Assembly (NCBI RefSeq): GCF_053078305.1
Contig: NZ_CP166879.1
Strand: one strand, 5' to 3'
Length of the DNA stretch: 64,000 nt
In this document: piece after piece, positions 1 through 64,000 of the stretch
Layout of the letters: each line of letters starts with the position of its first letter
How positions within the stretch are numbered: the first letter of the stretch is position 1
The notes under the pieces: generated by a model
What the model was told of the DNA's origin: nothing
The model's database searches: none
What the model saw: the letters and a program-made list of their open reading frames with translations, nothing else
Program-made: the position numbers and the translations under genes

Positions 1-10414: not shown

Positions 10415-11955
10415 AAATACGTTCGCAAGTCGGCATGGTGCTTAACCTCGATAAATGTATCGGCTGCCATACCTGTTCGGTGACCTGTAAAAACGTCTGG
10501 ACCGGACGCGAAGGTATGGAGTACGCATGGTTTAACAACGTCGAAACCAAACCGGGCATTGGTTATCCGAAAAACTGGGAAGATCAGGAAGAGTGGCAAG
10601 GCGGCTGGGTCCGCGATGTGAATGGCAAGATACGCCCGCGTCTGGGCAGCAAGATGGGTGTAATAACCAAAATCTTCGCCAACCCGGTGGTGCCGCAGAT
10701 TGATGATTACTACGAACCTTTCACCTTCGACTACGAACATTTGCATAGCGCACCGGAAGGCAAACATATCCCTACTGCTCGCCCGCGTTCGCTGATTGAC
10801 GGTAAGCGGATGGACAAAGTGATCTGGGGGCCAAACTGGGAAGAACTGCTGGGCGGCGAGTTTGAAAAACGTGCCCGCGACCGCAACTTCGAGGCCATGC
10901 AAAAGGAGATGTACGGGCAGTTTGAAAACACCTTCATGATGTACCTGCCGCGCCTGTGCGAACACTGCCTCAATCCCAGCTGCGTGGCGACCTGCCCAAG
11001 CGGCGCTATCTACAAACGCGAAGAAGACGGTATTGTGCTGATTGATCAGGATAAATGCCGTGGCTGGCGTTTGTGCATTAGCGGTTGTCCGTACAAAAAA
11101 ATCTACTTCAACTGGAAAAGCGGCAAGTCAGAAAAATGCATCTTCTGTTATCCGCGAATTGAGTCAGGCCAACCAACCGTATGCTCAGAAACCTGCGTGG
11201 GTCGAATCCGATATCTGGGCGTGCTGCTTTACGACGCTGACCGCATCGAGGAAGCGGCGAGCACCGAGCGCGAAGTTGACCTCTATGAACGCCAGTGCGA
11301 AGTGTTCCTCGATCCACACGATCCCTCAGTGATCGAGGAAGCCCTGAAACAAGGTATTCCACAAAATGTGATTGACGCTGCCCAGCGTTCGCCTGTCTAC
11401 AAAATGGCGATGGACTGGAAACTGGCGCTACCGTTGCACCCTGAATACCGCACCCTGCCGATGGTCTGGTACGTTCCTCCGCTGTCACCGATTCAGTCTT
11501 ACGCTGATGCGGGCGGTTTGCCGAAAAGCGAAGGCGTGCTCCCCGCCATCGAAAGCCTGCGTATTCCGGTGCAATATCTCGCCAATATGTTGAGTGCCGG
11601 TGATACCGGTCCGGTACTGCGGGCGCTGAAACGGATGATGGCGATGCGCCACTATATGCGTTCACAAACCGTGGAAGGCGTTACTGATACTCGTGCCATC
11701 GACGAAGTTGGCCTGAGCGTCGCCCAGGTCGAAGAAATGTATCGCTATCTCGCCATTGCCAACTATGAAGATCGTTTTGTTATCCCGACCAGCCATCGGG
11801 AAATGGCGGGCGATGCCTTCGCAGAACGCAACGGCTGCGGTTTTACCTTTGGCGACGGTTGCCACGGTTCGGACAGTAAATTCAACCTGTTCAACAGTAG
11901 CCGTATCGATGCCATCAACATCACCGAAGTGCGCGACAAAGCGGAGGGCGAATAA
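10411..11955 (+). CDS. narY: Nitrate reductase 2 beta subunit NarY (4 FeS clusters)
   Basis: 514 aa, cysteine-cluster motifs (CIGCHTCSVTCK, CEHCLNPSCVATCPSGA); start overlaps the narZ stop (ATGA). Confidence 0.93.
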   Translation: MKIRSQVGMVLNLDKCIGCHTCSVTCKNVWTGREGMEYAWFNNVETKPGIGYPKNWEDQEEWQGGWVRDVNGKIRPRLGSKMGVITKIFANPVVPQIDDYYEPFTFDYEHLHSAPEGKHIPTARPRSLIDGKRMDKVIWGPNWEELLGGEFEKRARDRNFEAMQKEMYGQFENTFMMYLPRLCEHCLNPSCVATCPSGAIYKREEDGIVLIDQDKCRGWRLCISGCPYKKIYFNWKSGKSEKCIFCYPRIESGQPTVCSETCVGRIRYLGVLLYDADRIEEAASTEREVDLYERQCEVFLDPHDPSVIEEALKQGIPQNVIDAAQRSPVYKMAMDWKLALPLHPEYRTLPMVWYVPPLSPIQSYADAGGLPKSEGVLPAIESLRIPVQYLANMLSAGDTGPVLRALKRMMAMRHYMRSQTVEGVTDTRAIDEVGLSVAQVEEMYRYLAIANYEDRFVIPTSHREMAGDAFAERNGCGFTFGDGCHGSDSKFNLFNSSRIDAINITEVRDKAEGE

Positions 11956-12650
11956 TGCAGATCCTCAAAGTGATCGGCCTGTTGATGGAGTATCCGGACG
12001 AGCTGTTGTGGGAATGCAAGGAGGACGCGCTGGCGTTGATCCGCCGCGACGCGCCGATGCTTACGGATTTCACCCACAACCTGCTTAACGCGCCGCTGCT
12101 GGATAAACAGGCCGAATGGTGCGAAGTGTTTGACCGCGGGCGCACCACGTCGCTGCTGCTGTTCGAACATGTTCATGCCGAGTCCCGCGATCGCGGCCAG
12201 GCAATGGTGGACCTGCTGGCGGAGTATGAAAAGGTCGGCCTGCAGCTGGATTGTCGGGAACTGCCCGATTATCTACCGCTGTATCTGGAGTATTTAAGCG
12301 TACTGCCTGACGATCAGGCGAAAGAAGGATTGCTCAATGTTGCGCCGATCCTCGCCCTGCTTGGCGGACGCTTAAAACAACGCGAGGCACCCTGGTCTTC
12401 GTTGTTTGACGCCCTGCTGCAACTGGCAGGAAGCTCCCTTTCAAGTGACAGTGTCACAAAACAGATTCGCAGTGAGGAGCGTGATGAGCCCCCCCAGGCG
12501 CTGGATGCGGTGTGGGAAGAGGAACAGGTGAAGTTTATTGAAGATAACGCCACGGCGTGTGACAGCTCGCCGCTTAATCAATATCAGCGACGCTTTAGCC
12601 AGGATGTCGCGCCGCAATATGTCGACATCAGTGCGGGAGGTGGGAAATGA
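11955..12650 (+). CDS. narW: Nitrate reductase 2 assembly chaperone NarW
   Basis: 231 aa NarJ-family protein; start overlaps the narY stop. Confidence 0.9.
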
Positions 12651-13327
12651 TTCAGTATCTGAACGTCTTTTTTTACGATATCTACCCGTACATTTGTGCG
12701 ACGGTGTTTTTCCTCGGCAGCTGGCTGCGCTACGACTATGGCCAGTACACCTGGCGCGCCTCCTCAAGTCAAATGCTCGATAAACGCGGGATGGTGATAT
12801 GGTCGAATCTGTTCCATATCGGCATTTTGGGGATCTTCTTCGGGCACCTGTTCGGCATGTTAACGCCGCACTGGATGTACGCGTGGTTTTTGCCAGTGGC
12901 AGCGAAACAACTAATGGCGATGGTGCTCGGCGGTATTTGCGGTGTGTTGACGTTGATTGGCGGCGCAGGACTGCTGTGGCGCAGGCTGACAAATCAGCGC
13001 GTGCGTGCCACTTCCACTACGCCGGATATCATCATCATGAGCATTTTGCTGGTCCAGTGTCTGTTGGGGCTAAGCACCATACCGTTTTCAGCACAGTATC
13101 CTGATGGTAGCGAAATGTTGAAGCTGGTGGGTTGGGCGCAAAGCATTGTCACTTTCCGTGGTGGATCGTCAGAGATGCTTAACGGTGTAGCGTTCGTCTT
13201 CCGCCTGCATCTGGTGTTGGGAATGACCATCTTCCTGCTCTTCCCGTTCACTAGACTGGTGCATGTGTGGAGCGCCCCGTTTGAGTACTTTACTCGTCGG
13301 TATCAGATTGTGCGCTCGCGGCGATAA
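12647..13327 (+). CDS. narV: Nitrate reductase 2 gamma subunit NarV (membrane cytochrome b)
   Basis: 226 aa multi-TM protein; start overlaps the narW stop. Confidence 0.9.
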
Positions 13328-13344
13328 TTCTGCTTTTCAAAACC

Positions 13345-13382
13345 GCCTGTTTTTCTTGTCATGTGTTGTCAGAAAAACAGGC
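13345..13382. terminator. Inverted repeat (12-bp arms gcctgtttttct / agaaaaacaggc) between convergent narV and the 403-aa gene; possible bidirectional terminator
   Basis: Perfect 12-bp arms with a 14-nt loop, flanked by T/A runs. Confidence 0.45.
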
Positions 13383-13391
13383 TTTTCAACC

Positions 13392-14603
13392 TTAATGATT
13401 ATCTTCAAACTCTTCCAAAACATATTGAGCATGAAATTGAATACAGGGCCAGGATGAAACTAAACCAGCGCGAGCAGTGGGTACTTCATTGGCGGTGATG
13501 GTGCAAAACCCTCTTCCTGGTGCCATTTCTTTTGCTATGGCTTCAACCAGCTCTGGATGATGACTAAGGACAAACTCTAACGGGGTGTAATCTAAGGGTA
13601 AATGACGTCCGTGGTCCCGAAATGCCAGATATGGAGCTGTTACTCCACGAAGCAAAATTTCTACAGGGAGCTGGGAAATGCGTTCTACCAATAAATTCAT
13701 ATGCCCAAGCCGCGCTATAGCCGCTGCAGCCCAACAGCGGTTACTCCCATCGGCTGTTTGATCGTCCAGCAGGCTTGTCAAAACAGCAATCACATCCTCA
13801 TTAGATTCATTAATTTCTGCAATCAATTTACAGGCATTCCATGCTTTGTCTGCATTTTTAACTTCTTGCAGCAAAGCAGGTAACGCCAGTTGACCTAGTT
13901 GTTTGAGTAATACTTCGTAATCGTCTAAAAGTAGACCCGGCGTTTTTCTGCCAAATATTTGCGCGATTAATTCTGCTATCCGTGCTTGTGAAGGCAAACT
14001 TTTCAGATATTGCCTCTCCTGTTCAGCCTGAGAATATTGAGGAAAATATTGCAATATTTGTTTTTTTGTCAGACTTAACGGGATCAACTCACCAACCTCA
14101 TCAGAGGCTATGGCGATAAAGTTTTTCTCCACTACCCCTTCACGTAAGAGTTGTAGTCGTGCTTTTTTGGCTGCTTTCGGAAAAACACGCAGGAATTGCG
14201 CGTACACCTCATACCAGGCATCAAATGTTCCATTAATAGCAGCGAACTCATGGCATTCATTAGCCCATTGTTCGCATTCTTCGTTAGGTTCATCATTGTA
14301 CTTATGGTCCGCAGGCGACCAGCGTAAGTCCTGTGTGAGTTTTTCTACGTTTTGTGTAAATCCATTTTTCTGATAAGCAGTAACAATAGAGGCCAGGCTT
14401 TCCTCAGTGCCAACTGCCAGACAAGGCCAGTCAATGATGTCCCCATCCCCATAAAAACAATGAAACATGGCACCATAGATATGTTGGCATGGGTGTTCCT
14501 GATGTATATGTTTAACGGAAGCTACCATGTAATTAATGGCAGCCGTTTCCATCCCTTTCCAGTCAAATTGTACTTGCTTCATAAAGCGGTCCGTGTAAGG
14601 CAA
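13392..14603 (-). CDS. Hypothetical protein, 403 aa, cytoplasmic, function unknown; low-GC gene inserted between narV and yddE
   Basis: Long clean ORF with no signal peptide or TM segments; about 45% GC versus roughly 52% for the flanks; I do not recall a gene at this position in K-12. Confidence 0.6.
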   Translation of the reverse strand: MPYTDRFMKQVQFDWKGMETAAINYMVASVKHIHQEHPCQHIYGAMFHCFYGDGDIIDWPCLAVGTEESLASIVTAYQKNGFTQNVEKLTQDLRWSPADHKYNDEPNEECEQWANECHEFAAINGTFDAWYEVYAQFLRVFPKAAKKARLQLLREGVVEKNFIAIASDEVGELIPLSLTKKQILQYFPQYSQAEQERQYLKSLPSQARIAELIAQIFGRKTPGLLLDDYEVLLKQLGQLALPALLQEVKNADKAWNACKLIAEINESNEDVIAVLTSLLDDQTADGSNRCWAAAAIARLGHMNLLVERISQLPVEILLRGVTAPYLAFRDHGRHLPLDYTPLEFVLSHHPELVEAIAKEMAPGRGFCTITANEVPTARAGLVSSWPCIQFHAQYVLEEFEDNH

Positions 14604-14718
14604 TATAGAGAGTTAACCATTTTATCCTGATAGTTATTTCAACATGACTTGCCAAGGATTAATTCAGAAAAGTGCCCTAAACAGGCTATGATAGTTCTCC
14701 AGTCACAGGAGAACGTTA

Positions 14719-15612
14719 ATGAAACCGCAGGTTTACCACGTCGATGCTTTTACCTCTCAACCATTTCGCGGCAATTCTGCCGGTGTTGTTTTCCCCGCCG
14801 ATAATCTTAGCGAAGCGCAAATGCAGCTTATCGCCCGCGAATTAGGTCATTCGGAAACTGCTTTTCTGCTGCACAGCGACGACAGCGATGTGCGCATCCG
14901 CTACTTTACGCCAACGGTTGAAGTTCCGATTTGTGGTCACGCGACAGTAGCTGCGCACTATGTACGTGCGAAGGTGTTAGGTTTAGGAAATTGCACGGTC
15001 TGGCAAACATCGCTGGCAGGAAAACATCGCGTGACTATCGAAAAGCACCACGATGATTATCGTATTTCGCTGGAACAAGGTACGCCGGGCTTTGAGCCAC
15101 CGCTGGAAGATGAAACACGTGCGGCGATTATCAACGCGCTTCATCTCACTGAGGACGATATTCTGCCAGGCTTGCCAATTCAGGTGGCAACAACAGGACA
15201 CTCAAAAGTGATGATCCCGTTGAAACCAGAAGTGGATATCGACGCCCTTTCGCCTGATCTTGCTGCGCTGAGCGCTATCAGCAAACAGATTGGCTGCAAT
15301 GGTTTCTTCCCGTTCCAGATCCGCCCAGGCAAAAACGAAACCGATGGTCGCATGTTCTCGCCTGCGATTGGTATTGTGGAAGATCCGGTGACTGGCAATG
15401 CCAATGGCCCGATGGGTGCATGGTTGGTACATCACAACGTATTGCCCCACGATGGCAAGGTGCTGCGTGTTAAAGGCCATCAGGGGCGCGCATTGGGGCG
15501 TGACGGCGTGATTGAAGTGACGGTGACAATTCGTGATAACCAACCGGAAAAAGTCACCATTTCTGGCGCGGCGGTGATTTTGTTTCATGCCGAATGGGCA
15601 ATTAAACTCTGA
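14719..15612 (+). CDS. yddE: PhzF-family isomerase-like protein YddE
   Basis: 297 aa, begins MKPQVYHVDAFTSQPFRGNSAGVVF (PhzF/DapF fold signature). Confidence 0.9.
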   Translation: MKPQVYHVDAFTSQPFRGNSAGVVFPADNLSEAQMQLIARELGHSETAFLLHSDDSDVRIRYFTPTVEVPICGHATVAAHYVRAKVLGLGNCTVWQTSLAGKHRVTIEKHHDDYRISLEQGTPGFEPPLEDETRAAIINALHLTEDDILPGLPIQVATTGHSKVMIPLKPEVDIDALSPDLAALSAISKQIGCNGFFPFQIRPGKNETDGRMFSPAIGIVEDPVTGNANGPMGAWLVHHNVLPHDGKVLRVKGHQGRALGRDGVIEVTVTIRDNQPEKVTISGAAVILFHAEWAIKL

Positions 15613-15614
15613 AA

Positions 15615-15705
15615 CCGTTGCCTGATGCGCTTCGCTTATCAGGTCTACAACCGAGCTAATGTATGCCGGATAAGGCGTTTACGCCGCATCCGGCAACCTG
15701 ACATA
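15615..15705. repeat. REP/BIME palindromic units between yddE and nhoA
   Basis: gcctgatgcgcttcgcttatcaggtctac and tgccggataaggcgtttacgccgcatccggca match REP consensus. Confidence 0.7.
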
Positions 15706-15707
15706 AA

Positions 15708-16553
15708 TTATTTTCCCGCCTCCGGGTGCGTATCAAACGCCGCCATCACCAGCGCTAACTCATCCACAGTAAAGCCATGTTTCGCATCATCCACGCCCAG
15801 ACCAAACTGTTCTTGCATCACAGCATATAACGACGCCACATCCGGTAGATTTCGCTGCTCCACCGCGTGCTCATTTTCATAATGGGTAAAATGAAAATTG
15901 GTCAGTGTCAGCTTGCCGCCGTCCGGTAAATGGCGGCACATCAGCAAATGATGGCGAAAATGCGACTGCGGCCAGTGCGCCGACCAGAAATTGCCCATCA
16001 CATAATCGCTTTGTTGCTGCTCGCAGAGATCAAAACGGTACATCGACTGCCAGTGCTGATGATGATTAAACTGCAACACCCAATCATCACCCTCCTGTAA
16101 CAACCGATACTCTCCGTGTGGCGTGATCTGCACGAGATCGGGAACTAAACGAATCGGCGCGGTTAGCGTCTGTCCACCGAAACCGACATCAGCAATCCAT
16201 TTTTCCCCTTCCAGTTCCACCAACAACAAACGATGGGTGCGCGGCGGTAATGCTGGCGGATTTGATAACACTACGCGCCCTAACAAGCTGCGAACGTTAA
16301 ACCCCAGCTCGCGTAACACCCGCTCAAACACGCCATTCTGCTCAAAACAGTAACCACCACGACGGGCTGTCACCAGTTTCTCTTCCAGCGATTGATCATC
16401 AAGCTGTATTTCCCTCGGCAGCAAAACGTCGAGGTTTTCAAACGGAATGGTGCAATTGTGTTTCAGGTGCAATGCACGAAGCGTATCAATATTGACCGCA
16501 GCAGCTCCCGACCAGTTAATACGGGCAAAATAGTGATTCAGAATGGGCGTCAT
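15708..16553 (-). CDS. nhoA: Arylamine N-acetyltransferase / N-hydroxyarylamine O-acetyltransferase NhoA
   Basis: 281 aa; NAT-family N-terminus MTPILNHYFARINWSG ... catalytic Cys context GGYCFEQN. Confidence 0.9.
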   Translation of the reverse strand: MTPILNHYFARINWSGAAAVNIDTLRALHLKHNCTIPFENLDVLLPREIQLDDQSLEEKLVTARRGGYCFEQNGVFERVLRELGFNVRSLLGRVVLSNPPALPPRTHRLLLVELEGEKWIADVGFGGQTLTAPIRLVPDLVQITPHGEYRLLQEGDDWVLQFNHHQHWQSMYRFDLCEQQQSDYVMGNFWSAHWPQSHFRHHLLMCRHLPDGGKLTLTNFHFTHYENEHAVEQRNLPDVASLYAVMQEQFGLGVDDAKHGFTVDELALVMAAFDTHPEAGK

Positions 16554-16725
16554 CAGGCGTTTCCCTTAGTGGTTTTCTCAACTTATAACCTGGAATAGAC
16601 GCCGCACCGGCTATTTTGTGCGATCGCGGACATGCATCACGTTCGCAAATCGCCAATCCCGTTAATTTCGTTACTTATTGCGTTACGGACTACGCTTAAA
16701 AAAACCTTCTTCGCGAGGCGATACC

Positions 16726-17295
16726 ATGAGCCGATTCATCCCCATAGAATTACACCATGCCAGCCGTCTGTTAAATCATGGCCCAACTGTCTTGATCACC
16801 AGTTTCGATGAGCAATCCCAGCGGCGTAACATTATGGCTGCAGCCTGGTCAATGCCGGTGGAGTTTGAACCTCCACGCGTGGCGATTGTGGTAGATAAAT
16901 CGACATGGACCAGGGAGTTGATTGAACATAACGGTAAATTTGGCATCGTTATCCCGGGCGTTGCAGCAACTAACTGGACGTGGGCAGTGGGAAGTGTGTC
17001 GGGGCGTGAAGAAGATAAATTTAATTGCTATGGCATTCCGGTTGTGAGAGGCCCGGTATTTGGTTTGCCTCTGGTCGAGGAAAAATGTCTGGCGTGGATG
17101 GAGTGTCGCCTGCTACCTGCGACTTCTGCGCAAGAACAATACGACACACTGTTTGGCGAGGTAGTATCAGCAGCGGCAGACGCACGGGTATTTGTCGAAG
17201 GCCGCTGGCAGTTTGATGATGATAAGCTCAATACGTTGCATCATTTAGGTGCTGGCACGTTTGTTACTAGCGGCAAGCGTGTTACGGCGGGTTAA
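16726..17295 (+). CDS. yddH: Flavin reductase-like protein YddH
   Basis: Begins MSRFIPIELHHASRLLNHGPTVLITS; 189 aa; ORF track starts upstream at 16678. Confidence 0.85.
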   Translation: MSRFIPIELHHASRLLNHGPTVLITSFDEQSQRRNIMAAAWSMPVEFEPPRVAIVVDKSTWTRELIEHNGKFGIVIPGVAATNWTWAVGSVSGREEDKFNCYGIPVVRGPVFGLPLVEEKCLAWMECRLLPATSAQEQYDTLFGEVVSAAADARVFVEGRWQFDDDKLNTLHHLGAGTFVTSGKRVTAG

Positions 17296-17298
17296 GCA

Positions 17299-17526
17299 TT
17301 ACATGCTGTAACCAGGTTTCTTTATCAAAGCCTCCATTTGGGGCGCGATTTCGGCATCCCAGATAGCTTGCCATGATTCTGGTTGAATCTGCTGTAGAGA
17401 AATGCTTATCGAGCTATCTTTACTGTTCAGATGGCGAATAATAACGTCGGTAATATCTGCAGCAAGTGCTGCTTTTTGTTGTTCGTCCAGTTCACGCGGA
17501 AAACATTTAATGTCGATGTGCGGCAT
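17299..17526 (-). CDS. pptA: Tautomerase PptA (4-oxalocrotonate tautomerase family)
   Basis: Begins [33 protein letters not shown] (N-terminal Pro after Met); about 75 aa. Confidence 0.85.
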
Positions 17527-17606
17527 GATTGTGCTCCTTTTGAAAGATGTCAGTAAAATTAACACACATTGTGAATGTCGTATGTCCGGTGATGCGTTTT
17601 TACGAC

Positions 17607-18594
17607 AATAATGCCAGGGCAAGATTACGAAAGCCTTCTCCCCGCAAGGACTGACGCCAGGTAGTTTCTGTCCATGGCTGCTTTTCGCATCTTACGTCTT
17701 AACCCTGCCTTGAATACCTTATCATTCGTCAAAATATTAATAGCAATGTGCCGTATCCCTGAAAATAATTCTGCTGCATTTCCTCTTCTTATTTTGCAGT
17801 CGTCTTCATTCATTACCACGTCCAGACGCCAGTGCAGCTTATTCTCCACGTGCCAGTGGTTTCGGATTGCTGTGGCGAACTTCTCTGCGGTTAAATCAGC
17901 AGAACTGATATAATATCTGACCGTCATTTCTGGCTCTTTCTTTTGTTCTGCTATTATTGAGCGAAATGAGACTGCCATGCATAATTTCTTCAGCCCTTTC
18001 CATTCAAACGTGAAATCAATAAGTTCATCAGGGATATCGCAGACAATATGGAGACGGATTTTAATGACATGAATCGCTCCCCTGCGGCGACTCTTGTCAT
18101 AAGAGTGCCGGAGCGTTTTTCCATCAATTGCAATGACGTCTTTATCATCTGAAGAATGGCAGTCACGCATCCAGTTAATAAAGCACTCGTGAAATTTTGC
18201 AGGACTGATACAGGATACAACTCTGGCAATGGTATCGTGAACAGGAATACCATTTTCAAAATCACCATATTGCTTCAAAAAATCGAGATGTGTTTCCCCA
18301 AAATCCTCTATATCTTCCCAACCTTCTGCACCAGAAACAACGGCACAAATAATCAACAGTAGAATATCCGATAATTTATGTTCCACTTTCCAGGCTTGTC
18401 TGTAATCGGGGATAATAGAAATATGTTCCATCAATTTTTTAAGTTCCATTTTGTTTCCTTAATTATGTAAGGAGTATTTGATCATGTATAAGCAATAAAA
18501 AACAGCTTTAGGTAATGAGGAACATATCAATTTTTAAACATAAAATGCGAATTATTTAGTACAAAAAGTGTACTTCCGATGATCTTTCCCTGCC
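17607..18594 (-). mobile_element. H-repeat (ISAs1-family) element, copy A, with internally deleted transposase
   Basis: Ends defined by where similarity to copy B (24395–25377) and to the remnant at 30421–30577 starts and stops. Confidence 0.6.
17625..18449 (-). CDS. H-repeat-associated protein / ISAs1-family transposase with an in-frame internal deletion (274 aa instead of about 378 aa)
   Basis: [32 protein letters not shown] ... matches the H-rpt protein (YdcC-like); about 100 central residues are missing between ...AIHVIK and IRLHIVCD... Confidence 0.8.
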
Positions 18595-18862
18595 ATTAAA
18601 TAATGTCTTATTTGACCTTGCCAACATACAACAAAATAATTGAAATATATTCAAAATTAATTTAAACATTCATCAGGCGTCCTTTTCTAAAAAACCTAAT
18701 CATTTAATGGTTAAATTACAATCAAACAAACAAAGTAAACTGGAATTATAGTTGTGGTGCACTTCACGATTTTAGCATTCTTGCTCCTACATTTATACTC
18801 TCTGCCGCGGAAATTTGTTCTCGAAACTTAACTAAACCCAATCAATCATCCTTGCCTTATCG

Positions 18863-19366
18863 TTACTTGAATTTATCAAGACATTTATCATTGCTGACAC
18901 TTTCAATATTTATATGATATACAGTTCCTGTGTTTGAGATATATACTTCCTTAAGCTTATCAGTTTTACTCTCATTATTATAAAAGTAGCCCCCGATAAT
19001 TTTATTCTTCTTTGATATATAAGTGACAGTGTCAGTATGAACTCCACCATTTATTGTCATAATGAATGAGGCATCCAAGTTCATCGTACTTTCCCCCTTA
19101 AAATATATTTTACCATTAGAAATCACTTTGGTCTCAGAAACACCGTTAGGCTCGTCATTACTAATTAATATAAGTAAATCTACCATTTCGGATTTTTTAT
19201 CTCTTTCTTTATAACCACCAATATCATCCAGGATATTATTTGACACTTTTCCACAAAGCATCACTGAGTAATTATTCAAATTTTTGAGTTGAGAGCACTT
19301 TGCCACAAAAGAGAATGAAATAAATATCAAACCTACCGAAATGATTATTGTTTTTTTAAAATTCAT
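18863..19366 (-). CDS. Putative immunity protein for the upstream effector; secreted/periplasmic (signal peptide)
   Basis: 167 aa, hydrophobic N-terminal signal sequence, AT-rich; starts 4 nt after the effector stop. Confidence 0.55.
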   Translation of the reverse strand: MNFKKTIIISVGLIFISFSFVAKCSQLKNLNNYSVMLCGKVSNNILDDIGGYKERDKKSEMVDLLILISNDEPNGVSETKVISNGKIYFKGESTMNLDASFIMTINGGVHTDTVTYISKKNKIIGGYFYNNESKTDKLKEVYISNTGTVYHINIESVSNDKCLDKFK

Positions 19367-19370
19367 TGTT

Positions 19371-21449
19371 TTAAAGAATCCTTATGTAATTAAGTGGAGG
19401 TGTTATTTCATCATTCAATACATACCAAGAATGCTCAAATGCTGGCCAACGCACTAAATCGAAGCCATCTGCTGCTGGGTTTATTCGCCGTGTAACTTCT
19501 CTGGCATCTGACAAACTACATCCTTTATCCGCCCAATAATTAACGCCTAAACTACCACTAGGTGTCAATCGATGGCTTACCATTATGTATTTTTGCTTAC
19601 TTGCCCAAAAGTATCCCCCGGCATCGCAAGAAAAATAGGCATTTTCAACTGGGAGTTGGTTATTGGGTTCTGTAGTAAAAAAATCATCATCTGACGGATT
19701 TCTATACTTTCCATAATTTCTATAATTCTCACGACCAGTTAGATGTATGGTACCTCTGCCTTTAAATCTTGCACCATCACCAACAACATTATTTCCAAGC
19801 TTAAGTCCCTGTTCTGTTCCTGGCTCATACATATCAAAATAACTCGAATCACCATTCTCTATAAAAGACGCAAATCTGCCTGTTTCTCTCGCCATCTGAC
19901 CGAAATAATGCGCAATCCGCAATGGGGTTGTAATTAAGTACTTCCTTAGTGACTTTGACAGTTCATTTTTCAACCCTGCAGGTCTTATCACCTCACCACT
20001 GCTATTTTGTCCTTGGCTAGTAATCCGCTCAATTAGAGTGTCTTTACTTAATGGTCTTGTAAGTTCTGATGTCATGGGATAAGCATTTTGATAACGTCTT
20101 ACCACACTTATAATATCATTTTCTCCTAACCACCCACATTTCCTGAAATGTGCAATAAACTGCCTGGGATCAAAATGCCATACACGCCTGGCAGGTAACG
20201 GATTATCTACCAAACAAAGCGCCTTACAGTGTTCTATCAGCAAATCCAGGTCAGGCTCTGTCATCGGCTTACTCAATACGTCATTGGGTGATTTCAGCCA
20301 CTCAAACCGTGATTCCACGGTGGCGCTGTCCCATTCTAGCGGAAAATGACAAATCATCCGACTTAGGTCATTGCGGGTTGTACACAGGATTGTTGGTGAA
20401 TTGCACTGGCTGTTGGTGTCCGCATCATCGTTCACCAGTTTCCACCCTGTCCAGTGTGGAAAATCACCGTCGCTGTAAACCCTGATATCTCTCGCCCCTA
20501 AGTTAACAACGCCTTTACCCTGTGGCGTATTGATTGTTCGCCACAGCGGCGCATCCGCCGGGACTAATTCTTCATATTCTGTATTAACAACCCGACCAAA
20601 ACGCAGCATCTCATAACCGGCACTTGGGCTTTTCGGATAGAGTTGCAGCGCGTAGGAATAGAGATTGTATTCATAATCCTTACCATCAGCATTAATCAAG
20701 GGAGAACCTACTTCAGTATAGGTATCACTCAGCACTTCATGCTGCTGACGCGTCACCATCGTACAATTGCCTTTATCAAAACTCATTGTGACATACAATG
20801 GCACGCTGGTTCTTTGTACCGGACTGTTGTTCGCAAGCGAGTTTTCTTCCGGCATGTCCCCATAAATCGGTGTTCCGGCAGGGAGATAAAAATGACTATC
20901 ACCGTAAACCACATCAGTTCGTCCATCTTTATTCAGGTCTGTTTCCGGTGATATTCTTCCTGTGATTTTCTGAATGTTTTCATCATCACAAAAAATCTGA
21001 AAATGAAAGGCGTTCTGTCCGTCCACCATCCCTGCTGCACCAACCGGTTCTTTCCGGTATAGCGTGTTTCCCGGCTGCACATTACTGTCAATGCTTCTCA
21101 GGTGCATATATAATGAGTAATAGACGATTTTACCCTCTTCTCCACTACCGATTTCTGTTTCATGTTTTATCAGAACATAGCCTTTATCCGTAACTCCGTT
21201 ATAATTTAACGGAGGAACTGTATTTTCCGCTGGTTCTGGCTGGCGTATTGAAATAACCTTCCCATCGGCAATACACCTAACAGTCTCTGACAGATTGCCG
21301 TTCAAATGAACTCCACCATGCCAAGAACGACCGCTATTCATTGGGAAATTTCTTTCTGGATCAACAGACATCATTCTGTTTACCCAGTCAGAGTCTTTTT
21401 CAGTGTCTATATGCGCATGCAATATTGGAGGGCTGATTATCATTATCAA
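19371..21449 (-). CDS. Putative T6SS cargo effector, 692 aa: N-terminal LytM/M23-like domain and C-terminal GH19/lysozyme-like domain (peptidoglycan hydrolase candidate)
   Basis: N-terminal motifs WHGGVHL ... GYVLIKHE ... YYSLYMHL resemble degenerate M23 motifs; C-terminal FKGRGTIHLTGRENYRNYGKY and GGYFWAS resemble GH19 signatures; immediately downstream of vgrG. Confidence 0.6.
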   Translation of the reverse strand: MIMIISPPILHAHIDTEKDSDWVNRMMSVDPERNFPMNSGRSWHGGVHLNGNLSETVRCIADGKVISIRQPEPAENTVPPLNYNGVTDKGYVLIKHETEIGSGEEGKIVYYSLYMHLRSIDSNVQPGNTLYRKEPVGAAGMVDGQNAFHFQIFCDDENIQKITGRISPETDLNKDGRTDVVYGDSHFYLPAGTPIYGDMPEENSLANNSPVQRTSVPLYVTMSFDKGNCTMVTRQQHEVLSDTYTEVGSPLINADGKDYEYNLYSYALQLYPKSPSAGYEMLRFGRVVNTEYEELVPADAPLWRTINTPQGKGVVNLGARDIRVYSDGDFPHWTGWKLVNDDADTNSQCNSPTILCTTRNDLSRMICHFPLEWDSATVESRFEWLKSPNDVLSKPMTEPDLDLLIEHCKALCLVDNPLPARRVWHFDPRQFIAHFRKCGWLGENDIISVVRRYQNAYPMTSELTRPLSKDTLIERITSQGQNSSGEVIRPAGLKNELSKSLRKYLITTPLRIAHYFGQMARETGRFASFIENGDSSYFDMYEPGTEQGLKLGNNVVGDGARFKGRGTIHLTGRENYRNYGKYRNPSDDDFFTTEPNNQLPVENAYFSCDAGGYFWASKQKYIMVSHRLTPSGSLGVNYWADKGCSLSDAREVTRRINPAADGFDLVRWPAFEHSWYVLNDEITPPLNYIRIL

Positions 21450-21590
21450 TAGTCCTTATTAAGCTTATAAAACATGTAACGAGTATGAATTATTCATTCA
21501 CAGAGCATCTCTGCTTAGAAAGCAGAAAATCACAGTATTATTGTATTATTACTACCGTCATCCGTTATCTTTATCTGAATGATTATCCCA

Positions 21591-23737
21591 CTACGAGAAC
21601 ATGAACTTCACTCTGGTCTCATCATTACCGATATCATCATCAGTATTACTATCCGTATCATTAGTGACTAAAGTGTTCAGGACAGTGGGTTGCAGTGTCG
21701 GTACCGGTGTCCCCGGACTCCCCCCACCATTAAGATTTATCTTCGGCCCCACTATATCCACGCCGCCCGGCTGAATAACGATAAACGAGCCACCCACCTT
21801 CAGGCTTATCCGGCTGCTGCTCTCCAGCACGATATCCCCGTCCACCTTTATCCCCAGCGCGCCACTCACCTTCCTCGCCAGGTCCCCCTTCACCACCAGG
21901 CTGTGTTTCCCCTCCACCAGACTGATATGGTTCCCCGTCGTCTTATGCTCCTGCTTCCCTTCCACCGTCACTTTACGGTCGTTTCTGACGTACAGACCGT
22001 CATCGTGACTCACGCTCACCGTCCGGTCATTCGTCACCTTCAGAGTCTGGTCATTACGTACTGTGATACGCCGGTCGTTCGCCACCGTGATACTCTGGTC
22101 GTGGCCCCCTCTTTTTTTGTACCGACCTGAACCGTCTGGCCCTTCACCACCGTTATCTTCTGGTCGTTACCAATGGTTTCCGTGTGGTCATGCTTCACGT
22201 CCGTCGTCCGGTCGTTGAGCACTTCCGTATCCATGTTCTTCTGCGCATGGATATACACCTGCTCATTACTGGTGGCGTCTTCAAACCGCAGCTCGTTAAA
22301 TCCGCTTCCTTTATAGGTTTTTGACCGGATGGTCATCTGCGTCTTCGTTCCCGGCAGGTCGCCCGGCGAACGGTTGTCCTCATGGTACGTCCGCCCCATG
22401 ATTATCGGCTGGTCCGGGTCGCCGTTCAGGAAGTCCACTATCACCTCCTGACCCACCCGCGGTATCGCCAGATTACCGAACCCCGGCCCCGCCCACGCCT
22501 GCGATACACGCACCCAGCATGAACTCGCCTCCGTCATCCCGTGATAACGGTCCCAGTGGAACTTCACCCGTACCCGGCCATGTTCATCGCAGAAGATTTC
22601 CTCTCCCGCAGGCCCGGTGACAATGGTGCTCTGTGGCCCGTCCACCTTCGGTTTGCTTTGCAGCCGTGGACGCCACGTCCGGTCTGCCGGTATCACCTCT
22701 AACTGATTTCCCAGTGTGGTTCCTCTCCCCTGGCTGCCGTGCAACGCCTGCGGCTGGCTTCCTGACAGTATGCTCTGTACCACCTGCCATTCACGGTTCA
22801 GCATCTTCTGCGGATGCCCCGTCAGCGTAAACCGCGTTCCCGGCCACAGCTTCGGTGAATTACTCTGCCCTGTGGCCTTTTCCGCATCACTGCGCAGGCT
22901 GTCCATCTGATACAGCGTGAAATCCTTGCCGTGCTGCTCATCCTTGAACCTTCCCGGATAATCAAATATCTCGTACTGCGCGTGCTGTCCGTTCAGCCTC
23001 TCACCCTGCTGTTCGTATATCCCCGGCCAGTCCGGCACCTTAAACGTGTAATCCTGACTCTGCACCGACGACGGGCGGACATGCGCCTCATAACGGAACA
23101 TACTGAGACACTCCGTCTCCGCTCCTGCCGATGTGTCCGGGTTAAACGGAAGCTCTCCCGCCTGTGACAGCCCCGCCACATCGTCGCACAGCGTCAGCTT
23201 CTGCTCCGGGCTGTCCGCCGCAAACCGCTCAAAGAAGAAAATCCCCTCCTCCGCCCACAGCCGGGACAGAAACGCCAGGTCGCTCTCTCCGTACTGGACA
23301 CAGAACTCCCGCGCCGGATGGTCCTCATAAAACAGCGGCGTCCACTCCGTGACGCCGTTCTCGTTCAGTAACGTGGCCGATATCGTCCGGATATCCTGCT
23401 GCTGAAAAATACGAAAGTTCTGCCGCAGCCCGCACCGCCATAACGGCGGCTCAATACGCAGGTGATAACGCATCTGCCAGCCGTTGTTCTCCTGCATGCC
23501 AAAGCCCGCCACCACGCCAGTGACATAACGCAGCGGAATGACGCCCTGCCAGATGGTCAGCGTTGCGTTCTTCTCCAGCAGCATCTCCGCCGTCTGCATA
23601 AAAGAGTCGCTGGCAACATCCACACTCATCACAAACGGATAAGACTGGTTCTGGATTAACCTGAAATTCACCACTGCAAAGGTGTCCGGCTCCTGGCCGT
23701 CAACCTCCAGCGTAAAGCGAAGACCTTTTAAGGACAT
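21591..23737 (-). pseudogene. vgrG: vgrG (T6SS spike protein), copy A, disrupted by a 1-nt deletion in a homopolymer (C5 on + strand at 22105–22109); ORFs 22040..23737 and 21591..22085 are one gene
   Basis: Conserved VgrG motifs LRFTLEVDG, GLRQNFRIFQ, GPQS.IVTGPAGEEIFCDEHGRVRVKFHWDRY, NLAIPRVGQEVIVDFLNGDPDQPIIMGRTYH; reading through the G-run restores ...KKEGGHDQSITVANDRRITV... as in copy B. Confidence 0.8.
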
Positions 23738-24180
23738 AAATACCTCTCTGGTATATCAGCCTATATTTACCGTGCCGCCACCAATAACCACGCCGCCGCA
23801 GTCAATGGCATCACCGGTTCTGGCGGCGGGCAGGCCGTCAATAAAGACGGTTGAAGAGCCTCTGGCGATTTTTCGGGGATGAGGTGGATGCTTCGGTTTA
23901 GCATGCGGCGTCGGCGGATCTCCCTGACGGGCTGCGGGGAGACCATCGATAAAAACGGTGGATGACCCGGCGGTGATGACGGTCTCGTAATAACCGTCGT
24001 GCTGAGTGCCTTTGTCGGTGAGTTTGGCTGCTAAAGGCATAATTCCTCCTGTTCAGAATTTCTACAGCAGCAGGTTTCAAAAATCCGGAGAAATATTCAA
24101 CGAAACATTAATCACTTCACCGGATATTCTGACACGTACCTTCACTAGTCTATTTAAGTAATACAAATTGTTGGCGTGTA
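22128..24180 (-). repeat. Duplicated PAAR–vgrG 5' segment, copy A (paralogous to 28368–30420, high but not perfect identity)
   Basis: Near-identical nucleotide stretches including the leader upstream of PAAR (taattcctcctgtt(c/a)agaatttctacagcagcaggtttcaaaaatccggag...). Confidence 0.85.
23756..24040 (-). CDS. PAAR-repeat protein (T6SS spike tip), 94 aa
   Basis: Two GLPAAR(Q/T)GD motifs; directly upstream of vgrG. Confidence 0.8.
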   Translation of the reverse strand: MPLAAKLTDKGTQHDGYYETVITAGSSTVFIDGLPAARQGDPPTPHAKPKHPPHPRKIARGSSTVFIDGLPAARTGDAIDCGGVVIGGGTVNIG

Positions 24181-24394
24181 ATACCCCATTCTCCTTTCAT
24201 TATCTTTGCCTTTAAAACAGAAAGTTCTTGAAATATATATTTAAGGAAAAAACCACGATAAACACCACAAGGATAATATAAATCACCAAGTTATCGAAAA
24301 TTTAAAAAATCACGCGTCAGATCTGATAAAAAATAGGCTATCACATGTAACTCCTGGGCGATCTCGCAAAAATTAAATTATAAAAATACATGAC

Positions 24395-25377
24395 GCAGGG
24401 CAAGATTACGAAAACCCGCTCCCCGCAAGGACTGACGTCAGGTAGTTTCTGTCCATGGCTGCTTTTCGCATCTTACGTCTTAACCCTGCCCTGGATACCT
24501 TATCATTCATCAAAATATTAATAGCAATGTGCCGTATCCCTGAAAATAATTCTGCTGCGTTTCCTCTTCTTATTTTGCAGTCGTCTTCATTCATTACCAC
24601 GCCCAGACGCCAGTGCAGCTTATTCTCCACGTACCAGTGGTTTCGGATTGCTGTGGCGAACTTCTCTGCGGTTAAATCAGCAGAACTGATATAATATCTG
24701 ACCGTCATTTTGGGATTTTTCTTTTGTTCTGCTATTATTGAGCGAAATGAGACTGCCATGCATAATTTCTTCAGCCCTTTCCATTCAAACGTGAAATCAA
24801 TAAGTTCATCAGGGATATCGCAGACAATATGGAGACGGATTTTAATGACATGAATCACTCCCCTGCGGCGACTCTTGTCATAAGAGTGCCGGAGCGTTTT
24901 TCCATCAATTGCAATGACGTCTTTATCATCTGAAGAATGGCAGTCACGCATCCAGTTAATAAAGCACTCGTGAAATTTTGCAGGACTGATACAGGATACA
25001 ACACTGGCAATGATATCGTGAACAGGAATACCATTTTCAAAATCACCATATCACTTCAAAACATCGGGATGTGTTTCCCCAAAATCCTCTATATCTCCCA
25101 GTCTTATGCACCAGAAATAACGGCGCAAATAGTTAACAGATAGAATATCTGGCAATTTATGTTCCACTTTCCAGGCTTGCCTGTAATCGGGGATAACAGA
25201 AATATGTTCCATCAATTTTTTAAGTTCCATTTTGTTCTCCTTAATTATGTAAGGGGTATTTGATCATGTGTAAGCAATAAAAAACAGCTTCAGGCAATAA
25301 GGAATATCTCAATTTTCAAACATAAAATGTGAATTATTTAGTACAAAAAGTGTACTTCTGATGATCTTTCCCTGCCC
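24395..25377 (-). mobile_element. H-repeat (ISAs1-family) element, copy B, degraded
   Basis: Homologous to copy A over its whole length, with the same internal deletion plus extra substitutions and indels. Confidence 0.6.
24406..25231 (-). pseudogene. H-repeat/ISAs1-family transposase pseudogene (frameshifted N-terminal region; same internal deletion as copy A)
   Basis: ORF 24406..24951 encodes the C-terminal part ([20 protein letters not shown]...); the N-terminal [11 protein letters not shown]... lies in other frames near 25231. Confidence 0.7.
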
Positions 25378-25453
25378 TTGTTTATTAGGTATATACCATA
25401 AATACTGAGTATTTTATTGTGCTATTTGTTTATTAAAAATTTGCGAGCAATAA

Positions 25454-25933
25454 TTAAAGATTGCCATCTTCATTGCCGACGAAATAAATATCAAATGAAC
25501 ACTCCAATCCAAGATTAGCCATTATTTTCATCTGCTCAGGCCATAAAGTTGGCCCACCGTGCCAATTCAATGATCTCCAGGTACAGTCAATACCCATTGA
25601 AATATTTTCTAATGCTTGCAATTTTGCAATATTTGATGATTTAGGTCCAAGTTTGTGAAGTAGCCAATCCAGATGTTCTCGAATATCTTTCGAGTTCACT
25701 AGATTTTCTGACGAGAGCATCCAATATGAATTTTTTGCATATCTTTTCTTTCCCGATAGAGTAATAATTTCATCTCCTTTTATATTAATTGATGTTGGCT
25801 CAAGTTCTAAGTGAATACTTATTTCATTAGGGTGAGTATTACCTGTGTAAATCAAGAGGCTAGCATAGCACTCATCACAACTTGGATATTCATGAGATAT
25901 CGGGGTAAGCCTTGATTGTATATTCTTAATCAT
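25454..25933 (-). CDS. Putative immunity protein for effector B; cytoplasmic, 159 aa
   Basis: No signal peptide; start overlaps the effector stop (translational coupling); AT-rich. Confidence 0.5.
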   Translation of the reverse strand: MIKNIQSRLTPISHEYPSCDECYASLLIYTGNTHPNEISIHLELEPTSINIKGDEIITLSGKKRYAKNSYWMLSSENLVNSKDIREHLDWLLHKLGPKSSNIAKLQALENISMGIDCTWRSLNWHGGPTLWPEQMKIMANLGLECSFDIYFVGNEDGNL

Positions 25934-27063
25934 AAATAATCCTCTATGTTTCCTAAAATATTTCCTGAGTCATCAATATAATCACCATTATCAAGTATTC
26001 GACCATGGTGATCACCTCGTAAGCGTAAATCTTTTTTCAACTTTTCTAAAGCTTTCCCCCATTCTCTCCTGTTAATATTTTTACCAAAAAATTCATTTAA
26101 CTCCCTGGCAGTTCTTGCCTCAAGAGTATTACCTCCAGTTTGTAATACTCTCGGAACTCTTCCCGCAGCGCCAACGCTTGGAGGAACAGGAATAGGCAAT
26201 CCATTTGCATCCAGCACAATTTTAGCACCGCTCCTCCCCATTCTGCCAACCGATTTTATTGCAAACTTCGCTGAAAACTTGACCAAACCTTTCACCAGTG
26301 CTCCAACCCCGGTCATAAGTTCCAGCCATGGCTCAACCTCCATCGCCATTGCTTGGGTTTCATTGGCAGGTTTCAACAATGGCTCTCTAGGATCAATAGT
26401 TTCCATTACCTCCCTGTTGGTCTCATTCGCCCGCTCCATAATTTGGGTATCCATCCCCAACCCTCTCGCCAGAGCAATATTACTTTCCATTTGGGCAATG
26501 TCATTTTGCATCTGACCTTTGGCAATCAATGCACCCAACATATACCAGCCATTAATAAATGCCTTGCCTAATCCTATCATTGCATCTGCTTCTTGCTTTT
26601 TGGACTCAAGCTCAAACTCTTGCTGTTGTCTTTGCAGTTCCAGATACCTGGCCCAAAGCGATGATTCTTTAACAGGTATTATCTGATTTGGCAGGTTTGT
26701 CTGGGTATACAGTTTTCCAACAGTATTATCATTATTCATGGCAACCAGCGAAAGATTCCTGGCTACCGGCTTTCCCTTGCACTTTATATGATCCACGCCT
26801 GTCAGTATCCGGCAGTCACCGCTGCCCAGACTGGTGCCAGAACTGACACCTTTCCCGGCATTACTTCGTGTACCTGCAATAATACAGTCCACGGTCAGTA
26901 CTGGATTGCCCCGTGCCCTGACATTGCTGATATAAATTTTCTCATGTGTCAGGTCCTGAAAGCTGTCAAACGGCACTATCGCATCACCAACCTTGCAGAC
27001 ATCAGGCGCAATACATATCGCAACGTACTTCGATTCACGACAACCAATATGATTTTCAGCCAT
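25930..27063 (-). CDS. Putative T6SS effector, 377 aa: N-terminal PAAR-like (DUF4150-type) domain fused to a C-terminal toxin domain of unassigned family
   Basis: N-terminus ...YVAICIAPDVCKVGDAIVPF... resembles the PAAR-like DUF4150 signature; downstream of vgrG and an adaptor-like gene, followed by an overlapping small ORF. Confidence 0.55.
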   Translation of the reverse strand: MAENHIGCRESKYVAICIAPDVCKVGDAIVPFDSFQDLTHEKIYISNVRARGNPVLTVDCIIAGTRSNAGKGVSSGTSLGSGDCRILTGVDHIKCKGKPVARNLSLVAMNNDNTVGKLYTQTNLPNQIIPVKESSLWARYLELQRQQQEFELESKKQEADAMIGLGKAFINGWYMLGALIAKGQMQNDIAQMESNIALARGLGMDTQIMERANETNREVMETIDPREPLLKPANETQAMAMEVEPWLELMTGVGALVKGLVKFSAKFAIKSVGRMGRSGAKIVLDANGLPIPVPPSVGAAGRVPRVLQTGGNTLEARTARELNEFFGKNINRREWGKALEKLKKDLRLRGDHHGRILDNGDYIDDSGNILGNIEDYL

Positions 27064-27997
27064 GAGGTCCCCTCTGCTCCGTCGTCAAAACAATACGTTG
27101 TGGAAGAGAATCCACGGGGAGCGTTAAGCGCCAGAGTAGTGTTAGTTGCTCATCGTCTGTGTGGATGGTCAGTGTGTCAGCCAACAATGGGCGCAGTTCT
27201 ACGTTTTTATCAGAGCGGTAAAACAAATACGCCAATAGTCTAATATCTGGAAGGAAACAAATTTGTTCCATTTTAGAAGGTAATAGGCCGTTCAATATAA
27301 TTTTTTCATTGCCAATTAAATAACCATCGTATTGTTGTTCTGGTGGAGAATAATTCATGAATGCAAAATCGAATTCATCTGGATAAAAAGGTTGAACAGT
27401 CTTTTGCCACTGTTCTGTAAAACCTCTGGCATAGCGCAATCGTGAAGGCCAGCTACGGCAAATAGCTCCTGGTGAGGCAGATAACTGTGGAGCTGGACAG
27501 GGCGATTTATCGCCAAGCGTTATCAGGGAGGGAATAACAATGCCTACAGGATTAAATTCACTGGCTGACGCCAGTTCATGGCGTAACAGTACCCGATCAG
27601 TTAATTCAGGTTCGCTAAGTTGCCAGCGGTTAGATATATATTGCCATTGGCAAGGGCCACATATATCAAATTGGCGCTGAAGATTACCAACCTGTAAACT
27701 GGCCTGCCATCGAGTGGTTTCCCCGGTGGCATGCCATGCGTGTCCATTTAATAAAACATCTGCCCTGACTTTTCTGCAAACCAAATCGGTTGCTGTTTTA
27801 AGACTGCTGCTTTCCGGTTCGCCGTACCAGGAGTCGGTCATCAGTGGCAGTCGCTGCTCATCCGCAATCAGACAGAGACCGCCGCTATATGAAAAATCAA
27901 ATGTCTGATTAACTACCACTACTGTGAATAACTCACCATAATATCCCACTTTTTCGAACTGAAAGTGAGGTAAACCAGTTTCATTTTCAATATTCAT
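27056..27997 (-). CDS. Putative T6SS effector adaptor/chaperone (DUF2169- or DUF4123-like by position), 313 aa
   Basis: Lies between vgrG and the PAAR-like effector; overlaps the effector start by 8 nt; no recognisable catalytic motif. Confidence 0.4.
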   Translation of the reverse strand: MNIENETGLPHFQFEKVGYYGELFTVVVVNQTFDFSYSGGLCLIADEQRLPLMTDSWYGEPESSSLKTATDLVCRKVRADVLLNGHAWHATGETTRWQASLQVGNLQRQFDICGPCQWQYISNRWQLSEPELTDRVLLRHELASASEFNPVGIVIPSLITLGDKSPCPAPQLSASPGAICRSWPSRLRYARGFTEQWQKTVQPFYPDEFDFAFMNYSPPEQQYDGYLIGNEKIILNGLLPSKMEQICFLPDIRLLAYLFYRSDKNVELRPLLADTLTIHTDDEQLTLLWRLTLPVDSLPQRIVLTTEQRGPHG

Positions 27998-28012
27998 GTT
28001 AATTTCTCCAGA

Positions 28013-29977
28013 TTAATCCAGATCAATATCTGCGCCGAAAATATTGATTTTATCTTTTCCTTCAATCTGGATACTTTTACCATTGAGAATGATAGTACCG
28101 TCCTTATTCATTTTCAGTAAGCATTCACCGACTTTAATGGTGAGGCTGTTGGTAACTGTCAGGCTGTAATCTTCTCCAACTTTAATATCCTGGGATTTCA
28201 CGACTTCTTCGGTATCTTTTCCTATTATCTTACTGATTTGATCGTTCCCTACATCCTTGTGACGATCGTGGGTAACATCCAGCCGCTGATCGTTTTGTAC
28301 CGTAATGGTCTGGTCATTCGCCACTGTCACTTTCTGGTCATGACCACCTTCCTTTTTGCTCCCCACATTCACCGTCTGGCCCTTCACCACCGTTATCTTC
28401 TGGTCGTTACCAATGGTTTCCGTGTGGTCATGCTTCACGTCCGTCGTCCGGTCATTCAGCACTTCCGTATCCATGTTCTTCTGCGCGTGAATATAGACCT
28501 GTTCCTTATCTGTGGCGTCCTCAAAGCGCAGCTCGTTAAATCCGCTTCCTTTATAGGTCTTCGACCGGATGGTCATTTGTGTCTTCGTTCCCGGCAGGTC
28601 GCCCGGCGAACGGTTGTCTTCATGGTATGTGCGTCCCGTCACAATGGGCTGGTCCGGGTCGCCGTTCAGAAAGTCCACTATCACCTCCTGACCCACACGC
28701 GGTATCGCCAGATTACCGAACCCCGGCCCCGCCCACGCCTGCGATACACGCACCCAGCATGAACTCGCCTCCGTCATCCCGTGATAACGGTCCCAGTGGA
28801 ACTTCACCCGTACCCGGCCATGTTCATCGCAGAAGATTTCCTCTCCCGCAGGCCCGGTGACAATGGCGCTCTGTGGCCCGTCCACCTTCGGTTTGCTTTG
28901 CAGCCGTGGACGCCACGTCCGGTCTGCCGGTATCACCTCTAACTGATTTCCCAGCGTGGTTCCTCTCCCCTGGCTGCCGTGCAGCGCCTGCGGCTGGCTT
29001 CCTGACAGTATGCTCTGTACCACCTGCCATTCACGGTTCAGCATCTTCTGCGGATGCCCCGTCAGCGTAAACCGCGTTCCCGGCCACAGCTTCGGTGAAT
29101 TACTCTGCCCTGTGGCCTTTTCCGCATCACTGCGCAGGCTCTCCATCTGGTACAGCGTGAAATCCTTGCCGTGCTGCTCGTCCTTGAACCTTCCCGGATA
29201 ATCAAATATCTCGTACTGCTCCAGCTGTCCGTTCAGGTTCTCACCCTGCTGCTCATACATCCCCGGCCAGTCCGGCACCTTAAACGTGTAATCCTGGCTC
29301 TGCACCGACGACGGGCGGACATGCGCCTCATAACGGAACATACTGACACACTCCGTCTCCGCTCCTGCCGATGTATCCGGGTTAAACGGAAGCTCCCCCG
29401 CCTGTGACAGCCCCGCCACATCGTCGCACAGCGTCAGCTTCTGCTCCGGGCTGTCCGCCGCAAACCGCTCAAAGAAGAAAATTCCCTCCTCCGCCCACAG
29501 CCGCGCCAGAAACGCCAGGTCCGACTCCCCGTACTGCACACAGAACTCCCGCGCCGGATGGTCCTCATAATACAGCGGCGTCCACTCCGTGACGCCGTTC
29601 TCGTTCAGTAACGTGGCCGATATCGTCCGGATATCCTGCTGCTGGAAGATACGGAAGTTCTGCCGCAGCCCGCACCGCCATAACGGCGGCTCAATACGCA
29701 GGTGATAACGCATCTGCCAGCCGTTATTCTCCTGCATGCCAAAGCCCGCCACCACGCCGGTGACATAACGCAGCGGGATGACGCCCTGCCAGATGGTCAG
29801 CGTCGCCTTCTTCTCCAGCAGCATCTCCGCCGTCTGCATAAAAGAGTCGCTGGCAACATCCACACTCATCACAAACGGATATGACTGGTTCTGGATTAAC
29901 CTGAAATTCACCACTGCAAAGGTGTCCGGCTCCTGGCCGTCAACCTCCAGCGTAAAGCGCAGACCTTTTAAGGACAT
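28013..29977 (-). CDS. vgrG: VgrG (T6SS spike protein), copy B, intact, 654 aa, with a C-terminal tail distinct from copy A
   Basis: Same conserved VgrG motifs as copy A; C-terminus ...KVGEDYSLTVTNSLTIKVGECLLKMNKDGTIILNGKSIQIEGKDKINIFGADIDLD differs from copy A. Confidence 0.88.
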   Translation of the reverse strand: MSLKGLRFTLEVDGQEPDTFAVVNFRLIQNQSYPFVMSVDVASDSFMQTAEMLLEKKATLTIWQGVIPLRYVTGVVAGFGMQENNGWQMRYHLRIEPPLWRCGLRQNFRIFQQQDIRTISATLLNENGVTEWTPLYYEDHPAREFCVQYGESDLAFLARLWAEEGIFFFERFAADSPEQKLTLCDDVAGLSQAGELPFNPDTSAGAETECVSMFRYEAHVRPSSVQSQDYTFKVPDWPGMYEQQGENLNGQLEQYEIFDYPGRFKDEQHGKDFTLYQMESLRSDAEKATGQSNSPKLWPGTRFTLTGHPQKMLNREWQVVQSILSGSQPQALHGSQGRGTTLGNQLEVIPADRTWRPRLQSKPKVDGPQSAIVTGPAGEEIFCDEHGRVRVKFHWDRYHGMTEASSCWVRVSQAWAGPGFGNLAIPRVGQEVIVDFLNGDPDQPIVTGRTYHEDNRSPGDLPGTKTQMTIRSKTYKGSGFNELRFEDATDKEQVYIHAQKNMDTEVLNDRTTDVKHDHTETIGNDQKITVVKGQTVNVGSKKEGGHDQKVTVANDQTITVQNDQRLDVTHDRHKDVGNDQISKIIGKDTEEVVKSQDIKVGEDYSLTVTNSLTIKVGECLLKMNKDGTIILNGKSIQIEGKDKINIFGADIDLD

Positions 29978-30420
29978 AAATACCTCTCAGACATATCAGC
30001 CTATATTTACCGTACCGCCACCAATGACCACACCACCACAGTCGATGGCATCACCGGTTCTGGCGGCGGGCAGGCCGTCAATAAAGACGGTTGACGAGCC
30101 TCTGGCGATTTTACGGGGATGAGGGGGATGCTTCGGTTTAGCATGCGGCGTCAGCGGATCTCCCTGGCGGGCTGCGGGGAGACCATCGATAAAAACGGTG
30201 GATGACCCGGCGGTGATGACGGTCTCGTAATAACCGTCGTGCTGGGTGCCTTTGTCGGTGAGTTTGGCTGCTAAAGGCATAATTCCTCCTGTTAAGAATT
30301 TCTACAGCAGCAGGTTTCAAAAATCCGGAGAAATATTCAACGAAATATTAATCACTTCACCGGATATTCTGATACGTACCTTCACTGGTCTATTTAAGTA
30401 ATACAAATTGTTGGCGTGTA
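28368..30420 (-). repeat. Duplicated PAAR–vgrG 5' segment, copy B
   Basis: Paralogous to 22128–24180. Confidence 0.85.
29996..30280 (-). CDS. PAAR-repeat protein, copy B, 94 aa
   Basis: Near-identical to 23756..24040; two PAAR motifs. Confidence 0.8.
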   Translation of the reverse strand: MPLAAKLTDKGTQHDGYYETVITAGSSTVFIDGLPAARQGDPLTPHAKPKHPPHPRKIARGSSTVFIDGLPAARTGDAIDCGGVVIGGGTVNIG

Positions 30421-30577
30421 TTAAGTTCCATTTTGTTCTCCTTAATTATGTAAGGAGTATTTGATCATGTATAAGCAATAAAAACAGCTTCAGGAAATAA
30501 GGAATATCGCAATTTTTAAACATAAAATGCGAATCGTTCAATACAAAAAAGCAGCGTTGCGTAATCTTTCCCTGATT
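30421..30577 (-). mobile_element. H-repeat left-end remnant (about 155 bp; transposase ORF deleted after the first codons)
   Basis: ttaagttccattttgttctccttaattatgtaaggagtatttgatcatgtataagcaataaaaa... matches the 5' ends of copies A and B. Confidence 0.65.
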
Positions 30578-30819
30578 AAATACGCTACCGCCCTACTCTG
30601 ATGACATGATCTGCACTGCACTATCATATCGACATGTTTCTCTACATGCGAAGAGATGTTTTATTTTCGGATTATATTAAATTGATATTTCATATAAAAA
30701 ACGAAATTACATCAATCATATAAATAATTGTATCAACTTTAATTACTATTCATAGCAAACAAATGGATATCCAGTTAACTACGCCAGTGATTCATTAACA
30801 TTAACCTCCGGCATTATTG

Positions 30820-31437
30820 TTAAATAATGACATTCCTTTTTAATACTTCTTGTAATTTCGGTAACTGACATACAGCATCAGCAATCGCACTGATATTTGT
30901 GGCATTATCCTGAAACCATTCATGCCCAGGCCCCCATGTGCGCATAGTGCAAAGATAACAGTCCACCAGCGTTAGTTGCTCACCAAACGCATAAGGTTCA
31001 GCGGTCAATTGTGAATTCAGCCAGATATAAAGCGATTTACGATATTCAATAACATTCTTCTTTAACTGTTCGGGTGCGTCAGGAGCCCAACGCTCAGGGT
31101 AATCGGCGAAAGTGAATGTTGGATAGACATTAGCAACCAGCCAGACCAATAGCCGTTGAAACTGCTGACGTTCGGCGCGCCCAACCGGTGGCGCAAGGTC
31201 CGGGCGACGATCGAGAACCATCAATGCAATCGCCGCTGTCTCCGTCATAATCTCGTCATTTTCCAGCGCCAGTGTCGGAATCTGACACAACGGGTTCAGG
31301 GTTTTCAATAACTCGCGTGAAGTTCCCTCGTGGTCAAAACCACTGACATCAACGAACTGATAAGGAATATCAGCCAGTGTTAGCATCAGCTCACTGATTG
31401 TAGAGCCCCATCCGGGTACGCCATACACCTTAATCAT
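30820..31437 (-). CDS. yncG: Glutathione S-transferase-like protein YncG
   Basis: 205 aa, GST N-terminal thioredoxin-like fold signature (MIKVYGVPGWGS...). Confidence 0.85.
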   Translation of the reverse strand: MIKVYGVPGWGSTISELMLTLADIPYQFVDVSGFDHEGTSRELLKTLNPLCQIPTLALENDEIMTETAAIALMVLDRRPDLAPPVGRAERQQFQRLLVWLVANVYPTFTFADYPERWAPDAPEQLKKNVIEYRKSLYIWLNSQLTAEPYAFGEQLTLVDCYLCTMRTWGPGHEWFQDNATNISAIADAVCQLPKLQEVLKRNVII

Positions 31438-31703
31438 ATGCCCCTCACAATCTTTTAAAGATTAAGTGTAGGACAGTACACAGGTTAACCAGCAAAAGGA
31501 TTTGTCATTTTTTCGTCAGTTGTATTAATCCCCTTCAGGATTGTAAGGGGATGTTTTGCATCGTTTATCGATAACGGGTAGGATGCTGCGCCGATAGTTT
31601 TATACCCATAAAGAATAATGGTGATAACTATCATCGCCAGGATGAATAAACATTGTTCATGGCAACTTATATGACTTTTTCATTAAAGCAATCAGGGAGA
31701 GCA

Positions 31704-33203
31704 ATGAGTAAACACGACACCGACACTTCAGATCAACACGCCGCGAAACGCCGCTGGCTTAATGCCCACGAAGAGGGGTATCACAAAGCGATGGGCAATC
31801 GCCAGGTACAGATGATCGCCATTGGCGGCGCGATTGGCACCGGCTTGTTTTTAGGTGCAGGAGCCCGACTGCAAATGGCGGGTCCAGCACTGGCACTGGT
31901 TTATTTAATTTGTGGCTTGTTTTCGTTTTTTATTCTGCGTGCATTGGGTGAGCTGGTGCTACACCGCCCTTCCAGTGGCAGTTTTGTCTCTTATGCCCGT
32001 GAGTTTTTGGGTGAGAAAGCCGCTTATGTTGCTGGCTGGATGTACTTCATCAACTGGGCGATGACGGGGATTGTTGATATTACCGCCGTCGCTCTGTATA
32101 TGCATTACTGGGGTGCGTTTGGCGGCGTGCCGCAGTGGGTCTTTGCGCTCGCTGCACTTACCATCGTTGGCACCATGAATATGATCGGTGTGAAATGGTT
32201 TGCGGAGATGGAGTTCTGGTTTGCGCTTATTAAAGTGCTCGCCATTGTGACCTTTTTGGTCGTGGGTACAGTGTTCCTCGGTAGTGGTCAGCCGCTGGAT
32301 GGCAACACCACTGGCTTTCATTTAATCACCGATAATGGCGGCTTCTTCCCCCACGGTTTGCTGCCTGCGCTGGTGTTGATTCAGGGCGTAGTGTTTGCTT
32401 TTGCCTCCATTGAAATGGTGGGTACAGCTGCCGGAGAATGTAAAGATCCGCAGACCATGGTGCCTAAAGCGATTAACAGTGTGATTTGGCGTATTGGCCT
32501 GTTTTACGTCGGCTCCGTGGTGTTGCTGGTTATGTTATTGCCGTGGAGCGCGTATCAGGCGGGGCAAAGTCCGTTCGTGACGTTTTTCTCTAAACTGGGT
32601 GTGCCATATATCGGCAGCATTATGAACATTGTGGTGCTGACCGCTGCCCTCTCCAGCCTGAATTCAGGTCTGTACTGCACCGGACGTATTCTGCGCTCAA
32701 TGGCGATGGGCGGTTCCGCACCGAGTTTTATGGCGAAAATGAGTCGTCAGCATGTGCCGTATGCCGGGATTCTGGCGACACTGGTTGTGTATGTCGTCGG
32801 CGTATTCCTCAACTATCTGGTGCCGTCGCGCGTATTTGAGATTGTGTTGAACTTCGCGTCGCTGGGAATCATCGCTTCATGGGCGTTTATCATCGTGTGC
32901 CAGATGCGCCTGCGTAAAGCGATTAAAGCAGGCAAAGCAGCGGATGTCAGTTTTAAACTGCCTGGCGCGCCCTTCACTTCCTGGCTGACATTACTGTTTT
33001 TACTGAGTGTCCTTGTGCTGATGGCGTTCGATTACCCGAACGGGACTTATACTATCGCGGCGCTGCCGATTATCGGTATTCTGCTGGTTATAGGCTGGTT
33101 TGGTGTGCGCAAACGCGTTGCTGAAATTCACAGCACTGCGCCAGTCGTCGAGGAAGATGAAGAAAAACAGGAAATTGTGTTTAAGCCTGAAACGGCGAGC
33201 TAA
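31704..33203 (+). CDS. ansP: L-asparagine permease AnsP (APC family)
   Basis: Begins [51 protein letters not shown]; 499 aa; GGGAGA RBS. Confidence 0.9.
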
Positions 33204-33211
33204 TTGCAAAA

Positions 33212-33234
33212 TTGCCCGGCTACGTGCCGGGCAA
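33212..33234 (+). terminator. Hairpin after ansP (ttgcccggc tacgt gccgggcaa)
   Basis: Perfect 9-bp stem directly after the stop codon; weak T-tract. Confidence 0.45.
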
Positions 33235-33315
33235 ATTTAGATTACTGACGAAGGTGTCGCATGCGGCGTGATAAAAGTCAGGCAAGTCTCTCCGTTTTCA
33301 CCCTCGCCATATCTA

Positions 33316-34377
33316 TTACAGCGCAATACGAATCACATCGTCTGGCTGGGTAGCTTCCTGCTGTTTAGTGGATTTTTGTTTCACACTGACATACAGCGTT
33401 TTGCCATCGGCAGACAGCGCCAGGCTGTTCGGATGAGTCGGCGTATCGAACGTTTTCACCACTTTATAGCTTTTCGCGTCAATCACACTGACTTTACCTG
33501 CCTGACGATGCGTTACGTAGGCTTCATTACGCGCTGGGTTAAACAGCACAGCCAGTGATTCCGGTGCCGCAACCTTCGCCAGAATATTGCCATTACGGGT
33601 ATCGACCACTAACACTTCTGCGGCTTTAGAATCGGTGATAAATGCACGCTGCCTGGCGGTATCAAGGCTAATGTTGATAAAGAAGTGCTCTTTGCCGTCA
33701 TCCAGCAGCTTTTTACGGCTGAGGATTTTATTGTCGGCGGTGTCGATGGTAATCAATTCGCCGTCAGCGTTAGTGGTGTAAAGACGTTTGCCTTTGCTAT
33801 CCAGCGCCAGACCGGTACTCATTTTACCGGTGTTCTGGATGGCGGTTTTCAGTTTGATATTCTCGCCATCAACGACCCAAATCACGCTCTCTTTACCAAT
33901 ACCACTGATGTAAACGGTGTTCGTGGCATCATCAGCTACCAGCTCACGCGGTTGCAGCGGGCGCACCTCTTCCGTGCGCTTACGATCATCCAGCACCAGA
34001 CGGCCTTTCACTTCGCCCGTTTTGGCATCTATCGCCGTGACCGCGCTGTTTACGGTGTTACCAAACCACAACGTCTGAGTCGTGTTATTGATGGTGGCAC
34101 CAAACGGCTTGAGATCGTTATGGATCGCCTGCGTCACTTCCAGAGTGACCGGATCAAGACGATAAACCACGCCACCTTTATCCAGTTTGCGGCTTTGCGA
34201 AGTGGCGAGCCACAGCGCGTTTTCTTGCTGGCTATAAGCCATTTCGTAGGCACCTTTACCTACCGCTTTACGCAGCATTTCTTCTGCGGCCTGCGTACTG
34301 AATGATGAAGCAACAAGCAATGAACCTAACAGTAATGAACCACGCAGGCGCGATGAAAACAGATGACGTAAATGCAT
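33316..34377 (-). CDS. yncE: Periplasmic beta-propeller protein YncE
   Basis: 353 aa with signal peptide MHLRHLFSSRLRGSLLLGSLLVASSFSTQA. Confidence 0.9.
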   Translation of the reverse strand: MHLRHLFSSRLRGSLLLGSLLVASSFSTQAAEEMLRKAVGKGAYEMAYSQQENALWLATSQSRKLDKGGVVYRLDPVTLEVTQAIHNDLKPFGATINNTTQTLWFGNTVNSAVTAIDAKTGEVKGRLVLDDRKRTEEVRPLQPRELVADDATNTVYISGIGKESVIWVVDGENIKLKTAIQNTGKMSTGLALDSKGKRLYTTNADGELITIDTADNKILSRKKLLDDGKEHFFINISLDTARQRAFITDSKAAEVLVVDTRNGNILAKVAAPESLAVLFNPARNEAYVTHRQAGKVSVIDAKSYKVVKTFDTPTHPNSLALSADGKTLYVSVKQKSTKQQEATQPDDVIRIAL

Positions 34378-34459
34378 GACGACTCCCTTTGATGAACCGA
34401 TATTTTTGCTGCTTCACAATGCTTCGCTAAGCGTAATCATCGTTACGCTCTTGTTATAA

Positions 34460-34485
34460 ATGGGAATGGTAATCATTATTTTCTC
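34460..34485. promoter_or_regulatory. Candidate Fur box in the divergent yncE–yncD promoter region
   Basis: tggtaatcattatt matches 12 of 14 positions of the Fur consensus core (tgataatcattatc); lies between an iron-regulated beta-propeller gene and a TonB-dependent receptor gene. Confidence 0.45.
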
Positions 34486-34618
34486 AAATGTGGAGCATTT
34501 CTTGCCGTTACGACTACAATTTTCTCAATTACTTAACGTATTGTGCCGTTTCATTTTCCATAAATTTACAATTTCATTACCATGACGGCGTTTTCCCATT
34601 CTTAACCTGGCTTTTTTC

Positions 34619-36721
34619 ATGAAGATTTTTTCCGTCCGACAGACCGTTTTGCCCGCCCTGCTTGTCCTTTCCCCCGTTGTTTTTGCCGCTGATGAACAGA
34701 CCATGATTGTCAGTGCCGCGCCGCAGGTGGTTTCAGAACTGGATACCCCTGCAGCAGTAAGCGTGGTGGATGGCGAGGAGATGCGCCTGGCAACACCGCG
34801 CATTAACTTGTCCGAATCACTGACCGGCGTGCCTGGTTTGCAGGTACAAAACCGGCAGAACTATGCGCAAGATTTACAGCTGTCGATTCGCGGATTTGGC
34901 TCCCGTTCCACTTACGGAATTCGCGGTATTCGCCTGTATGTGGACGGTATTCCCGCCACCATGCCCGACGGGCAAGGGCAAACATCCAACATCGATTTAA
35001 GCAGTGTGCAAAATGTGGAAGTGCTGCGTGGCCCCTTCTCTGCCCTGTATGGCAACGCGTCTGGCGGTGTAATGAATGTCACCACCCAGACCGGACAACA
35101 GCCACCAACCATTGAAGCCAGTAGTTACTACGGCAGTTTTGGCAGCTGGCGCTATGGGCTGAAAGCAACGGGCGCAACGGGAGACGGCACACAGCCCGGC
35201 GATGTTGATTACACCGTCTCAACCACGCGTTTTACGACCCACGGCTATCGTGACCATAGTGGCGCACAGAAAAATTTAGCCAATGCCAAACTGGGCGTAC
35301 GCATTGATGAAGCCAGCAAATTAAGCCTGATTTTCAATAGTGTGGATATCAAAGCAGATGACCCGGGTGGGCTAACCAAAGCAGAATGGAAGGCGAATCC
35401 ACAACAAGCGCCTCGTGCAGAACAGTACGACACGCGAAAAACCATCAAGCAAACTCAGGCTGGGTTGCGCTATGAACGTAGCCTGAGTTCGCGGGATGAT
35501 ATGAGTGTGATGATGTATGCCGGAGAGCGAGAAACGACCCAGTACCAGTCAATACCCATGGCGCCACAACTTAACCCGTCACATGCGGGCGGCGTGATTA
35601 CCCTGCAACGCCATTACCAGGGAATAGACAGCCGCTGGACACACCGTGGTGAACTGGGCGTTCCGGTCACGTTCACTACCGGCCTGAACTACGAAAACAT
35701 GAGTGAAAACCGCAAGGGCTACAATAACTTCCGCCTGAATAGCGGCATGCCGGAGTACGGGCAAAAAGGTGAGTTGCGTCGCGACGAACGCAATCTGATG
35801 TGGAACATCGATCCCTATTTACAGACGCAGTGGCAGCTGAGCGAAAAACTGTCGCTGGATGCTGGCGTGCGCTACAGCTCCGTGTGGTTTGATTCCAACG
35901 ACCATTACGTTACTCCGGGTAACGGCGATGACAGCGGTGATGCCAGTTATCACAAATGGCTACCAGCCGGATCGTTAAAATATGCAATGACCGATGCCTG
36001 GAATATCTATCTGGCAGCCGGGCGTGGTTTTGAAACGCCGACGATTAATGAGCTGTCTTATCGCGCTGATGGGCAAAGCGGTATGAACTTTGGTTTAAAA
36101 CCATCCACCAACGATACAATTGAGATCGGCAGTAAAACGCGTATTGGTGATGGGCTGCTTAGTCTCGCATTGTTCCAGACCGACACCGATGATGAAATTG
36201 TTGTCGATAGCAGTAGCGGTGGGCGTACGACTTACAAAAATGCTGGAAAGACCCGTCGTCAAGGCGCTGAACTGGCATGGGATCAACGTTTCGCGGGAGA
36301 TTTTCGCGTAAACGCGTCCTGGACCTGGCTTGATGCGACCTATCGCAGCAATGTTTGCAATGAACAGGATTGTAACGGTAATCGGATGCCAGGGATCGCC
36401 CGTAATATGGGCTTTGCGTCGATAGGTTATGTACCGGAAGATGGCTGGTATGCAGGCACGGAAGCGCGTTATATGGGCGATATTATGGCAGATGATGAAA
36501 ATACGGCCAAGGCGCCGTCTTATACTCTCATCGGCTTATTCACCGGGTATAAATACAATTACCACAATTTAACTGTGGATTTATTTGGTCGTGTCGATAA
36601 TTTATTCGATAAAGAATACGTTGGTTCTGTCATTGTCAATGAGTCAAACGGGCGATATTACGAACCTGCGCCCGGACGAAATTATGGTGTCGGCGTGAAT
36701 ATCGCATGGCGATTTGAGTAA
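34619..36721 (+). CDS. yncD: TonB-dependent outer-membrane receptor YncD
   Basis: 700 aa, signal peptide, TonB-box-like N-terminus, C-terminal aromatic residue (…NIAWRFE). Confidence 0.9.
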   Translation: MKIFSVRQTVLPALLVLSPVVFAADEQTMIVSAAPQVVSELDTPAAVSVVDGEEMRLATPRINLSESLTGVPGLQVQNRQNYAQDLQLSIRGFGSRSTYGIRGIRLYVDGIPATMPDGQGQTSNIDLSSVQNVEVLRGPFSALYGNASGGVMNVTTQTGQQPPTIEASSYYGSFGSWRYGLKATGATGDGTQPGDVDYTVSTTRFTTHGYRDHSGAQKNLANAKLGVRIDEASKLSLIFNSVDIKADDPGGLTKAEWKANPQQAPRAEQYDTRKTIKQTQAGLRYERSLSSRDDMSVMMYAGERETTQYQSIPMAPQLNPSHAGGVITLQRHYQGIDSRWTHRGELGVPVTFTTGLNYENMSENRKGYNNFRLNSGMPEYGQKGELRRDERNLMWNIDPYLQTQWQLSEKLSLDAGVRYSSVWFDSNDHYVTPGNGDDSGDASYHKWLPAGSLKYAMTDAWNIYLAAGRGFETPTINELSYRADGQSGMNFGLKPSTNDTIEIGSKTRIGDGLLSLALFQTDTDDEIVVDSSSGGRTTYKNAGKTRRQGAELAWDQRFAGDFRVNASWTWLDATYRSNVCNEQDCNGNRMPGIARNMGFASIGYVPEDGWYAGTEARYMGDIMADDENTAKAPSYTLIGLFTGYKYNYHNLTVDLFGRVDNLFDKEYVGSVIVNESNGRYYEPAPGRNYGVGVNIAWRFE

Positions 36722-36730
36722 TTACCTTGA

Positions 36731-36750
36731 TGCCCGGTATTTGCCGGGCA
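36731..36750. terminator. Hairpin between convergent yncD and mcbR (tgcccggtatttgccgggca), T-tract follows
   Basis: Perfect stem followed by tttacttt. Confidence 0.55.
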
Positions 36751-36756
36751 TTTACT

Positions 36757-37422
36757 TTAACGATTGTATTGCTGGTATAAAATAGCAATATTTTGTTGCA
36801 TAATTTCAGCAAGACAATGTCTGCATCCCTCTTTGTCTTTTGCTTTTAACGCAGCGAGTAACAGATGATAGTTTTCTATATGCTCCCGTAATTCCGCTGG
36901 ATTAATCGCTTCATAGAGATAATGTAAACCAGGTCCCATCCTGACCCACAGTTGCTCAATCATCTCACACAGGATGGGCATATTTGAGCGATGATAAATC
37001 GCTAAGCGAAATAGCCTGTTTACATTAATGATTTGTTCCATGTCGCCCTTTTCTTGCGCCTGCTGTAATTTCTCGAGCAATTCCTGGAGTTCCGCCAGGT
37101 CTTGCGGGGTGAGGTTTTCAACAGCCAGAGCAACTGCCATTAATTCCAGTTCGTAGCGGATCCGATTGATTTCGTCTAATTGACGTTTCCCCACTTCCGG
37201 AACTGTAAATGCTTGCGCTGGTGCGACAGAAAGCGCATTCACCGAAACCAGACGTAATAATGCTTCACGCACAGGTGTAATACTCATACCTAATTGCTCC
37301 GCCAGATTTTTAGTAATCAGGCGTGCGCCAGGTTTTAGTGCGCCAATACTAAGCTGATGTTTCAGGTCGTTCTCAACCTGCAGAGTCAAACTGACATGTT
37401 TCATTTTTTCCGTTCCAGGCAT
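36757..37422 (-). CDS. mcbR: GntR-family transcriptional regulator McbR (YncC)
   Basis: Begins MPGTEKMKHVSLTLQVENDL; 221 aa; HTH GntR motif; ORF track extends to 37479. Confidence 0.85.
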   Translation of the reverse strand: MPGTEKMKHVSLTLQVENDLKHQLSIGALKPGARLITKNLAEQLGMSITPVREALLRLVSVNALSVAPAQAFTVPEVGKRQLDEINRIRYELELMAVALAVENLTPQDLAELQELLEKLQQAQEKGDMEQIINVNRLFRLAIYHRSNMPILCEMIEQLWVRMGPGLHYLYEAINPAELREHIENYHLLLAALKAKDKEGCRHCLAEIMQQNIAILYQQYNR

Positions 37423-37619
37423 TTTAATTCCTTCGCGTGTTTTCTGTCCAACCCTGCCTGCATGGCAGAAGGAATTCACCTGGTGTATTAAAGTGAATAA
37501 TCATAAACCACTCACCTTTGTTGTTATTAGCAGCAGAACAATGATGTGGTTAGTTAATTAAAGCTGAAAATAAGCTTTTTGCCTGGATTTTTATGGCGGC
37601 TTACGCCGCCGTTGAAACT

Positions 37620-38657
37620 TTAATCATCACCCGCCACGCGGATCACCACTTTGCCGAAGTTTTTACCCTTCAGCAGGCCGATAAACGTCTGTGGCGCATT
37701 CTCTAAACCGTCAGTAATTTCTTCGCGGTAGTGGATTTTATCCTCTTTCACCCATTGCCCCATCTCCTTCTGAAACTCATGGATGCGGTGACCATAATCC
37801 TGAGCGATAATAAACCCTTGCAAGCGAATACGTTTTTTCAGCACCGTTGCCATCAACAGGGGTAAACGATCCGGACCGGGTGGTAGCTCTGTAGCGTTAT
37901 AGCTGCTCACTAAGCCACAAACGGGAATGCGCGCAGATGTATTAAGTAATGGTAGCACTGCATCAAATACCTTACCGCCCACGTTTTCATAATAGATATC
38001 AATACCTTTTGGGCACGCTTTCGCCAGTTGTTCGGCAAAATCGTCCGCGTGGTGATCAAGGCAAACATCGAAGCCTAACACCTCGGTAGCATGGCGGCAT
38101 TTTTCCGCGCCACCGGCTACCCCCACCACTCTGCAACCTTTAAGTTTGCCGATTTGCCCCACCGTCGCCCCCACTGGTCCTGTCGCCGCAGCTACCACCA
38201 ACGTTTCGCCCTCTTTAGGCTGACCGATATCCAGCAGCCCCATATAAGCGGTAAAGCCTGGCATCCCCAGCACACCCAGCGACCACGATGGATTTTGCGG
38301 ATGATCGCCAAGTTTCACCAGATCATCACCACTGGATATGTCATAGTCCTGCCATCCACTGTAGCCCAGCACCCAGTCGCCAGGCTGATAATCAGGATGA
38401 TTCGACTTCACGACACGGCTCACCGTACCGCCGACCATCACGCCGCCAATATCAACCGGCGGTGAATAAGATGGCTCATCGCTCATACGTCCACGCATAT
38501 ACGGGTCCAGGGACAAATAAACTGTGCGCAGTAACACCTGTCCTTCACCCGGTGTGGCGACATCATCTTCTTCAAGACGGAAATTCTCCGGAACCGGTGC
38601 GCCATGCGGACGCGAGGCCAGAACCCAACGTCGATTACGCTGCTTTTGTTGCCCCAT
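37620..38657 (-). CDS. curA: NADPH-dependent curcumin/dihydrocurcumin reductase CurA (YncB), MDR-family oxidoreductase
   Basis: Begins MGQQKQRNRRWVLASRPHGAPVPENFRLEE; 345 aa. Confidence 0.88.
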   Translation of the reverse strand: MGQQKQRNRRWVLASRPHGAPVPENFRLEEDDVATPGEGQVLLRTVYLSLDPYMRGRMSDEPSYSPPVDIGGVMVGGTVSRVVKSNHPDYQPGDWVLGYSGWQDYDISSGDDLVKLGDHPQNPSWSLGVLGMPGFTAYMGLLDIGQPKEGETLVVAAATGPVGATVGQIGKLKGCRVVGVAGGAEKCRHATEVLGFDVCLDHHADDFAEQLAKACPKGIDIYYENVGGKVFDAVLPLLNTSARIPVCGLVSSYNATELPPGPDRLPLLMATVLKKRIRLQGFIIAQDYGHRIHEFQKEMGQWVKEDKIHYREEITDGLENAPQTFIGLLKGKNFGKVVIRVAGDD

Positions 38658-38837
38658 AATGCTCTCCTGTGCTTTTGGCATGAATCCATCAATAGTAGCA
38701 GGCTCACGGGATTGGTTTTGTTTGCAGCCGTCACATCCCCTCTGCAACACGCAATAATTTCATCGAGGAATCCGTTGCTTCGGGCTGTTTTCGATAGTAT
38801 TGATAACATCATCATCATTATTTTATTGAGGCCAGAC

Positions 38838-39356
38838 ATGTCCATCCGTTTTGCCCGCAAAGCCGACTGTGCTGCCATTGCGGAAATTTATAACCACGCC
38901 GTGTTGTATACGGCGGCTATCTGGAATGACCAAACGGTGGATGCAGATAACCGCATTGCCTGGTTTGAAGCGCGGACCATAGCAGGTTATCCGGTGCTGG
39001 TAAGTGAAGAAGATGGCGTAGTGACGGGATATGCCTCATTTGGCGACTGGCGTAGTTTCGATGGTTTTCGCCATACCGTGGAACATTCGGTTTATGTCCA
39101 TCCCGATCATCAGGGCAAAGGTCTGGGGCGTAAATTGTTAAGCCGATTGATTGATGAAGCGCGGGATTGCGGGAAGCATGTCATGGTCGCCGGGATCGAA
39201 TCGCAAAATCAGGCCTCGCTGCATCTGCACCAGTCGCTGGGATTTGTCGTCACCGCACAAATGCCGCAGGTGGGCACTAAATTTGGGCGCTGGCTGGATC
39301 TGACATTTATGCAGTTGCAACTCGACGAACGCACTGAACCGGACGCGATTGGATGA
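38838..39356 (+). CDS. mnaT: GNAT-family L-amino acid N-acyltransferase MnaT (YncA)
   Basis: Begins MSIRFARKADCAAIAEIYNHAV; 172 aa; GNAT motif QGKGLGRKLL. Confidence 0.88.
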   Translation: MSIRFARKADCAAIAEIYNHAVLYTAAIWNDQTVDADNRIAWFEARTIAGYPVLVSEEDGVVTGYASFGDWRSFDGFRHTVEHSVYVHPDHQGKGLGRKLLSRLIDEARDCGKHVMVAGIESQNQASLHLHQSLGFVVTAQMPQVGTKFGRWLDLTFMQLQLDERTEPDAIG

Positions 39357-39802
39357 ATCAGTCGCTCACCCTTGCCTTTTTGATTGCCGCCGGAATTGGT
39401 CTGGTAGTCCAGAACACGCTGATGGTTCGCATCACCCAGACCTCCTCTACCATTCTCATCGCCATGTTGCTGAACTCACTGGTGGGGATTGTGCTCTTTG
39501 TTTCTATTTTATGGTTTAAACAAGGTATGGCGGGGTTTGGCGAACTGGTGTCCAGCGTGCGCTGGTGGACACTTATACCTGGCTTGCTGGGATCGTTTTT
39601 TGTCTTCGCCAGTATCAGCGGATATCAGAATGTGGGAGCGGCGACAACTATTGCAGTACTGGTCGCCAGCCAGCTGATTGGCGGTCTGGTTCTGGATATC
39701 TTCCGCAGTCATGGCGTACCACTACGGGCGTTGTTCGGCCCAATTTGTGGCGCAATTTTACTTGTGGTTGGCGCCTGGTTGGTAGCCAGACGCTCATTTT
39801 AA
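39353..39802 (+). CDS. ydcZ: DMT-superfamily inner-membrane protein YdcZ
   Basis: 149 aa, 4–5 TM segments; start overlaps the mnaT stop. Confidence 0.85.
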   Translation: MNQSLTLAFLIAAGIGLVVQNTLMVRITQTSSTILIAMLLNSLVGIVLFVSILWFKQGMAGFGELVSSVRWWTLIPGLLGSFFVFASISGYQNVGAATTIAVLVASQLIGGLVLDIFRSHGVPLRALFGPICGAILLVVGAWLVARRSF

Positions 39803-40036
39803 TCACAGGATGGTGCCGCCTTTGGTTAACTGTTCATGGCGCGCTTCCATATCTTCTTTATGCTTGCGACCGTGATGAGCAATAGCGGTGCGCAAACGCT
39901 GCTGCTGGGTGTAGCGATCTTCCCGACTTAACTCCGCGTCATCGCTCAGGGCGATTAATAATTCGTTCATATGGGCAATGACGCTCTCTTCAATCGCGGC
40001 ATCCACACGCGCGATGACTTCATCCAGATGCGACAT
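39803..40036 (-). CDS. ydcY: Small protein YdcY (77 aa)
   Basis: MSHLDEVIARVDAAIEESVIAHMNELLIALSDDAELSREDRYTQQQRLRTAIAHHGRKHKEDMEARHEQLTKGGTIL. Confidence 0.8.
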   Translation of the reverse strand: MSHLDEVIARVDAAIEESVIAHMNELLIALSDDAELSREDRYTQQQRLRTAIAHHGRKHKEDMEARHEQLTKGGTIL

Positions 40037-40121
40037 ACTTTCTCCTTAGCCACTTGTGAAATTTATCGATTCATCCAAATGATATAAGTCTGCGTGGTGC
40101 CGTCAAGCCAGTGAGTAAGAT

Positions 40122-40295
40122 TTAAAACAGTGAAAACAACAGCGCCACCGGGAAACTCATCGGCCATGTTGCCCCCACCAGAAAGGCGCTTAAGAAACGG
40201 ATGCGTTTCTTATCGTGAGAAAGAAACCAAGTGATAAGAAATGCGATTGCTGCCATAACCGCATAAAAAACAAGCATGTGTTGATAGAGAGACAT
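40122..40295 (-). CDS. ortT: Orphan membrane toxin OrtT (YdcX), 57 aa
   Basis: MSLYQHMLVFYAVMAAIAFLITWFLSHDKKRIRFLSAFLVGATWPMSFPVALLFSLF; the ORF track starts upstream at 40343. Confidence 0.8.
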   Translation of the reverse strand: MSLYQHMLVFYAVMAAIAFLITWFLSHDKKRIRFLSAFLVGATWPMSFPVALLFSLF

Positions 40296-40489
40296 GTACG
40301 GGCGTCCAGCCAGATGAATAAAACGCGCGCAAATATGCGTCATTTTTTGACGTACATCAAGTTTTTTAACCGGTTTGAGAAAAAAACATCAAACAGCAAC
40401 TTGCCCTTATCCATCTTCAGAATGAGTATTATTGCGGATTTTCTTAACCCGTACTATACACATAGGGGCAATGATAAAAGGTGGCAAAA

Positions 40490-40585
40490 ATGAATGTTTC
40501 CAGTAGAACTGTAGTACTGATAAATGTCTTTGCTGCTGTTGGTTTGTTTACTCTTATCTCTATGAGATTTGGCTGGTTTATTTGA
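40490..40585 (+). CDS. yncL: Small membrane protein YncL (31 aa)
   Basis: atgaatgtttccagtagaactgtagtactgataaatgtctttgctgctgttggtttgtttactcttatctctatgagatttggctggtttatttga translates to MNVSSRTVVLINVFAAVGLFTLISMRFGWFI; below the ORF-track size cutoff. Confidence 0.7.
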   Translation: MNVSSRTVVLINVFAAVGLFTLISMRFGWFI

Positions 40586-40607
40586 TGTAGTGATTTTGCA
40601 CGCAGCA

Positions 40608-40642
40608 CGTACTGTCAGAGAAATCAGTGCTCTGACAGTACG
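40608..40642. other. Perfect 13-bp inverted repeat (cgtactgtcagag / ctctgacagtacg, 9-nt loop) between yncL and patD
   Basis: Seen in sequence; no flanking U-tract on either strand, so not a canonical intrinsic terminator. Confidence 0.5.
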
Positions 40643-40681
40643 CAAGATCATCTCATACTCTTACGATCTGCAATATTATCC

Positions 40682-42106
40682 TTAATGTTTAACCATGACG
40701 TGGCGGACGACGGTGTAATCCTCCAGCCCATAAAGTGACATATCCTTGCCGTAACCAGAAAGTTTCTGCCCACCGTGCGGCATTTCACTTACCAGCATGA
40801 AATGGGTATTGACCCAGGTACAACCATATTGCAGCCGTGCACTGACGCGATGCGCCCTGCCCACATCTTTCGTCCATACCGAAGATGCAAGTCCGTACTG
40901 GCTGTCATTCGCCCAGTTCACCACCTGTTCTTCGTTGTCGAAGAGCGTAACACTCACTACTGGACCAAATACCTCTTTTTGCACGATGGCATCGTCCTGT
41001 AATGCGCCAGCCAGCAGCGTCGGCGCATAGTAATAGCCATTACCCTTGCGCTTTTCACCGCCAGTGATCACTTTGATGTGCCCTGTCGCTTTCGCCTCTT
41101 CTACTGCCTTGCTGACGCGTTCGAGATGCGCCAGCGAGCTTAAAGGTCCAAGCTCCGTAGACTCGTCATCCGGCGCACCAGATTTTAACGTTGCCACCGC
41201 AGCACCCAGTTTTTCCACCAGCGTATCGTAAATGCCTTTTTGCGCGTAGATCCGACAAGCCGCAGTACAATCCTGTCCAGCATTGTAATAGCCAAATGTA
41301 CGTACACCTTCGACCACTGCTTCAATATCCGCATCATCAAAAACAATCACTGGCGCTTTGCCACCAAGTTCCATATGAGTACGCTTAATGGACGGCGCGG
41401 TATGGCTGATGATGTGCTCGCCGGTGGCGATAGAGCCCGTCAGCGACACCATCCGCACTTTAGGATGTCCGGTCAGCGGATCGCCCACGGTTTTGCCTCT
41501 GCCAAACAGTACGTTAATCACGCCTGCCGGGAAGATATCTTTCGCCAGCTCTGCCAACTTCAACGCGGTCAGCGGGGTAATTTCTGATGGTTTAAGCACT
41601 ACGCAGTTCCCTGCCGCCAGCGCCGGAGCCAGTTTCCACGCTGCCATCATCAGCGGATAATTCCACGGTGCGATAGAAGCCACGACCCCCAACGGATCGC
41701 GACGGATCATCGAAGTATGACCTTCAAGATATTCACCTGCCGCCAGACCATTCAGACAGCGCGCCGCACCCGCGAAAAAGCGAAAAACATCGACAATCGC
41801 CGGGATTTCATCATTGAACGCACTATGCAGCGGTTTGCCACAATTACGGGACTCCAGTTCGGCAAAAACCTGACCATTTTCTTCGATAACATCAGCCAGT
41901 TTCAGCAGACATTCCGCACGCACTTTCGGCGTGGTTTGCCCCCATTCGGCAAATGCTGCATCTGCCGCGCGCACAGCAGCATCGACCTGCTCTGCGGATG
42001 CCTCGGCAATCTCCAGTAAAACGTCCCCCGTTGCCGGATTATAGACAGGCTGTTTTTCCCCTTCGCCGCTAACCAGTTCTCCGTTAATCAGTAACTTATG
42101 TTGCAT
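40682..42106 (-). CDS. patD: Gamma-aminobutyraldehyde dehydrogenase PatD (YdcW/Prr), aldehyde dehydrogenase family
   Basis: 474 aa, begins [30 protein letters not shown]; ALDH catalytic Cys context. Confidence 0.9.
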
Positions 42107-42127
42107 AGCATATTCCTGTATCAGTGG

Positions 42128-42922
42128 TTATTGACCATTGTCGCCTTCGCGGGTTAGCCACCAGGCCCCCAGGATCGGCAAGGTTGTTACCAACATAACC
42201 AGCAGTGCCACCACGTTAGTTACCGGTACATCACGCGGTCGCCCAAGCTGATTGAGCAACCACAACGGTAACGTTCGTTCATGACCTGCCGTAAAGGTCG
42301 TAACGATGATTTCATCGAACGACAAGGCAAACGCCAGCATTCCTCCTGCCAGTAACGCCGAACTGAGATTCGGCAACACTACGTAGCGGAAGGTTTGCCA
42401 GCCATTGGCCCCAAGATCCATTGACGCCTCAACCAGACTCCACGAGGTGCGGCGAAAACGGGCGATGACATTGTTAAACACCACCACTACGCAAAAAGTC
42501 GCATGGCCGACCACGATGGTGAAAAATCCCGGCTCCAGATTGATGGTTTTAAAAGCGGTTAATAGCGCCAGACCAGTGACAATGCCCGGCAGCGCAATGG
42601 GCAGCAGCAGTAACAGCGAAATGGCGTTTTTGCCGAAAAAGTCTCGTCGCCACAGCGCGGCAGCTGCAAGCGTCCCTAACACCAGCGCGATTAATGTCGC
42701 CAGCGCCGCCACTTTAAGTGACAGTGTCACGGCATCAAGAATATCACTACGCTGTGCTGCCACGCTAAACCAGCGCAGCGTCAGGCCTTGCGGTGGAAAA
42801 CTAAACGCCGCATCTTCAGTGTTAAACGCATAGGCGGCGATAATCAGGATAGGAAAATGTAGGAAAACTACGCCGCCCCAGGCCGCCAGTTTGAGGAAAA
42901 ACGGTGCGCGTTCAGAGTGCAT
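42128..42922 (-). CDS. ydcV: ABC transporter permease YdcV
   Basis: 264 aa multi-TM permease; start overlaps the ydcU stop. Confidence 0.85.
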
Positions 42923-43853
42923 CGAACGCTCCCAGACGTTTCACGAACGCCAGGTACAGTGCGATGAGAACAATCGGCACCAGGGTGAATGCCGCCGCCA
43001 TCGGCATATTGCCAATCGCCCCCTGCTGGGAATAAACCATATTGCCGATAAAATATCCTGGAGGGCCAACCAGTTGCGGGACGATAAAATCACCCAGTGT
43101 GAGTGAGAAGGTAAAGATAGAGCCAGCGGCAATACCCGGGATCGCCAGCGGCAGCACCACATAGCGAAAGGTTTGTCGTGGACGTGCGCCGAGATCAGCT
43201 GACGCCTGCAACAATGACGGCGGCAAACGCTCAAGCGCCGCCTGCACGGGCAGGATCATGAACGGCAGCCAGATATAGAGAAACACCAGAAAGCGCCCCA
43301 GCCCGGAAGTTGACAGCGTATTGCCGCCCACCGCAGGTAATGTAAGGAACGCAGTCAGCAGTGGTTCCAGCCCCAGATGTTGTAAAAACCACTGAGCCAC
43401 GCCATCTTTTGCCAGCAATAACGTCCAGGCATAGGCTTTAACAATGTAGCTCGCCCACATCGGCAACATTACCGCGATATAAAAAAACGCTTTCATTTTT
43501 CCGCTGGTATAGCGCGCCATATACCACGCCATTGGAAAAGCCAGAATGGCGCTGGCGATAGTGACTGCCACAGCCATAGTCAGCGTGCGGAGAATGATGT
43601 CGTAATTTGCCGGATTAAACAGCGCACGGATGTTCGCCAGCGTCAGTTCCGGCGTTACCGACATGGTGAAATCGTCAAAGGTATAAAAGCCCTGCCATAA
43701 CAGCGTTAGCAGCGAGCCGAAATAGACAATGCCAAACCACATTAGCGGGCCAAGCAGCAGCAAAAACAGCCCCAGCCCCGGATTCCGCCAGAAGAAACCG
43801 GACACCTTACCCAGACCTGGACGTGAAGGTGATTGCAATACGTTCATCGCCAT
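42912..43853 (-). CDS. ydcU: ABC transporter permease YdcU
   Basis: 313 aa multi-TM permease. Confidence 0.85.
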
Positions 43854-44867
43854 TCACCTCTCCTCAACCAGCGGCACCATCACATCACGCGACCAGGAAA
43901 CCATCACCTGTTGTCCGGGCGTGAGCGTGGCAGGCAGTTCTTCGCCTGTCATATTGGCCTGACTCACCAGCAGTTTTTCACCGCCGTTCAATTTCAGTTC
44001 AAAACGAGTTGCCGCGCCCTGATATTGCACCGCCTGGATCGTGCCATTGGCCTGCAGTTCACCTGGGGTGTTGAGACGGATATGTTCCGGTCGTAGTGCG
44101 AAGCTTCCCGTCATGCCACAAAGTTTCTCTGCCATCAGTCCATCAAAAACATTCGATGTCCCAACGAATCCGGCAACAAACGGCGTGCGCGGGCGCATAT
44201 AGAGATCGCGCGGGGAATCGACCTGCTCAATGCGTCCATTATTGAAAACCGCCACACGATCGGACATCGATAACGCTTCGCCCTGATCGTGGGTAACGAA
44301 GATAAAAGTGATACCGAGAGACTGTTGCAGTTTTTTCAGTTCCAGCTGCATCTGCTCACGCAATTTGAGATCCAGTGCGCCGAGCGGTTCATCCAACAGC
44401 AATACGCGCGGTTCATTCACCAATGCTCTGGCGATAGCAACCCGCTGGCGCTGACCACCAGAAAGTTGTGACGGTTTACGTTGCCGTACAAACCCCAACG
44501 CCACTTTCTCCAGCGCCTCTTGCGCCATTGCGTGCCGCTGCTTTTTATTCACGCCTTTGACCATCAGCCCATAGGCGACGTTGTCAAGAATCGACATATG
44601 CGGAAATAGCGCGTAGTCCTGAAAGACAGTATTCACGTCCCGCTCCCACGGTGGCAGATTGCTGGCGGGTTTACCAAAGATAGAGATAGCCCCGCCGGAA
44701 AGCTGTTCGAAGCCAGCAATCAGGCGCAGGCAGGTGGTTTTGCCGGAGCCGGACGGCCCCAGCATAGAGAAGAACTCACCATCTTTTATCGCAATACTGA
44801 CGCCATCTACTGCGCGCACGTCACCGTACAACCGCGAGACGTTGTCAAACTCCACTGCGTACGTCAT
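43854..44867 (-). CDS. ydcT: ABC transporter ATP-binding protein YdcT
   Basis: Walker A GPSGSGKTT, signature LSGGQRQR, Walker B LLLDEP; start at MTYAVEFDNVS (the ORF track extends to 44924). Confidence 0.88.
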   Translation of the reverse strand: MTYAVEFDNVSRLYGDVRAVDGVSIAIKDGEFFSMLGPSGSGKTTCLRLIAGFEQLSGGAISIFGKPASNLPPWERDVNTVFQDYALFPHMSILDNVAYGLMVKGVNKKQRHAMAQEALEKVALGFVRQRKPSQLSGGQRQRVAIARALVNEPRVLLLDEPLGALDLKLREQMQLELKKLQQSLGITFIFVTHDQGEALSMSDRVAVFNNGRIEQVDSPRDLYMRPRTPFVAGFVGTSNVFDGLMAEKLCGMTGSFALRPEHIRLNTPGELQANGTIQAVQYQGAATRFELKLNGGEKLLVSQANMTGEELPATLTPGQQVMVSWSRDVMVPLVEER

Positions 44868-44884
44868 AAAGCACCCCAGCGAAG

Positions 44885-46030
44885 TTAGCGACCGCCCATA
44901 ATGGCAATGTAATCCTGCGTCCAACGACTGTAGGGAACAAACTTGCCCCCTTCTGCTATAGGCGTTTTCCAGAAGGCGATTTTGTCGAAATAGTTAAAAC
45001 CGTTGGTTTCACAACCTTTTTCGCCTAATAACGGACTGGCTTTACACCCTTCCGGCACTACCGGTAACGAGCCAAACCAGGCCGCCACATCGCCCTGCAC
45101 TTTTGGCGTTAATGACCAGTTCATCCATTTGTAGGCGCAAACCGGATGTTTCGCTTCGCTATGTAGCATGGTGGTGTCAGCCCAACCGGTAACGCCCTCC
45201 TTCGGGAAAACGGTAGCGACAGGCTGACCTTCGGCTTTCAAGGCGTTGGCCTGATAGGGCCAGGCACTGGAAGCGACCACACCCTCGTTTTTGAAATCGC
45301 TCATTTGCACGGTAGTGTCATGCCAGTAGCGATGGATCAAACTATGTTGATCACGCAGCACTTTCAGCACCGCCTGGTACTGTTCTTCGGTGAGTTGATA
45401 CGGATCGCTGATGCCCAACTGCGGCTGAGTGGCTTTAACGAACAACGCAGCGTCCGCAATGTAGATAGGGCCATCATAAGCCTGAACGCGGCCTTTATTG
45501 CTCTTGCCGTCCGGCAGATTCTGCTCAACAAAAACCACTTGCCAGCTATCCGGCGGCGTCGGGAAGGTTTTAGTGTTGTACATCAGCAGGTTCGGCCCCC
45601 ATTGGTAAGGTGTACCGTAAACTTTGCCGCCAACGTTAAACCAGTCGCCTTTAACCACGCGCGGATCGAGCGTTTTCCAGTTGGGAATCAATGCGGTATT
45701 AATCGGCTGCACGCGTTTACCCATAATCAAACGCAGCGAGGCATCGCCGGACGCCGTGACCAGATCGTAACCTCCTTTGGTCATCAGGCTGACCATTTCA
45801 TCGGAAGTCGCCGCAGTTTTCACATTCACCGCGCAGCCTGTCTCTTTTTCGAATTGCTTTACCCAGTCGTATTGTTTATCAGTTTGTCCGCGTTCGATAT
45901 ATCCCGGCCAGGCGATAATATCCAGTCGCCCTTCCGGTTTATCTAAATTGGTAGGAGGTTCGGCGGCGTGAGCGGTCATTATTGTCATGCTGAGCGCACA
46001 CAGGCTGCTGCGGGCAAATGTCTTGCTCAT
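44885..46030 (-). CDS. ydcS: Periplasmic polyamine-type substrate-binding protein YdcS
   Basis: 381 aa with signal peptide; first gene of the ydcSTUV-patD cluster. Confidence 0.88.
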   Translation of the reverse strand: MSKTFARSSLCALSMTIMTAHAAEPPTNLDKPEGRLDIIAWPGYIERGQTDKQYDWVKQFEKETGCAVNVKTAATSDEMVSLMTKGGYDLVTASGDASLRLIMGKRVQPINTALIPNWKTLDPRVVKGDWFNVGGKVYGTPYQWGPNLLMYNTKTFPTPPDSWQVVFVEQNLPDGKSNKGRVQAYDGPIYIADAALFVKATQPQLGISDPYQLTEEQYQAVLKVLRDQHSLIHRYWHDTTVQMSDFKNEGVVASSAWPYQANALKAEGQPVATVFPKEGVTGWADTTMLHSEAKHPVCAYKWMNWSLTPKVQGDVAAWFGSLPVVPEGCKASPLLGEKGCETNGFNYFDKIAFWKTPIAEGGKFVPYSRWTQDYIAIMGGR

Positions 46031-46274
46031 AATGTCTTACTCCTGTCGTAATTAATTGTTCAGCCGCCGTGCCGTAAAAATATCTCCTTGTTTAACCATA
46101 GACGGCGGCTTGCAGGCACACCTTCGCCCCTGAGAAAATTTAATCAGGTTGTGAGCTACCGCGCATTATGCCGTCTGTAAGGTTATCTTCTGGAGTATAG
46201 ACAAGGAGTTAGGAAATATGACTGCTATTCGAAATTCATATTACCCAATCTAAGAGGAATTAAATTAAACGCTA

Positions 46275-47681
46275 TTACAGCCGTTCTTGAATAAGTTTGC
46301 CTAATTGTTTTACCGCCTGTTCTTCACGTTCTCCCCACTGCCACGCGGTATTAAAACGAAAAAAACGTGACCAGTTTTCACCGGTAGAAAACATTTTACC
46401 CGGCGCAATACTGATATGATGCGTCAGTGCCGCCAGGCTCAATTCGCCGGCATCTAACGGCTCGGGGAGCTCCAGCCAGAGAAAATAACCGCTGTCATTA
46501 TGATGAATTTTCACTTCCGCAGGCAGATAACGCAGCAGTGCCTGCCAGGCACGTTGTTTACGTTCCGCAAGCTGGCGACGCAGGCGACGAAGATGGGCGT
46601 CGTATCGGCGCGTGGAAAGGTAATCCACCAGCGCAAGCTGCATCGGTGAGCTGGTGGAAAGCGTACTCATCAACTGCAAGCGTTGAATTTTACGTGCATG
46701 TTTTCCGGCGGCGACCCAACCAATACGAAAACCAGGCACCAGACATTTCGAAAACGAAGAGCAATGCAAAACGCCATCGTGGCGATCCCACGCTTTCGCA
46801 GGCAGCGGTTTTTCCCGTCCAAAATAAAGTTCGCTGTAAACGTCATCTTCAATCAGCGTTACGTTGTACTGATTGAGTAACGCCACCAGTTTTGCTTTTT
46901 TTTGCGGCGTTAAGGTAAATCCGAGTGGGTTCTGGCTATTAGTCATCAGCCAGCACGCTTTCACCGGATACTCCTGCAACGCCAGTTCCAGCGCCTGAAG
47001 ATCGATCCCTTCTTTAACATCCGTCGCTACCGATAACGCTTTCAGCCGTAGCCGTTCCAGCGCCTGCAACGCGCCATAGAAACAAGGATTCTCTACTATC
47101 ACCCAATCGCCCGGTTCAGTTACCGCTTGCAAACTGAGGTTTAATGCTTCTAACGCCCCGGCAGTGATGACAATTTCATCAGGAGAAATGGTGATGCCCT
47201 GTAAGGCATAGCGACGAGCAATAGCCTGACGCAGTTCTGCGTTTCCTGGCGGTAAGTTTTCAATCACACTCATCGCTGTGGCGGTTTTGCTTACCTGCGC
47301 CAGCGAGCGGTTTAGTTGTTGGAGGGGGAAAAGTCGCGGGTCGGGAAAGGCCGAGGCAAACGGAACGACCGACGGATCGCGACTGGCCTGCAACATATCA
47401 AAAATATAAGTGTTGATATCGACTGCTTCATCTCGAGTGACTGGAATGACTGGCACTTTCGGCATTTTTATTGCCTGTGGCGCAACGTAATAACCCGACT
47501 GCGGTCGTGCGATAATATATCCCTGACTTTCGAGCAACTGATAGGCATGGCTGACAGTCATAAAGCTCATGCCAGAAAGCGCCACCTGGTCACGCAACGA
47601 AGGCAAACGATCGCCGGGTTGCCAGATACCCGACGCAATCTGCTCGCGTAATTGTTCTGCAAGCTGCTGGTATTTTTTCAT
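46275..47681 (-). CDS. ydcR: MocR/GntR-family transcriptional regulator with aminotransferase-like domain YdcR
   Basis: 468 aa; N-terminal HTH followed by a PLP-fold domain. Confidence 0.85.
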   Translation of the reverse strand: MKKYQQLAEQLREQIASGIWQPGDRLPSLRDQVALSGMSFMTVSHAYQLLESQGYIIARPQSGYYVAPQAIKMPKVPVIPVTRDEAVDINTYIFDMLQASRDPSVVPFASAFPDPRLFPLQQLNRSLAQVSKTATAMSVIENLPPGNAELRQAIARRYALQGITISPDEIVITAGALEALNLSLQAVTEPGDWVIVENPCFYGALQALERLRLKALSVATDVKEGIDLQALELALQEYPVKACWLMTNSQNPLGFTLTPQKKAKLVALLNQYNVTLIEDDVYSELYFGREKPLPAKAWDRHDGVLHCSSFSKCLVPGFRIGWVAAGKHARKIQRLQLMSTLSTSSPMQLALVDYLSTRRYDAHLRRLRRQLAERKQRAWQALLRYLPAEVKIHHNDSGYFLWLELPEPLDAGELSLAALTHHISIAPGKMFSTGENWSRFFRFNTAWQWGEREEQAVKQLGKLIQERL

Positions 47682-47759
47682 TATCGAATCGTAATTATGT
47701 GCAGATGATTCGGCAGTCTATATCAGTTGTTAAAAATGACAACTTTTCGTTAACTGTAA

Positions 47760-48197
<438 letters not shown>

Positions 48198-48221
48198 GTC
48201 ATTAACCTTTTTAATTGGCGA

Positions 48222-48398
48222 TTAACTCAAACCGAGTTGTTTCAGGATTGCTTTACGCAATGGTTCTTTAATCTCATCGCAGGGGTGACGCGGCATGACA
48301 CTGCGCATCCCATGAAACCTGAGTTTCAAATGGTTGCTGCCATTCGCTACATCGACGCCCTGAGATTCGAGCCAACGTCTGAACTCGCTTTGTTTCAC
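48222..48398 (-). CDS. hicA: HicA toxin (mRNA interferase), 58 aa, GTG start
   Basis: Manual translation of the reverse strand gives VKQSEFRRWLESQGVDVANGSNHLKLRFHGMRSVMPRHPCDEIKEPLRKAILKQLGLS; absent from the ORF track (GTG start, under 60 aa). Confidence 0.8.
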   Translation of the reverse strand: MKQSEFRRWLESQGVDVANGSNHLKLRFHGMRSVMPRHPCDEIKEPLRKAILKQLGLS

Positions 48399-48619
48399 AT
48401 CGCCTCCCTGCCGCTGAGTATATCAACAAAGTAAACATTTGTGTTTACCTCCGTGCGTAATTTGCTCGAAAATAGCAATAAATCGCCGCAACGGCAGAAT
48501 GCAATGCAAAATCAGGAAGGAAGATTCCAGAATTTCTTTGCGCTAATTTGCAAAACTGAATAATAACCTAAAGAAACTATCGGCATCATAGCGGCAAAAG
48601 GTAAGAAAAAGGTGGCAGG

Positions 48620-48850
48620 ATGTTTACGAAGGCGTTATCGGTTGTCTTATTAACGTGTGCGCTGTTCTCAGGACAACTCATGGCAGGGCACAAAGGACAT
48701 GAATTTGTGTGGGTAAAGAATGTGGATCATCAGCTGCGTCATGAAGCGGACAGCGATGAATTGCGTGCTGTGGCGGAAGAGTCGGCGGAAGGTTTGCGCG
48801 AGCATTTTTACTGGCAAAAATCGCGCAAACCAGAAGCGGGACAACGTTGA
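48620..48850 (+). CDS. yncJ: Small secreted protein YncJ (76 aa)
   Basis: MFTKALSVVLLTCALFSGQLMAGHKGHEFVWVKNVDHQL...; signal peptide. Confidence 0.8.
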   Translation: MFTKALSVVLLTCALFSGQLMAGHKGHEFVWVKNVDHQLRHEADSDELRAVAEESAEGLREHFYWQKSRKPEAGQR

Positions 48851-48941
48851 GTCGTTTGATGCCGGATGCGGCGTAACGCCTTACCCGGCAGGCAATATCA
48901 TGCAGATTCAATGAGTGGTGAGTAACCAGAAAACTGGCGTT

Positions 48942-50945
48942 TTACCCTTTTCGCTTCGGCAATGTTTTCAGCAGCTCATCCGGACTTACGGATGCCACTA
49001 CGCTTCCCGGTAAAGGCATTTTCAGTATGTGATTTTTGATTTTGCCAATGACGTGCATCTCGCATGGGCGGCAATCAAACTTTAGCGTTAATACTTCATC
49101 GCCGTTAACCAGTTGCATTGGCGTAGCCTTCCAGCTTTTGATATTGCCTTTCGCTTGTTTCGGGCACAGATTAAAGGCAAAGCGCAGACAATGCTTGGTG
49201 ATCATCACCGGGACTTCGCCCTTCTCTTCATGTGCCTCATACGCCGCGTCAATCAGCTGCACACCATAGCGATGATAAAATTCACGTGCTTTCTGGTTGT
49301 AAACGTTCGCGAGGAAACTCAGATGCGTTTGCGGATAAACCGGCGCAGGATCAGCAACCGGTTTACGGCTGCCGCGCTGGTAACTGGCAAGACGCGCAGC
49401 ATCCAGCATGTCAGCAGCTTCACGGCGGAACTGGTTTAACAGACTGTTTGGTACAAACAGCGCCCCCGGCAAATTAATTTGCACATCGCGGGCGTAATAG
49501 ATGGTTTGCCCCAGTTTTGCCAGACCCTCCTTCAGATTGTTCATTGCTTTTTCGGCGTTATTGGCTTCGTCGAACTGCCCATCCAGCGTATGCGTGATGC
49601 TGACCCCCTCTTCACTGGTGAGGGTCAGAATCAATTGTTCCTGCCAACCGCCCAGTTCAATGTCTACCGCCACCCGACGTTCGCTGGAGGTTTTTGTCAG
49701 TGCCTGCTGCCAGTTATGATCAAGATTACGGTTTAGTGGGTGATGCGGGCGAATTTTGTGCAAATCTGCTGGCATTTCATTGGGCCAGACGCGGTACTGA
49801 TTTTCTCCGGTTTTCTCGACCGTATTGGCACGAAAACCGACGACTTCACGTTTAATCAACACGTTCAGGCCATCGCCATTTGCCAGTGGATCGGTAACGG
49901 CAACATCGAGATGATCTTTCGCCACTTTCAATACTTCACCCACCGGCAGGCCGATAAATTTCGGCGAATCGAACGCGCCAATATCGCCTTTACGGGCATT
50001 CACAAAATAATCTGTGCTACCACGATGGAAAGTCTTTTCCGTCGATGGAACAAAGAAATGTTCAGTACGACCTGATGAAGCGCGCGTCAGATCGCCACGT
50101 TCTTCAATAATGGCATCCAGCATCTGGCGATAATGGGCGGTGATATTCTTCACGTAGCTCATATCTTTGTAACGCCCTTCAATCTTGAAGGAGCGTACGC
50201 CAGCATCAATCAGCGCGCCGAGGTTGGCAGTCTGATCGTTATCTTTCATCGACAGCAGATGTTTTTCATAGGAAACCACCCGCCCCTGATCGTCTTTCAA
50301 AGTGTATGGCAAACGGCACGCCTGCGAGCAATCGCCACGGTTGGCGCTACGCCCTGTTTGCGCATGAGAAATGTAGCACTGACCCGAATAGGCCACGCAC
50401 AGTGCGCCATGAATAAAGAATTCAATGGTCGCGTCCGTGGCCTGGTGAATCGCGCGGATCTGATCAAGATTCAGCTCTCGCGCCAGCACAATCTGCGTGA
50501 AGCCAACATCAGAGAGGAACTTCGCTTTTTCTACTGTACGAATGTCGCACTGCGTACTGGCGTGCAGTTCAATCGGCGGAATATCAAGTTCCAGAATCCC
50601 CATATCCTGAACAATCAGCGCATCGACACCGGTCTGGTAGAGGTCAGTAATCAGCCGTTGCGCGGGTTCCAGCTCATCATCATGCAAAATGGTGTTAAGC
50701 GTGACGAAAATTTTTGCACCATAACGATGGGCAAACGGCACCAGCTCGGCAATATCTTTCAGGCTATTACTGGCATTATGACGGGCACCAAAACCAGGGC
50801 CGCCGATATAAACAGCATCGGCACCGTGCAAAATAGCTTCGCGGGCAATGGCGGCATCGCGTGCCGGGCTTAACAGTTCAAGTCGATGAGAAGATACGGT
50901 CACATTCTTATCCAGTAGCTGAAAAATGGCGGCTATTTTAGCCAC
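48942..50945 (-). CDS. rlhA: U32-family protein RlhA (YdcP), 23S rRNA 5-hydroxycytidine synthase; start codon uncertain
   Basis: Peptidase U32 family hallmarks (LELLSPARD..., conserved Cys cluster); ORF 667 aa, annotated start may be about 14 codons downstream. Confidence 0.85.
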   Translation of the reverse strand: MAKIAAIFQLLDKNVTVSSHRLELLSPARDAAIAREAILHGADAVYIGGPGFGARHNASNSLKDIAELVPFAHRYGAKIFVTLNTILHDDELEPAQRLITDLYQTGVDALIVQDMGILELDIPPIELHASTQCDIRTVEKAKFLSDVGFTQIVLARELNLDQIRAIHQATDATIEFFIHGALCVAYSGQCYISHAQTGRSANRGDCSQACRLPYTLKDDQGRVVSYEKHLLSMKDNDQTANLGALIDAGVRSFKIEGRYKDMSYVKNITAHYRQMLDAIIEERGDLTRASSGRTEHFFVPSTEKTFHRGSTDYFVNARKGDIGAFDSPKFIGLPVGEVLKVAKDHLDVAVTDPLANGDGLNVLIKREVVGFRANTVEKTGENQYRVWPNEMPADLHKIRPHHPLNRNLDHNWQQALTKTSSERRVAVDIELGGWQEQLILTLTSEEGVSITHTLDGQFDEANNAEKAMNNLKEGLAKLGQTIYYARDVQINLPGALFVPNSLLNQFRREAADMLDAARLASYQRGSRKPVADPAPVYPQTHLSFLANVYNQKAREFYHRYGVQLIDAAYEAHEEKGEVPVMITKHCLRFAFNLCPKQAKGNIKSWKATPMQLVNGDEVLTLKFDCRPCEMHVIGKIKNHILKMPLPGSVVASVSPDELLKTLPKRKG

Positions 50946-50975
50946 AAGCGCGACGTTGCGAAATAGTTTTCCCGC

Positions 50976-51512
50976 TTAACTGCGCGGGTAATGGATGAGG
51001 GAATGAAAATGTACGGTTTGCTCCCCACCATTACGATAGATATGCGTGACGTCTGCAGCAAATCGAACGCCTTCCCCACAATTAAGGCTCTGCCATTCAC
51101 CATCAACGCACAGATCAAGTTGTCCATCAATGACGACGACATGTTCGATTACCCCCTTCTCATGGGGCGTCGATTCGCTTATTGCACCGGGTGCCATCTG
51201 AATCGAGAAGTGTTCAAAGCAGAGTTGTGGATCATAAGGAAACAGCGAAATGATCACCATCGCCTGCTGTTGTGGATCATAAACTGAAGGCGTAGCGGAC
51301 TGTGGCGGAGAAATAAATGTCGAAAATGGCACGTTCAACCCAGTGGCAATTTTCCATAATGTCGCGACCGTCGGGCTGGACTCATTACGCTCAATCTGTC
51401 CTAACATTGCTTTAGAAACGCCCGTCGCTTCTGCCAGTCGCGAAAGACTCCAGCCGCGCTGCTGACGTAGTTGTTTAAGTGTGGTGGATAAAAAGCGAGC
51501 GAGATTTTCCAT
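50976..51512 (-). CDS. sutR: XRE-family HTH regulator with cupin domain SutR (YdcN)
   Basis: 178 aa; N-terminal HTH LSRLAEATGVSKAMLGQIERNESSPTVATL; C-terminal cupin. Confidence 0.85.
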   Translation of the reverse strand: MENLARFLSTTLKQLRQQRGWSLSRLAEATGVSKAMLGQIERNESSPTVATLWKIATGLNVPFSTFISPPQSATPSVYDPQQQAMVIISLFPYDPQLCFEHFSIQMAPGAISESTPHEKGVIEHVVVIDGQLDLCVDGEWQSLNCGEGVRFAADVTHIYRNGGEQTVHFHSLIHYPRS

Positions 51513-51603
51513 GCGACTCCTCCGGCAAAACGGAAGTTTATCACTTGTGCGTTATAACGGACAAATGCTACGGTGCCTGTACGCTATAACGCACGAGGTG
51601 ACT

Positions 51604-52779
51604 ATGCGTCTGTTTTCTGTTCCCCCACCCACGCTACTGGCGGGGTTTCTGGCGGTATTAATTGGCTACGCCAGTTCAGCGGCAATAATCTGGCAAGCAG
51701 CGATTGTCGCCGGAGCCACCACTGCACAAATCTCTGGCTGGATGACGGCGCTGGGGCTGGCAATGGGCGTCAGTACGCTGACTCTGACATTATGGTATCG
51801 CGTACCTGTTCTCACCGCATGGTCAACGCCTGGCGCGGCTTTGTTGGTCACCGGATTGCAGGGACTAACACTTAACGAAGCCATCGGCGTTTTTATTGTC
51901 ACCAACGCGTTAATAGTCCTCTGCGGCATAACGGGACTCTTTGCTCGTCTGATGCGCATTATTCCGCACTCGCTTGCGGCGGCAATGCTTGCCGGGATTT
52001 TATTACGCTTTGGTTTACAGGCGTTTGCCAGTCTGGACGGTCAATTTACGTTGTGTGGAAGTATGTTGCTGGTATGGCTGGCAACCAAGGCCGTTGCGCC
52101 GCGCTATGCGGTAATTGCCGCGATGATTATTGGGATCGTGATCGTTATCGCGCAAGGTGACGTTGTCACAACTGATGTTGTCTTTAAACCCGTTCTCCCC
52201 ACTTATATTACCCCTGATTTTTCGTTTGCTCACAGCCTGAGCGTTGCACTCCCCCTTTTTCTGGTGACGATGGCATCGCAAAACGCACCGGGTATCGCAG
52301 CAATGAAAGCAGCCGGGTATTCGGCTCCTGTTTCGCCATTAATTGTATTTACTGGATTGCTGGCACTGGTTTTTTCCCCTTTCGGCGTTTATTCCGTCGG
52401 TATTGCGGCAATCACCGCGGCTATTTGCCAAAGCCCGGAAGCGCATCCGGATAAAGATCAACGTTGGCTGGCAGCTGCCGTTGCAGGCATTTTTTATTTG
52501 ATCGCAGGTCTGTTTGGTAGTGCTATTACCGGGATGATGGCTGCCCTGCCCGTAAGTTGGATCCAGATGCTGGCAGGTCTGGCGCTGTTAAGTACCATTA
52601 GCGGCAGTTTGTATCAGGCGCTGCATAATGAGCGTGAGCGAGACGCGGCGGTGGTGGCATTTCTGGTAACGGCAAGTGGATTGACGCTGGTCGGGATTGG
52701 TTCTGCGTTCTGGGGATTAATTGCCGGAGGCGTTTGTTACGTGGTGTTGAATTTAATCGCTGACAGAAACCGATATTGA
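51604..52779 (+). CDS. ydcO: BenE-family inner-membrane transporter YdcO
   Basis: Begins MRLFSVPPPTLLAGFLAVLIGYASSAAIIWQAA; 391 aa; ORF track starts at 51481. Confidence 0.85.
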   Translation: MRLFSVPPPTLLAGFLAVLIGYASSAAIIWQAAIVAGATTAQISGWMTALGLAMGVSTLTLTLWYRVPVLTAWSTPGAALLVTGLQGLTLNEAIGVFIVTNALIVLCGITGLFARLMRIIPHSLAAAMLAGILLRFGLQAFASLDGQFTLCGSMLLVWLATKAVAPRYAVIAAMIIGIVIVIAQGDVVTTDVVFKPVLPTYITPDFSFAHSLSVALPLFLVTMASQNAPGIAAMKAAGYSAPVSPLIVFTGLLALVFSPFGVYSVGIAAITAAICQSPEAHPDKDQRWLAAAVAGIFYLIAGLFGSAITGMMAALPVSWIQMLAGLALLSTISGSLYQALHNERERDAAVVAFLVTASGLTLVGIGSAFWGLIAGGVCYVVLNLIADRNRY

Positions 52780-52818
52780 CATCCTCCACGCCCTGAAGGA
52801 CGTGGATCCCTGCTACGT

Positions 52819-54027
52819 TCAGGCTGTCGCCTGAATCATTTCGGTGGGTTCCTGCTTCAACGGGCGGCCTGACTGCACCATCTCTCCACAGGCAAGAACG
52901 GCGTGCCCCGCCGCTAAAATGTTACGAGCGCCATTTACATCGGCGTTCGCTGTATATCCACATACCTGGCATCTGAATTTACTTTGTGACAGGCGGTTCT
53001 CTTTCGCTGTATGACCACAGTACGCGCAACGCTGGCTTGTATACGCTGGCGGAACAGCAAGCACCTGACCGCCACGCCAGAGCTGCTTGTACTCAAGCTG
53101 GCGGCGCATTTCATACCAGCCCTGATCCAGTATCGAACGGTTTAAACCTGATTTTGCCCGGACATTGCGCCCCGGCTGGCTGACCGTACCCGCTGCTGAC
53201 TTTGACATGTTGCTGACCTTCAAATCCTCAATGACTATCATTGCGTGGTTTTTGCTGACGGCCGTTGTGACTTTGTGAAGGTAGTCCCTGCGGATATTTG
53301 CGATACAGGAATGCAGTCGCTGTATTTTGCGTTTCTGCTTCTGCCAGTTGTTGCTGAATTTGACCTTGCGGCTTAACTGTCGCTGAAGTCTCGCCAGCGT
53401 CTTCTGGTTTTTCTGAAAACTGTTTACAGGCTCAAAGACTGTGCCATCTGACAGCGTGGCGAGTTTAGCCACGCCAGCATCCAGCCCGACCATTGATGCT
53501 GAAGGGTGAGCCGGAGTGGATACTTCACTTTCTGTCTGAATACTGATGTACCACTTACCGCAGGACTGGCTGACAGTGACATTTTTCACAACACCCGTGA
53601 CCTGACGGCTATTCCGGTAGCGCATCCAGCCCAGTTTCGGCAGAAAAATACGGCTGTTTTCCTGATCGAGCTTAACGCCCTGCGGGTAGCGGAATGCATC
53701 ATTCTGTCCCCGCTTTTTGAATCGGGGAAAAGCAGCCCGCTTCCGGAAGAAGTTTTTGTAAGCCCGCTCAAGGTCTTTCAGTGACTGTTGCAATGGCTGT
53801 GAGGGAGAATCTTTAAGCCATTGCGTTTCAGTGGCATTTTTCCACTCAACCAGCCAGGAAGCCATTTTCCCGTAAGGGATGTATTTATTACCGGCCTCAT
53901 GATTCTCATTCTGACGTGCCAGAGCACGATTGAAAACGAAACGACATGCGCCTGCGAAGCGCCTCATTTCACACTCCTGTTGACCACCTGGTCTTAACTG
54001 GAATTTAAATGCCTGTAATCGTTTCAC
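52819..54027 (-). CDS. insQ: IS609 TnpB (OrfB; RuvC-like, zinc-finger; RNA-guided endonuclease family)
   Basis: 402 aa; C-terminal [37 protein letters not shown] zinc-finger/RuvC-III region typical of TnpB. Confidence 0.85.
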
Positions 54028-54034
54028 AGGTCAA

Positions 54035-54541
54035 ATGATACTTTGGTCTGTGAAAAAAGAAACCGATATCCGGCGTGGAAGGCATTGTGTTTTCCTGATG
54101 CATGTTCACCTGGTCTTTGTCACCAGATACCGACGCCAGATTTTTGACCATGACGCGACAGAAAAACTACGCACTTACTTTTCAAATGTATGTGCTTATT
54201 TTGAAGCTGAACTGGTTGAAATGGATGGCGAACCAGATCACGTCCATTTGTTAATTAACTAACCTCCCAAACTGGCGATATCCAGTCTGGTAAACAGCCT
54301 CAAAGGCGTATCGGGTAGGTTACTGCGACGAGATCGACCAGATATTGCAGTCAGGTATTACTACAAAGGCGTTTTGTGGAGTCCTGGCTATTTTGCCAGT
54401 AGCTGCGGAGGTGCGCCAATATCCGCCATCCGTCAATACATTGAACAACAGCAAACACCTGGTCAGGTGGAAAACCGCGCCTTATATCCCCGCCCTGAAG
54501 GATGGGGTTTTACGGCGCACCGGATAAAAAGCGCCATCTAA
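54035..54541 (+). pseudogene. insP: IS609 TnpA (HUH/Y1 transposase) with premature in-frame TAA at 54260–54262
   Basis: The frame reads ...HVHLLIN* then continues in the same frame as PPKLAISSLVNSLKGVSGRLLRRDRPDIAVRYYYKGVLWSPGYFASSCGGAPISAIRQYIEQQQT..., typical of IS200-family TnpA. Confidence 0.75.
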
Positions 54542-54551
54542 CGATGGCGCG
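54520..54551 (-). terminator. Rho-independent terminator of ydcL (gcgccatc taac gatggcgc followed by a U-tract on the minus-strand transcript)
   Basis: Hairpin plus tttttatcc on the reverse strand directly after the ydcL stop. Confidence 0.6.
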
Positions 54552-54558
54552 TCTGGAA

Positions 54559-55227
54559 CTACTTTTTGTTAACGTCAAACATGGTGGCATCGGTCGCCAT
54601 GTCATCAATAACTTGTTTAATATTTTCGAAAGCCATTGGCGTACTTTCGTTATTCAGGTCTTTACCTTCGCCCTGACGAACGACTTTGATAACCGGTTTA
54701 TTAGTCGCTGCATCAATCAGCTCACCTTCAAAATAGAGGCGAGTATCCATGGTACGGTGGCCTGTAGCCATTTGCGTCCCCGCAACCACTAATGCAACAG
54801 GAACCACTTCATAGAATTGCAGCCCTTCTTTGCTGGTATCTACACCGGTAATGGCCCCACGGAAAATCAGACTACGCGGCCCAGCGGTGGTAACCACTGG
54901 TTTACGCTGCGCTATCGCTTCTTTCATTTCGGTGTTGGTATAGTTCAAAATTTTATCCAGAACTTTCTGCCCTACCTGGGTAGAAGGTTTTGGTACCGGA
55001 TAATAAGTGATTGGGTTCCAGACGATGCTGTCATATTTGCTTTGATCAAAACTCGGGTCTACCCAACGTAAAACAGGTTTACCTGTTGCTGAGGTTGTTT
55101 CTTTTAAATCAGAGTAATTGTTTAAAAAACCAGAATATTTATCTGGCTGGGTGATTTTAGAGGCACAACCAGACAGAGCCAACAAGCCGCATAAAGCTGC
55201 AACTTTCGCAAATGATGTGGTACGCAT
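54559..55227 (-). CDS. ydcL: Lipoprotein YdcL
   Basis: 222 aa; lipobox ...LALSGC-ASK. Confidence 0.88.
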   Translation of the reverse strand: MRTTSFAKVAALCGLLALSGCASKITQPDKYSGFLNNYSDLKETTSATGKPVLRWVDPSFDQSKYDSIVWNPITYYPVPKPSTQVGQKVLDKILNYTNTEMKEAIAQRKPVVTTAGPRSLIFRGAITGVDTSKEGLQFYEVVPVALVVAGTQMATGHRTMDTRLYFEGELIDAATNKPVIKVVRQGEGKDLNNESTPMAFENIKQVIDDMATDATMFDVNKK

Positions 55228-55325
55228 GAATAGTTTCCTGAGATGATTATATTACTTTTTAAGTTATAGCAAAAAGCGCCGCTTCGTGTTGTGGCAAAAA
55301 AAGTGTTGGTGAAAATAAATTTTTT

Positions 55326-55369
55326 TAGCCCCTTTTCAGACGACATAGTCAATGCCGCAAAAGGGGCTA
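55326..55369. other. Inverted repeat tagcccctttt / aaaaggggcta (11-bp arms, 22-nt spacer) upstream of ydcL
   Basis: Seen in sequence in the ydcL–tehB intergenic region. Confidence 0.4.
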
Positions 55370-55530
55370 AGTCAATCATCAGTAGTTAAATTTCAGTAAG
55401 TTAAGCTGCTAAAAAACTTCGACTACTGTGATTAATTTCACATCCCTTCGATAAAAAATATGCTTACCGAAAAGAAGGACAGTAAACCATCTCAGCGTGG
55501 GGAATTTTCACGCGCTTTGTTCTTACCGGG

Positions 55531-56124
55531 TCATTTTTTACGTGCCAGCATCGTGGCGAAACGCAGTTTAATACGATTACCGTTGGCGTCGGTGCGGTGC
55601 AGCTCGCCGACGTCTTCATTGTATTTCACCATCTCCCAGCCTTCGTAATATCGACGTAATTCTCCCTCTTTGAAGGCAAACGGGAAGCCGACGGTACATG
55701 GATAATCAGCGGTATCCATCGCCGCCACAATCAGGTTGTAACCGCCAGGTTTAGTGCAACGTTGCATATTGGCAATCAGCCCTGGGATGGTTTTAGCCTC
55801 AAGGAACATCAGCACCACAGTCGAAAGAATAAAATCGTACTGTCCAGCAAATGTGAGGTTATTCAGATCAACGACCCGGGTGTGTAAATTATCCAGATTT
55901 TCAATAGATTTAATGCGCTCGACGTTGGCGATACTCATGGCATTTTTATCCCATGCGTCAACATCATAACCATTGGCTGCCAGGTAAAGACTGTTACGAC
56001 CATTGCCACAGCCCAGATCCAGCGTTTTACCCGGTTTAACCACTTTCACCGCTTCCAGTACTTCAGAGTGTGTGCGGGTTAATTCATATTTATCAGTAAA
56101 ATAATTTTCGTCACGAATGATCAT
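55531..56124 (-). CDS. tehB: Tellurite methyltransferase TehB (SAM-dependent)
   Basis: 197 aa; SAM motif [16 protein letters not shown]. Confidence 0.92.
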
Positions 56125-57113
56125 TCTTTGTCCTCTGCTTTCATTAAAACGGCGCGCTCGGTTCTGACTAACAATTTTCCCTGCATCAGAAGCGCAAAAG
56201 TACGGATGAGCAGTATTGCAATAATAAAATTGGTAAAGATAAACAGCGGCACCGCCAGCGTATGGAAAAATCCATTATCGCTGCCACTCCCCAGATGCAA
56301 ACCGGTGGTTGCCAGTGCAGATACGCCGAACGAGAAACTCCAGAATGAAGCATTAAATGGCTGGGAGAGATACCAGGGCATCAGACGTAGCATAAACAGC
56401 AGTTGCAGCAGTCCATAACCGAAAAGCATTTTCGCCAGCGTGTCACCCTCGCCGCCGTTGACGCTCAGCCAGGCACTACAGGCCACCAGCGCAGGAGCGA
56501 GTTGAATGCCGAGTGATGTCCGCAGTGCCGTGGGTAATTCTCCCGAACTGCGCAGACGCTGCAAGATCACCGGTTCAAGGCTTAGCCATGAGAAAACGCC
56601 TGCGCCTAAAAACACCAGACCGGCGTCGGTGTAGCCCAACGCACCACAGGCCATTGCGCTGATAAAGTTGTTGGCAACTGTCGGCAGATACAGTCCAGGC
56701 GTGGTAGCTTCTTCAGGGTGAGATCCGCGCCATAATCCCGCAGTTTGCCAGGCGGCATAAGCCAGTTGCACCACGACACCAAAACTGAACAGGCACACCG
56801 CCAGTGGGCGAAACCACGGAACAAAACCAATCGCCACCAGCATCGTCGTTGCCGGAAACAAACTCACAAAACTGCTCAGCACTGGATGGCGAACTTCCGC
56901 CAGCACGCTATGCGGAAAGCGTATGAGTCGGGTAATAAATGCGCTAGTCAATAATCCCCAGATGATCATCGCCAGAATCACCAGCCCATCCCCTAACCAG
57001 TGGCTGACCTGCCAAACCTGGCTGGCATAGCGCCAGGCAAATCCCATCCCTATCGTCCCCAACACAATACCAAAGTAGCCTGCCGGCAAATTGAGCACTT
57101 TATCGCTCTGCAT
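56121..57113 (-). CDS. tehA: Tellurite resistance / dicarboxylate-exporter-family membrane protein TehA
   Basis: Begins [29 protein letters not shown]; 330 aa; overlaps the tehB start. Confidence 0.9.
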
Positions 57114-57236
57114 CTTCTTACTCATTTTGTTTAATTTATAAAGTATATTTGAAATGCATTTTATGGAATTTTCTCGAGCATAGCCAGAGCCGCAGAATTT
57201 GCTACGGTTATAGTAAGTCACCTGTGGGAAAACGCT

Positions 57237-58217
57237 ATGCGCAAATATCGTCTAAGTGAAGAACAGCGAGCCTTTAGTTATCGGGATGATGGCACTAAAA
57301 AAAGTGTGTTATTACGGCAGATTATCGCCATGAGCGATTTTAACGATGTGATAGCAGGAACCGCTGGCGGCTGGATCGATCGCGAAACGGTGTTAGCACA
57401 GGAAGGAAATTGCTGGATTTACGACCAGAATGCTATTGCGTTCGGCGGAGCGGTGATTTCCGGTAATACGCGCATCACCGGCACCAGCGTGCTGTGGGGA
57501 GAGGTTTACGCAACGGATAATGTCTGGATCGATAATAGTGAAATCAGCCAGGGTGCATATATAAGTGACAGTGTCACCATTCATGACTCACTGGTTTGCG
57601 GGCAATGTAGAATATTTGGTCACGCCTTAATTAATCAACATTCTATGATCGTCGCAGCACAAGGCTTAACGCCCGACCATCAACTCCTGCTACAAATTTA
57701 TGATCGCGCAAGGATTAGCGCCTCGCGTATTGTCCACCAGGCACAAATTTATGGCGATGCCGTCGTCCGGTATGCTTTTATTGAACATCGCGCCGAAGTT
57801 TTTGATTTTGCCAGTATTGAAGGTAATGAAGAGAACAACGTCTGGCTATGCGATTGCGCTAAAGTCTACGGTCACGCGCAGGTGAAAGCTGGCATAGAAG
57901 AAGATGCCATTCCGACGGTTCATTACAGTTCGCAGGTGGCGGAATATGCCATTGTGGAAGGTAATTGTGTGTTAAAACATCATGTCTTGATTGGCGGAAA
58001 TGCCGTGGTACGTGGCGGACCGATTCTGCTCGACGAGCACGTTGTAATACAAGGTAAGAGCCGTATTACAGGTGCGGTGATAATTGAAAACCATGTGGAG
58101 TTAACCGACCACGCCGTCGTTGAAGCCTTTGATGGCGACACGGTTCATGTCCGTGGTCCAAAAGTCATTAACGGCGAGGAGCGCATTACGCGAACGCTGC
58201 TGGCAGGGTTATTGTGA
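57237..58217 (+). CDS. ydcK: Uncharacterised protein YdcK (hexapeptide/left-handed beta-helix-like repeats)
   Basis: 326 aa with recurring I/V-x-G-x-x-x-I repeats. Confidence 0.85.
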
Positions 58218-58748
58218 ATCGATAATACGCGCGTATAAGTTCACATCATCATAGGCATCATTCAGGAACTCAGCCTGTTTCAGGCAACCTTCAAGGATAA
58301 AACCATTGCGCAAAGCGACCTGGTTGCTTTGCGGATTGTCCACCCGACATTTGATCACGAAGCGTCTAAGTTCACCAGACTGGGCGTAATGATGAATCAG
58401 TGCCTGCAGCGCCTGAGAAATGATCCCCTGCCCCTGATGAGATTCGTCCAGCCAGTAGCCGATTTCAGCGGTTTTGTTCAGTGGTTCAATACGATTAAAC
58501 GAGATAACGCCGATAAGTTCATCTTCTTTGAAAATCATGAACATTTTGGCATAGCCGCGTTGATGCAACATCACATTACCCTGCACCGTTTTTCGCGTGT
58601 CCTCTTCACTCTGAACGAACTGCGGCCAGTTTAGCGACTGCTGTAACCAGGTTTTATTTTTACAGATTAACTGATAAAGAGGAGTGACGTGATTTTCTGC
58701 AACAGCATGTAATTCAAGTGATTCGCTTACTTTTATCGTTTCAGTCAT
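58209..58748 (-). CDS. rimL: Ribosomal protein L7/L12 N-acetyltransferase RimL (GNAT)
   Basis: Begins [28 protein letters not shown]; 179 aa. Confidence 0.88.
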
Positions 58749-58769
58749 CTTATCTCCAGTCAATCCATG

Positions 58770-58802
58770 CAGTTGTTAAAAAAGCCGCCTGGCTGGCGGC
58801 TT
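58770..58802 (-). terminator. Rho-independent terminator of ydcH (aagccgcc tggctg gcggctt, U-tract on the minus strand)
   Basis: Hairpin followed by tttttaac on the reverse strand. Confidence 0.6.
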
Positions 58803-58810
58803 AGGAAAGT

Positions 58811-59035
58811 TTACACCTCTTTGACGCTCTCATGCTGCAGGATTTTGAGCATCTCATCTTTTAACTGTAGCTTTTGTTTTTTCATGCGGACCACTTCCGC
58901 ATTGTACCCTCGACCGTCGGAACCTTCCTTTCTGGCAATTTCATGATCAAGTTTATTGTGTTTATCGAACAAGGACATAAAGCGAGGATTTTCGTTTTTC
59001 AGACGGGATATTAAATCTCGATATTCTGGAAACAT
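58811..59035 (-). CDS. ydcH: Small protein YdcH (DUF465 family), 74 aa
   Basis: MFPEYRDLISRLKNENPRFMSLFDKHNKLDHEIARKEG... Confidence 0.85.
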   Translation of the reverse strand: MFPEYRDLISRLKNENPRFMSLFDKHNKLDHEIARKEGSDGRGYNAEVVRMKKQKLQLKDEMLKILQHESVKEV

Positions 59036-59174
59036 ACGCACTCCCTGTTAGTGGCTGACAAGGTGTATCTGAAATACACACCATCAGATTACTCATTTAA
59101 CTTAGGGAAAAATGCGAGCGGGATCGTGTTTAACCAGACGGCACCTCCCGAAGAAGGTGCCGAAGAAAAAACGA

Positions 59175-64000: not shown

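Follow-up and report, generated by a model that had tools for sequence, protein, structure and literature searches.

This study reports a gene for a DUF4303 domain-containing protein between narV and yddE in a stretch of DNA of 64,000 nucleotides (the window), which, on the most parsimonious reading of the sequence comparisons, is an old resident of the narZYWV–nhoA neighbourhood of the Enterobacteriaceae that has been lost by most E. coli, and not a gene inserted there. The protein joins a DUF4303 domain to a HEAT-like α-solenoid, and its most likely role, inferred from this architecture, would be that of a non-enzymatic protein binder. The complete explanation, namely an ancestral gene, its loss from most E. 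coli and a non-catalytic binder as its product, is put forward here at about even confidence. The result is a modest one: a locus taken for a defence islet is reread as gene loss at an old locus, and a rare, conserved two-domain DUF4303–HEAT family, already annotated but uncharacterised, is documented.

Gene model and the narV–yddE junction

The features of the locus are as follows, in window coordinates.

12647..13327, plus strand: narV, the narI-type gamma subunit of nitrate reductase Z; convergent left neighbour, and synteny anchor in Escherichia, Kluyvera and Klebsiella
13329..14682, no strand: segment of 1,354 bp, exchanged for a 40-bp hairpin spacer of unrelated sequence (TCACCCTGGCCGGATAGCCCTTCGCTCTCCGGCCACTTGC) in K-12, O157 and almost all other E. 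coli
13345..13382, no strand: likely terminator hairpin, with 12-bp perfect arms at 13345-13356 and 13371-13382 and U-rich tracts on both strands
13392..14582, minus strand: coding sequence of the DUF4303 gene, 396 aa plus stop, WP_028132738.1 ('DUF4303 domain-containing protein'), almost certainly starting at ATG 14582
14583..14718, no strand: intergenic region of 136 bp between the divergent DUF4303 gene and yddE, the presumed location of the promoter of the DUF4303 gene
14719..15612, plus strand: yddE, a PhzF-family isomerase; divergent right neighbour in Escherichia

The minus-strand open reading frame at 13392-14603 comprises 403 residues when read from TTG 14603, and a preliminary description of the window had accordingly presented it as a clean 403-aa frame. 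The frame is real, but its start and length need correction: the true start is almost certainly ATG 14582, giving 396 residues, and TTG 14603 is discarded, because the PGAP calls, the alignment of homologues and the divergence between TTG and ATG agree. ATG 14582 is the start called by PGAP in four genomes, i.e. in each E. coli carrier, 43 of 43 homologues align from its methionine (MKQ..FDW), and four of the 21 nucleotides between TTG and ATG differ between the two E. coli alleles, compared with 5.4% over the whole gene. Neither E. albertii nor any of the four E. coli carriers has a disrupted frame. A weak GGA lies about 10 nt upstream of ATG 14582; the minus strand of 14583..14718 shows no consensus sigma-70 site, the sole sigma-70 site of this region being on the plus strand (14663-14692) and pointing to yddE.

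The 12-bp inverted repeat that had been thought to bracket the gene does exist, but it is a single local hairpin on one side only, and it is the only strong inverted repeat at the locus. The hairpin (dG −19.1 kcal/mol, z = −5.1) stands between convergent genes and has U-rich tracts on both strands, which points to a likely bidirectional terminator serving narV and the DUF4303 gene and not to a bracket. Its position is shared by E. albertii and the second E. coli allele, where the arms contain some mismatches, and a search of both strands of 12500-15500 against Rfam gave no match. The GC content over 13392-14603 is 43.7%, with a GC3 of 36.5%, compared with 54.4% in the nar genes and 51.6% in yddE–nhoA; an earlier estimate of about 45%, below the flanks, was thus right in direction and slightly high in value.

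The adjacency of narV and yddE in K-12, as given in the preliminary description, is confirmed, the two genes being 78 bp apart in both K-12 and O157. The survey of this junction that the preliminary description had proposed was run on 5,426 complete E. coli genomes, of which 5,392 matched the flanking sequence, and four carry the gene, all at that junction. The carriers ET350 and D8 have a gene 100% identical to that of the window, while 2017-02-2CC and LR-28 have a second allele with 94.4% nucleotide identity; in a large protein collection, one exact variant in the 90%-identity cluster of the gene (P0045) is found on 477 contigs. The gene is therefore not part of the E. coli core genome, K-12 and O157 both presenting the empty site, and the earlier view of a low-GC single-gene presence/absence polymorphism at narV–yddE holds; the gene is missing from K-12 and over 99.9% of the complete E. 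coli genomes. The flanks of the window are 97-100% identical to O157 up to both junctions, no direct repeat or target duplication was found at the ends of 13329..14682, and a remnant of the gene was sought in the 40-bp spacer, where similarity was no better than chance. The spacer itself (O157, L002 3075-3114; identical in K-12) carries GGCCGGA...TCCGGCC, a REP-like hairpin.

Between 2017-02-2CC and LR-28 the DUF4303 gene is 99.7% identical, at a dS of about 0.2 in narY/W/V, yddE and nhoA (L003 and L005, 6001-7191). A mosaic around the gene is thus visible in these two genomes, and the gene appears from the sequence to have spread partly by homologous recombination. Two very divergent classes of narV alleles are also present in E. 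coli (L037 1894-2574 and L036 779-1459): narV of 1162invT2 shares 83% nucleotide identity with that of K-12 (dS 0.71, dN 0.086), a gap similar to the distance between K-12 and E. albertii, whereas narW and yddE next to it are much more alike.

Between about 6.5 and 18.5 kb the window and ET350 are collinear, but they part in the T6SS island downstream; the window thus derives from a relative of ET350 and not from that strain. By collinearity with ET350 at sampled points, the region of about 2880-4870, just upstream of narU, contains espR1 (a T3SS effector with leucine-rich repeats) and a truncated LRR gene. The position that rhsE occupies in K-12 corresponds to 17625-30280 on the minus strand of the window, where two tandem orphan T6SS spike modules are found with ISAs1 fragments between them; in ET350 an S-type pyocin module takes this position instead.

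Spike module 1, minus strand: PAAR 23756-24040; frameshifted Vgr 21591-23737; M23 metallopeptidase effector 19371-21449; 167-aa open reading frame 18863-19366
Spike module 2, minus strand: PAAR 29996-30280; VgrG 28013-29977; DUF2169 27056-27997; PAAR-like effector 25930-27063; DUF4279 25454-25933

Age of the gene beside narV

In E. albertii the same gene (84% amino-acid identity) occupies the same narV–yddE junction with identical boundaries, and all 41 variants bearing a name in the E. albertii 90%-identity cluster are labelled E. albertii. The copy from Kluyvera georgiana (58%) is convergent to an adjoining narV, and that from K. aerogenes (52%) lies within the narV–nhoA interval; neighbour joining unites the nine Enterobacterales sequences in one clade in 60 of 60 bootstraps. 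The synonymous divergence of the gene follows that of its surroundings, with a dS between the E. coli alleles of 0.16 compared with 0.2-0.28 in the flanks, and a dS to E. albertii of 0.40-0.45 compared with 0.40-1.06. At the protein level the gene has about twice the divergence of its flanks, whether measured to E. albertii or at the depth of Klebsiella, and this constant excess at two depths fits a constant relative rate under vertical descent. Low GC3 is common to the syntenic copies of E. albertii, K. aerogenes and Kluyvera, and is thus a long-standing property of the gene and not the mark of a recent import.

The gene would have stood beside narV already in the common ancestor of E. coli and E. 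albertii, and its presence there is most probably older than the divergence of Escherichia, Kluyvera and Klebsiella. E. albertii retains it, while in nearly all E. coli one event would have swapped 1.35 kb for the 40-bp hairpin spacer, the carrier haplotype being kept at low frequency in a few E. coli lineages. The polarity of this change rests on outgroup synteny because the spacer keeps no remnant of the gene, a point that counts against ancestral presence.

The alternative is a horizontally acquired single-gene islet, i.e. a foreign, low-GC gene recently dropped between narV and yddE. Such an event would suit the small number of carriers, the GC content of the gene against the 52-54% of its flanks, the flanks of the window being typical E. 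coli sequence up to the junctions, and the scatter of homologues over Proteobacteria and Actinobacteria with signs of inter-phylum transfer. However, it does not readily account for a gene found at the same site with the same boundaries in E. albertii and in the narV neighbourhood in Kluyvera and K. aerogenes, with a dS that tracks the flanks, monophyletic enteric copies and a low GC3 equally present in all of the syntenic genera. Furthermore, target-site duplications, terminal inverted repeats, integrase or transposase genes and a tRNA target were looked for at the locus and not found, tblastn against plasmids and phages returned no copy, and the nearest IS fragment (ISAs1) is 3 kb from the gene. 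The outgroup synteny, flank-like dS, monophyly and missing hallmarks of mobility all speak against the earlier wording that the gene was inserted between narV and yddE, and a recent islet is considered improbable. The gene may have been re-imported from another Escherichia lineage by homologous recombination, which would be the transfer of an allele and not an insertion.

Two-domain architecture and the protein family

The segments of the protein map to the minus strand of the window as follows.

14028..14582, minus strand: N-terminal α/β domain, aa 1-185, with the motifs FHxFYGD, RWSPAD and DEAGEL
14109-14528, minus strand: Pfam DUF4303 match, aa 19-158
13395..14027, minus strand: two-helix linker and HEAT/ARM-like α-solenoid, aa 186-396, with the repeat motif RxWAAxALARLG

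The BLASTP and HMM searches proposed in the preliminary description identify an annotated DUF4303 protein with a HEAT-like C-terminal half. The N-terminal domain belongs to Pfam DUF4303 (PF14136) with an E value of 2.4e-8 and a weak score of 34 bits over model positions 5-133 of 155, and the same family is matched by 42 of the 44 full-length homologues (E <= 0.001; best 2e-12). HEAT_2 is matched in 24 of the 44 (E <= 0.1), and the C-terminal half has the tandem helix repeats, α-solenoid and repeat motif of a HEAT-repeat protein. The AlphaFold2 model built from the 44-sequence alignment is confident (pLDDT 94.7, pTM 0.76); its α/β domain (aa 1-185) is followed by two linker helices and then by paired helices that form a solenoid. 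As judged from the profile matches plus the predicted structure, the architecture is that of a DUF4303 domain followed by a HEAT-like solenoid. No solved structural relative of the DUF4303 domain was found, nor does its fold resemble SUKH or other solved immunity folds.

The protein is soluble, acidic (pI 5.2) and predicted to be cytoplasmic. In agreement with the earlier statement that it has neither a signal peptide nor transmembrane segments, the maximum Kyte–Doolittle value is 1.05 (19 residues) and the N-terminus is not signal-like. It was also correctly described as having no nameable catalytic motif: no catalytic motif or enzyme family was detected, no convincing catalytic constellation was recognized among the conserved residues, and a search against NCBIfam gave a noise match only. 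The dN/dS of the gene is about 0.19 (0.17-0.20), with values of 0.10-0.26 in the two domains, which indicates purifying selection on each of them. From Streptomyces to E. coli, FHxFYGD, RWSPAD and DEAGEL in the N-terminal domain and RxWAAxALARL, FRD and LDY in the solenoid are invariant, and more distant relatives keep mostly aromatic and structural positions.

Full-length homologues with 37-59% identity are distributed patchily over several groups, comprising Enterobacterales (Kluyvera, K. aerogenes, Cronobacter condimenti, Rouxiella and a Klebsiella sp.), other Proteobacteria (Pseudomonas, Variovorax and Azonexus) and Actinobacteria (Leucobacter, Microbacterium, Agromyces, Rhodococcus, Prescottella, Streptomyces and Propionicimonas). 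When 1.84 billion representatives were searched exhaustively with an HMM, 243 proteins were retrieved (E <= 0.001), most of which are two-domain proteins of 380-500 aa, while a few are stand-alone N-terminal domains; as far as these sequences tell, the family is rare, and patchy and loss-prone in its distribution across phyla. One candidate, P0234 (933 aa, nine matched stretches), was rejected as a repetitive false positive. A word-index search for typical short DUF4303 proteins with a profile of the distant N-terminal domains retrieved three proteins only.

A stand-alone N-terminal domain of 181 aa, with no HEAT half, is encoded between ilvH and ilvC in one bacterium (L044 280-825, L045 98-643), and the two domains are therefore separable; another stand-alone relative lies on a 2-kb contig whose context is uninformative. 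The tree does not unite the actinobacterial sequences: those of Leucobacter and Propionicimonas cluster with proteobacterial copies, apart from those of Rhodococcus, Streptomyces and Microbacterium. This topology suggests inter-phylum transfer within the family.

In about 20 loci, drawn from more than 12 genera, the gene stands alone among housekeeping genes, with contexts such as narV, lpd/DUF2950, accD/cinA, ilvH/ilvC and varied metabolic genes of Actinobacteria, and no neighbouring family common to several genera was found. No nar genes were found near the homologues of Pseudomonas, Actinobacteria or the other enteric loci. Outside Escherichia, no toxin, VgrG, PAAR or Rhs gene was found within about 8 kb in these roughly 20 loci; in the Escherichia loci only, an rhsE-type island is present, and it is more than 3 kb away (3-4 kb), beyond yddE, nhoA, yddH and pptA. 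Nowhere does the gene lie directly downstream of a toxin gene or in a poly-immunity array, the arrangement by which an immunity protein would be recognized. In K. aerogenes only, a 99-aa open reading frame with 41% GC is found between narV and the DUF4303 gene (L010 9356-9655), and it has no Pfam or PHROGs match.

Candidate functions and comparison with known systems

The protein would most likely act by binding another protein rather than by catalysis. The leading guess for its partner is an incoming toxin acting in the cytoplasm, for example a DNase delivered by an Rhs or T6SS system, which the protein would sequester as a stand-alone inhibitor of the immunity type; this assignment, drawn by analogy, is tentative and falls clearly short of an even chance. 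Imm-HEAT is a recognized class of immunity proteins (PMC3482391), yibA neutralizes the C-terminal region of RhsA (PMC3150448), and the active site of the DNase Tde5 is occluded by the HEAT-like Tdi5a (PMC13392607). For the other domain, a Stenotrophomonas preprint presents a DUF4303 protein as the predicted cognate immunity protein of an Rhs-CT nuclease (bioRxiv 10.64898/2026.07.13.738213). The only published functional hints for both domain types point to toxin immunity, and the acidic pI of 5.2 and the patchy, loss-prone distribution count for a binder or immunity reading.

The genomic context, however, argues in the opposite direction. The gene has no adjoining toxin in any of the loci examined, and the T6SS/Rhs markers revealed by inspection of the neighbourhoods are confined to those of Escherichia, so that the co-occurrence with toxin genes envisaged in the preliminary description is not observed in other genera. 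It also shows long vertical inheritance, purifying selection and polar and aromatic motifs that are invariant across phyla, whereas the interfaces of an arms race usually lack such cross-phylum invariance. The link between DUF4303 and immunity comes from the structure-prediction screen of one preprint (bioRxiv 10.64898/2026.07.13.738213). The suggestion of an orphan immunity gene therefore has literature precedent for its domain types but no toxin beside it in any genus.

An endogenous scaffold or regulator, in which the DUF4303 domain and the HEAT solenoid bind a cellular partner in a dispensable physiological pathway unrelated to inter-bacterial conflict, is about as likely as the immunity-type inhibitor, and is likewise possible rather than probable. 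The constant housekeeping context without toxin neighbours, the long vertical inheritance under purifying selection and the strong conservation of the motifs from Streptomyces to E. coli all suit this role, and a parallel exists in the homologues of Tdi5b, a protein whose family is not stated: most of these homologues lie away from toxin loci, and other roles in the cell are proposed for them (PMC13392607, section 8). On the other hand, no conserved neighbour or operon partner hints at a pathway, more than 99.9% of E. coli do without the gene, a family of 243 among 1.84 billion proteins is very rare, and the published hints for both domain types indicate immunity instead.

Small shares of probability remain for a role linked to NarZ, for phage defence and for an unrecognized enzyme. 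An accessory factor for the assembly or stability of nitrate reductase Z (NarZYWV) is suggested by the position of the gene, which is next to narV in Escherichia and in Kluyvera georgiana, and within the narV–nhoA interval in K. aerogenes, but the gene is convergent to narV with the terminator hairpin between them, NarZ is kept in thousands of E. coli without the gene, and the absence of nar genes near the homologues of Pseudomonas, Actinobacteria and other enteric loci largely refutes such a factor. The adjacency to narV is explained by shared descent, and the accessory role is very unlikely. A single-gene anti-phage system would be in keeping with a rare, low-GC, stand-alone accessory gene, as had been proposed earlier; however, the protein has no effector-type enzymatic domain, matches no family of PADLOC-DB at E <= 1 and none of PHROGs, and has no homologue among the phages and plasmids searched, while the gene lies outside defence islands and is old and syntenic, all of which leaves a defence function barely credible.

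Within the immunity reading, a more specific proposal is that of a fused two-module immunity factor, in which the DUF4303 and HEAT-like domains would each hold a different surface of a delivered effector of the DNase type, much as Tdi5a and Tdi5b do in P. aeruginosa, where they are products of separate genes. Such a factor would be unlinked to any toxin and vertically inherited across enterobacterial genera, and would provide standing chromosomal protection; this proposal, drawn by analogy, is unlikely. Separately, the DUF4303 domain would have a fold with no solved relative. If the protein does prove to be a toxin-unlinked immunity factor, the gene would exemplify standing immunity that is long-lived and passed on vertically, and immunity would be the first tested function for DUF4303. 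A structure of the N-terminal DUF4303 domain would be informative, since it has no solved relative.

Compared with known systems, the protein differs from plain DUF4303 proteins in that most members of its subfamily add a C-terminal HEAT-like solenoid to reach 380-500 aa, although stand-alone versions of about 180 aa exist within the same subfamily. In the literature searched, no experimentally characterized DUF4303 protein was found, the family being named only in the Stenotrophomonas preprint (bioRxiv 10.64898/2026.07.13.738213). For the C-terminal half, the PBS-lyase-type HEAT proteins (CpcE/F) and the designed alphaRep proteins match best in both structure and sequence; this likeness is generic to the repeat, and the bilin-lyase context is absent here. 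The predicted model also has a HEAT-like match to the solved structure of YibA from the rhsA locus (1oyz), but YibA and Tdi5a are absent from the matches of a sequence search of the PDB, and neither has a specific sequence relationship to this protein, which differs from Imm-HEAT, YibA and Tdi5a in its additional DUF4303 domain.

The gene also resembles the orphan immunity genes and immunity islets of T6SS, Rhs and CDI systems in being stand-alone, accessory and patchily distributed and in encoding a cytoplasmic protein with domain types known from immunity proteins, and an rhsE-type vgrG/Rhs island lies 3-4 kb away in Escherichia. Orphan immunity genes normally form arrays beside toxin loci and turn over rapidly. 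The DUF4303 gene differs: four unrelated, conserved genes stand between it and the island, it is syntenic in genera without the island, and it evolves under steady purifying selection.

Follow-up and report, generated by a model that had tools for sequence, protein, structure and literature searches.

Orphan toxin/immunity arrays of the Rhs and CDI type, and the auxiliary clusters of V. cholerae, have a conserved 5′ segment that serves as a recombination substrate, while the toxin–immunity part 3′ of it is variable. The RhsE/vgrE locus of E. coli was reportedly described by Wang, Zhao and Hill in 1998, and VgrG2/Atu3641/Tde2/Tdi2 of A. tumefaciens is an example of the VgrG–DUF2169–DUF4150 (PIPY) arrangement. 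PIPY effectors are known from P. aeruginosa and V. parahaemolyticus (VP1415; PMC11883445), and Tvp class I comprises spike-tip effectors of the DUF2169–DUF4150 kind (PMC13373197); the DUF2169–DUF4150 mechanism has been published (PMC11883445, PMC13373197). WHIX effectors (Fridman et al., 2025, PMC12135965), e.g. V. alginolyticus WP_005373349.1 and A. jandaei Awe1, most commonly carry a ‘chitinase-like’/GH19 hydrolase as cargo, and a model in which they are loaded by the VgrG tail has been published. According to the summary in PMC6730261, vgrG islands with VT effector modules occur in E. coli (Ma et al., 2018).

We analysed a 64,000-nt stretch of an E. coli chromosome (contig NZ_CP166879.1; ‘the window’), in which the pptA–yncG interval carries two PAAR–vgrG–cargo–immunity modules in tandem on the minus strand, module A next to pptA and module B next to yncG (Table 1). 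The initial annotation had placed the modules at an RhsE-type site, and indeed the same interval in K-12 holds yncH–rhsE′–ydcD–yncI′–ydcC, the RhsE remnant, instead of PAAR–vgrG modules; the yncG-side flank is 98.7% identical to that of K-12. The array shares this chromosomal site, and the presence of H-repeats, with the RhsE/vgrE locus. As in the E. coli vgrG islands, auxiliary vgrG–effector–immunity sets lie outside a main cluster; in contrast to the islands, and as far as their summary goes, the cargoes here differ from the VT1 amidase and VT5 lysozyme-like proteins that were tested. Profile and repeat searches recovered the features named in the initial annotation where it had put them, well above chance, with the exception of 21591–23737 as one ORF. 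All four PAAR and VgrG genes score above the profile cutoffs (124 bits for NF033420; 186 bits for TIGR03361). Promoter and terminator scans did no better than on shuffled sequence. We conclude that modules A and B are variants of already described module types, and we think it likely that two auxiliary (‘orphan’) T6SS spike–cargo modules form an array here at an RhsE/pptA–yncG hotspot, delivered and recombined as proposed below.

Table 1. Features of the pptA–yncG interval in window coordinates.
Feature	Position	Strand	Evidence and remarks
pptA, core-genome flank	17299..17526	−	NF002324, 156 bits; RefSeq annotation concordant
H-repeat copy 1, defective	17615..18597	−	NF033564, 245 bits (cutoff 70); 274-aa ORF at 17625–18449; deletion junction 18061/18062
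Module A immunity gene, 167 aa	18863..19366	−	N-terminal signal-peptide-like segment MNFKKTIIISVGLIFISFSFVAKC
EffA, WHIX-type T6SS effector, 690–692 aa	19371..21443	−	domain, fold and motif matches
vgrG-A pseudogene	21591..23737	−	1-bp deletion in G6 run; ORFs 22040–23737 and 21591–22085
Handle copy A	22047..24183	−	direct repeat of 28286–30423
PAAR-A, 94 aa	23756..24040	−	NF033420, 153 bits
H-repeat copy 2	24396..25379	−	312-bp internal deletion shared with copy 1; junction 24842/24843
Module B immunity gene, 159 aa	25454..25933	−	Pfam DUF4279, E 2e-18
EffB, 377 aa	25930..27063	−	DUF4150/PAAR-like (PIPY-type) N-terminus, C-terminal toxin domain
DUF2169 accessory/chaperone gene, 313 aa	27056..27997	−	Pfam DUF2169, E 3.5e-49; RefSeq annotation concordant
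vgrG-B, intact, 654 aa	28013..29977	−	TIGR03361, 601 bits
Handle copy B	28286..30423	−	direct repeat of 22047–24183
PAAR-B, 94 aa	29996..30280	−	NF033420, 158 bits
H-repeat stub, first ~155–160 bp	30421..30582	−	88% identity to K-12 H-repeat positions 1–155
yncG, core-genome flank	30820..31437	−	RefSeq annotation

Strain A16 carries a twin of the locus that is 99.9% identical, with flanks at 97.6–99.6%. No T6SS core genes are annotated in its equivalent of the window, in agreement with the earlier description of the modules as auxiliary or orphan. The genome-wide search for core genes that had been suggested, run on the twin, revealed a complete T6SS (tssA–M, two hcp and vgrG) at aspV, and the vgrG-B product is 87% identical to the VgrG of this main cluster. 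Extrapolating from A16, the window's own genome presumably has a T6SS core as well, and both modules would depend on core genes encoded elsewhere, as at aspV in the twin. None of the four genomes with the tandem array has the window's DUF4303 insert.

The 5′ part of each module, here called the handle, takes in 143 bp of upstream sequence, the PAAR gene and ~1.69 kb from the 5′ end of vgrG; each unit runs on from this conserved 1.7 kb into a module-specific vgrG 3′ end, cargo, immunity gene and a defective ISAs1 H-repeat. The handles are 94.8% identical across 2138 bp, with 111 positions differing, and the two PAAR proteins differ by one amino acid. The 5′ segments are thus conserved and the 3′ cargo divergent between modules, as first described, although ‘near-identical’ overstated the resemblance. 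Of 5426 genomes, 687 carry the handle, which occurs at 989 places and in at most five copies per genome. Each module ends in an H-repeat, and the third H-repeat end reported upstream is present as a stub joined directly to handle B. The two longer copies are 95.2% identical across 985 bp, and both lack, in frame, the same 312 bp from the interior of the K-12 ydcC H-repeat, indicating descent from one defective copy; with a frameshift and an internal stop in addition to this deletion, copy 2 is a pseudogene.

The initial annotation explained the array by tandem duplication of one PAAR–vgrG–cargo–H-repeat unit, after which one copy would have exchanged its cargo. The similar divergence of the handle pair and the H-repeat pair (94.8% and 95.2% identity), together with the common defective ancestor of the H-repeats, would fit such an origin. 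We nevertheless consider it unlikely, because the modules are found apart and in other company. Module B occurs at ≥99% identity beside a different partner, a VgrG–M35 module, in MS1170-type strains; module A, intact and yncG-proximal, lies beside a C39/M35 module in ECNB21-M121; and further combinations occupy the same locus in other strains. Each module is known elsewhere at ≥99% identity with another neighbour or alone, and in either order. Furthermore, SNP analysis showed the two window alleles alternating in blocks along the handles of different strains: that of the single-module strain 1504D004 is B-type at sites 3–1557 and A-type at 1727–2134. Separate occurrence and mosaic handles favour recombinational shuffling and assembly of pre-existing modules over local duplication and swapping, and the contrast between ~5% handle divergence and 99–100% cargo identity between strains suggests that old alleles were brought together, rather than that one was recently copied locally.

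The array is probably built, reshuffled and collapsed by homologous recombination that pairs one 2.1-kb handle with another, and one H-repeat with another. Mobilization of the modules as composite transposons by their flanking ISAs1 elements is hardly credible, even though ISAs1-family sequence bounds every module here and also lies at the cargo-region end of the twin's main T6SS cluster. Copies 1 and 2 both have a transposase gene shortened by 312 bp (104 aa), copy 2 is disrupted further and the third is a 160-bp stub; all have the same orientation, and homologous recombination, documented directly by SNPs, explains module exchange. As in Rhs/CDI and V. cholerae arrays, immunity genes that have been displaced are retained, as are 3′ stubs of effectors, the module A immunity gene (immA) being kept as an orphan in 134 genomes without EffA. 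Unlike in those arrays, the exchanged unit comprises the whole VgrG C-terminus and separate cargo genes, and the second homology arm is formed by defective IS elements.

EffA, named ‘M23 peptidase’ in RefSeq, belongs to the WHIX-type effectors as a divergent member and combines an N-terminal LytM/M23-fold domain containing WHGGVH with a middle region and a C-terminal GH19 domain at about residues 494–692. This ‘chitinase-like’ domain matches endolysin 9ms7 (E 7e-10) and PHROG endolysin families (E 5e-21), with catalytic residues E522 and E531 conserved, and an AF2 model of EffA (pLDDT 85) retrieved 9ms7 (TM 0.76) and LytM domains in Foldseek. WHGGVH conforms to the WHxxxH motif of WHIX effectors, and W43, H44 and H48 are invariant in 51 homologues. 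Region 1 matches that of the founding V. alginolyticus WHIX effector (E 4e-8; hhalign probability 96%), whereas region 2 was not detected against this founding member by BLAST or hhalign; the founding member also has a ~145-aa insert splitting the LytM-like part, which is contiguous in EffA. The EffA accession is absent from the published WHIX list, and in the published tree its subfamily sits on a long branch with sparse sampling. The full-length homologue P0130 (45% identity) is near-identical over its last 100 aa to WP_082107153.1, a member of that tree. The gene order is likewise that of WHIX effectors: EffA lies directly 3′ of a vgrG with a module-specific C-terminal tail, its C-terminal domain is a GH19 hydrolase, and a signal-peptide immunity gene follows 4 nt downstream of EffA.

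The RefSeq name ‘M23 family metallopeptidase’ raises the alternative that EffA is an active M23 endopeptidase in addition to a GH19 hydrolase. Its N-terminal fold, a weak Pfam M23 match (E 3.3e-4) and the invariance of H44, H48, H116 and H149 in the 51 homologues are compatible with this, but the HxxxD motif reads HGGVH, with His replacing Asp, the HxH motif reads AFH, lacking the first catalytic His, the structural neighbours include the non-catalytic LytM domains of EnvC and DipM, and a single immunity gene follows EffA. A second catalytic activity is therefore decidedly unlikely. As a WHIX-type effector, EffA would use its LytM-fold module to clamp the cognate VgrG at the C-terminal tail, and would cleave periplasmic peptidoglycan of the target with its GH19 domain. 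The immunity protein, predicted to be periplasmic from its signal-peptide-like N-terminus, would neutralize it; this protein has no match in Pfam, NCBIfam, PHROG or PADLOC.

In contrast to described WHIX effectors, the cognate vgrG of EffA is frameshifted, a lesion that the initial annotation missed. The segment it gave as one ORF is 2147 nt long, not a multiple of three, and thus comprises two ORFs: a G6 run, intact in other alleles, is 1 bp short (C5 on the plus strand, 22105–22109), dividing the gp27/gp5 body (565-aa ORF; TIGR03361, 593 bits) from a ~150-aa end portion that contains the module-specific tail. An intact 715-aa allele is found in JX21CE8. In addition to the window, 9 complete genomes carry the frameshift and 12 have in-frame G6; the tail occurs in 21 genomes, tracking the 19 that have full EffA, and is single copy in the twin. 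The deletion uncouples the VgrG-A body from the tail by which EffA would be loaded, so that EffA, and with it module A, is probably undeliverable; the module would survive mainly as an immunity gene.

Alternatively, both modules might be functional, with the G run acting as a phase-variable, slippage-prone switch that restores full-length VgrG-A in some cells or transcripts. The lesion is a single base in a G6/G5 homopolymer immediately 3′ of an A7 run, the frameshift is common to 9 complete genomes and the window, and neither EffA nor its immunity gene is disrupted (99.8–100% identity). Runs of five or six G are, however, short for efficient slippage, and in-frame and frameshift alleles fall on different sequence backgrounds (identity classes of 99.3% versus ≤98%), as expected of one inherited mutation rather than frequent switching. 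Moreover, IS2 lies between vgrG-A and EffA in two frameshift genomes, AHM8C160RI and AHM8C212RI, indicating ongoing decay. We regard a switch as very improbable, and prefer loss of function by an inherited mutation.

Module B is intact and encodes a VgrG, a DUF2169 chaperone and a DUF4150/PIPY-tipped effector. The initial annotation had put an adaptor, in brackets, in the common layout of the two units; module B alone has one. The order vgrG, DUF2169, DUF4150-tipped toxin, immunity gene is that of PIPY effectors, DUF2169 is the sole accessory gene, as in Tvp class I, and the toxin of EffB is fused C-terminally to the PAAR-like cap. The DUF4150/PIPY domain would cap VgrG-B with the help of the adjacent chaperone. 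In contrast to PIPY effectors, the EffB motif is degenerate, reading IVPF with one of the two prolines present, and its C-terminal toxin domain falls outside the described families.

Both effector/immunity pairs had been singled out as the most likely place for uncharacterised biology. This applies only to the toxin domain of EffB, as DUF2169/PIPY delivery and the WHIX class were both described in 2025. The domain spans ~75–94 aa (residues ~284–377), follows a linker common to an Rhs N-terminus, and matched no Pfam family or solved fold. It forms the very C-terminal end of a range of carriers, Rhs, DUF637/CdiA-like and PT-HINT proteins among them (330 clusters at 50% identity), and a DUF4279 gene lies directly downstream of it in all three unrelated contexts examined. 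DUF4279 is the FdL-Imm5 family (PMC9424270). Since the module B immunity protein has no signal peptide, it is predicted to be cytoplasmic, and the cytoplasm of the target is the most likely site of toxin action; that the activity is that of a small nuclease or RNase-like is our guess. A canonical PAAR gene, additional to the PIPY arrangement, also lies upstream of the same vgrG-B, providing a second candidate cap besides EffB.

The initial annotation had placed two tandem type VI secretion system (T6SS) modules between pptA and yncG, on the minus strand of this E. coli DNA, and domain content, gene order and database searches all bear this reading out. Both PAAR genes score far above the curated NCBIfam cutoff for T6SS PAAR proteins (NF033420; 153 and 158 bits against 124), as do both VgrG bodies for T6SS VgrG, or TssI (TIGR03361; cutoff 186). 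VgrG-B, at 601 bits, has an intact frame of 654 aa; VgrG-A, at 593 bits, has a broken frame and is a pseudogene member of the family. DUF2169, DUF4279, PAAR, Phage_GPD and gp5 domains were detected in the interval with Pfam. The interval is not that of K-12, which holds yncH-rhsE'-ydcD-yncI'-ydcC here instead. As first described, the window contains no T6SS core genes and, the accessory features listed in the table aside, its remainder consists of ordinary core genes. Islands carrying vgrG have long been known at this Rhs site, and both module types belong to classes described in 2025–26. The new points are a broken VgrG-A, the probable misnaming of EffA (the module A effector) together with a gap in the survey of WHIX secretion domains, population evidence for remodelling of the array through the conserved module 5' regions, and a widespread toxin domain paired with DUF4279.

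Coordinates of features in the window (nt)
Feature	Position	Strand	Remark
espR1 (T3SS leucine-rich-repeat effector) with neighbouring LRR pseudogene, ortT, hicAB, IS200/IS605 tnpA pseudogene with insQ/TnpB	about 3614-4870; 40122-40295; 47760-48398; 52819-54541		joint list; approximate, offset from A16 annotation
Insert between narI/narV and yddE	13330-14681		1.35 kb
DUF4303 ORF	13392-14603	minus	within the insert
Segment searched against complete genomes	17300-31500		both modules
H-repeat copy 1	17615-18597		312-bp deletion junction 18061/2
immA (module A immunity gene)	18863-19366	minus	
immA with last ~238 nt of EffA	18863-19604	minus	stub found in other genomes
EffA	19371-21443	minus	module A
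vgrG-A, two frames	22040-23737; 21591-22085	minus	previously one ORF, 21591-23737
Lesion in vgrG-A	22105-22109		C5; coding-strand G5
C5 and T7 runs	22105-22118		T7 is coding-strand A7
Handle A	22047-24183	minus	
H-repeat copy 2	24396-25379		312-bp deletion junction 24842/3
EffB	25930-27063	minus	module B
vgrG-B	28013-29977	minus	
Handle B	28286-30423	minus	
PAAR gene with 143-bp upstream region	29996-30423	minus	in 687 genomes
Third H-repeat (stub)	30421-30582		

End-to-end matches to the segment spanning both modules were found in four complete RefSeq genomes at 99.8–99.9% identity (A16, PS10-3, CM196106 and ETEC6335), and the entire arrangement was absent from the remainder of the 5426 genomes searched. 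In A16, which we use as a twin of the window's strain, the RefSeq gene order is pptA, ISAs1, a hypothetical protein, ‘M23 family metallopeptidase’, frameshifted vgrG and PAAR, followed by an ISAs1 pseudogene, DUF4279, a PAAR-like protein, DUF2169, tssI/vgrG, PAAR and yncG; our profile searches of the window agree with this annotation. Promoter and terminator scans stayed at the level of shuffled sequence (27 and 12 found, with 26.5 and 11.3 expected, respectively), and an Rfam search at gathering thresholds returned no RNA family anywhere in the 64 kb.

Self-comparison of the window revealed two pairs of repeats. The first is a ‘handle’ comprising 143 bp of upstream sequence, the PAAR gene and ∼1.69 kb of vgrG, whose two copies match over 2138 bp with 94.8% identity. 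The second is a pair of ISAs1-family H-repeats (985 bp, 95.2% identity), each with detectable transposase homology (245 and 135 bits; cutoff 70). Relative to the 1291-bp H-repeat of K-12 (ydcC), an identical internal stretch of 312 bp is missing from both copies, and because they share this deletion they must share an origin. Copy 2 carries a frameshift and a stop besides, while the third copy is a stub of only the first ∼155–160 bp of the element. None of the three copies in the interval is an intact full-length element; by sequence, the H-repeats are remnants of a single defective element rather than active insertion sequences.

Comparison with other genomes shows the same modules in different combinations at the same locus. 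Module A stands alone in JX21CE8, where it is intact, and in 1504D004, where it is frameshifted; intact module A accompanies a C39/M35 module in ECNB21-M121. MS1170, like many other strains, has module B beside a VgrG-M35 module; AHM8C160RI has B together with an A module that is split by IS2; and A30 has a variant of B with a remnant of A. Overall, cargo B is present in 120 genomes and complete cargo A in 19. The PAAR gene with its upstream region occurs in 687 of the 5426 genomes, at 989 places and up to five times per genome. Handle carriers commonly have arrays of several modules.

In order to compare handles between strains, each was typed at the 111 positions where the two handles of the window differ. 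In 1504D004, which has one handle, sites 3–1557 are B-type and sites 1727–2134 are A-type. This handle switches type once, and one crossover inside the handle therefore separates this strain from the tandem array. Deletion from such an array is the simplest direction for this event; the SNP data fit formation of the array by insertion as well. Finer mosaics were found in the handles of other strains. Cargo has also left traces of its removal, since 134 genomes without EffA retain, with ∼97% identity, immA together with the last ∼238 nt of EffA; in A21, for example, this stub has a different VgrG module on one side and a full-length ISEc1/ydcC on the other (locus L018, 7001–7741). Judged from these sequences, the orphan immA with its 238-nt effector stub is a footprint of cargo displacement.

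The paired handles had been read earlier as the outcome of a local duplication followed by cargo swapping. The combinatorial modules, mosaic handles and displaced immA stubs disfavour that history, and we favour recombinational shuffling of pre-existing modules. In such shuffling, the handles and the defective H-repeats would act as homology arms between which modules stack, exchange and collapse. The locus offers a clear natural example of the swapping of T6SS ammunition in E. coli, with strains that are one crossover apart visible in public genomes.

The region 21591–23737, previously annotated as a single vgrG ORF, is 2147 nt long and breaks into two frames. Alignment with the intact alleles of JX21CE8 and FDAARGOS_943 identified the lesion as the loss of one G from a G6 run, and the intact VgrG-A protein as one of 715 aa. 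Loss of one A from an A8 run, which would also give a plausible 715-aa product, was considered and is ruled out by the same alignment; the two runs lie only 2 bases (TC) apart. Among complete genomes, nine carry the frameshifted vgrG-A allele and twelve carry it in frame. The lesion lies within the handle, ∼60 nt short of its end and close to where module-specific sequence takes over.

EffA and many of its enterobacterial homologues are named ‘M23 family metallopeptidase’ in RefSeq, a name that is probably misleading. The match to Pfam M23 is weak (E = 3.3e-4). In the predicted structure (pLDDT 85) the N-terminal domain adopts a LytM/M23 fold; at the positions of the M23 motifs HxxxD and HxH, EffA reads HGGVH and AFH. 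EffA thus lacks the motifs of an active M23 metallopeptidase, the likeness being one of fold alone. The C-terminal third is a GH19-type endolysin-like domain, as judged by sequence (9ms7, E = 7e-10; PHROG endolysin families, E = 5e-21), by fold (Foldseek TM 0.76) and by two catalytic glutamates, E522 being invariant and E531 nearly so, which together identify a GH19-type peptidoglycan hydrolase.

The N-terminus reads SWHGGVHL...LYMHL...FHFQIF, and WHGGVH (residues 43–48) is invariant across 51 homologues. WHxxxH is the signature after which the WHIX secretion domain was named (PMC12135965). We rebuilt the sequence of the founding Vibrio alginolyticus member, WP_005373349.1, from the supplementary mmCIF file of that study; region 1 of EffA matched it by BLASTP (E = 4e-8) and by hhalign (probability 96%; residues 31–119 against 29–122), so that both motif and homology place EffA with WHIX region 1. 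No alignment to WHIX region 2 (founding member residues 271–476) was obtained by BLAST or hhalign with this single-sequence template. The genetic context is that of WHIX effectors: EffA adjoins vgrG, ends in a peptidoglycan hydrolase and is followed by an immunity gene whose product has a signal peptide, judged by eye from the sequence. Taken together, the N-terminal domain looks like a WHIX/LytM-fold loading module. The accession of EffA itself is absent from the published WHIX tree and list (PMC12135965). P0130, a homologue that aligns with EffA from end to end (45% identity, 100% of the length), has a last 100 aa that match WP_082107153.1 almost exactly; the latter belongs to the published tree and CLANS set, where its branch is long and thinly sampled (PMC12135965). 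This link supports region 2 in EffA indirectly. The EffA subfamily is incompletely captured by that survey. A Salmonella homologue with 55% identity (P0070) carries a precomputed match to PF28347.1, which is not in our local Pfam library and may be a newly added family covering this domain.

According to the model of the WHIX study (PMC12135965), the upstream VgrG is clamped by WHIX at its C-terminal tail. By analogy, the WHIX cavity of EffA would bind the tail of its cognate VgrG-A, and the two co-occur, the tail being found in 21 genomes and EffA in 19. The frameshift cuts this tail off from the body of the spike, and the twin genome has a single copy of the tail sequence; EffA is therefore probably stranded. 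The product of immA would still protect against relatives with an intact module A.

Module B has an architecture worked out in 2025–26: vgrG-B, a DUF2169 gene, a DUF4150-tipped effector and an immunity gene. DUF2169 proteins are chaperones that load ‘PIPY’ (DUF4150) caps onto VgrG (PMC11883445), and DUF2169 alone constitutes Tvp class I (PMC13373197). EffB carries an N-terminal DUF4150 domain (PF13665, E = 2e-10, residues 16–116); the DUF2169 gene lies directly upstream of it (E = 3.5e-49) and vgrG-B upstream of that. Residues 29–32 read IVPF where the PIPY motif (two prolines, then an aromatic residue) is expected, a degenerate form, and many homologues have PVPF. Residues 1–252 are similar to the N-terminal part of a T6SS Rhs structure (8qjc), and no transmembrane segment was found in EffB by Kyte–Doolittle analysis. 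By gene content, module B belongs to the DUF2169-dependent PIPY spike-tip class, and dependence of EffB on the DUF2169 protein for secretion and spike formation is predicted.

The last ∼75–94 residues of EffB form a separate, mobile toxin domain. Proteins with the same N-terminus as EffB bear other C-termini (PF14021, PF15532, PF15604 and others), and the C-terminal domain is itself found on DUF637/CdiA-like, Rhs, PT-HINT, PG_binding_1, pre-toxin TG and PAAR-like proteins of up to 3822 aa. An exhaustive search yielded 330 clusters at 50% identity, with the domain nearly always at the very end of its carrier (140 of 158 matches end within one residue of the C-terminus). The immunity protein of module B, of 159 aa, belongs to DUF4279 (FdL-Imm5), a family previously proposed to comprise immunity proteins (PMC9424270). 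A DUF4279 gene lies directly 3' of the toxin domain in the window and in three of three unrelated loci (one Rosenbergiella Rhs locus and two metagenome contigs), as is characteristic of a polymorphic-toxin C-terminal domain with cognate immunity.

The toxin domain has no Pfam match even at E ≤ 10, and across 56 aligned family members none was found at E ≤ 0.001; the few single-member matches at E ≤ 0.1 are to unrelated families. Ntox33 is paired with DUF4279 in a Salmonella Rhs protein (PMC13304343); at these thresholds neither the query nor the 56 members match the Pfam Ntox33 profile. Because the DUF4279 protein lacks a signal peptide, the toxin most probably works in the target cell's cytoplasm. 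From its invariant residues alone (of types Q, N, K, H, R and E), a small nuclease is plausible. The domain and DUF4279 constitute a widespread candidate effector–immunity family, and the size of the domain suits it to quick toxicity assays, target identification and structural work.

A complete T6SS is present at aspV in A16 (two hcp genes, tssA, B, C, E, F, G, H, J, K and M, icmH/tssL, tagH and vgrG), with its own DUF2169/DUF4150 cargo after vgrG. The VgrG of this main cluster shares 87% identity with VgrG-B, and over the first ∼530 residues the two hardly differ. From this twin we infer that the window's strain has a core cluster too. At its cargo end, the A16 main cluster (loci L007, 1–8440, and L008, 33848–41001) has its own DUF6484 and DUF2169 genes and two DUF4150/PAAR-like genes, and it ends in an ISAs1 pseudogene adjoining yafV; T6SS cargo in this genome is therefore bounded by H-repeats at two separate loci.

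Elsewhere in the window, the insert beside yddE is absent from K-12 and A16. Of 5426 complete E. coli genomes, just 4 contain it, and each of these lacks the tandem array. The insert encodes a DUF4303 protein of 403 aa (Pfam E = 2.4e-8).

Follow-up and report, generated by a model that had tools for sequence, protein, structure and literature searches.

Organization of the locus

At the E. coli RhsE locus, flanked by yncG and pptA, the stretch of DNA analysed here (64,000 nt of E. coli contig NZ_CP166879.1, hereafter the window) carries two different T6SS cassettes in an array (Table 1). Both follow one plan: a head made of a 137-nt leader, a PAAR gene and the 5′ two-thirds of vgrG; a variable effector/immunity cargo; and a defective H-repeat (H-rpt) as tail. 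The order of genes is that of a T6SS vgrG island, with the PAAR and VgrG spike followed by adaptor, predicted effector and immunity genes. The two heads are 94.8% identical over 2138 nt (blastn), and the cargoes are unrelated, a candidate M23 peptidase effector with its presumed immunity gene in module 1 and DUF2169, Tox-PAAR-like and DUF4279 proteins in module 2. The two deleted H-repeats, A and B, form direct repeats spaced 6781 bp apart.

RefSeq names the 692-aa protein of module 1 ‘M23 family metallopeptidase’; its Pfam Peptidase_M23 match is weak (E=6e-5, below the gathering score). The vgrG of this module is a frameshifted pseudogene in the PS10-3, ETEC6335 and A16 annotations and intact in 33F4. 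Over its 5′ part, the module 2 vgrG shares 90.8% identity with its T6SS-1 counterpart in UTI89. The closely similar PS10-3 sequence matches the window at 99.76% identity over 19.9 kb, with about 1.3 kb extra in the window.

The arrangement of IRR, spacer and leader seen at module 1 occurs in 118 genomes. Upstream of module 2 the 212-nt spacer is missing and relic C, the left boundary of the island at 245 nt from the yncG stop codon, is joined straight to the leader. Scanned for promoters and terminators, relic C and the PAAR leader gave four promoter-like sites against 3.3 expected from shuffles, which offers no support for relic C as a promoter source.

Table 1. Features of the cassette array, in window positions
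Feature	Position	Strand	Remarks
H-rpt copy A	17615..18592	-	ISAs1-family; 312-bp internal deletion; adjoins pptA
ORF of copy A	17625-18449	-	Intact, 274 aa
Module 1 cargo	18863..21449	-	M23-family peptidase effector candidate and presumed immunity gene
Module 1 presumed immunity gene	18863-19366	-	167 aa; downstream position only
Module 1 M23-family peptidase effector candidate	19371-21449	-	692 aa; Pfam and RefSeq
Module 1 vgrG	21591..23737	-	Frameshifted: ORFs 22040-23737 and 21591-22085; Pfam Phage_GPD, Phage_base_V, Gp5_trimer_C
Module 1 shared head	22047..24183	-	137-nt leader, PAAR and vgrG up to about nt 1690; homologous to 28286-30423
Module 1 PAAR gene	23756..24040	-	Pfam PAAR_motif, E=5e-20
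212-nt spacer	24184..24395	-	From H-rpt B right end to PAAR leader
H-rpt copy B	24396..25374	-	312-bp deletion as in A; +1 and -1 frameshifts; in-frame stop
Module 2 cargo	25454..27997	-	Pfam matches; same proteins annotated in PS10-3 and NC101
Module 2 DUF4279 protein, presumed immunity gene	25454-25933	-	Pfam
Module 2 Tox-PAAR-like effector candidate	25930-27063	-	Pfam
Module 2 DUF2169 adaptor	27056-27997	-	Pfam
Module 2 vgrG and PAAR	28013..30280	-	Pfam
Module 2 vgrG	28013-29977	-	654 aa, intact; Pfam
Module 2 PAAR	29996-30280	-	Pfam
H-rpt relic C	30421..30574	-	Left inverted repeat, 5′ UTR and first 11 nt of ORF

A shared 312-bp deletion in the H-repeats

To map the deletion, the three copies were aligned with the full-length H-rpt beside pptA in strain PSJ-23 (ydcC, L002:12001-13292). 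This reference is 1292 bp long, and its ydcC ORF of 1137 bp encodes 378 aa, the approximate length given in the preliminary description. Copies A and B both lack 312 bp with the same endpoints (element nt 534-845, corresponding to aa 130-233, with Ser130 changed to Lys). The loss of about 100 central residues first noted in the 274-aa transposase is therefore real, and amounts to exactly 104 codons. In both copies the junction reads CATGTCATTA followed by AAATCCGTC (18062/18061 in A, 24843/24842 in B), and no microhomology was found there in the aligned copies. Outside the deletion, the H-rpt copies are 97-99% identical to ydcC at the nucleotide level, and copy A differs from ydcC at seven synonymous and nine non-synonymous codons.

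Copy B had been described as having the same junction plus extra frameshifts, as we also find; to the +1 and -1 frameshifts an in-frame TGA can be added, and the PS10-3 annotation of this copy reads ‘frameshifted; internal stop’. The third copy, as first described, is only the 5′ end (about 155 nt) of the element; its ORF start, ATGGAACTTAA (11 nt), runs directly into the conserved 137-nt PAAR leader. All these copies carry the RefSeq label ‘ISAs1 family transposase’, and places matching H-rpt number a median of five per genome.

Terminal inverted repeats of the ISAs1 family start with CAGGG. Both are intact in A (left end CAGGGAAAGATCA; right end, as reverse complement, CAGGGCAAGATTA) and in B, whose ends are alike. 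The right flank of A is identical to that of the full-length ydcC in PSJ-23. The sole word shared at any flank is CATTATT, a non-abutting 7-mer near both ends of A. Target-site duplications in this family measure 8-10 bp. No abutting repeat flanks any of the three copies or the composite running from B to A, and this absence fits spread by recombination rather than by transposition.

The protein of copy A has the domain make-up of an ISAs1 transposase in a single ORF, with an N-terminal DDE_Tnp_1_assoc match (PF13808, E=1.6e-33) and a partial DDE_Tnp_1 match (PF01609, E=6e-9) covering profile positions 139-200 only, as against positions 3-200 (aa 102-343) in full-length YdcC. The deletion allele keeps AIDGK (aa 107) and HWHVENKLH (aa 302), and TTDAMGCQ (aa 170) lies inside the lost aa 130-233. 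As in IS4-like DDE transposases generally, we take these motifs to hold D (AIDGK), D (TTDAMGCQ, the second catalytic Asp) and E (HWHVENKLH). The complete DDE triad of an autonomous element is thus missing from the 312-bp deletion (delta-312) allele, which is predicted to be catalytically dead and unable to transpose by itself because the segment with TTDAMGCQ is deleted.

Mosaic structure of copies A and B

Across their 978-nt tail, A and B are 95.6% identical overall, and the divergence is strongly non-uniform. The 5′ part of the A ORF is 99.0% identical to full-length ydcC versus 95.1% to B. At the informative sites of nt 195-362, B is of the type linked to T6SS-1 at 14 of 15 and A of the full-length type at 13 of 15; this patch of B carries the frameshift and stop mutations found in T6SS-1-linked copies. 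In the block spanning the junction (nt 373-969), A and B agree at every site save for one SNP private to the window’s B, and at nt 846-969 they have in common a haplotype found neither in ydcC nor in UTI89-type copies. The window’s A turns ydcC-like at about nt 976 (98.7% to ydcC versus 96.8% to the 33F4 copy), and that of A30 only after about nt 1200; the two appear to be different joins to the resident H-rpt on the pptA side.

A tandem segmental duplication would be expected to show homology along its whole length at uniform divergence. Here only the head (2138 nt) and the tail (978 nt) are shared. The divergence of about 5% seems to us more than a recent duplication within the strain would leave.

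Distribution among E. coli genomes

The junction was counted with a 50-nt query (‘distant’ mode, E<=1e-6) that junction-bearing DNA alone passed; a 120-nt megablast query joins both halves of full-length copies and is unfit for counting deleted ones. Among 5426 complete E. coli genomes, 378 (~7%) carry the same deletion junction, at 383 places. The A-type junction sequence, a marker of RhsE-locus copies, occurs in only 15 of the 378. Of the copies outside the RhsE locus, five were sampled; all sit where the T6SS-1 cluster ends, the position seen in UTI89, and come after DUF2169/PAAR-like or DUF4123/DUF3304/Tle1 cargo. Every genomic context inspected, in about 14 of the 378 junction-bearing genomes, was one of these two loci, and the many independent insertion sites of MITE-like dispersal were not seen among them. 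The H-rpt right end/flank junction of the T6SS-1 site was found in 372 genomes.

At the T6SS-1 site, the two cargo types have different left flanks and also diverge over the initial ~26 nt of H-rpt, and their H-rpt sequences are 98-99% identical from nt 144 onward, which places the right-hand crossover inside H-rpt. The arrangement of yncG, relic C and PAAR recurs in 686 of the 5426 genomes (93.5-100% identity), so the decay of this copy is not specific to the window’s strain.

The order of the array varies among 33F4, A30, NC101 and the window. The M23 cassette with an A-type relic stands first, not last, in the 33F4 array; A30 has no copy B and contains a mid-vgrG fragment. NC101 has the same module 2 and flanks at the position of B, and its H-rpt, aligned by blastn-short, retains nt 548-845 and lacks nt 54-547. 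The preliminary description had taken the shared deletion to point to segmental duplication, the element being copied locally together with its module. A junction present in hundreds of genomes and located, in all five copies sampled elsewhere, at the T6SS-1 end speaks against this, as do the retained centre of the H-rpt in NC101, the changed order in 33F4 and the missing B in A30.

Origin of the arrangement

Given these results, we consider it probable that an old delta-312 allele reached the RhsE copies by recombination, with cassettes being exchanged and stacked between PAAR-vgrG heads and H-rpt tails. Descent of the deletion from a common source in A and B is supported because the junction is nucleotide-identical and without microhomology; this much of the preliminary description stands, while its further claim that one module and its element were duplicated here is not supported, given the unrelated cargoes and the mosaic A and B. 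Its view that the element did not transpose independently also holds up, given the lost catalytic segment, the missing target-site duplications and the relic’s constant company with cargo modules. The fixed position of the relic at the 3′ end of cargo modules across genomes argues that it was placed by recombination and not transposition.

We suggest that the 312-bp deletion arose once and that the allele is by now old, being all but fixed in the H-rpt that ends the T6SS-1 cluster on the yafV side. Homologous recombination of the RecA type and gene conversion among H-rpt copies, rather than transposition or the recent tandem duplication of a single module, probably brought it to the RhsE-locus copies, and it would have travelled attached to cassettes. 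Heads and tails would serve as homology arms for cassette exchange, stacking and partial deletion. Cassettes could be stacked through unequal crossing-over, or when an excised circle (tail, spacer, head and cargo) integrates, and partial deletion would leave stubs such as relic C. The relics would have no function beyond homology.

A local tandem duplication of a cassette with its already-deleted H-rpt, followed by replacement of one cargo and divergence of the copies, is unlikely. It would explain the common junction, the direct-repeat spacing, the similar divergence of head and tail (94.8% and 95.6%) and the haplotype at nt 846-969 specific to A and B. However, it accounts poorly for the unrelated cargoes, for a 5′ half of A nearer to full-length ydcC than to B, for inactivating mutations of B that recur in T6SS-1 copies of other strains, for the NC101 orthologue of B that keeps its centre, and for genomes with either cassette alone or in changed order; the ~5% divergence also seems excessive for a recent in-strain event. 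An allele that is old, present in about 7% of genomes and probably moved by recombination gives no sign of recent local duplication. If cassette and element had been duplicated together and then overwritten in patches by third copies, a similar mosaic would nevertheless result, and the direction and number of conversions lie beyond what about a dozen sequences can tell. The opposite extreme, recurrent deletion at a hotspot in A, B and the T6SS-1 copies, is extremely improbable: other H-rpt deletion variants do break near nt 53, 534-548 and 829-846, but they end at different points, whereas the junction is nucleotide-identical in every copy aligned and has no microhomology to direct it.

Mobilization in trans by full-length H-rpt transposases, of a non-autonomous MITE-like element or of a composite transposon (B, module and A), would be favoured by the intact terminal inverted repeats of both copies and by the several H-rpt-matching places in a typical genome. 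We regard it as very unlikely, since no copy, nor the composite, has an abutting target-site duplication, and the junction occupied only two chromosomal loci in the ~14 contexts inspected. The intact ORF of copy A leaves room for a retained protein function. It would be more improbable still that the 274-aa product, with its predicted N-terminal DDE_Tnp_1_assoc domain and C-terminal part of the DDE domain, is a domesticated protein, perhaps one that regulates the H-rpt transposase in a dominant-negative way, as KP repressors do for P elements. The deletion preserves the reading frame, and the window, PS10-3, ETEC6335, A16 and A30 all have an intact ORF, but B, the A-type copy of 33F4 and all sampled T6SS-1 delta copies are frameshifted or contain stops, and the ratio of synonymous to non-synonymous differences (7 to 9) shows no sign of strong constraint.

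Beyond cassette exchange by recombination, the H-rpt relics may have been selected as a portable 3′ recombination anchor of a RecA-dependent T6SS/Rhs toxin cassette system in E. coli, an extension that we consider doubtful. Tail, spacer, PAAR-vgrG head and cargo would be excised as a circle by tail-by-tail recombination and reintegrated at any H-rpt; if true, this would account for the 30-year-old association of H-rpt with Rhs/VgrG loci. The 274-aa product, or the ever-retained 5′ ~50-150 nt, might possibly act in some way, for example by binding the inverted repeats or by serving the next PAAR-vgrG as its promoter.

Comparison with known systems

H-rpt relics in T6SS cassettes are ordinary biology of a familiar type; the use of the present findings lies mainly in annotation and evolutionary bookkeeping, and the mechanism is of no new type. 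What RefSeq presents as an intact 274-aa ‘ISAs1 family transposase’ is a predicted catalytically dead deletion allele, and this one allele marks the downstream boundary of T6SS cargo at two loci in ~7% of E. coli genomes. A limited literature search (H-rpt, ISAs1, vgrG islands) turned up no account of the delta-312 allele, nor of its being fixed at the T6SS-1 end or carried by 7% of genomes.

Like MITE-like elements and the KP elements of Drosophila P, the delta-312 copies have lost catalytic residues by in-frame internal deletion, and what remains includes the N-terminal domain and both terminal inverted repeats. Unlike them, they have no target-site duplications and lie, where inspected, at only two loci; most are further pseudogenised, with no sign of trans-mobilisation or repressor function.

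The Rhs-associated H-rpt of K-12 (H-repeat; ISEc1/ISEc5; ydcC, the yncI pseudogene, yhhI, ybfD/ybfL) belongs to the same ISAs1 element family. As in K-12, the element occupies the RhsE-locus site beside pptA and closes an Rhs/VgrG toxin module on its downstream side, and defective copies are common. The window’s copies differ in their specific 312-bp in-frame deletion and in following PAAR-vgrG-effector cassettes, not an rhs core gene. With cassette-exchange crossover points apparently falling within H-rpt, they lend concrete sequence support to the old idea that H-repeats at Rhs/VgrG loci are recombination substrates rather than active transposons.

Exchange of effector/immunity cassettes and orphan arrays are known at T6SS, Rhs and CDI loci, as is module swapping in the auxiliary clusters of Vibrio cholerae. 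Displaced rhs C-terminal tips have been described (PMC3032704). The window resembles these loci in that variable toxin/immunity cargo is framed by a conserved 5′ gene body and by conserved sequence downstream, and in older modules displaced downstream and partly truncated (the mid-vgrG fragment of A30, the window’s frameshifted vgrG). It differs from them in that the downstream homology arm is an IS relic after every cassette, and this repetition gives the array its regular head-cargo-tail period of 6781 bp from A to B.

Organization of the RhsE Locus

The locus examined here is the Escherichia coli RhsE locus, and the window is 99.76% identical over 19.9 kb, in opposite orientation, to strain PS10-3 (NZ_CP096837). 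It holds two PAAR-vgrG modules with different cargo, each followed by a copy (A or B) of the H-repeat (H-rpt), an ISAs1-family insertion sequence, and a third H-rpt copy reduced to a stub (C). The same interval in the K-12-like PSJ-23 contains yncH, vgrG, rhsE, ydcD, an H-rpt pseudogene, and a full-length H-rpt, ydcC, adjoining pptA. The pseudogene is known as yncI in K-12; RefSeq gives it no label beyond "ISAs1 family transposase," frameshifted. Homology to the PSJ-23 RhsE locus ends at window 30822, at most 2 nt from the stop codon of yncG (gene end 30820). The island variant lacks yncH and includes the 245 nt (30575-30819) that separate yncG from stub C.

Features of the RhsE locus, in minus-strand reading order
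Feature	Window position	Strand	Remark
yncG	30820-31437		first in minus-strand reading order
H-rpt stub C	30574 to 30421	minus	after yncG
Module 2 PAAR	30280-29996	minus	
Module 2 vgrG	29977-28013	minus	
DUF2169, Tox-PAAR-like, DUF4279 genes		minus	between module 2 vgrG and H-rpt B
H-rpt B	25374 to 24396	minus	
212-nt spacer and 137-nt leader		minus	between H-rpt B and module 1 PAAR
Module 1 PAAR	24040-23756	minus	
Module 1 vgrG	23737-21591	minus	frameshifted
M23 peptidase	21449-19371	minus	
Small ORF	19366-18863	minus	after M23 peptidase
H-rpt A	18592 to 17615	minus	followed by pptA

The frameshift splits module 1 vgrG into ORFs 22040-23737 and 21591-22085; the gene is a RefSeq pseudogene in PS10-3, ETEC6335 and A16, and its homologue in 33F4 is intact (2148 nt). 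Given this frameshift and the intact 33F4 homologue, the M23 cassette of the window strain may be a displaced, inactive "orphan." Elsewhere, a segment of ~1.3 kb between narI and yddE (window 13329-14682), encoding a 403-aa ORF (13392-14603, minus strand), has no counterpart at the PS10-3 locus, which is otherwise 99.8% identical.

A Shared 312-bp Deletion

The three copies were aligned to the full-length ydcC element, which measures 1292 bp between its CAGGG...CCCTG ends and carries a 1137-bp ORF of 378 aa, the approximate length given in the preliminary description. The internal deletion proposed there for both A and B was borne out: element nt 534-845 (312 bp) are missing identically from the two copies, joining CATGTCATTA to AAATCCGTC at window 18062/18061 in A and 24843/24842 in B, and no microhomology was found at this junction. 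The loss removes 104 codons (aa 130-233) and recodes Ser130 to Lys. Full-length YdcC covers positions 3-200 of the Pfam DDE_Tnp_1 profile, versus only 139-200 for the 274-aa product of A, which retains the AIDGK and HWHVENKLH motifs. TTDAMGCQ (aa 170), which we take by analogy with IS4-like DDE transposases to be the site of the second catalytic Asp, is deleted, and the element lacking these 312 bp (the delta-312 allele) is therefore non-autonomous.

The extra frameshifts noted earlier in B are one +1 and one -1, accompanied by an in-frame TGA. The remnant at 30421 was correctly recognized as the 5' end of the element only; it runs from the left inverted repeat through the 5' UTR and 11 nt into the ORF, where it is fused to the next PAAR gene's leader. 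Through this fusion, the ribosome-binding site and start codon of H-rpt head a 13-codon ORF (MELNTRQQFVLLK; window 30389-30431, minus strand), which stops ~100 nt upstream of the PAAR start. Relic C also contains a weak promoter-like site (TATACA-17-CATAAT, 30473-30445), but a promoter scan of this relic found no enrichment over shuffles.

Mosaic Divergence and Rearranged Arrays

Copies A and B are 95.6% identical overall, with differences very unevenly distributed. Over element nt 144-533, A is 99.0% identical to full-length ydcC and 95.1% identical to B. Within nt 195-362, 14 of the 15 informative sites in B, among them the +T frameshift and the changes that create stops, are of the type found at the T6SS-1 cluster, and 13 of the 15 in A are of the full-length type. 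Across the junction (nt 373-969) a single difference separates the two, and it occurs in the window's B alone, not in the B copies of PS10-3, ETEC6335 and A16; between nt 846 and 975, A and B show 9-10 differences from ydcC. Over nt 976-1292 the window's A is 98.7% identical to ydcC and 96.8% identical to the 33F4 A-type copy (junction sequence as in copy A), which the A copy of A30 resembles up to ~nt 1200. The A copies of the window and of A30 are two different joins to the resident pptA-side H-rpt, and simple duplication does not account for A and B. The window's B (24396-25374) has two private SNPs relative to B of PS10-3, ETEC6335 and A16 (L001, L006, L014), one of which (GAGCG to GAGTG) lies 15 nt 5' of the junction; copy A is identical among all four. 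The strain of the window is thus closely related to these three but distinct from each.

NC101 carries the same module 2 as the window, with an identical DUF4279 protein accession, and an H-rpt at the B position with the left and right flanks of B. This H-rpt consists of nt 4-53, 548-1167 and 1190-1291, retaining most of the center missing from B and without a 5' part present in B. Judging from these compositions, deletion alone cannot derive either copy from the other; the economical reading is a full-length ancestor at the B position, followed by import of delta-312 through recombination. In 33F4, the M23 module and an A-type delta relic come first in the array, followed by the spacer and PAAR, and the pptA-side H-rpt is a separate derivative (nt 26-52 and 829-1292). 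A30 is without B, and a 105-nt H-rpt stub is joined to mid-vgrG. The preliminary description had read the shared deletion as segmental duplication of module and element together. That reading does not hold up: A and B are mosaic, and the arrays of NC101, 33F4 and A30 break the linkage between delta-312 and these two modules.

Further deleted H-rpts occur at the RhsE loci of A0 34/86, EC10, NC101, 33F4 and A30, lacking nt 54-547, nt 53-828, or nt 67-620 with truncation at 765, or reduced to 5' stubs (1-156 and 26-130). Their breakpoints form clusters at around element nt ~53, 534-548 and 829-846, and the first ~50 nt are retained throughout.

Distribution Across E. coli Genomes

A 50-nt junction query, matched at E<=1e-6 by junction-bearing DNA only, located the delta-312 junction in 378 of 5426 complete E. 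coli genomes, at 383 places (five genomes have two). The 312-bp deletion is thus old and widespread. The exact A-type sequence occurs in 15 genomes, and lies at the RhsE locus in all seven inspected (PS10-3, A30, ETEC6335, 33F4 and A16, with AHM8C212RI and AHM8C160RI inspected by coordinates). In all five genomes sampled among the remaining carriers of the delta-312 junction (UTI89, MS1737, A13, FEX669, A21), it lies in the main T6SS-1 cluster, at the yafV end, 3' of vgrG-DUF2169-PAAR-like or vgrG-DUF4123-DUF3304-Tle1 cargo. The boundary that joins the H-rpt right end to the flank at this site is present in 372 genomes, and the delta allele is therefore essentially fixed there. The two cargo types diverge in the left flank and first ~26 nt of H-rpt, and beyond nt 144 their H-rpts reach 98-99% identity, which would place the right-hand crossover of cargo exchange inside H-rpt. 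Stub C, together with the yncG and PAAR sequences that flank it, was found in 686 genomes (93.5-100% identity), and the order H-rpt right end, spacer, PAAR leader in 118.

A second H-rpt fragment adjoins yafV in UTI89 (L005:10740-10936) and at the same place in comparison loci L004, L007, L008 and L009. It is internal (element nt 324-520, 85% identity) and lies ~1.3 kb 3' of the delta-312 copy, past two small ORFs, one annotated "integrating conjugative element protein."

Proposed Recombination Between Cassettes

The preference for recombination over independent transposition in the preliminary description stands, as no target-site duplications were found at A, B or C. Mobilization of the delta element in trans is likewise unlikely, given this absence and the statement in the E. 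coli W genome paper that H-rpt transposition has not been observed (PMC3032704). That the 274-aa ORF of A is still intact probably means only that it is young, since all other delta copies examined are pseudogenised and its differences from ydcC (7 synonymous, 9 non-synonymous) reveal no clear constraint.

From these sequence patterns as a whole, we infer that cassettes of head, cargo and tail are arrayed at the RhsE locus, and that the head (leader, PAAR and 5' vgrG) and the tail (H-rpt relic) would supply homology for cassette exchange, stacking and loss. The heads of the two modules are 94.8% identical over 2138 nt, and 91-92% identical to the UTI89 T6SS-1 vgrG. The delta-312 allele would be carried along by cassettes and also be copied from tail to tail by gene conversion. 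B and A are direct repeats 6781 bp apart, through which one unit could excise or integrate as a circle.

Both the defective H-repeats found at Rhs/VgrG loci and the modular arrays of T6SS cassettes are of an already known kind. What is new here is the specific delta-312 allele, the finding that it is essentially fixed at the end of T6SS-1, and the mapping of putative crossovers inside the relic.

Follow-up and report, generated by a model that had tools for sequence, protein, structure and literature searches.

In a 64,000-nucleotide stretch of Escherichia coli DNA (contig NZ_CP166879.1 of RefSeq assembly GCF_053078305.1; hereafter, the window), a 690-aa effector and the 167-aa protein encoded behind it very probably constitute a T6SS cargo toxin–immunity pair, built for loading, delivery, killing and self-protection in the manner of Aeromonas TseP and the subclass I WHIX effectors. 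The effector system is genuine and slightly unusual in its build, with a compact, uninterrupted M23 core, and it is not a new type of system.

Organization of the locus

The module lies in the E. coli pptA–yncG island, behind PAAR–vgrG, and its genes follow each other in the order PAAR, vgrG, effector and small signal-peptide gene:

23756..24040, minus strand: PAAR gene of module A (ORF of 94 aa; RefSeq "type VI secretion system PAAR protein")
21591..23737, minus strand: vgrG-A, the cognate spike gene, frameshifted in the window (ORFs and RefSeq "frameshifted" flag)
19371..21443, minus strand: effector gene, WP_000587243.1 (690 aa plus stop; RefSeq)
18863..19366, minus strand: candidate periplasmic immunity gene, WP_001009642.1 (167 aa; 4 nt past the effector stop)

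The PAAR of module A differs by 1 aa from that of module B, and ISAs1 copies are found on both sides of the module. An earlier note, made from the sequence of this DNA, had described a 692-aa ORF directly behind vgrG and a 167-aa ORF downstream of it (19371..21449 and 18863..19366, both on the minus strand); both exist, the gene order is as described, and its reading of a peptidoglycan-targeting T6SS cargo effector is upheld. The 692-aa ORF from a TTG is likewise real, but translation probably starts at the ATG at 21443, which gives 690 aa, because RefSeq WP_000587243.1 uses this ATG and the first 23 residues are conserved among homologues. The two ORFs do not overlap as had been supposed: the effector stop occupies 19371-19373 and the next ATG is at 19366, leaving a 4-nt gap. 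The motifs quoted in the note can all be located in the protein (WHGGVHL at aa 41-47, YMHL at aa 112-115 and FKGRGTIHLTGRENYRNYGKY at aa 560-580).

Searches of the effector and the 167-aa protein against Pfam, NCBIfam and PADLOC returned a weak M23 match in the former and otherwise nothing, and promoter and terminator scans scored no higher than shuffled sequence. RefSeq labels the effector family "M23 family metallopeptidase," and many records say "hydroxyethylthiazole kinase." The AF2 model of the 690-aa effector has a pLDDT of 92.6 and a pTM of 0.92.

The N-terminal module

Three nested features define the N-terminal part of the effector:

20109..21443, minus strand: WHIX-like or TseP-N-like module (aa 1-445; hhalign, BLASTP)
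20979..21353, minus strand: M23/LytM-fold core (aa 31-155; invariant H42, H46, H94, H114 and H147)
21306..21323, minus strand: WHxxxH motif W41-H42-G-G-V-H46 (effector sequence, homologue alignment)

The M23 likeness first noticed in this region is genuine but remote. Pfam PF01551 matches the effector over aa 42-155 (E 3.3e-4) and Foldseek relates its model to LytM and lysostaphin (E 1e-5 to 1e-4); neither an HMM profile of the N-terminal core nor the single sequence gave a significant match to M23 chains in the PDB (E about 0.3 for the profile). DARPins outscored M23 chains by chance in this PDB search. The ~290 further residues of the ~445-aa module had no structural match. The fold of a catalytically competent M23 enzyme is present, but in place of its HxxxD and HxH motifs, which supply the Zn ligands (His, Asp, His) and two catalytic His, the effector family has HxxxH and [E/A/G]xH. 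The proposal that YMHL stands in for HxH was mistaken: YMHL is the usual "YxHL" catalytic-His motif of M23 enzymes, and the HxH position is A145-F-H147 (AFHFQ), where the first His is replaced by Glu, Ala or Gly in 117/117 homologues and the second is invariant. On these motifs, the effector should not be classed as an ordinary M23 metallopeptidase, its RefSeq name notwithstanding. With the M23/LytM peptidases (LytM, lysostaphin) and the non-catalytic LytM domains (EnvC, NlpD, SpoIIQ, DipM) it shares the first metal-ligand His, the YxHL His and the second HxH His; it differs from them in having His for the Asp of HxxxD, never the first HxH His, only marginal sequence similarity and a core that sits inside the ~445-aa module.

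The suggestion that this domain binds rather than catalyzes is consistent with WHGGVH being the WHxxxH motif by which WHIX is defined (PMC12135965). Experiments have shown that WHIX attaches effectors to the C-terminal tail of a spike protein; it suffices for secretion, with the last 14 residues of VgrG4 being needed (PMC12135965). W41 and H42 are found in 116/116 aligned homologues and H46 in 116/117 (one has Leu), and 139 of 150 representatives of the family have WHxxxH. The family itself comprises 629 cluster representatives (50% identity) at E<1e-3, nearly all matches beginning at residue 1. Comparison of N-termini only with the Vibrio WHIX family by hhalign gave a probability of 98.9% (E 3.3e-16), and the core compared with the archetype, V. 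alginolyticus WP_005373349.1, from which the insertion had been excised, gave E 1.3e-17. BLASTP reaches the archetype over aa 33-115 (E 7e-8), with W41-H42-G-G-V-H46 of the effector aligned to W41-H42-S-G-I-H46. Homology thus covers both conserved WHIX regions (archetype aa 31-126, which has the WHxxxH motif, and 271-476): the start of region 2 (the H-x-E strand) aligns after excision of the insertion and its end (ICHFPxEW…, …WHFxP) aligns in hhalign, with the middle of the module (aa ~160-360) aligning poorly and at low confidence. The context is also that of WHIX proteins, namely T6SS-positive genomes, an adjoining spike gene and a signal-peptide gene alongside.

The effector resembles subclass I WHIX proteins (Fridman et al. 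2025, PMC12135965) in having WHxxxH near the N-terminus, a C-terminal GH19/chitinase-like toxin, which is the commonest WHIX cargo (2,242/4,434 proteins), a signal-peptide gene downstream and an adjoining spike gene with a similar tail (…FSD for the archetype, …FS for this family). In contrast, the published, bipartite WHIX has an insertion of ~145 residues that separates YMHL from the H-x-E strand, whereas the effector family is without this insertion; the Vibrio archetype lies behind a PAAR-like protein, whereas the effector here lies behind VgrG; and PMC12135965 does not call WHIX an M23 fold, whereas the effector core is M23-like. None of nine family accessions, WP_000587243 included, occurs in the published WHIX set (4,434 proteins; a tree file of at least 4,366 leaves), some of them being possibly later than the August 2023 database of its authors; low numbers suggest that WP_000587243, WP_011133579, WP_021475349, WP_048974097 and WP_083021406 are older than this. 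Thus, the family evidently escaped the authors' RPS-BLAST search with a WHIX PSSM, which required E ≤ 1e-6 and ≥ 70% coverage.

The subclass II "double-blade" arrangement, in which a canonical M23 toxin precedes WHIX (e.g., Awe1, WP_069143508), was considered for the effector and rejected: the subclass II N-extensions have true HxxxD/HxH motifs and lie upstream of a separate WHxxxH domain, whereas the M23-like core of the effector is the WHxxxH region itself; moreover, the effector is too short for both domains and the upstream immunity gene is absent. Nor is the effector any of T6EC1-4 described by Geller et al.

The note had not recognized the domain combination as that of a characterized E. 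coli effector, and our literature search likewise found no experimental work on E. coli WP_000587243.1 or its immediate family; the architecture, however, is known from subclass I WHIX and from TseP of Aeromonas dhakensis SSU, an amidase–lysozyme chimeric T6SS effector with the immunity protein TsiP and a C-domain available as PDB 8XCL (PMC11893102). TseP-N binds VgrG2 and is required for T6SS assembly, and its Zn-dependent amidase residues are H19, H23, H109, H339, H359 and E539 (PMC11893102). Like the effector, TseP has the WHxxxH…YxHL…H set in an N-domain, which was superposed on the M23 protein 3SLU, lies directly behind its carrier VgrG, is followed by a single immunity protein and has a higher GC in its N-domain than in its C-domain. 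Matched by published positions rather than by the TseP-N sequence, H19, H23, H109 and H339 have conserved equivalents in the effector (H42, H46, H114 and H147). The spacing differs: ~230 residues separate H109 (YMHL) from H339 in TseP, whereas the effector core is contiguous from H114 to H147 within its ~445-aa module, and the lysozyme catalytic Glu of TseP is as far along as residue 663.

The GH19 toxin domain

19374..19961, minus strand: GH19 endolysin-type muramidase domain, the toxic domain (aa 495-690)

The GH19/lysozyme-like C-terminal domain is confirmed, with its catalytic residues intact. It is linked to GH19 endolysins by phmmer (E 7e-10), its nearest solved structures are phage GH19 endolysins, and it matches 8XCL, the effector having, as TseP does, a C-terminal GH19-type lysozyme with a catalytic Glu. 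E520 is invariant, and every homologue aligning there has E529 and T569; the endolysin-type fold, the two catalytic Glu and the Ser/Thr holding the nucleophilic water are all in place. Two Glu nine residues apart is the spacing of loopless GH19 endolysins. The phage enzymes of PWe2 (9MS7), SPN1S (4OK7) and P. aeruginosa (9EOI) share with the effector the fold, the Glu…Glu pair nine apart and the GRGxxQLTG motif holding the catalytic-water Thr; these endolysins act from inside via holins, whereas the effector, with its 490-aa carrier and immunity protein, would be delivered from outside by a T6SS. A parallel may also be drawn with the bifunctional Tse4 of Acinetobacter baumannii, which is described as likewise joining two peptidoglycan-directed domains under one immunity protein; its domains (a lytic transglycosylase and an endopeptidase) belong to families unrelated to those of the effector, and neither is assigned a loading role.

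Across homologues, the median identity is 55% in the N-module and 36% in the GH19 part, and mosaics are present. Among 127 full-length representatives, the C-terminus is GH19 in 99 and another in about 13. This is the pattern of a polymorphic toxin.

The candidate immunity protein

19295..19366, minus strand: signal-peptide-like N-terminus of the 167-aa protein (MNFKKTIIISVGLIFISFSFVAKC; heuristic)

A heuristic supports the signal peptide attributed to the 167-aa protein: its N-terminus is Sec-like, a net charge of +2 preceding 16 hydrophobic residues (KD 2.84), but its cleavage site is non-canonical, with no canonical (-3,-1) site right after the hydrophobic stretch. By the same heuristic, a Sec-like N-terminus is seen in 7/7 positional equivalents of the gene. 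The conservation of C38 and C162 among full-length homologues would fit a disulfide formed in the periplasm. A lipoprotein reading was rejected, as VAKC is no lipobox and the Cys is missing in the Salmonella homologue. The AF2 model of the protein is unusable (pLDDT 33), and only about nine homologous clusters are known for it. The same-position gene of Buttiauxella encodes a protein 28% identical to it (E 3e-16), in a pair whose GH19 domains are 69% identical, and the other positional equivalents are unrelated. The candidate immunity protein is, to judge by these sequences, one that follows the toxin domain.

The spike tail and the vgrG-A frameshift

22105..22109, minus strand: G5 homopolymer, the vgrG-A frameshift site (strain comparison)
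21594..21672, minus strand: cassette-specific last ~26 codons of VgrG-A (…NDTDSNTDDDIGNDETRVKFMFS), the proposed docking tail (homology break, GC)

Homology to strains with a different (M35) cargo ends at 21673, and the GC of the tail segment is 0.37 vs 0.58 in the remainder of vgrG. The segment is present in 21 genomes, i.e., the 19 effector carriers, the AST215 deletion remnant and LR778147, the last placed there by annotation alone (the same as that of AST215). Its 82 nt are confined to effector carriers and deletion remnants, and occur once per genome. The effector travels with the last 26 codons of VgrG as a single inherited cassette. Seven spikes or spike fragments encoded ahead of family members end in [KR][FWY]xFS or PFSE, and the Vibrio PAAR-like spikes upstream of the WHIX archetype in xFSD; no such xFS-type terminus was seen in five control spikes, the motif being based on nine positives and these five controls, picked without formal design. 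The shared tail and its co-inheritance with the effector indirectly support binding of the effector to it.

In the window, vgrG-A is broken into two ORFs (565 aa and 164 aa); strain JX21CE8 has it whole, at 715 aa (WP_104773313.1). At the G-run, the sequence is AAAAAAAGAGGGGGCC in the window, PS10-3 and ES5, where JX21CE8 and A30 have six Gs, restoring ...KKEGGHDQSITVAND.... Owing to this 1-nt deletion (G5 for G6), delivery of the effector is doubtful in this strain: unless there is a sequencing error or a bypass, the effector is probably undeliverable, and the locus would then be kept mainly for the immunity gene. Several further carriers likewise have a frameshifted cognate vgrG, and the annotation of some carriers gives a frameshifted effector; the module may be decaying.

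Distribution

The effector is found in 19 of 5,426 genomes. The immunity gene is full-length in 33, 14 of them (PM06121, for example) without the effector, where the orphan copy adjoins a 78-codon effector remnant; 119 further genomes have only a 163-bp scar. Four independent assemblies carry the same, intact effector ORF, and in JX21CE8 and two related strains the PAAR, VgrG and effector genes are all intact; vgrG is N-terminally truncated in A30, and ES5 has the effector frameshifted as well. PS10-3 matches the window exactly over the 3.8-kb query region (18400-22200); in its T6SS cluster, the annotation gives 12 core genes (tssB, C, E, F, G, J, K, L, H, A and M, plus hcp and vgrG), not one of which carries a pseudogene flag. 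The same order of spike, effector and small signal-peptide gene recurs in Buttiauxella, C. violaceum, Salmonella, Yersinia (twice) and ST131-type E. coli, the Salmonella copy being within the main T6SS cluster, and in the family loci examined, the gene immediately ahead of the effector gene always encodes a VgrG or PAAR-like spike.

Proposed mechanism and alternatives

In the mechanism we favor, the N-terminal ~445 residues, around the M23/LytM-fold core (WHxxxH…YMHL…HFQ), would grip the VgrG-A tail (…ETRVKFMFS); a T6SS encoded elsewhere in the genome would fire the loaded spike into a neighboring Gram-negative cell; the C-terminal GH19-type muramidase, its activity predicted from fold and catalytic residues, would cut the glycan strands of peptidoglycan in the target periplasm; and the 167-aa protein, exported by its Sec signal, would neutralize the toxin in sibling cells. 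The N-module may add a weak Zn-dependent amidase activity, as described for TseP-N. A bolder extension, which we regard as rather unlikely, is that the compact family shows WHIX to be an M23/LytM peptidase: its substrate groove and metal site would have been repurposed to grip a spike tail of the form …[KR]-aromatic-x-F-S-COOH, a metal held by the His cluster would bind this tail instead of cleaving peptidoglycan, and in bipartite WHIX an insertion would interrupt this fold.

It is possible, though we lean against it, that the effector is instead a double enzyme, whose M23-like N-domain cleaves peptidoglycan as an active Zn-dependent amidase or endopeptidase and adds materially to killing, as claimed for TseP, with loading secondary or absent. 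Of the readings considered, this one lies nearest to the title of the note. H42, H46, H114 and H147, which match TseP-N positions whose mutation cut amidase activity, are all invariant, and five invariant histidines are hard to explain by structure alone. At the level of motif alignment, the three LytM metal ligands have occupied counterparts in the effector (His, His for Asp, His). A single TsiP also inhibits both domains of TseP (PMC11893102). Yet the first HxH position is never His in the 117 homologues, equivalents could be assigned for four of the TseP residues but not for H359 or E539, the WHIX domain of Awe1 alone is non-toxic in the E. coli periplasm (PMC12135965), and mutating only the lysozyme domain abolishes the toxicity of TseP (PMC11893102). 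A phage- or tailocin-derived lysin acting from within at lysis, rather than a T6SS effector, is most improbable: such an origin would accord with phage endolysins being nearest to the C-domain, with M23 domains in phage lysins (6YJ1, 3CSQ) and with some homologues being named "Pyocin R, lytic enzyme," but phage genes are absent nearby, every locus examined has the spike gene directly in front, and the effector is without a signal peptide or holin partner and is followed by a small secreted protein typical of immunity genes.

A separate question is whether the toxin–immunity pair still functions in this genome. A decaying relic, with its only cognate spike broken, its effector unloadable and selection acting mainly on an immunity gene that protects against neighbors firing the toxin, has an appreciable chance of being the right description, albeit not the better one. 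The frameshift shared by the window, PS10-3 and ES5, the single copy of the tail-encoding DNA, the damage in A30 and ES5, the 14 genomes with orphan immunity genes and 119 with scars, and the ISAs1 copies flanking the module all point this way. Against it, the effector ORF remains intact and identical in the four assemblies, JX21CE8 and its two relatives keep the complete set, and a one-base G5/G6 difference following an A7 run is typical of an error in assembly, and could also be reversible slippage.

Implications

These findings leave the known picture of T6SS biology unchanged. They give a concrete role to a mis-annotated family of 629 representatives, including the effector of the ST131-type T6SS-1 locus of E. 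coli, and widen the WHIX/TseP class to proteins missed by the published search. They also link two 2025 papers dealing with the same domain, which one calls a loading domain and the other a Zn amidase, and suggest the M23 fold as the reason for these differing descriptions. The orphan immunity copies mark E. coli lineages that are probably protected from the toxin. The …xFS spike tail and the tail-plus-effector cassette offer a simple handle for predicting which VgrG pairs with which toxin; were the M23 core indeed repurposed for gripping the tail, spike–effector pairing across a large class of T6SS toxins, the ST131-type effector among them, could be read, and re-engineered, from a heptapeptide tail.

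The effector gene and its lysozyme-type domain

The effector (WP_000587243.1) and the small gene behind it, a candidate for its immunity gene, are read from the same strand:

19371..21449, minus strand: effector ORF in its longest form, 692 codons from a TTG start
18863..19366, minus strand: small downstream ORF, 167 codons (immunity candidate, WP_001009642.1)

The effector likely starts at the ATG at 21443 with a product of 690 aa; this is also the RefSeq start of WP_000587243.1 (named 'M23 family metallopeptidase'), with AAGGA 9 nt 5' of it and residues 1-23 kept in homologs. The overlap of the two genes claimed in the earlier note is absent, as they lie 4 nt apart, while every motif it cited is found in the effector. 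Across positions 18863-23737, GC drops stepwise from 0.58 in the shared part of vgrG to 0.45 in the N-module (aa 1-445), 0.39 in the GH19 domain and 0.30 in the immunity gene, with the intergenic regions also at 0.30. This resembles the GC difference reported between the N- and C-domains of tseP, which encodes the Aeromonas amidase-lysozyme effector TseP.

The C-terminal domain (aa ~495-690) matches GH19-type endolysins in sequence (9MS7 at E 7e-10; 9HNV/9HQW at E ~1e-5; SPN1S 4OK7 and 8XCL, each at E 8e-4), and the AF2 model of the effector is confident (pLDDT 92.6, pTM 0.92). The catalytic glutamates of the endolysins align with E520 and E529, and a GRGxxHLTG motif contains T569. E520 is conserved without exception in 119 homologs, and E529 and T569 are kept in all homologs with a residue at those positions. 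We conclude that the domain is of the muramidase/lysozyme type by fold and residues, and infer that it is catalytically competent.

An uninterrupted M23-like core, the proposed carrier

The Pfam match of the N-terminal domain to M23 is weak (aa 42-155, E 3.3e-4). H42-x-x-x-H46 stands where M23 has HxxxD, and the M23 HxH is cut down to [E/A/G]145-x-H147; the YMHL earlier taken as the stand-in for HxH instead supplies H114, the 'YxHL' histidine of M23. Judged from the sequence, an active M23 enzyme would have other motifs. The WHIX domain, a T6SS loading domain (Fridman et al. 2025, PMC12135965), takes its name from the WHxxxH signature, which in the effector is W41-H42-x-x-x-H46. The sequence of the WHIX archetype from V. 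alginolyticus (WP_005373349.1) was taken from the supplementary model file of PMC12135965; BLASTP aligns its aa 33-120 with effector aa 33-115 (E 7e-8) across WHxGxHL, DGKxxxxR, vLIxHE and fYxLYMHL. Profile-profile comparison of the two families gives a probability of 99.75% at full length and of 98.9% (E 3.3e-16) for the N-terminal modules only. The archetype has a ~145-residue insertion between YMHL and the next strand, upon removal of which the effector core aligns end to end (E 1.3e-17), with H147 pairing with archetype H300 in NRVHIEMF. This end-to-end alignment argues that the published 'bipartite' WHIX motif is an M23-like core that an insertion divides, the core being contiguous in the effector family.

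The WHIX authors name TseP as a WHIX protein (PMC12135965). Its N-domain, which superposes on the M23 protein 3SLU, has been reported as a Zn-dependent amidase needing H19, H23, H109 and H339; it also binds VgrG2 and is needed for T6SS assembly (PMC11893102). The first three histidines match H42, H46 and H114 of the effector in position and spacing, and, because TseP has an insertion between H109 and H339, we infer that H339 is equivalent to H147.

A common tail on the cognate spikes

The order of spike, effector and small signal-peptide gene is kept in six other loci. The cognate spikes are of two types, Gp5_trimer_C and DUF2345, with like ends:

C-terminal ends of the cognate spikes
E. coli (window): …RVKFMFS
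Buttiauxella: …PVRFVFS
Salmonella: …PLKFLFS
Yersinia: …IKRWLFS and …QKYPFS
ST131-type E. coli: …PVKFFFS
C. violaceum: …THPFSE

In Vibrio and Aliivibrio, the PAAR-like spikes encoded 5' of the WHIX archetypes have the ends …DDNFSD and …DDIFSD; none of five control spikes with other cargo has this tail likeness, their ends being unrelated. In E. coli strains with an M35 peptidase as cargo at the same locus, homology ends at 21673, 26 codons before the vgrG stop, and the tail segment of VgrG-A, the spike of the effector, has a GC of 0.37 versus 0.58 in the remaining vgrG. The segment is found in 21 genomes, one copy each: 19 with the effector, AST215, in which VgrG is reduced to a 108-aa remnant between ISAs1 copies, and LR778147, which is annotated in the same way as AST215. 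From this distribution it follows that the VgrG-A tail and the effector are inherited as a unit. Such co-inheritance is a prediction of the published capping model, in which WHIX sits as a cap over the C-terminal 11-14 residues of VgrG4 (PMC12135965), and the effector is predicted to load on the C-terminal tail of VgrG-A.

Spread and diversity of the family

At E<1e-3, searches with the N-module (aa 1-445) alone recovered 629 cluster representatives (clusters at 50% identity), 252 of them at E<1e-30, with matches beginning at residue 1 in nearly all and protein lengths of 650-900 aa. Foldseek against AFDB50 gave 827 matches, with full-length superpositions at TM 0.8-0.96 from Enterobacterales, Neisseriales, Burkholderiales, Pseudomonas and Acinetobacter. 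Public records name many members (AFDB50 and protein-database matches) 'hydroxyethylthiazole kinase', 'kinase' or 'putative membrane protein', which appears to be propagated misannotation.

Median identity in homologs is 55% in the N-module versus 36% in the toxin domain, and mosaics are seen in Salmonella (P0048; 72% in the N-module, 33% in the C-domain) and Chromobacterium (P0078; 46% and 56%). The GH19 C-terminus is recognizable in 99 of 127 full-length representatives, with another C-terminus in ~13. These figures show a polymorphic-toxin pattern on a conserved carrier. The non-GH19 C-termini behind the same N-module (P0419, P0363, P0424, P0437) are a minority: an HEFGH zinc-protease motif is present in one, and the other three have in common an unrecognized domain with TAASQVERL.

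Nine family accessions, including the effector itself, ST131-type WP_048974097 and C. violaceum CV_0024, were looked for in the complete WHIX tree (~4,400 proteins, PMC12135965) and none was there; the family was therefore missed by the published WHIX definition. Neither the T6EC study nor the survey of T6SS in E. coli covers it.

Tandem members occur in the Yersinia pseudotuberculosis complex (L012, 2637-11346) as two effector-immunity pairs, with an 86-aa DUF2345 fragment, still ending in …QKYPFS, ahead of the second, and in Enterobacter bugandensis (L011, 1292-7576) as two effectors with one or two small signal-peptide genes behind each. E. coli also has canonical WHIX effectors of 899 aa (WP_061356769.1; S1 Dataset, PMC12135965), whose genes have that of a DUF2345-type VgrG on one side and, next to tssH, that of a signal-peptide protein of 284 aa on the other; ST131-type E. 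coli (L013) has a 787-aa member of the effector family with a 285-aa downstream gene. These two types appear to fill the same slot, and canonical WHIX and the effector family may replace each other at one E. coli locus.

The immunity candidate and its remnants

The 167-aa protein gave no family match, and its few homologs are from E. coli, Pseudocitrobacter and Salmonella; C38 and C162 are kept in the full-length ones. It has a Sec-like N-terminus, with a net charge of +2 ahead of 16 hydrophobic residues; the same feature is found in its positional equivalents at six other loci, most of them without sequence relation to it. The Buttiauxella equivalent is 28% identical (E 3e-16), and the Buttiauxella toxin domain is also the closest to that of the effector (69% identity).

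Among 5,426 complete E. coli genomes, 19 have the effector and 33 the full immunity gene. PM06121 (L005, 3465-4206; window 18062-19604) has at the same chromosomal site an intact immunity gene, its product 95% identical at the amino acid level, behind the last 78 effector codons; a newer M35 cassette (the M35 peptidase and two hypothetical genes) lies upstream of both. The candidate gene is thus in an orphan-immunity arrangement, of the kind seen at Rhs and CDI loci. In 119 more genomes, CFT073, Nissle 1917 and ATCC 25922 among them, all that is left is a 163-bp scar in which residues ~3-56 of the candidate are joined to a different signal-peptide protein; it looks like a recombination scar of cassette replacement. 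Some annotations give it as a chimeric ORF of 231 aa (P0308) that continues into another protein, which has a signal peptide of its own.

The island and the state of the module

The locus lies in a variable island between pptA/ISAs1 and yncG, with two cargo modules in tandem, in the order module B, ISAs1 remnant, module A (PAAR, vgrG-A, effector and small ORF) and another ISAs1 copy:

25454-30280, minus strand: module B, second T6SS cargo module, apparently intact, upstream of module A
29996-30280, minus strand: PAAR-B
28013-29977, minus strand: VgrG-B
27056-27997, minus strand: DUF2169 adaptor
25930-27063, minus strand: PAAR-like-domain protein/effector, 377 aa
25454-25933, minus strand: DUF4279 protein
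24406-24951: degraded ISAs1 copy between modules A and B
21591-23737, minus strand: vgrG-A, interrupted by a single-G loss
22105-22109, minus strand: G-run in vgrG-A following an A7 run, G5 in the window

The PAAR proteins of the two modules differ by one residue, and VgrG-A and VgrG-B are near-identical up to ~residue 560. The region 18400-22200 is 100% identical in E. coli PS10-3 and three further assemblies. The T6SS core cluster of PS10-3, ~1.4 Mb from the locus, has tssA, B, C, E, F, G, H, J, K, L and M annotated along with hcp and vgrG, with no pseudogene flags among these genes.

The G5 run breaks vgrG-A in the window, PS10-3 and ES5, and a G6 run restores the frame in JX21CE8 and A30; the difference may reflect true inactivation, slippage that can revert or a mistake in assembly. 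The genome has no second copy of the tail. Moreover, vgrG is truncated in A30 and the effector is frameshifted in ES5; either the module is decaying in several lineages, or homopolymer errors in assembly account for some of the differences. JX21CE8 is the sole lineage seen with the PAAR, VgrG-A and effector genes all intact; there (L003, 3288-4451), the immunity gene has IS1 at its 3′ end, which leaves 151 aa, and the conserved C162 is lost.

Taken as a whole, the finding is real and the function proposed in the earlier note was largely right, but the architecture it implied to be novel has been known since 2025 as the TseP / WHIX subclass I design. What sets the effector apart from that design is a compact, uninterrupted M23-like carrier that was missed by the published WHIX search. 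The effector family also makes visible the M23 ancestry of WHIX and a common spike-tail motif.

Follow-up and report, generated by a model that had tools for sequence, protein, structure and literature searches.

Organization of the pptA–yncG locus

The window, by which we mean the whole 64,000-nucleotide stretch that was analyzed, is the E. coli pptA–yncG locus. It contains two tandem PAAR–VgrG–cargo modules, here called A and B, and every gene described for either module is encoded on the minus strand. The features are as follows.

17625..18449, minus strand: ISAs1-family transposase bordering the island on its pptA side (PGAP in A16 and PS10-3; repeat family D1/D4)
18863..19366, minus strand: 167-aa ORF with a hydrophobic N-terminus, 5 nt 3' of the effector gene
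19371-21449 or 19371..21443, minus strand: module A cargo effector, 690/692 aa, annotated "M23"; predicted WHIX-like/LytM-like N-domain and C-terminal GH19-type domain
21591-23737, minus strand: VgrG-A gene, broken into two ORFs (565 and 164 aa)
21594-21614, minus strand: RVKFMFS, terminal motif and proposed effector-binding tail
21594..21674, minus strand: extreme C-terminus of VgrG-A, NTLVTNDTDSNTDDDIGNDETRVKFMFS, found in 21 E. coli genomes
21675..22129, minus strand: generic beta-helix extension of VgrG-A, residues 537 to ~687; ~90% nucleotide identity to 801-aa VgrGs
22105..22109, minus strand: G5 homopolymer, in which loss of 1 nt shifts the frame of VgrG-A; directly 5' of it in the gene is an A7 run
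22130..23737, minus strand: VgrG-A core, residues 1-536; Pfam domains as in copy B, 95% DNA identity to B
23756..24040, minus strand: module A PAAR gene, 94 aa (Pfam PAAR_motif, E 5e-20), within the duplicated block
24406..25230, minus strand: ISAs1-family transposase pseudogene between the modules (PGAP "frameshifted; internal stop" in A16 and PS10-3)
25454..25933, minus strand: DUF4279 protein (Pfam DUF4279, E 2e-18), overlapping the stop of the effector gene
25930..27063, minus strand: Tox-PAAR-like (DUF4150/PIPY-type) effector, 377 aa (Pfam Tox-PAAR-like, E 1e-10, aa 16-116)
27056..27997, minus strand: DUF2169 accessory protein, chaperone by homology (Pfam DUF2169, E 8e-50)
28013-29977, minus strand: VgrG-B gene, 654 aa, intact
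28013..28369, minus strand: VgrG-B tail, residues 537-654 plus stop; tail DNA present in 121/5426 E. coli genomes
28016-28180, minus strand: cargo-linked tip of VgrG-B, last 55 aa, …SLTIKVGECLLKMNKDGTIILNGKSIQIEGKDKINIFGADIDLD, conserved across genera
28370..29977, minus strand: VgrG-B core, residues 1-536, with gp27-like hub, OB domain and start of a gp5-like beta-helix (Pfam Phage_GPD, Phage_base_V, Gp5_trimer_C)
29996..30280, minus strand: module B PAAR gene, 94 aa (Pfam PAAR_motif, E 9e-21), within the duplicated block

Positions 24183..22073 of module A repeat 30423..28312 of module B with 95.2% identity over 2115 bp, and this duplicated 2.1-kb block comprises the PAAR gene and VgrG residues 1–536. 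The sliding identity between the modules drops from at least 0.9 to ~0.5 between 22160 and 22040. The ISAs1 pseudogene between the modules repeats a copy at 17615-18600 with 97% identity. Across the locus, strain A16 and the window share 99.8% identity; A16 carries an apparently intact T6SS core cluster, the VgrG of which is ~87% identical to the VgrG-B core.

The two VgrGs diverge after residue 536

A preliminary description of this DNA held that the two VgrGs are almost identical over their N-terminal ~600 residues. The near-identity was confirmed, but it extends over 536 residues (522/536 identical), and the two PAAR proteins differ at 1/94 residues. After correction of the reading frame the tails comprise 179 aa in A and 118 aa in B, with 51/117 residues identical overall. 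One could argue that the C-termini are equivalent once the frameshift is corrected and hold no cargo-specific difference, as the same kind of gp5-like beta-helix continues in both tails, residues 537-571 are still ~65% identical, and the distal parts retain a weak beta-helix-repeat similarity (z = 4.7 vs shuffles, ~25% identity). However, the corrected proteins differ in length (715 vs 654 aa), copy A has ~60 more residues, among them a linker and a terminal motif absent from B, the alignment of both VgrGs shows no counterpart in A for the last 55 aa of B, and the extreme ends are unrelated. The pairwise alignment thus already refutes equivalence, which we regard as scarcely credible, and the divergence of the C-termini described earlier holds; both tail peptides quoted at that time were found in the window.

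Short C-terminal ends track the cargo

The "M23" effector of module A matches Pfam M23 only below the gathering threshold (23.5 bits vs a cut-off of 28.7). In its 692-aa ORF a WHGGVH motif occupies aa 43-48, and a GH19-type peptidoglycan hydrolase domain covers aa ~484-690. Comparisons with WHIX prototypes over region 1 (BLASTP, hhalign) gave E values of 4e-8, 2e-9 and 1.7e-11, while no significant sequence match to WHIX region 2 was obtained for this effector, and a search of PDB sequences matched GH19 endolysins (E 5e-19). The AF2 model (pTM 0.86) yielded LytM-like and GH19-like folds in Foldseek. The effector accession is absent from the published WHIX dataset (PMC12135965). These sequence and structure comparisons predict a WHIX-like, GH19-tipped peptidoglycan hydrolase. 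The neighboring 167-aa ORF has no Pfam match; small ORFs are likewise situated 3' of effector homologues in other genera, and we consider it a putative periplasmic immunity protein against the effector.

The long beta-helix-like part of tail A (…ISLKVGGSFIVIQPGGVDIVGPKINLNGGGSPG…) had been proposed to determine the cargo of this module. This part turned out to be generic, since the extension shares 126/134 aa with the 801-aa VgrGs of CFT073, UTI89 and 042, which are located upstream of an M35-like gene. It is also present on a DUF4123-linked VgrG, and in 641 genomes it occurs on VgrGs with other cargo. The proposal holds for the end of the tail: the hydrolase effector is tracked by the last ~28 aa only, and really by a terminal …[KR]-F-x-F-S-COOH. 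The extreme C-terminus of tail A was found in 21 E. coli genomes only and directly adjoins the M23-annotated effector in 17 of them. In Enterobacterales, Neisseriales, Burkholderiales and Pseudomonas, effector homologues with 30-69% identity lie directly 3' of a VgrG, and 50/58 of these VgrGs end in aromatic-x-F-S, a count that overstates the independent observations because many of the 58 pairs are phylogenetically related, the ~7 tail classes being the safer number. A Ser was present in the last three residues of all 58, a Phe at -1 in 50/58 and an aromatic residue at -3 in 50/58, and the 58 VgrGs cover seven tail contexts that are otherwise unalignable. Among 113 same-core VgrGs, just two carry the motif. 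Its Ser and Phe codons vary freely, i.e. conservation is at the amino-acid and not at the codon level. This pattern agrees with the published Aeromonas data, in which a WHIX cavity binds the last 14 VgrG residues (PMC12135965).

For copy B, the earlier suggestion that its tail matches an adaptor plus PAAR-like cargo was borne out, with the cargo-linked part narrowed to the last ~55 aa, the beta-helix tip. All 60 sampled tail-B copies, out of 121 genomes, adjoin a DUF2169 gene. The last 55 aa are 82-91% identical in VgrGs of Rahnella, Buttiauxella and Salmonella, the cores of which are only 55-74% identical, and the tip is conserved together with an orthologous DUF2169 plus PAAR-like module. 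In the effector the N-terminal 120 aa (PIPY domain) are 72-78% identical to orthologues, vs only 33-37% for the C-terminal toxin part, which is of an uncharacterised type. The effector reads AIVPF at aa 28-32, which is similar to the P(I/V)P(Y/F) motif. The DUF4279 protein is, by its position, the putative immunity protein of module B.

VgrG-A is a lineage-specific pseudogene

PGAP labels the VgrG-A gene "frameshifted", and insertion of one G into the run at 22105-22109 (context AAAAAAAGAGGGGG) restores a read-through of 715 aa. The G5 allele was found in the window, A16, PS10-3 and ES5 and the G6 allele in A30, ECNB21-M121 and JX21CE8, the latter two encoding an intact 715-aa VgrG. Because G5 recurs in at least four complete genomes that were sequenced independently and are otherwise nearly identical, it is not a read error, and VgrG-A is a real, lineage-specific pseudogene in the lineage of the window strain. 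Further decay of module A was visible in related strains: ES5 also has a frameshift in the effector, in A30 VgrG-A is truncated at its N-terminus, and a 108-aa remnant alone is left in AST215. The G6-to-G5 deletion lies 8 codons into the A-specific tail, and VgrG-A would end before this tail. Since VgrG-A is frameshifted in this lineage, tail A is here an evolutionary signature rather than a working determinant. As a delivery device module A is probably dead or decaying, with its effector and putative immunity genes still intact.

A model for two orphan cassettes

The tails match the type of cargo, as shown by the comparative linkage described above and by publications on other species in which tails were swapped or truncated (PMC8668125; PMC12135965; PMC11883445). 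In Aeromonas dhakensis a swap of tails switched effector specificity as expected (PMC8668125), the WHIX effector Awe1 needs the last 14 residues of VgrG4 (…KVSFSGR) for binding and delivery (PMC12135965), and DUF2169, PIPY and VgrG form a tip complex experimentally (PMC11883445). Tail-determined specificity is thus known from other species, and the E. coli locus is a clear further example. The proposal that the tails carry cargo specificity in this locus is partly supported by sequence comparison and analogy; the principle holds, with narrower determinants than first proposed.

We suggest that both cassettes are orphan PAAR-VgrG-cargo units of the E. coli T6SS at a pptA/yncG chromosomal hot spot. 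Each consists of a 5' handle (~140 bp of upstream DNA, the PAAR gene and VgrG residues 1-536) and a 3' part inherited jointly with its cargo. The conserved handle would let the spike fit a common machine and could serve as substrate for homologous recombination. The 113 cluster representatives of same-core VgrGs fall into ~19 C-terminal classes, and other strains carry this handle at the same locus joined to different tails and cargo (of M35-like, DUF4123 and further DUF2169 types). In VgrG-A, the generic beta-helix extension is followed by an acidic linker and the short …RVKFMFS-COOH. The N-domain of the effector is WHIX-like (a degenerate LytM fold), and its cavity most likely receives the free C-terminus of VgrG-A; the effector would then need no adaptor and be carried at the side or the end of the spike. 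In module B, the toxin encoded downstream may cap the ~55-residue tip of VgrG-B with its N-domain, which is PAAR-like (PIPY/DUF4150). The DUF2169 protein would be the chaperone of that domain, a role described for PIPY/DUF4150-VgrG tips (PMC11883445), and this cargo would take the place of PAAR at the spike tip. We observed a canonical PAAR gene 5' of VgrG-B although the cargo itself is a PAAR-like tip protein, and we count this against the capping model. Taken together, tandem orphan cassettes with tail-matched cargo, of which module A is probably dead or decaying, is the explanation of the whole that we hold with good confidence. The sequence comparisons show the anatomy of the modules, their duplication, the terminal motif, the frameshift with its distribution, and a linkage of tail and cargo that holds both inside E. 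coli and between genera. The loss of function is inferred, as are the physical contacts between tail and cargo, the latter by homology with experiments published for Aeromonas, Vibrio and Pseudomonas.

Tail and cargo are adjacent DNA, and their linkage in E. coli could therefore be simple co-inheritance. The tails might then hitch-hike with the cargo DNA and be interchangeable, specificity being located in PAAR, in Hcp or solely in the DUF2169 adaptor. The E. coli association is what physical linkage would produce by itself, and the PAAR genes of both cassettes are nearly identical. In an AF2 construct of the effector, a 30-aa linker and the last 24 aa of VgrG-A, the tail also remained undocked (pLDDT 24-30; the control tail B reached ~50 as a free hairpin). 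Yet with a single residue of difference the PAARs cannot encode the difference in cargo, and in homologous systems truncation and swap showed the tail to be necessary and sufficient (PMC12135965; PMC8668125). As adjacency can explain the linkage within E. coli, a functional role is argued by conservation across genera only: aromatic-x-F-S is kept across unrelated tail architectures (Gp5-type, DUF2345-type) in different bacterial orders while its synonymous codons vary freely, and the last 55 aa of tail B and the PIPY domain are each much better conserved than the remainder of the protein to which they belong. We therefore consider mere hitch-hiking improbable. It is only slightly less improbable that VgrG-A is still functional, the frameshift being an assembly error or bypassed, either by phase variation of the G run or by +1 transcriptional slippage at the upstream A7, with a single E-to-R change. 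The homopolymer context of the lesion, the intact downstream genes in the window and the presence of both alleles in the population fit this possibility, but the recurrence of G5 in independently sequenced genomes and the more advanced decay in ES5, A30 and AST215 speak against it. Runs of 5-7 bases are, moreover, short for efficient slippage.

Relation to known systems

The cassettes resemble VgrG1-3 of A. dhakensis (PMC8668125, which refers to previous studies of Agrobacterium tumefaciens, enteroaggregative E. coli, Vibrio parahaemolyticus and Pseudomonas aeruginosa) in that near-identical cores diverge at the C-terminus only and each vgrG has an effector gene of its own and an immunity gene behind it, plus a chaperone gene in some cases. 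Unlike these, the E. coli cassettes are tandem orphans with their own preceding PAAR genes, one VgrG gene has become a pseudogene, and tail A has a nested build in which a short specific end follows a beta-helix extension shared with other VgrGs.

As described by Fridman et al. 2025 (PMC12135965), Awe1/VgrG4 of Aeromonas jandaei shares with module A a WHxxxH motif, significant similarity in WHIX region 1, a C-terminal chitinase-like/GH19 peptidoglycan hydrolase domain, an effector directly 3' of vgrG without an adaptor, a putative periplasmic immunity gene next to it and F-S near the VgrG C-terminus (…KVSFSGR in VgrG4). In contrast to the WHIX effectors, the LytM-like region in E. coli is contiguous and not bipartite, region 2 similarity is not demonstrable, and the partner VgrG-A, unlike VgrG4, is frameshifted. 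No mention of the conserved aromatic-x-F-S-COOH signature on partner VgrGs was found in the sections of that paper that were covered.

Module B corresponds to DUF2169-PIPY(DUF4150)-VgrG synteny type B of Sachar et al. 2025 (PMC11883445), i.e. vgrG, DUF2169, DUF4150/Tox-PAAR-like toxin and a small ORF, and AIVPF is PIPY-like, although it is missing the first proline of P(I/V)P(Y/F). The canonical PAAR gene directly 5' of VgrG-B differs from those complexes, for which such adjacency is called rare. Finally, both cassettes resemble the orphan E. coli "vgrG islands" with VT effector modules (Ma et al. 2018, BBA Gen Subj 1862:1635, as summarized in the review PMC6730261), where modules VT1-VT5 carry diverse peptidoglycan-targeting effector and immunity pairs.

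Two VgrG modules with a common handle and different tails

The window is E. coli chromosome and carries two tandem PAAR–VgrG–cargo units, here called module A and module B, flanked by pptA and yncG; in K-12 the RhsE/H-repeat element occupies this site.

Features of the two modules (coordinates in the window, strand, description)
29996-30280, minus, PAAR protein of module B, 94 aa (Pfam PF05488, E 9e-21)
28013-29977, minus, VgrG-B, 654 aa, frame intact (Pfam PF05954, PF04717, PF22178)
27056-27997, minus, DUF2169 protein (Pfam DUF2169, E 8e-50)
25930-27063, minus, Tox-PAAR-like effector (Pfam, E 1e-10)
25454-25933, minus, DUF4279 protein
24406-25230, minus, ISAs1 pseudogene between the modules
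23756-24040, minus, PAAR protein of module A, 94 aa (Pfam PF05488, E 5e-20)
21591-23737, minus, VgrG-A, split into two ORFs (Pfam PF05954, PF04717, PF22178)
19371-21449, minus, effector A, annotated 'M23 family metallopeptidase', 690/692 aa
18863-19366, minus, 167-aa ORF, putative immunity protein for effector A
17625-18449, minus, ISAs1, second copy

Pfam analysis placed the PAAR_motif domain in two small stand-alone 94-aa proteins, one per module, and gave the same three domains in both VgrGs: the Phage_GPD hub (PF05954, E 6e-75), the Phage_base_V OB-fold (PF04717, E 3e-14) and the gp5-like beta-helix (PF22178, E 1e-31). The modules share a 2115-bp repeat with 95.2% identity (24183..22073 in A, 30423..28312 in B), which spans about 140 bp 5' of PAAR, the PAAR gene and VgrG codons 1-536, and which we refer to as the handle. 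The PAAR copies are identical in 93 of 94 residues and the two VgrGs in 522 of their first 536; past codon 536 the identity fades within ~100 bp and is then gone. The shared part, estimated at roughly 600 residues in the preliminary description, thus measures 536. What follows it, tail A and tail B, is 179 and 118 aa long, respectively, with unrelated ends, as expected from the earlier claim of near-identical cores with divergent C-termini. We checked by alignment whether the tails become alignable and equivalent once the frame of VgrG-A is corrected. The corrected tails are identical in 51 of 117 residues, chiefly at 537-571, and the distal tails have weak beta-helix-repeat similarity (z = 4.7, ~25% identity). 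Since they stay non-equivalent in length, identity and ends, the earlier observation is confirmed.

The 11.7-kb segment 18800-30500 shares 99.8% identity with strain A16 and 99.4-99.5% with three further complete genomes, and the whole two-module arrangement was found in 4 of 5426 genomes. An ISAs1 copy lies after each module (17615-18600 and 24396-25380, 97% identical), the middle one being a pseudogene. A ~160-bp junction by the ISAs1 start has a third copy (63% identity, 30417-30579) directly upstream of the boundary of the module B duplication. The layout points to recombination at the ISAs1/junction repeats as the way in which the tandem array expanded. In 18.7-30.9 kb, predicted promoters and terminators were no more or less numerous than in shuffled sequence. 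At 2001-5000 of the window the G+C content is 0.33-0.36, as compared to ~0.5 elsewhere; this stretch holds several ORFs (169-425 aa) and may likewise have been acquired horizontally.

The locus is best read as a pair of exchangeable cassettes that share the PAAR-VgrG handle and use two loading modes; physical VgrG–cargo contacts in both modules we infer from homologous systems. It is established that VgrG paralogues with near-identical cores select cargo via divergent C-terminal tails (PMC8668125): tail swaps in A. dhakensis switched specificity, and earlier work in Agrobacterium, EAEC, Vibrio and Pseudomonas is cited there. For E. coli, 'vgrG islands' that carry a variety of effectors have been reported as well (Ma et al. 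2018, as summarized in the review PMC6730261). Our locus leaves this principle unchanged. The incremental points are the nested structure of tail A, an aromatic-x-F-S signature associated with WHIX-like cargo and a co-conserved 55-aa tip of tail B. A further one is that a VgrG with PIPY cargo is preceded by a canonical PAAR gene, which is unusual.

The extreme C-terminus of tail A follows the cargo

That the tail goes with the cargo was borne out for the last ~28 residues of tail A, and not for the long beta-helix quoted in the preliminary description, which is found with other cargo. This beta-helix extension (residues 537 to ~687, ending …NLNGGGSPGTPVPTLQPTVL) is present at ~90% DNA identity in 641 genomes. 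In CFT073, UTI89, 042 and EC1 it sits in 801-aa VgrGs, where it is followed by a Gly/acidic linker and an extra ~75-aa domain, and these VgrGs precede an M35-like gene. The DUF4123-linked VgrG of CFT073 has the tail A helix with yet another end. The extra domain at the C-terminus of the 801-aa VgrGs had no family match in Pfam, and for this reason we avoid the label TTR-like. The last ~28 residues of VgrG-A together with the downstream spacer occur in 21 genomes, with effector A directly adjoining in 17, and only these residues (with the spacer) are cargo-specific. We also observed that RVKFMFS (21594-21614) aligns with YTLQFHF at the start of the extra domain in the CFT073, UTI89 and 042 VgrGs, and that the small M35-like (aspzincin) gene overlaps the stop of the 801-aa vgrG.

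Effector A homologues, 30-69% identical, were then compared across Enterobacterales, Neisseriales, Burkholderiales and Pseudomonas, counting 58 loci where the VgrG ends no more than ~60 bp upstream of the homologue (141 bp in the window). The 58 partner VgrGs are of Gp5 and DUF2345 type, 685-1015 aa long, and fall into 7 tail-context classes, the safer count of independent cases as many pairs are related by descent. All 58 have Ser within the last three residues; Phe at -1 and an aromatic residue at -3 were each found in 50, and Pro at -7 in 32. Examples of these ends are …RVKFMFS, …PPVRFVFS, …PSKFLFS, …PPVKFFFS, …PIKRWLFS, …SSNFSFS, …HKYPFSL and …NTHPFSE. Among 113 representatives of VgrG clusters with the same core (~19 C-terminal classes) the motif was present in two, one of which is tail A itself. 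The motif could in principle reflect nucleotide constraint, for example an overlapping ribosome-binding site. We rejected this explanation, as Ser is encoded by all four TCN codons and Phe by both of its codons, and as the motif is kept despite the 141-nt gap; the codon variation indicates that selection acts on the protein level. The cross-genus comparison is the strongest evidence that the cargo determinant of tail A is probably the extreme C-terminal peptide, not the long beta-helix. No mention of a conserved VgrG terminal motif was found in the accessible text of the WHIX paper (PMC12135965). E. coli has a second, commoner effector paralogue (787 aa, 42% identical, cluster of 681 members), which sits downstream of a DUF2345-type VgrG ending …EPPVKFFFS.

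Effector A is a WHIX-like protein with a GH19 tip

Effector A was examined as a catalytic M23 (LytM) metallopeptidase, in line with its annotation, and this was rejected: the M23 Pfam match is 23.5 bits, below the gathering cut-off of 28.7, and the catalytic HxxxD/HxH motifs are absent, being replaced by WHGGVH (His for Asp) and FHFQ (single His). The fold of the N-terminal part is LytM-like (lysostaphin E 1.5e-6; LytM and EnvC TM ~0.6). The C-terminal ~200 residues resemble GH19 phage endolysins both in sequence (9ms7, E 5e-19) and in fold (E 9e-8, TM 0.76).

WHGGVH is at aa 43-48, with W, H, G and G invariant in 40 homologues. This part matches region 1 of WHIX, with BLASTP E 4e-8 to the V. 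alginolyticus prototype and hhalign values of 96.2% / E 2e-9 for the prototype and 97.3% / E 1.7e-11 for Awe1, both sequences taken from supplementary model files of PMC12135965. For region 2, pairwise alignment and local hhalign of the middle part gave only short, incompletely colinear and sub-significant patches (E 0.025-0.08), among them HFQIFCDD/HLELFSDD and VWHFxP/VWHLHP. The accession WP_000587243 and three allelic ones are absent from the supplementary files of PMC12135965 that were searched, including the tree file. Because region 2 is not demonstrable and the accession is absent from the WHIX dataset, we call effector A 'WHIX-like'. It resembles WHIX effectors (PMC12135965) in having a WHxxxH region 1, a peptidoglycan-targeting C-terminal domain and a vgrG-adjacent position. 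Whereas WHIX is bipartite in Vibrio and Aeromonas, the LytM-like halves are contiguous in effector A (aa 31-155), and this contiguous degenerate LytM/M23-like fold implies that the WHIX cavity may correspond to a degenerate M23 substrate groove.

Fridman et al (PMC12135965) report that the WHIX of Awe1 binds VgrG4 only when the last 14 VgrG residues are present, and these residues (…K-V-S-F-S-G-R) were modelled inside the WHIX cavity. By analogy, the free C-terminal peptide of the VgrG in module A would insert into the WHIX/LytM-like cavity of an adaptor-less hydrolase. An AF2 single-chain fusion of effector A, (GGGGS)x6 and the last 24 aa of VgrG-A gave an effector pTM of 0.86 with the tail undocked (pLDDT 24-30); a control fusion with tail B gave a free hairpin (pLDDT ~50).

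We consider it possible, with the balance of our judgement somewhat against it, that the short tag P-x-x-[KRD]-[FYW]-x-F-S, placed 0-2 residues before the free C-terminal carboxylate, is a universal address of VgrGs with WHIX cargo, read as a pseudo-substrate peptide by a degenerate LytM/M23-like groove, and that the E. coli effector family is an unlisted WHIX subfamily with a contiguous LytM-like domain. If so, the tag alone would predict VgrG-effector pairing across Proteobacteria and could be grafted onto any VgrG to load WHIX-type effectors.

The tip of tail B is co-conserved with the PIPY domain of its cargo

Tail B DNA occurs in 121 genomes at 99.7% identity or more, except for one copy at 94%, and the DUF2169 gene abuts it in 60 of 60 sampled copies. 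Orthologous DUF2169 and Tox-PAAR-like modules follow VgrGs in Rahnella, Buttiauxella and Salmonella. As compared to VgrG-B, these VgrGs are 55-74% identical in the core, 49-67% in the mid-tail and 82-91% in the last 55 residues, and the corresponding values for the cargo are 72-78% (PAAR-like N-domain), 59-66% (DUF2169) and 33-37% (toxin part). In A30, a different DUF2169 subfamily is paired with a different VgrG end.

In the published model, the place of PAAR on the VgrG tip is taken by DUF4150 'PIPY' domains, which depend on a cognate DUF2169 chaperone (PMC11883445). The co-conservation of tail B with the PIPY domain fits this tip-capping model, and by analogy the VgrG tip in module B would be capped by the PIPY toxin with DUF2169 as chaperone. 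As in synteny type B of the same study, vgrG, a single-domain DUF2169 gene and a DUF4150/PAAR-like gene stand in a row, adjacent or overlapping. Compared with the published P(I/V)P(Y/F) motif, the module B effector reads A-I-V-P-F at aa 28-32, where V-P-F is present and the first Pro absent. DUF2169 genes are seldom near PAAR genes (Sachar et al, PMC11883445); unlike this norm, a canonical PAAR gene, part of the duplicated handle, lies directly upstream of VgrG-B. VgrG-B thereby has two candidate tip proteins, the upstream PAAR protein (29996-30280) and the downstream PIPY effector (25930-27063).

The C-terminal toxin part of the PIPY effector (aa ~120-377; 25930-26700) had no Pfam match, and its orthologues bear other toxin domains, e.g. 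Ntox30. The DUF4279 protein (25454-25933) has no obvious signal peptide, and a toxin acting in the cytoplasm would fit this feature.

The locus is a compact natural case of one T6SS diversifying its payload through a recombination-friendly handle and exchangeable tail-plus-cargo cassettes. Two mechanistically different solutions would stand side by side, PIPY tip replacement and loading of a WHIX-like hydrolase through a C-terminal peptide tail. In practice the gain is real, if modest: the aromatic-x-F-S signature and the 55-aa tip allow one to predict from sequence which effector pairs with a VgrG and to annotate vgrG-adjacent 'M23 family metallopeptidase' genes as T6SS cargo, and they are of use in chimeric spike design.

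The VgrG-A frameshift and decay of module A

The reading frame of VgrG-A is broken by a 1-nt deletion in a G run (22105-22109, G5); that of VgrG-B is intact. Adding one G to the run gives a 715-aa VgrG-A which matches the intact alleles of ECNB21-M121 and JX21CE8 in length and sequence. G5 is found in the window, A16, PS10-3 and ES5, and G6 in A30, ECNB21-M121 and JX21CE8; PGAP labels VgrG-A 'frameshifted' in A16, PS10-3 and ES5. We rejected a sequencing error as the explanation, since the same G5 allele is shared by at least four independent complete genomes. An A7 run precedes the G5 run (22105-22125: AAAAAAAGAGGGGG), and one extra A in the transcript of the A7 run would restore the frame with a single E-to-R change; rescue of VgrG-A by slippage in the A7/G5 tract is, however, unlikely. 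Module A of this lineage has lost its spike tail via the frameshift, with the effector and putative immunity genes still intact.

In related strains the decay has reached other stages. Effector A is frameshifted as well as VgrG-A in ES5, and VgrG-A of A30 has an N-terminal truncation, yet carries G6. The sole survivor of module A in AST215 is a 108-aa tail remnant between ISAs1 copies, annotated 'cons domain protein'. The frameshift and this further decay show cassettes of this kind being lost with the immunity gene kept.

A T6SS core in strain A16

In strain A16 the T6SS core looks intact. It lies at 1009679-1030507, on the yafV side of the aspV region, and comprises tssK, tssJ, tagH, tssG, tssF, tssE, tssC and tssB, followed by hcp and tssI, so that a machine is available to the orphan spikes. 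From the near-identity to A16 we infer that the strain of the window probably has this core as well. The main-cluster VgrG of A16 is ~87% identical to VgrG-B. The same cluster has its own vgrG - DUF6484 - DUF2169 - hypothetical - DUF4150 order, which is synteny type A of Sachar et al, and a further PAAR-like protein of 547 aa. As this DUF2169/DUF4150 set comes in addition to module B, the strain has at least two DUF2169/PIPY systems, and the DUF2169 proteins of the A16 main cluster and module B are only 26% identical.

Follow-up and report, generated by a model that had tools for sequence, protein, structure and literature searches.

The sequence at 34462-34480 of the analysed window (the whole stretch of DNA under study, 64 kb in length) is almost certainly the Fur operator of the yncE promoter and not a dedicated operator of the divergent gene yncD/pqqU. 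The match to the Fur consensus, the conservation of the site and its anchoring to yncE emerge from the sequences compared here, and the in vivo occupancy by Fur under iron-replete conditions and the Fur-dependent expression are documented in the literature. A Fur box upstream of yncE is already known, and the identification is in itself of little consequence, as yncE is an established core member of the Fur regulon and a vaccine-antigen candidate. What is added here are the exact coordinates of the box, its calibration against classical operators and a 78-species footprint that ties the box to yncE, together with the result that this box does not reliably control the neighbouring PQQ importer. 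The coordinates could serve as a curation note for RegulonDB, in which the yncE Fur box is not annotated according to the Reg-Seq supplement.

Locus and neighbouring genes

The window is Escherichia coli DNA. Several complete genomes match the segment 33300-36800 with 100% identity, and 5413 of 5426 E. coli genomes contain the region. The 241-bp intergenic region that carries the box (34378-34618) is base-for-base that of MG1655, and mcbR, curA and ansP flank yncE-pqqU in the K-12 arrangement. An earlier reading of the sequence alone (hereafter, the sequence-only reading) had placed the box between a beta-propeller gene and a gene for a TonB-dependent receptor, which was confirmed by the Pfam domains and the RefSeq annotation:

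33316-34377, minus strand: yncE coding sequence, the regulated gene; 353-aa periplasmic seven-bladed beta-propeller (Pfam PF21783 YNCE and RefSeq annotation).
34619-36721, plus strand: yncD/pqqU coding sequence, the divergent neighbour, at most weakly affected by the box; 700-aa TonB-dependent PQQ importer (Pfam Plug and barrel domains and RefSeq annotation).

The receptor gene is annotated as pqqU, formerly yncD, and YncD has been published as an importer of PQQ and not of an iron compound.

Sequence, score and rarity of the Fur box

Two nested features describe the box:

34462-34480: 19-bp Fur box, operator of the yncE promoter, reading gggaatggtaatcattatt on the plus strand and AATAATGATTACCATTCCC on the yncE strand (score, conservation and published ChIP-exo peaks).
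34467-34480, plus strand: 14-mer tggtaatcattatt, which, with position 34481 added, makes up the better one of the two 7-1-7 Fur half-site arrays that overlap here.

The 14-mer lies within the interval 34460-34485 that had been reported as Fur-box-like because of a 12-of-14 match to the Fur core TGATAATCATTATC. This count proved correct when 34467-34480 was re-checked, with G34469 and T34480 as the two mismatches. Matches to the 14-mer core with at most two mismatches occur four times in the window, compared to 0.46 expected from dinucleotide shuffles, and four or more were reached in 0 of 100 shuffles.

The sites were then scored with a match-count scan against the classical 19-mer GATAATGATAATCATTATC, to which 34462-34480 matches at 15 of 19 positions. 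A search for this consensus with at most three mismatches returned no match, because 34462-34480 carries four. At 15/19 or better, it is the sole site on both strands of the 64-kb window, where 0.18 such sites are expected (300 Markov-1 shuffles). Scaled from this shuffle count, the chance expectation for the 241-bp intergenic region is ~0.0007. For calibration, the same count was applied to the enterobactin cluster of MG1655, in preference to a Fur weight matrix, which was rejected as unreliable. The best sites in the intergenic regions of this cluster scored 13 (fepA-fes), 16 and 15 (fepD-entS), and 15 and 15 (fepB-entC) out of 19. The yncE box, with 15/19 compared to 13-16/19 for footprinted or classical operators, is therefore as good as bona fide operators, and its consensus match is at the level of footprinted sites.

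Conservation of the box and its anchoring to yncE

The conservation of the box was examined in one genome per species with YncE, which gave 80 loci from Escherichia, Citrobacter, Salmonella, Enterobacter, Klebsiella, Raoultella, Kluyvera, Leclercia, Lelliottia, Atlantibacter and other genera. The core (A/T)TAATGATTA(C/T)(C/T)ATTC was found in essentially all of the 78 Enterobacteriaceae species recovered, and at nearly every locus 74-88 bp lay between the end of this site and the yncE start codon downstream of it. In the alignment of 79 distinct Enterobacteriaceae sequences, the majority base had a mean fraction of 0.95 within the box, compared to 0.67 for the remaining intergenic positions. 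The best-conserved 19-column stretches of this alignment start at 34460-34462, and positions 34470-34478 (TAATCATTA) are invariant, save for one sequence at 34470. As is characteristic of Fur operators, the site is thus conserved in orthologous promoters as a phylogenetic footprint. Of note, some of the invariant positions do not carry the Fur consensus base (e.g., G34464, where the consensus is T), which points to a further constraint that overlaps the box, for instance promoter elements or a marbox. Within E. coli, the 46-mer around the box is identical in 4993 of 5412 records, and the variant of O157:H7 differs by G34462A and T34483A, both outside the core.

The distances from the box to the two genes show to which of them it belongs. 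In the window, the yncE start codon is 85-103 bp downstream of the box, and that of yncD is 139-157 bp away. Of the 68 species in which yncD is adjacent, 65 have the core 95-105 bp away from the start codon of yncE. The start codon of yncD lies 127-185 bp from the box, depending on the species. Likewise, the distance from the box to a TTTACA block near yncD varies among species (mostly 81-117 nt), with indels in the spacer 34497-34530 that separates the box from the conserved blocks near yncD. No second Fur-like site of at least 14/19 was found on the yncD side in 66 of these 68 species.

The box is also retained in about nine Citrobacter species that have no yncD upstream of yncE (loci L010, L011, L013, L015, L018, L020, L021, L025 and L079; upstream positions 1-1500). 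In these species, a curA-like or mcbR-like gene abuts the promoter instead, and CTCCAC..AATAATGATTACTATTC is intact. The 78-species footprint shows that the box belongs to yncE.

Published Fur binding and regulation of yncE

Published genome-wide data place Fur on this site. In W3110, Gao et al. (2023) reported a Fur ChIP-exo peak at 1524928-1524940, confined to iron-replete conditions, which maps to 34458-34470 of the window via the W3110 record. In MG1655, the peak of the same study at 1521238-1521250, present under iron-replete conditions only, maps to approximately 34461-34473, which is on the box. For this assignment, the MG1655 sheet of Dataset 2 was corrected by gene positions, as its gene and locus-tag columns are shifted by one row for P37-P47. 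The tonB row is apparently missing from that sheet, and a literal reading gives yncE the wrong peak. Fur was also found bound upstream of yncE by Beauchene et al. (2015), and Banerjee et al. (2020) detected a Fur ChIP-seq peak between yncD and yncE in CFT073, with a summit height of 845. An EMSA or footprint on this exact yncE fragment was not found in the literature searched.

A second MG1655 ChIP-exo peak (1520944-1520980, iron-replete), absent from the data of Seo et al., maps to approximately 34731-34767, within the coding sequence of yncD. This position lacks a good Fur-like sequence; the nearest site, at 34699-34717, scores 13/19.

Upon fur deletion, yncE was upregulated in eight of nine strains, with log2FC values of 3.1-8.1 (9- to 280-fold) in the published tables. 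Iron limitation increased yncE expression 16-fold, YncE protein is overproduced in a fur mutant, and yncE is a member of both Fur iModulons. The Fur box upstream of yncE was mentioned earlier by Huja et al. (2014) and in the Reg-Seq supplement; it is also mentioned by Bar et al. (2022), who cite McHugh (2003), and according to such citing papers it has been noted since 2003.

These data bear on whether the site could be a chance resemblance in AT-rich DNA, conserved because it contains core promoter elements or a MarA/SoxS/Rob marbox, and not bound by Fur. Such a reading would account for the -10-like TACCAT inside the box, the marbox annotated at -41.5 and the invariant bases that deviate from the Fur consensus. 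It is at odds with ChIP-exo peaks centred on the box under iron-replete conditions only, with the CFT073 peak between yncD and yncE, and with the large derepression of yncE in fur mutants. Moreover, the box scores as well as footprinted operators, chance would give ~0.0007 such matches in 241 bp, and Reg-Seq failed to recover the MarA site. We consider a chance resemblance extremely improbable. The sequence score, the deep conservation and the published Fur ChIP peaks together show that the Fur-box reading is right for the yncE promoter.

Candidate promoters of yncE and the probable mode of repression

The following elements were identified on the yncE strand in and next to the box:

34487-34495, minus strand: near-invariant CTCCAC(A/T)TT block just upstream of the box; candidate -35 hexamer (TCCACA) and/or part of the annotated MarA/SoxS/Rob marbox.
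34466-34471, minus strand: hexamer TACCAT, the -10 candidate of promoter model P(a), located inside the Fur box.
34453-34458, minus strand: hexamer TATAAC, the -10 candidate of promoter model P(b), for which the start would be near 34446 and the box at about -35 to -17.

The block at 34487-34495 is kept in 73-79 of the 79 sequences at every position, except for an A/T alternation at 34489. It keeps a constant distance from the box, and indels between the two are absent in 26 species. The Reg-Seq supplement quotes a MarA site at -41.5 of yncEp as a RegulonDB entry; this site was not recovered by Reg-Seq itself.

Model P(a) would combine TCCACA (34494-34489) and TACCAT (34471-34466) over a 17-nt spacer, which would put the box at about -21 to -3. 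The hexamer pair TCCAC(A/T)-17-TA(C/T)(C/T)AT is retained in 68 of 79 sequences. Model P(b) draws on the -10-like hexamer (at least 4/6) that 72 of 79 sequences carry 15-26 nt, mostly 19-22 nt, downstream of the box core; the geometry of this model agrees with the annotated MarA site centred at -41.5. A sigma-70 scan of 34300-34700 detected no canonical promoter on the yncE strand and one weak match on the plus strand (TTCACA-16-AATCAT). The same segment also yielded a terminator-like hairpin, which was rejected as the DNA image of a stem-loop in the yncE 5′ UTR (see below). A coordinate for the yncE transcription start was not found in the literature searched, and Reg-Seq covers yncEp without coordinates; we infer the exact start from the two alternative models. 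Under either of them, the box would overlap the -35 to -10 region. Because the box would lie in the RNA-polymerase contact region in both cases, repression by occlusion of the yncE promoter is most likely.

The yncE 5′ UTR and the contribution of RyhB

Two further conserved elements are located between the candidate promoters and the yncE start codon:

34430-34449, minus strand: conserved stem-loop, located at the 5′ end of yncE mRNA or close to it; 7-bp stem and 6-nt loop CGAUGA (covariation).
34409-34425, minus strand: probable RyhB pairing site GAAGCAUUGUGAAGCAG in the yncE 5′ UTR (duplex energy and conserved block).

In 26 Enterobacteriaceae species, 92% of cells were paired, and compensatory changes were found in all seven base pairs. 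The covariation score was 0.73, compared to 0.30 in shuffles, and was reached by 0 of 500 shuffles; slid controls were paired at 29-49%. An Rfam search of 34250-34750 returned only chance-level matches (E of at least 2) and no family for the stem-loop, and a description of this stem-loop was not found in the literature searched.

The RyhB-complementary block (34425-34409) is conserved and lies just downstream of the stem-loop. The predicted duplex of GAAGCAUUGUGAAGCAG with the RyhB core CAUUGCUCACAUUGCUUC had an energy of -23.1 kcal/mol, compared to -16.9 ± 3.3 kcal/mol for shuffles, of which 20 of 500 reached it. This calculation was made with the single-stranded core of RyhB only, since RNAduplex with full-length RyhB gave a meaningless end-to-end pairing. 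The presence of this block agrees with published data, in which RyhB raises yncE mRNA and translation.

The same data raise the alternative that the iron response of yncE is mainly post-transcriptional, via RyhB, and that the Fur box plays a minor role. In its favour, yncE was upregulated in CFT073 147-fold by fur deletion and 18-fold when ryhB was also deleted, RyhB raises yncE mRNA and translation, and the 5′ UTR contains the conserved complementary block. However, the 18-fold derepression left in the fur ryhB double mutant is independent of RyhB, and Bar et al. credit RyhB with only ~40% of the induction. In addition, Fur directly occupies the promoter in the published ChIP-exo data. We consider a mainly RyhB-driven response very unlikely.

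The likely course of events can be outlined as follows. When iron is sufficient, Fe2+-Fur would bind 34462-34480, probably in the form of two dimers that occupy the overlapping 7-1-7 arrays, and would block initiation of yncE transcription. When iron falls, Fur would leave the DNA and yncE would be transcribed. RyhB, which is itself repressed by Fur, would then pair with the yncE 5′ UTR and raise expression further. With Fur repressing both yncE and ryhB, and RyhB activating yncE, this arrangement would constitute a coherent feed-forward loop.

Does the box control yncD/pqqU?

The sequence-only reading had proposed iron-responsive control of both genes. For yncE, this is supported by the score, the conservation, the published ChIP peaks and the 9- to 280-fold derepression in fur mutants. 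For yncD/pqqU, the proposal is not supported as it was stated. In the fur mutant of MG1655, yncD did not change significantly (log2FC 0.12, p = 0.39). It was upregulated in the fur mutants of W3110 (log2FC 2.95, p = 2.7e-51) and 042 (log2FC 2.02), i.e., 4- to 8-fold in two of nine strains. Both Grinter and Lithgow (2020) and Hantke and Friz (2022) described yncD as not regulated by Fur or iron. In CFT073, yncD is a pseudogene, and both the Fur peak and the regulation of yncE persist.

On these grounds, a shared bidirectional operator, in which one Fur site represses both yncE and yncD/pqqU, is unlikely. The rise of yncD in W3110 and 042, the two strains in which Fur repression has the largest dynamic range, speaks for it, as does the W3110 ChIP-exo table, which assigns the peak to both transcription units; bidirectional control by Fur is, moreover, known in the enterobactin cluster. 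Against it, yncD is unchanged in MG1655 and lies outside the Fur regulon in seven of nine strains, and the two papers cited above call it non-Fur-regulated. The published tables thus do not show both genes to be Fur-responsive. The geometry points the same way, with neither a fixed distance to both promoters nor a second box: the box-yncD distance of 127-185 bp changes with indels across species, and a second site of at least 14/19 is missing on the yncD side in 66 of 68 species. Furthermore, the box stays with yncE in the yncD-less Citrobacter species, and the Fur peak stays in CFT073 despite the yncD pseudogene. Control of yncD/pqqU by the box appears weak and inconsistent and is weakly supported, and a real direct effect of the box on pqqU is rather improbable.

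The region next to yncD carries conserved sequences of its own:

34531-34584, plus strand: conserved blocks near yncD, probably the promoter or regulatory region of pqqU itself (conservation profile and alignments).

One of these blocks, TTAACG-N8-CGTTTC at 34533-34552, forms a palindrome in most species; the other, at 34565-34584, is the direct repeat TTTACA-N7-TTACCA. Between them and the Fur box lies a spacer that is poorly conserved and varies in length. Read on the opposite strand, the repeat at 34565-34584 is GTAAT-N6-GTAAA, which resembles a CpxR box. A published CpxR screen has yncD and yncE among its candidates.

A more limited influence on pqqU can be envisaged, in which the single yncE operator also dampens the divergent pqqU promoter at very high Fur occupancy. 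We regard this as doubtful. The only hint of it is the 4- to 8-fold derepression of pqqU, seen solely in W3110 and 042, where repression is deepest. Possible routes would be spreading of Fur over weak 11-12/19 sites toward pqqU, or coupling between the divergent promoters. If true, iron limitation would modestly raise PQQ import and consequently Gcd-dependent gluconate production, so that iron status would be tied to PQQ scavenging.

Comparison with known systems

The closest parallel to the box itself is found in the divergent intergenic regions of the enterobactin cluster (fepB-entC, fepD-entS and fepA-fes). There, too, 19-bp operators of the GATAATGATAATCATTATC type, matching at 13-16 of 19 positions, coincide with iron-replete Fur ChIP-exo peaks. 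The entC box ATAAATGATAATCATTATT and the yncE box have in common a 13-mer core that contains TAATCATTATT. Unlike in the yncE-yncD region, both divergent operons of the enterobactin regions are strongly derepressed in fur mutants, and these regions usually have at least two boxes or peaks. The yncE-yncD region, in contrast, has one box and one strongly regulated gene (yncE), with a neighbour that responds little or not at all.

With respect to its two layers of control, yncE is similar to cirA. In both cases, Fur acts as a repressor at the promoter and RyhB as an activator at the mRNA, which gives a coherent feed-forward loop upon iron limitation. As genes under combined Fur and/or RyhB positive control, cirA and shiA are the closest to yncE in this respect. 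According to the cited literature, activation of cirA proceeds through protection from RNase E and relief of Hfq repression. For yncE, in contrast, the stem-loop and the pairing site are computational observations.

A metalloregulator site in a divergent intergenic region is also known for znuA-znuCB, which is controlled by Zur, a member of the Fur family (Reg-Seq supplement). In that case, the intergenic region is short and one Zur operator covers both of the divergent promoters, which are both repressed. Unlike in this arrangement, the yncE box and the second gene are ~140 bp apart, the spacer between them varies, and the second gene is not consistently regulated.

Other Fur-like sites in the window

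Two overlapping Fur-like boxes, each matching at 14 of 19 positions (AGGGCTGATTATCATTATCAATAGT; 13/14 for the 14-mer core), are present at 21429-21453, at the 5′ end of a gene of the type VI secretion Vgr family. The island that bears them is variable and was found whole in only 17 of 5426 E. coli genomes. Another Fur-like sequence, AATAATGGTGATAACTATC (14/19), is located at 31614-31632 in the divergent region yncG-ansP, ~70-90 bp upstream of the annotated ansP start. Expression of ansP was lower in the fur mutant of MG1655 (log2FC -1.39, p = 4.6e-7).

Follow-up and report, generated by a model that had tools for sequence, protein, structure and literature searches.

The divergent small-protein genes ortT and yncL of Escherichia coli and a conserved hairpin at the 3' end of the yncL transcript

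OrtT (YdcX) of Escherichia coli K-12 is a small membrane toxin. It acts through membrane damage, and its expression is accompanied by growth arrest (Islam, Benedik and Wood 2015, PMC4344625). The toxicity is neutralised neither by YdcY nor by GhoS nor by flanking RNA, a genomic library screen for an OrtT antitoxin recovered none, and the orphan status of the protein has been published on that occasion (PMC4344625). The closest described system is the type V toxin-antitoxin pair GhoT/GhoS, whose toxin is homologous to OrtT.

YncL, the product of the gene on the other side of the ortT promoter region, is a small membrane protein. According to the account of Hemm 2008/2010 given in PMC12542507, it has been detected in tagged form and is induced by heat shock, during stationary phase and on growth in minimal medium. 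Top-down MS has also shown the native protein (PMC12529367). An excess of YncL depolarises the membrane and condenses the nucleoid (PMC12542507), and the protein is cleaved by RseP in vivo (PMC10470546). The Salmonella ortholog of yncL lies inside a former 'sRNA', STnc1110, and is sigma-S dependent (PMC5437024). RIL-seq and TRIC-seq studies list yncL among the targets of RprA and as a partner of KilS, an sRNA derived from kilR.

For the end of the yncL transcript, the closest described class is that of Rho-dependent transcripts which carry a stable stem-loop with no U's after it, show a steady-state 3' end right after the stem and have a rut region just downstream (Dar and Sorek 2018, PMC6061677). 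Published work and public data tables already cover both genes and what they encode, the stress regulation, and also the FNR site and the RNA 3' end. Everything of substance at the locus is known or belongs to a known class, and the discovery value of the comparison given here is small.

The ortT-yncL locus and its products

The locus has been analysed in a window of 64,000 nucleotides of contig NZ_CP166879.1, from which all coordinates are counted unless MG1655 is named. Positions 39800-40700 of the window belong to the E. coli core chromosome. With this 901-bp segment as query, matches were obtained in 5415 of 5426 complete E. coli genomes, in nearly every case in a single copy, and at megablast sensitivity there were 5430 placements in 5416 records. 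The identity is 100% with strain ES5 and 98.3% with DH1Ec104, which we take from its name to be a K-12 derivative; the window strain itself is not K-12. The gene annotation used is that of RefSeq for ES5, where the DNA is identical over the segment.

In this annotation ydcY (39803-40036) and ortT (40122-40295) lie on the minus strand, yncL (40490-40585) lies on the plus strand, and patD (40682-42106) lies again on the minus strand. The interval 40122-40585 runs exactly from the stop codon of ortT to the stop codon of yncL. The two genes are divergent, with their start codons 194 bp apart, and the earlier note, which described them as head to head on opposite strands, had placed every feature correctly. 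The gene order around ortT, yncL and patD is the same in MG1655, whose coordinates are obtained as 1557684 minus the window coordinate. From the yncL stop codon through the downstream hairpin to the patD stop codon the MG1655 sequence is identical to the window, and a few bases differ in the spacer between ortT and yncL.

The identity of OrtT is supported by the Pfam profile PF10753 (Toxin_GhoT_OrtT), which matches with 96.9 bits against a cutoff of 22.1 (E = 8e-28), residues 4-57 covering profile positions 1-55 of 55. The protein has the features of the family, with a length of 57 aa, a hydrophobic composition (GRAVY 1.11) and a close relation to GhoT, the MG1655 form of which is 63% identical in an ungapped alignment of equal length. 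The window ortT is the same gene as that of K-12, without functional difference. The likeness to the GhoT/GhoS system is limited to the toxins: OrtT is not neutralised by GhoS, as mentioned above, and no ghoS-like gene is found beside ortT, where the neighbours are ydcY (DUF2526) and yncL. The locus does not resemble a type I toxin-antitoxin system either. An Rfam scan of 39000-42000 at E up to 1 matched neither STnc1110 nor any other curated RNA family, and flanking RNA does not lower the toxicity (PMC4344625).

YncL, a single-pass membrane protein of 31 aa, matches the NCBIfam equivalog NF000537 with 72.5 bits against a cutoff of 35, and its residues 1-30 cover the 30-position model. With these matches and the RefSeq annotation, the names ortT and yncL, which had been assigned to the two genes from the letters alone, are both correct, and so is the description of both products as hydrophobic (GRAVY 1.39 for YncL). 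In the Pfam-A scan YncL was assigned to no family, though precomputed annotations carry PF28073:YncL; this is a difference of library versions. The only residue that differs from K-12 MG1655 is residue 13, which is valine in the window and phenylalanine in MG1655. In gene identity and in position relative to ortT and patD, the window yncL agrees with the YncL of Hemm et al. and with the ORF of Salmonella STnc1110 (PMC5437024).

At 31 aa the protein falls, as had been remarked, under the default 60-aa cutoff of the ORF track. The ORF list starts yncL three codons early, as a 34-aa frame, at a GTG. This GTG is part of the Shine-Dalgarno sequence AAGGTGG (40478-40484, plus strand), which ends 5 nt before the ATG and whose GGTGG is invariant or nearly so in 18 aligned loci. 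The start of yncL is therefore the ATG at 40490. The same argument has been made for the Salmonella ortholog (PMC5437024).

To place the genes in a wider context, ortT loci were collected by a scan with an OrtT alignment, one genome per species, which gave 80 loci. An ATG-initiated ORF of 30-31 codons, homologous to YncL and divergent to ortT, is present in 27 of them; it has 31 codons in 26 and 30 codons in the remaining one (L064). Among the 27 distinct coding sequences, the variable sites are distributed over the three codon positions as 9/6/27, and the pairwise dN/dS against the window sequence is 0.06-0.32. The earlier note had let its reading of yncL depend on a translation signal for the 31-aa ORF. 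Such a signal is available from the published detections of the tagged and the native protein, and the coding signature in the evolution of the sequence agrees with them.

Predicted divergent promoters with different regulators

The ortT side of the spacer reads, on the minus strand, CTTGATGTACGTCAA. It contains a 14-bp palindrome, TTGAC-GTAC-ATCAA (40347-40360), which resembles an FNR box and has 9 of 10 matches to the FNR consensus TTGAT-N4-ATCAA. The half-site that faces ortT doubles as the predicted -35 element (TTGATG, minus strand). The predicted -10 hexamer, CATATT (40332-40337, minus strand), lies 17 nt past this half and 36 nt upstream of the ATG. A block at this promoter, GCATATTGCGCGCG, is kept in nearly all of the 80 ortT loci. 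In about 60 of the 80 a TTGA-N6-TCAA core, mostly in the form CTTGAT-N4-(A/G)TCAA, is found 61-67 nt upstream of the ATG, and it is kept at loci with yncL and at loci without it.

In the 64-kb window, motifs of this kind are not more frequent than expected by chance (6 against 3.9 expected), so the case for the FNR site rests on its conservation and on published ChIP-chip data, in which the FNR target 'ydcX' carries this very sequence as its predicted site (PMC1802558). In strain CFT073 ydcX has been found to be up 11.9-fold with NO (PMC5320621). This induction would fit a presumed repression by FNR bound to a box that overlaps the -35 element.

The position of this promoter bears on the start codon of ortT. 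In the program-made ORF list ortT is contained in a longer frame of 73 aa, which was considered and rejected: the ATG of this frame at 40343 falls inside the promoter, flanked by the conserved -35/FNR box on one side and by the -10 hexamer on the other, and the 57-aa form is consequently the correct one. Public databases contain many over-long ortT calls of 73-97 aa. As their additional N-terminal codons fall into the promoter, these calls are start-codon mis-annotations.

On the yncL side, a predicted -35 element TTGCGG (40432-40437, plus strand) is followed by a predicted -10 element of the sigma-S-like form C-TATACA (40454-40460, plus strand). The corresponding blocks ATTGCG and ACTATA(C) are invariant in an alignment of 18 ortT-yncL intergenic regions. 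A SELEX peak of the RpoS holoenzyme has been reported in the yncL/ydcX spacer (PMC5493296). The two predicted promoters stand back to back, about 80 bp apart. As predicted, they would be separate promoters that answer different signals, with FNR acting on ortT and sigma-S on yncL. Given its listing with RprA and KilS, the short yncL mRNA (about 40466-40645) is probably under sRNA control.

A weak RNA 3' end with 848 Term-seq reads is also listed in this region, at window position 40327 on the minus strand (MG1655 1517357, plus strand), 32 nt upstream of the ortT start codon. It has an intrinsic-terminator score of 3.18 and a Rho score of 0.5, and it falls nearly on the transcription start predicted from the -10 hexamer. 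Read-through from patD and a start antisense to yncL are possibilities for its source transcript.

Distribution of yncL and its association with ortT

The YncL family is tiny. An exhaustive search of 1.84 billion cluster representatives returned 9 hits. The two most divergent genuine homologs, which are metagenomic and 63-70% identical, are also divergent to a PF10753 gene, and at all 27 yncL-bearing species-level loci the spacer to ortT measures 183-197 bp. At the other 53 of the 80 ortT loci, none of the frames within about 4 kb holds a YncL-like ORF; loci of Enterobacter, Kosakonia, Lelliottia, Leclercia, Phytobacter and Pantoea are among these 53. When all six frames of 81 loci were searched with an HMM, YncL turned up at no locus beyond the 28 known before, L001 included. 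Nine of the ortT loci without yncL were inspected for a substitute divergent small hydrophobic ORF, and none was found in these nine. As for an adjacent antitoxin gene, no GhoS homolog is present at ortT, and yncL always adjoins ortT where it is present.

That YncL homologs are found only beside ortT is, as far as the sequences searched indicate, a mildly new point. By this distribution ortT is the older and wider gene, and yncL is a lineage-restricted addition upstream of it. A young gene that stayed where it arose would give this picture, and functional coupling does not follow from it.

The published toxicity tests are of interest here. The ortT-flank construct of Islam et al. began at codon 8 of yncL and held only the first 23 nt of the gene (PMC4344625); the primer UTR-F used by the authors corresponds to about 40484-40512 of the window. 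The direct test of flanking sequences on OrtT toxicity therefore left full-length YncL outside. Since YncL is found solely beside ortT and the published construct contained only part of yncL, there is a cheap question to be asked, namely whether the 'orphan' toxin has a small-protein partner.

In its general form, the idea is that the two genes work together as one functional module and that YncL, for instance in the role of a small-protein antitoxin or of a membrane partner, modulates OrtT or acts against it. The observations that speak for it are the divergent arrangement of every YncL homolog found (27 of 27 species-level loci and the two most divergent metagenomic ones), the small size of the family with its 9 cluster representatives, the shortness of the yncL part in the flank construct, and the fact that either protein depolarises the membrane when overproduced (PMC4344625; PMC12542507). 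Nevertheless, we regard such a module as very unlikely. The 53 of 80 loci without yncL within 4 kb imply that OrtT does not need YncL, each gene has a predicted promoter of its own under a different regulator (FNR for ortT, sigma-S for yncL), and the genomic-library screen gave no OrtT antitoxin (PMC4344625). Moreover, overproduction of YncL is itself harmful (PMC12542507), and the adjacency is also explained by a young gene that arose on site and was not moved.

A more specific form of the idea, to which we likewise give little credence, would be that YncL evolved beside ortT in Escherichia, Salmonella and Citrobacter as a dedicated depolarising partner that tunes or antagonises OrtT, the back-to-back promoters responding to opposite signals. 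These signals would be sigma-S, heat shock and minimal medium for yncL, and FNR/NO and the stringent response for ortT. If this were true, OrtT would be no true orphan in these three genera. The reading that we prefer remains that of two independently transcribed neighbours.

Some further observations on the loci compared may be added. One candidate for a divergent YncL homolog, P0126 from Logan assemblies (L089-L091), was rejected: its seven differences from K-12 are all explainable as C-to-T changes. The P0126 contigs contain almost no called genes. They are probably bisulfite-converted E. coli reads that were assembled as if native, and they are a trap for homolog counts. On the other side of ortT, ydcY and ydcZ are confined to Escherichia among the loci compared. 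In Kosakonia/Phytobacter a second GhoT/OrtT-family paralog lies in tandem directly 3' of ortT (L016, 4224-4436, plus strand; L053, 4175-4447, plus strand), and in Escherichia ydcY occupies the slot of this paralog.

The hairpin and the 3' end of the yncL transcript

Downstream of yncL, the perfect 13-bp inverted repeat that had been noticed at 40608-40642 is present and lies far beyond chance. Its arms (40608-40620 and 40630-40642) are complementary at 13 of 13 positions and enclose a 9-nt loop. It is the sole perfect inverted repeat of at least 13 bp with a loop of 3-20 nt in the 64-kb window, in which 0.02 such repeats are expected (first-order Markov, dinucleotide-frequency shuffles). As RNA of the plus strand it folds with -21.6 kcal/mol (z = -4.5), and none of 200 shuffles is as stable.

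The hairpin is also conserved. Minimum free energy folds show a strong stem-loop 20-35 nt past the yncL stop codon in nearly all yncL-bearing loci, the exception being L009. It is kept in Citrobacter genomes whose patD lies at a distance of 0.5-2.9 kb or is missing from the locus, so it belongs to yncL and not to patD. In an alignment of 26 sequences the RNAalifold consensus stem has 10 pairs, 4 of which show double compensatory changes, from G-C to U-A in Escherichia, from A-U to G-C in Salmonella and from U-A to A-U in two Citrobacter. With the stem at its Escherichia length of 15 pairs, double changes are seen in 9. Paired cells amount to 82.7%, a share that falls to 37-51% if the 3' partner is displaced by 1-3 columns, and in 500 column shuffles neither the paired fraction nor the covariation score came up to the observed value. 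Pairing in the hairpin has thus been maintained through compensatory changes in Escherichia, Citrobacter and Salmonella.

A perfect 13-bp palindrome whose core, CTGNCAGAGAG, is well conserved across genera could in principle act as DNA, either as the binding site of a dimeric protein or as a dispersed REP-like element. We consider this extremely improbable. The region is single-copy by the counts given above, and no second repeat of this kind exists in the window. The changes in the arms are compensatory and do not preserve the sequence. The loop varies from about 3 to 9 nt among the aligned loci, and this variable spacing of the arms counts against a dimeric protein-binding palindrome. In addition, an abundant RNA 3' end lies at the base of the palindrome, and no Rfam family matches. 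The conserved element is accordingly read as an RNA stem-loop at the 3' end of the yncL mRNA.

Term-seq (Adams et al. 2021, PMC7815308) has mapped this RNA 3' end to minus-strand position 1517039 of MG1655, which is position 40645 on the plus strand of the window, 3 nt past the last base of the stem. It was found in all three growth conditions, with 75,265 reads in LB at OD 0.4 and 536,300 reads in LB at OD 2.0 (PMC7815308), so that the signal is about 7-fold higher in stationary phase. In the Term-seq table the site is labelled as antisense to patD, solely because its distance from the stop codon of yncL exceeds 50 nt. The proposal that the inverted repeat marks the end of the yncL transcript is borne out as far as the position is concerned. 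The simple terminator implied by that proposal is not supported. The stem-loop is stable and contains G+C, but no U-tract follows the stem immediately on either strand (the plus tail is CAAGAUCAUC and the minus tail is UGCUGCGUGC), and the site is not picked up by a terminator scan.

If the repeat were a Rho-independent terminator, perhaps a bidirectional one, transcription of yncL and of the convergent patD would both end at the stem. The strong conserved stem between convergent genes and the 3' end 3 nt after it are what such a terminator would leave, and homologous hairpins at the same position are followed by a U-run in Salmonella and form a canonical bidirectional terminator in L064. Still, we hold this explanation to be unlikely for the window. 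The U-tract is absent on both strands in Escherichia and Citrobacter and the scan misses the site, no patD-strand 3' end is listed by Term-seq at MG1655 15170xx-15172xx, and a Rho-sensitive region lies downstream. Furthermore, ExcludonFinder has placed patD-yncL among the convergent pairs with overlapping transcripts (PMC12288877), which implies read-through. The strong 13-bp stem may nonetheless cause some termination that does not depend on U's.

The sequence past the stem is C-rich and G-poor, and 40643-40692 on the plus strand is a possible rut region. By hand count, the first 40 nt from 40643 contain 11 C and 3 G. For the 50 nt past the common 10-bp stem, counted in the window from about 40638 and thus from inside the lower stem, the figures are 12 C and 6 G, and the mean of 26 loci over the same stretch is 14.1 C and 7.5 G. 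In a bicyclomycin experiment, a Rho termination region has been reported on the yncL strand at MG1655 1516753, with a Rho score of 16.6 and p = 5e-21 (PMC7815308, supplementary file 2). The reads upstream and downstream of this point were 220 and 9 in untreated cells and 106 and 72 with bicyclomycin (PMC7815308). The region lies 286 nt downstream of the yncL 3' end, a distance to be read against the 800-nt resolution of the Rho score. The reads induced by bicyclomycin inside patD could also come from cryptic antisense promoters and not from read-through of yncL.

Based on these observations, we propose that yncL and ortT are independently transcribed and that the U-less hairpin is the stable 3' end of a Rho-terminated yncL mRNA which has been trimmed back to the stem; we consider this likely. 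As no U-tract is present, read-through followed by Rho termination and trimming is the most likely mechanism. The yncL mRNA would be monocistronic, about 180 nt long and made from a predicted promoter of the sigma-S type. RNA polymerase would pass through the hairpin, Rho would load on the C-rich, G-poor tail and terminate downstream, antisense to patD, and 3'-5' exonucleases would then trim the transcript to the stem, which would shield the yncL message.

The protective stem-loop of a Rho-terminated transcript fits the hairpin better than a canonical intrinsic terminator does, with Rho and trimming as the presumed steps. As in the class of Dar and Sorek, the stem-loop is stable, no U's follow it and the steady-state 3' end lies immediately downstream; C-rich sequence is found just 3' of the stem, and a bicyclomycin-sensitive region further downstream. 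The hairpin differs from that class in that its orthologs in Salmonella and L064 resemble intrinsic terminators and in that Rho dependence and trimming are, at yncL, what we infer from these features.

The form of the hairpin changes along the species compared. It is U-less in Escherichia and Citrobacter, in Salmonella arizonae and diarizonae (L007, L010) a U-run comes after it, and in Enterobacteriaceae RIT691 (L064), the most distant locus, it is a canonical bidirectional terminator with an A-run, the stem and a T-run. The latter forms suggest that an intrinsic mechanism is ancestral or at least possible. The hairpin orthologs may represent a natural gradation that links intrinsic with Rho-dependent 3' ends. 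The hairpin of yncL is a clean and phylogenetically supported U-less 3' stem-loop and, as such, a potential test case for the interconversion of the two modes.
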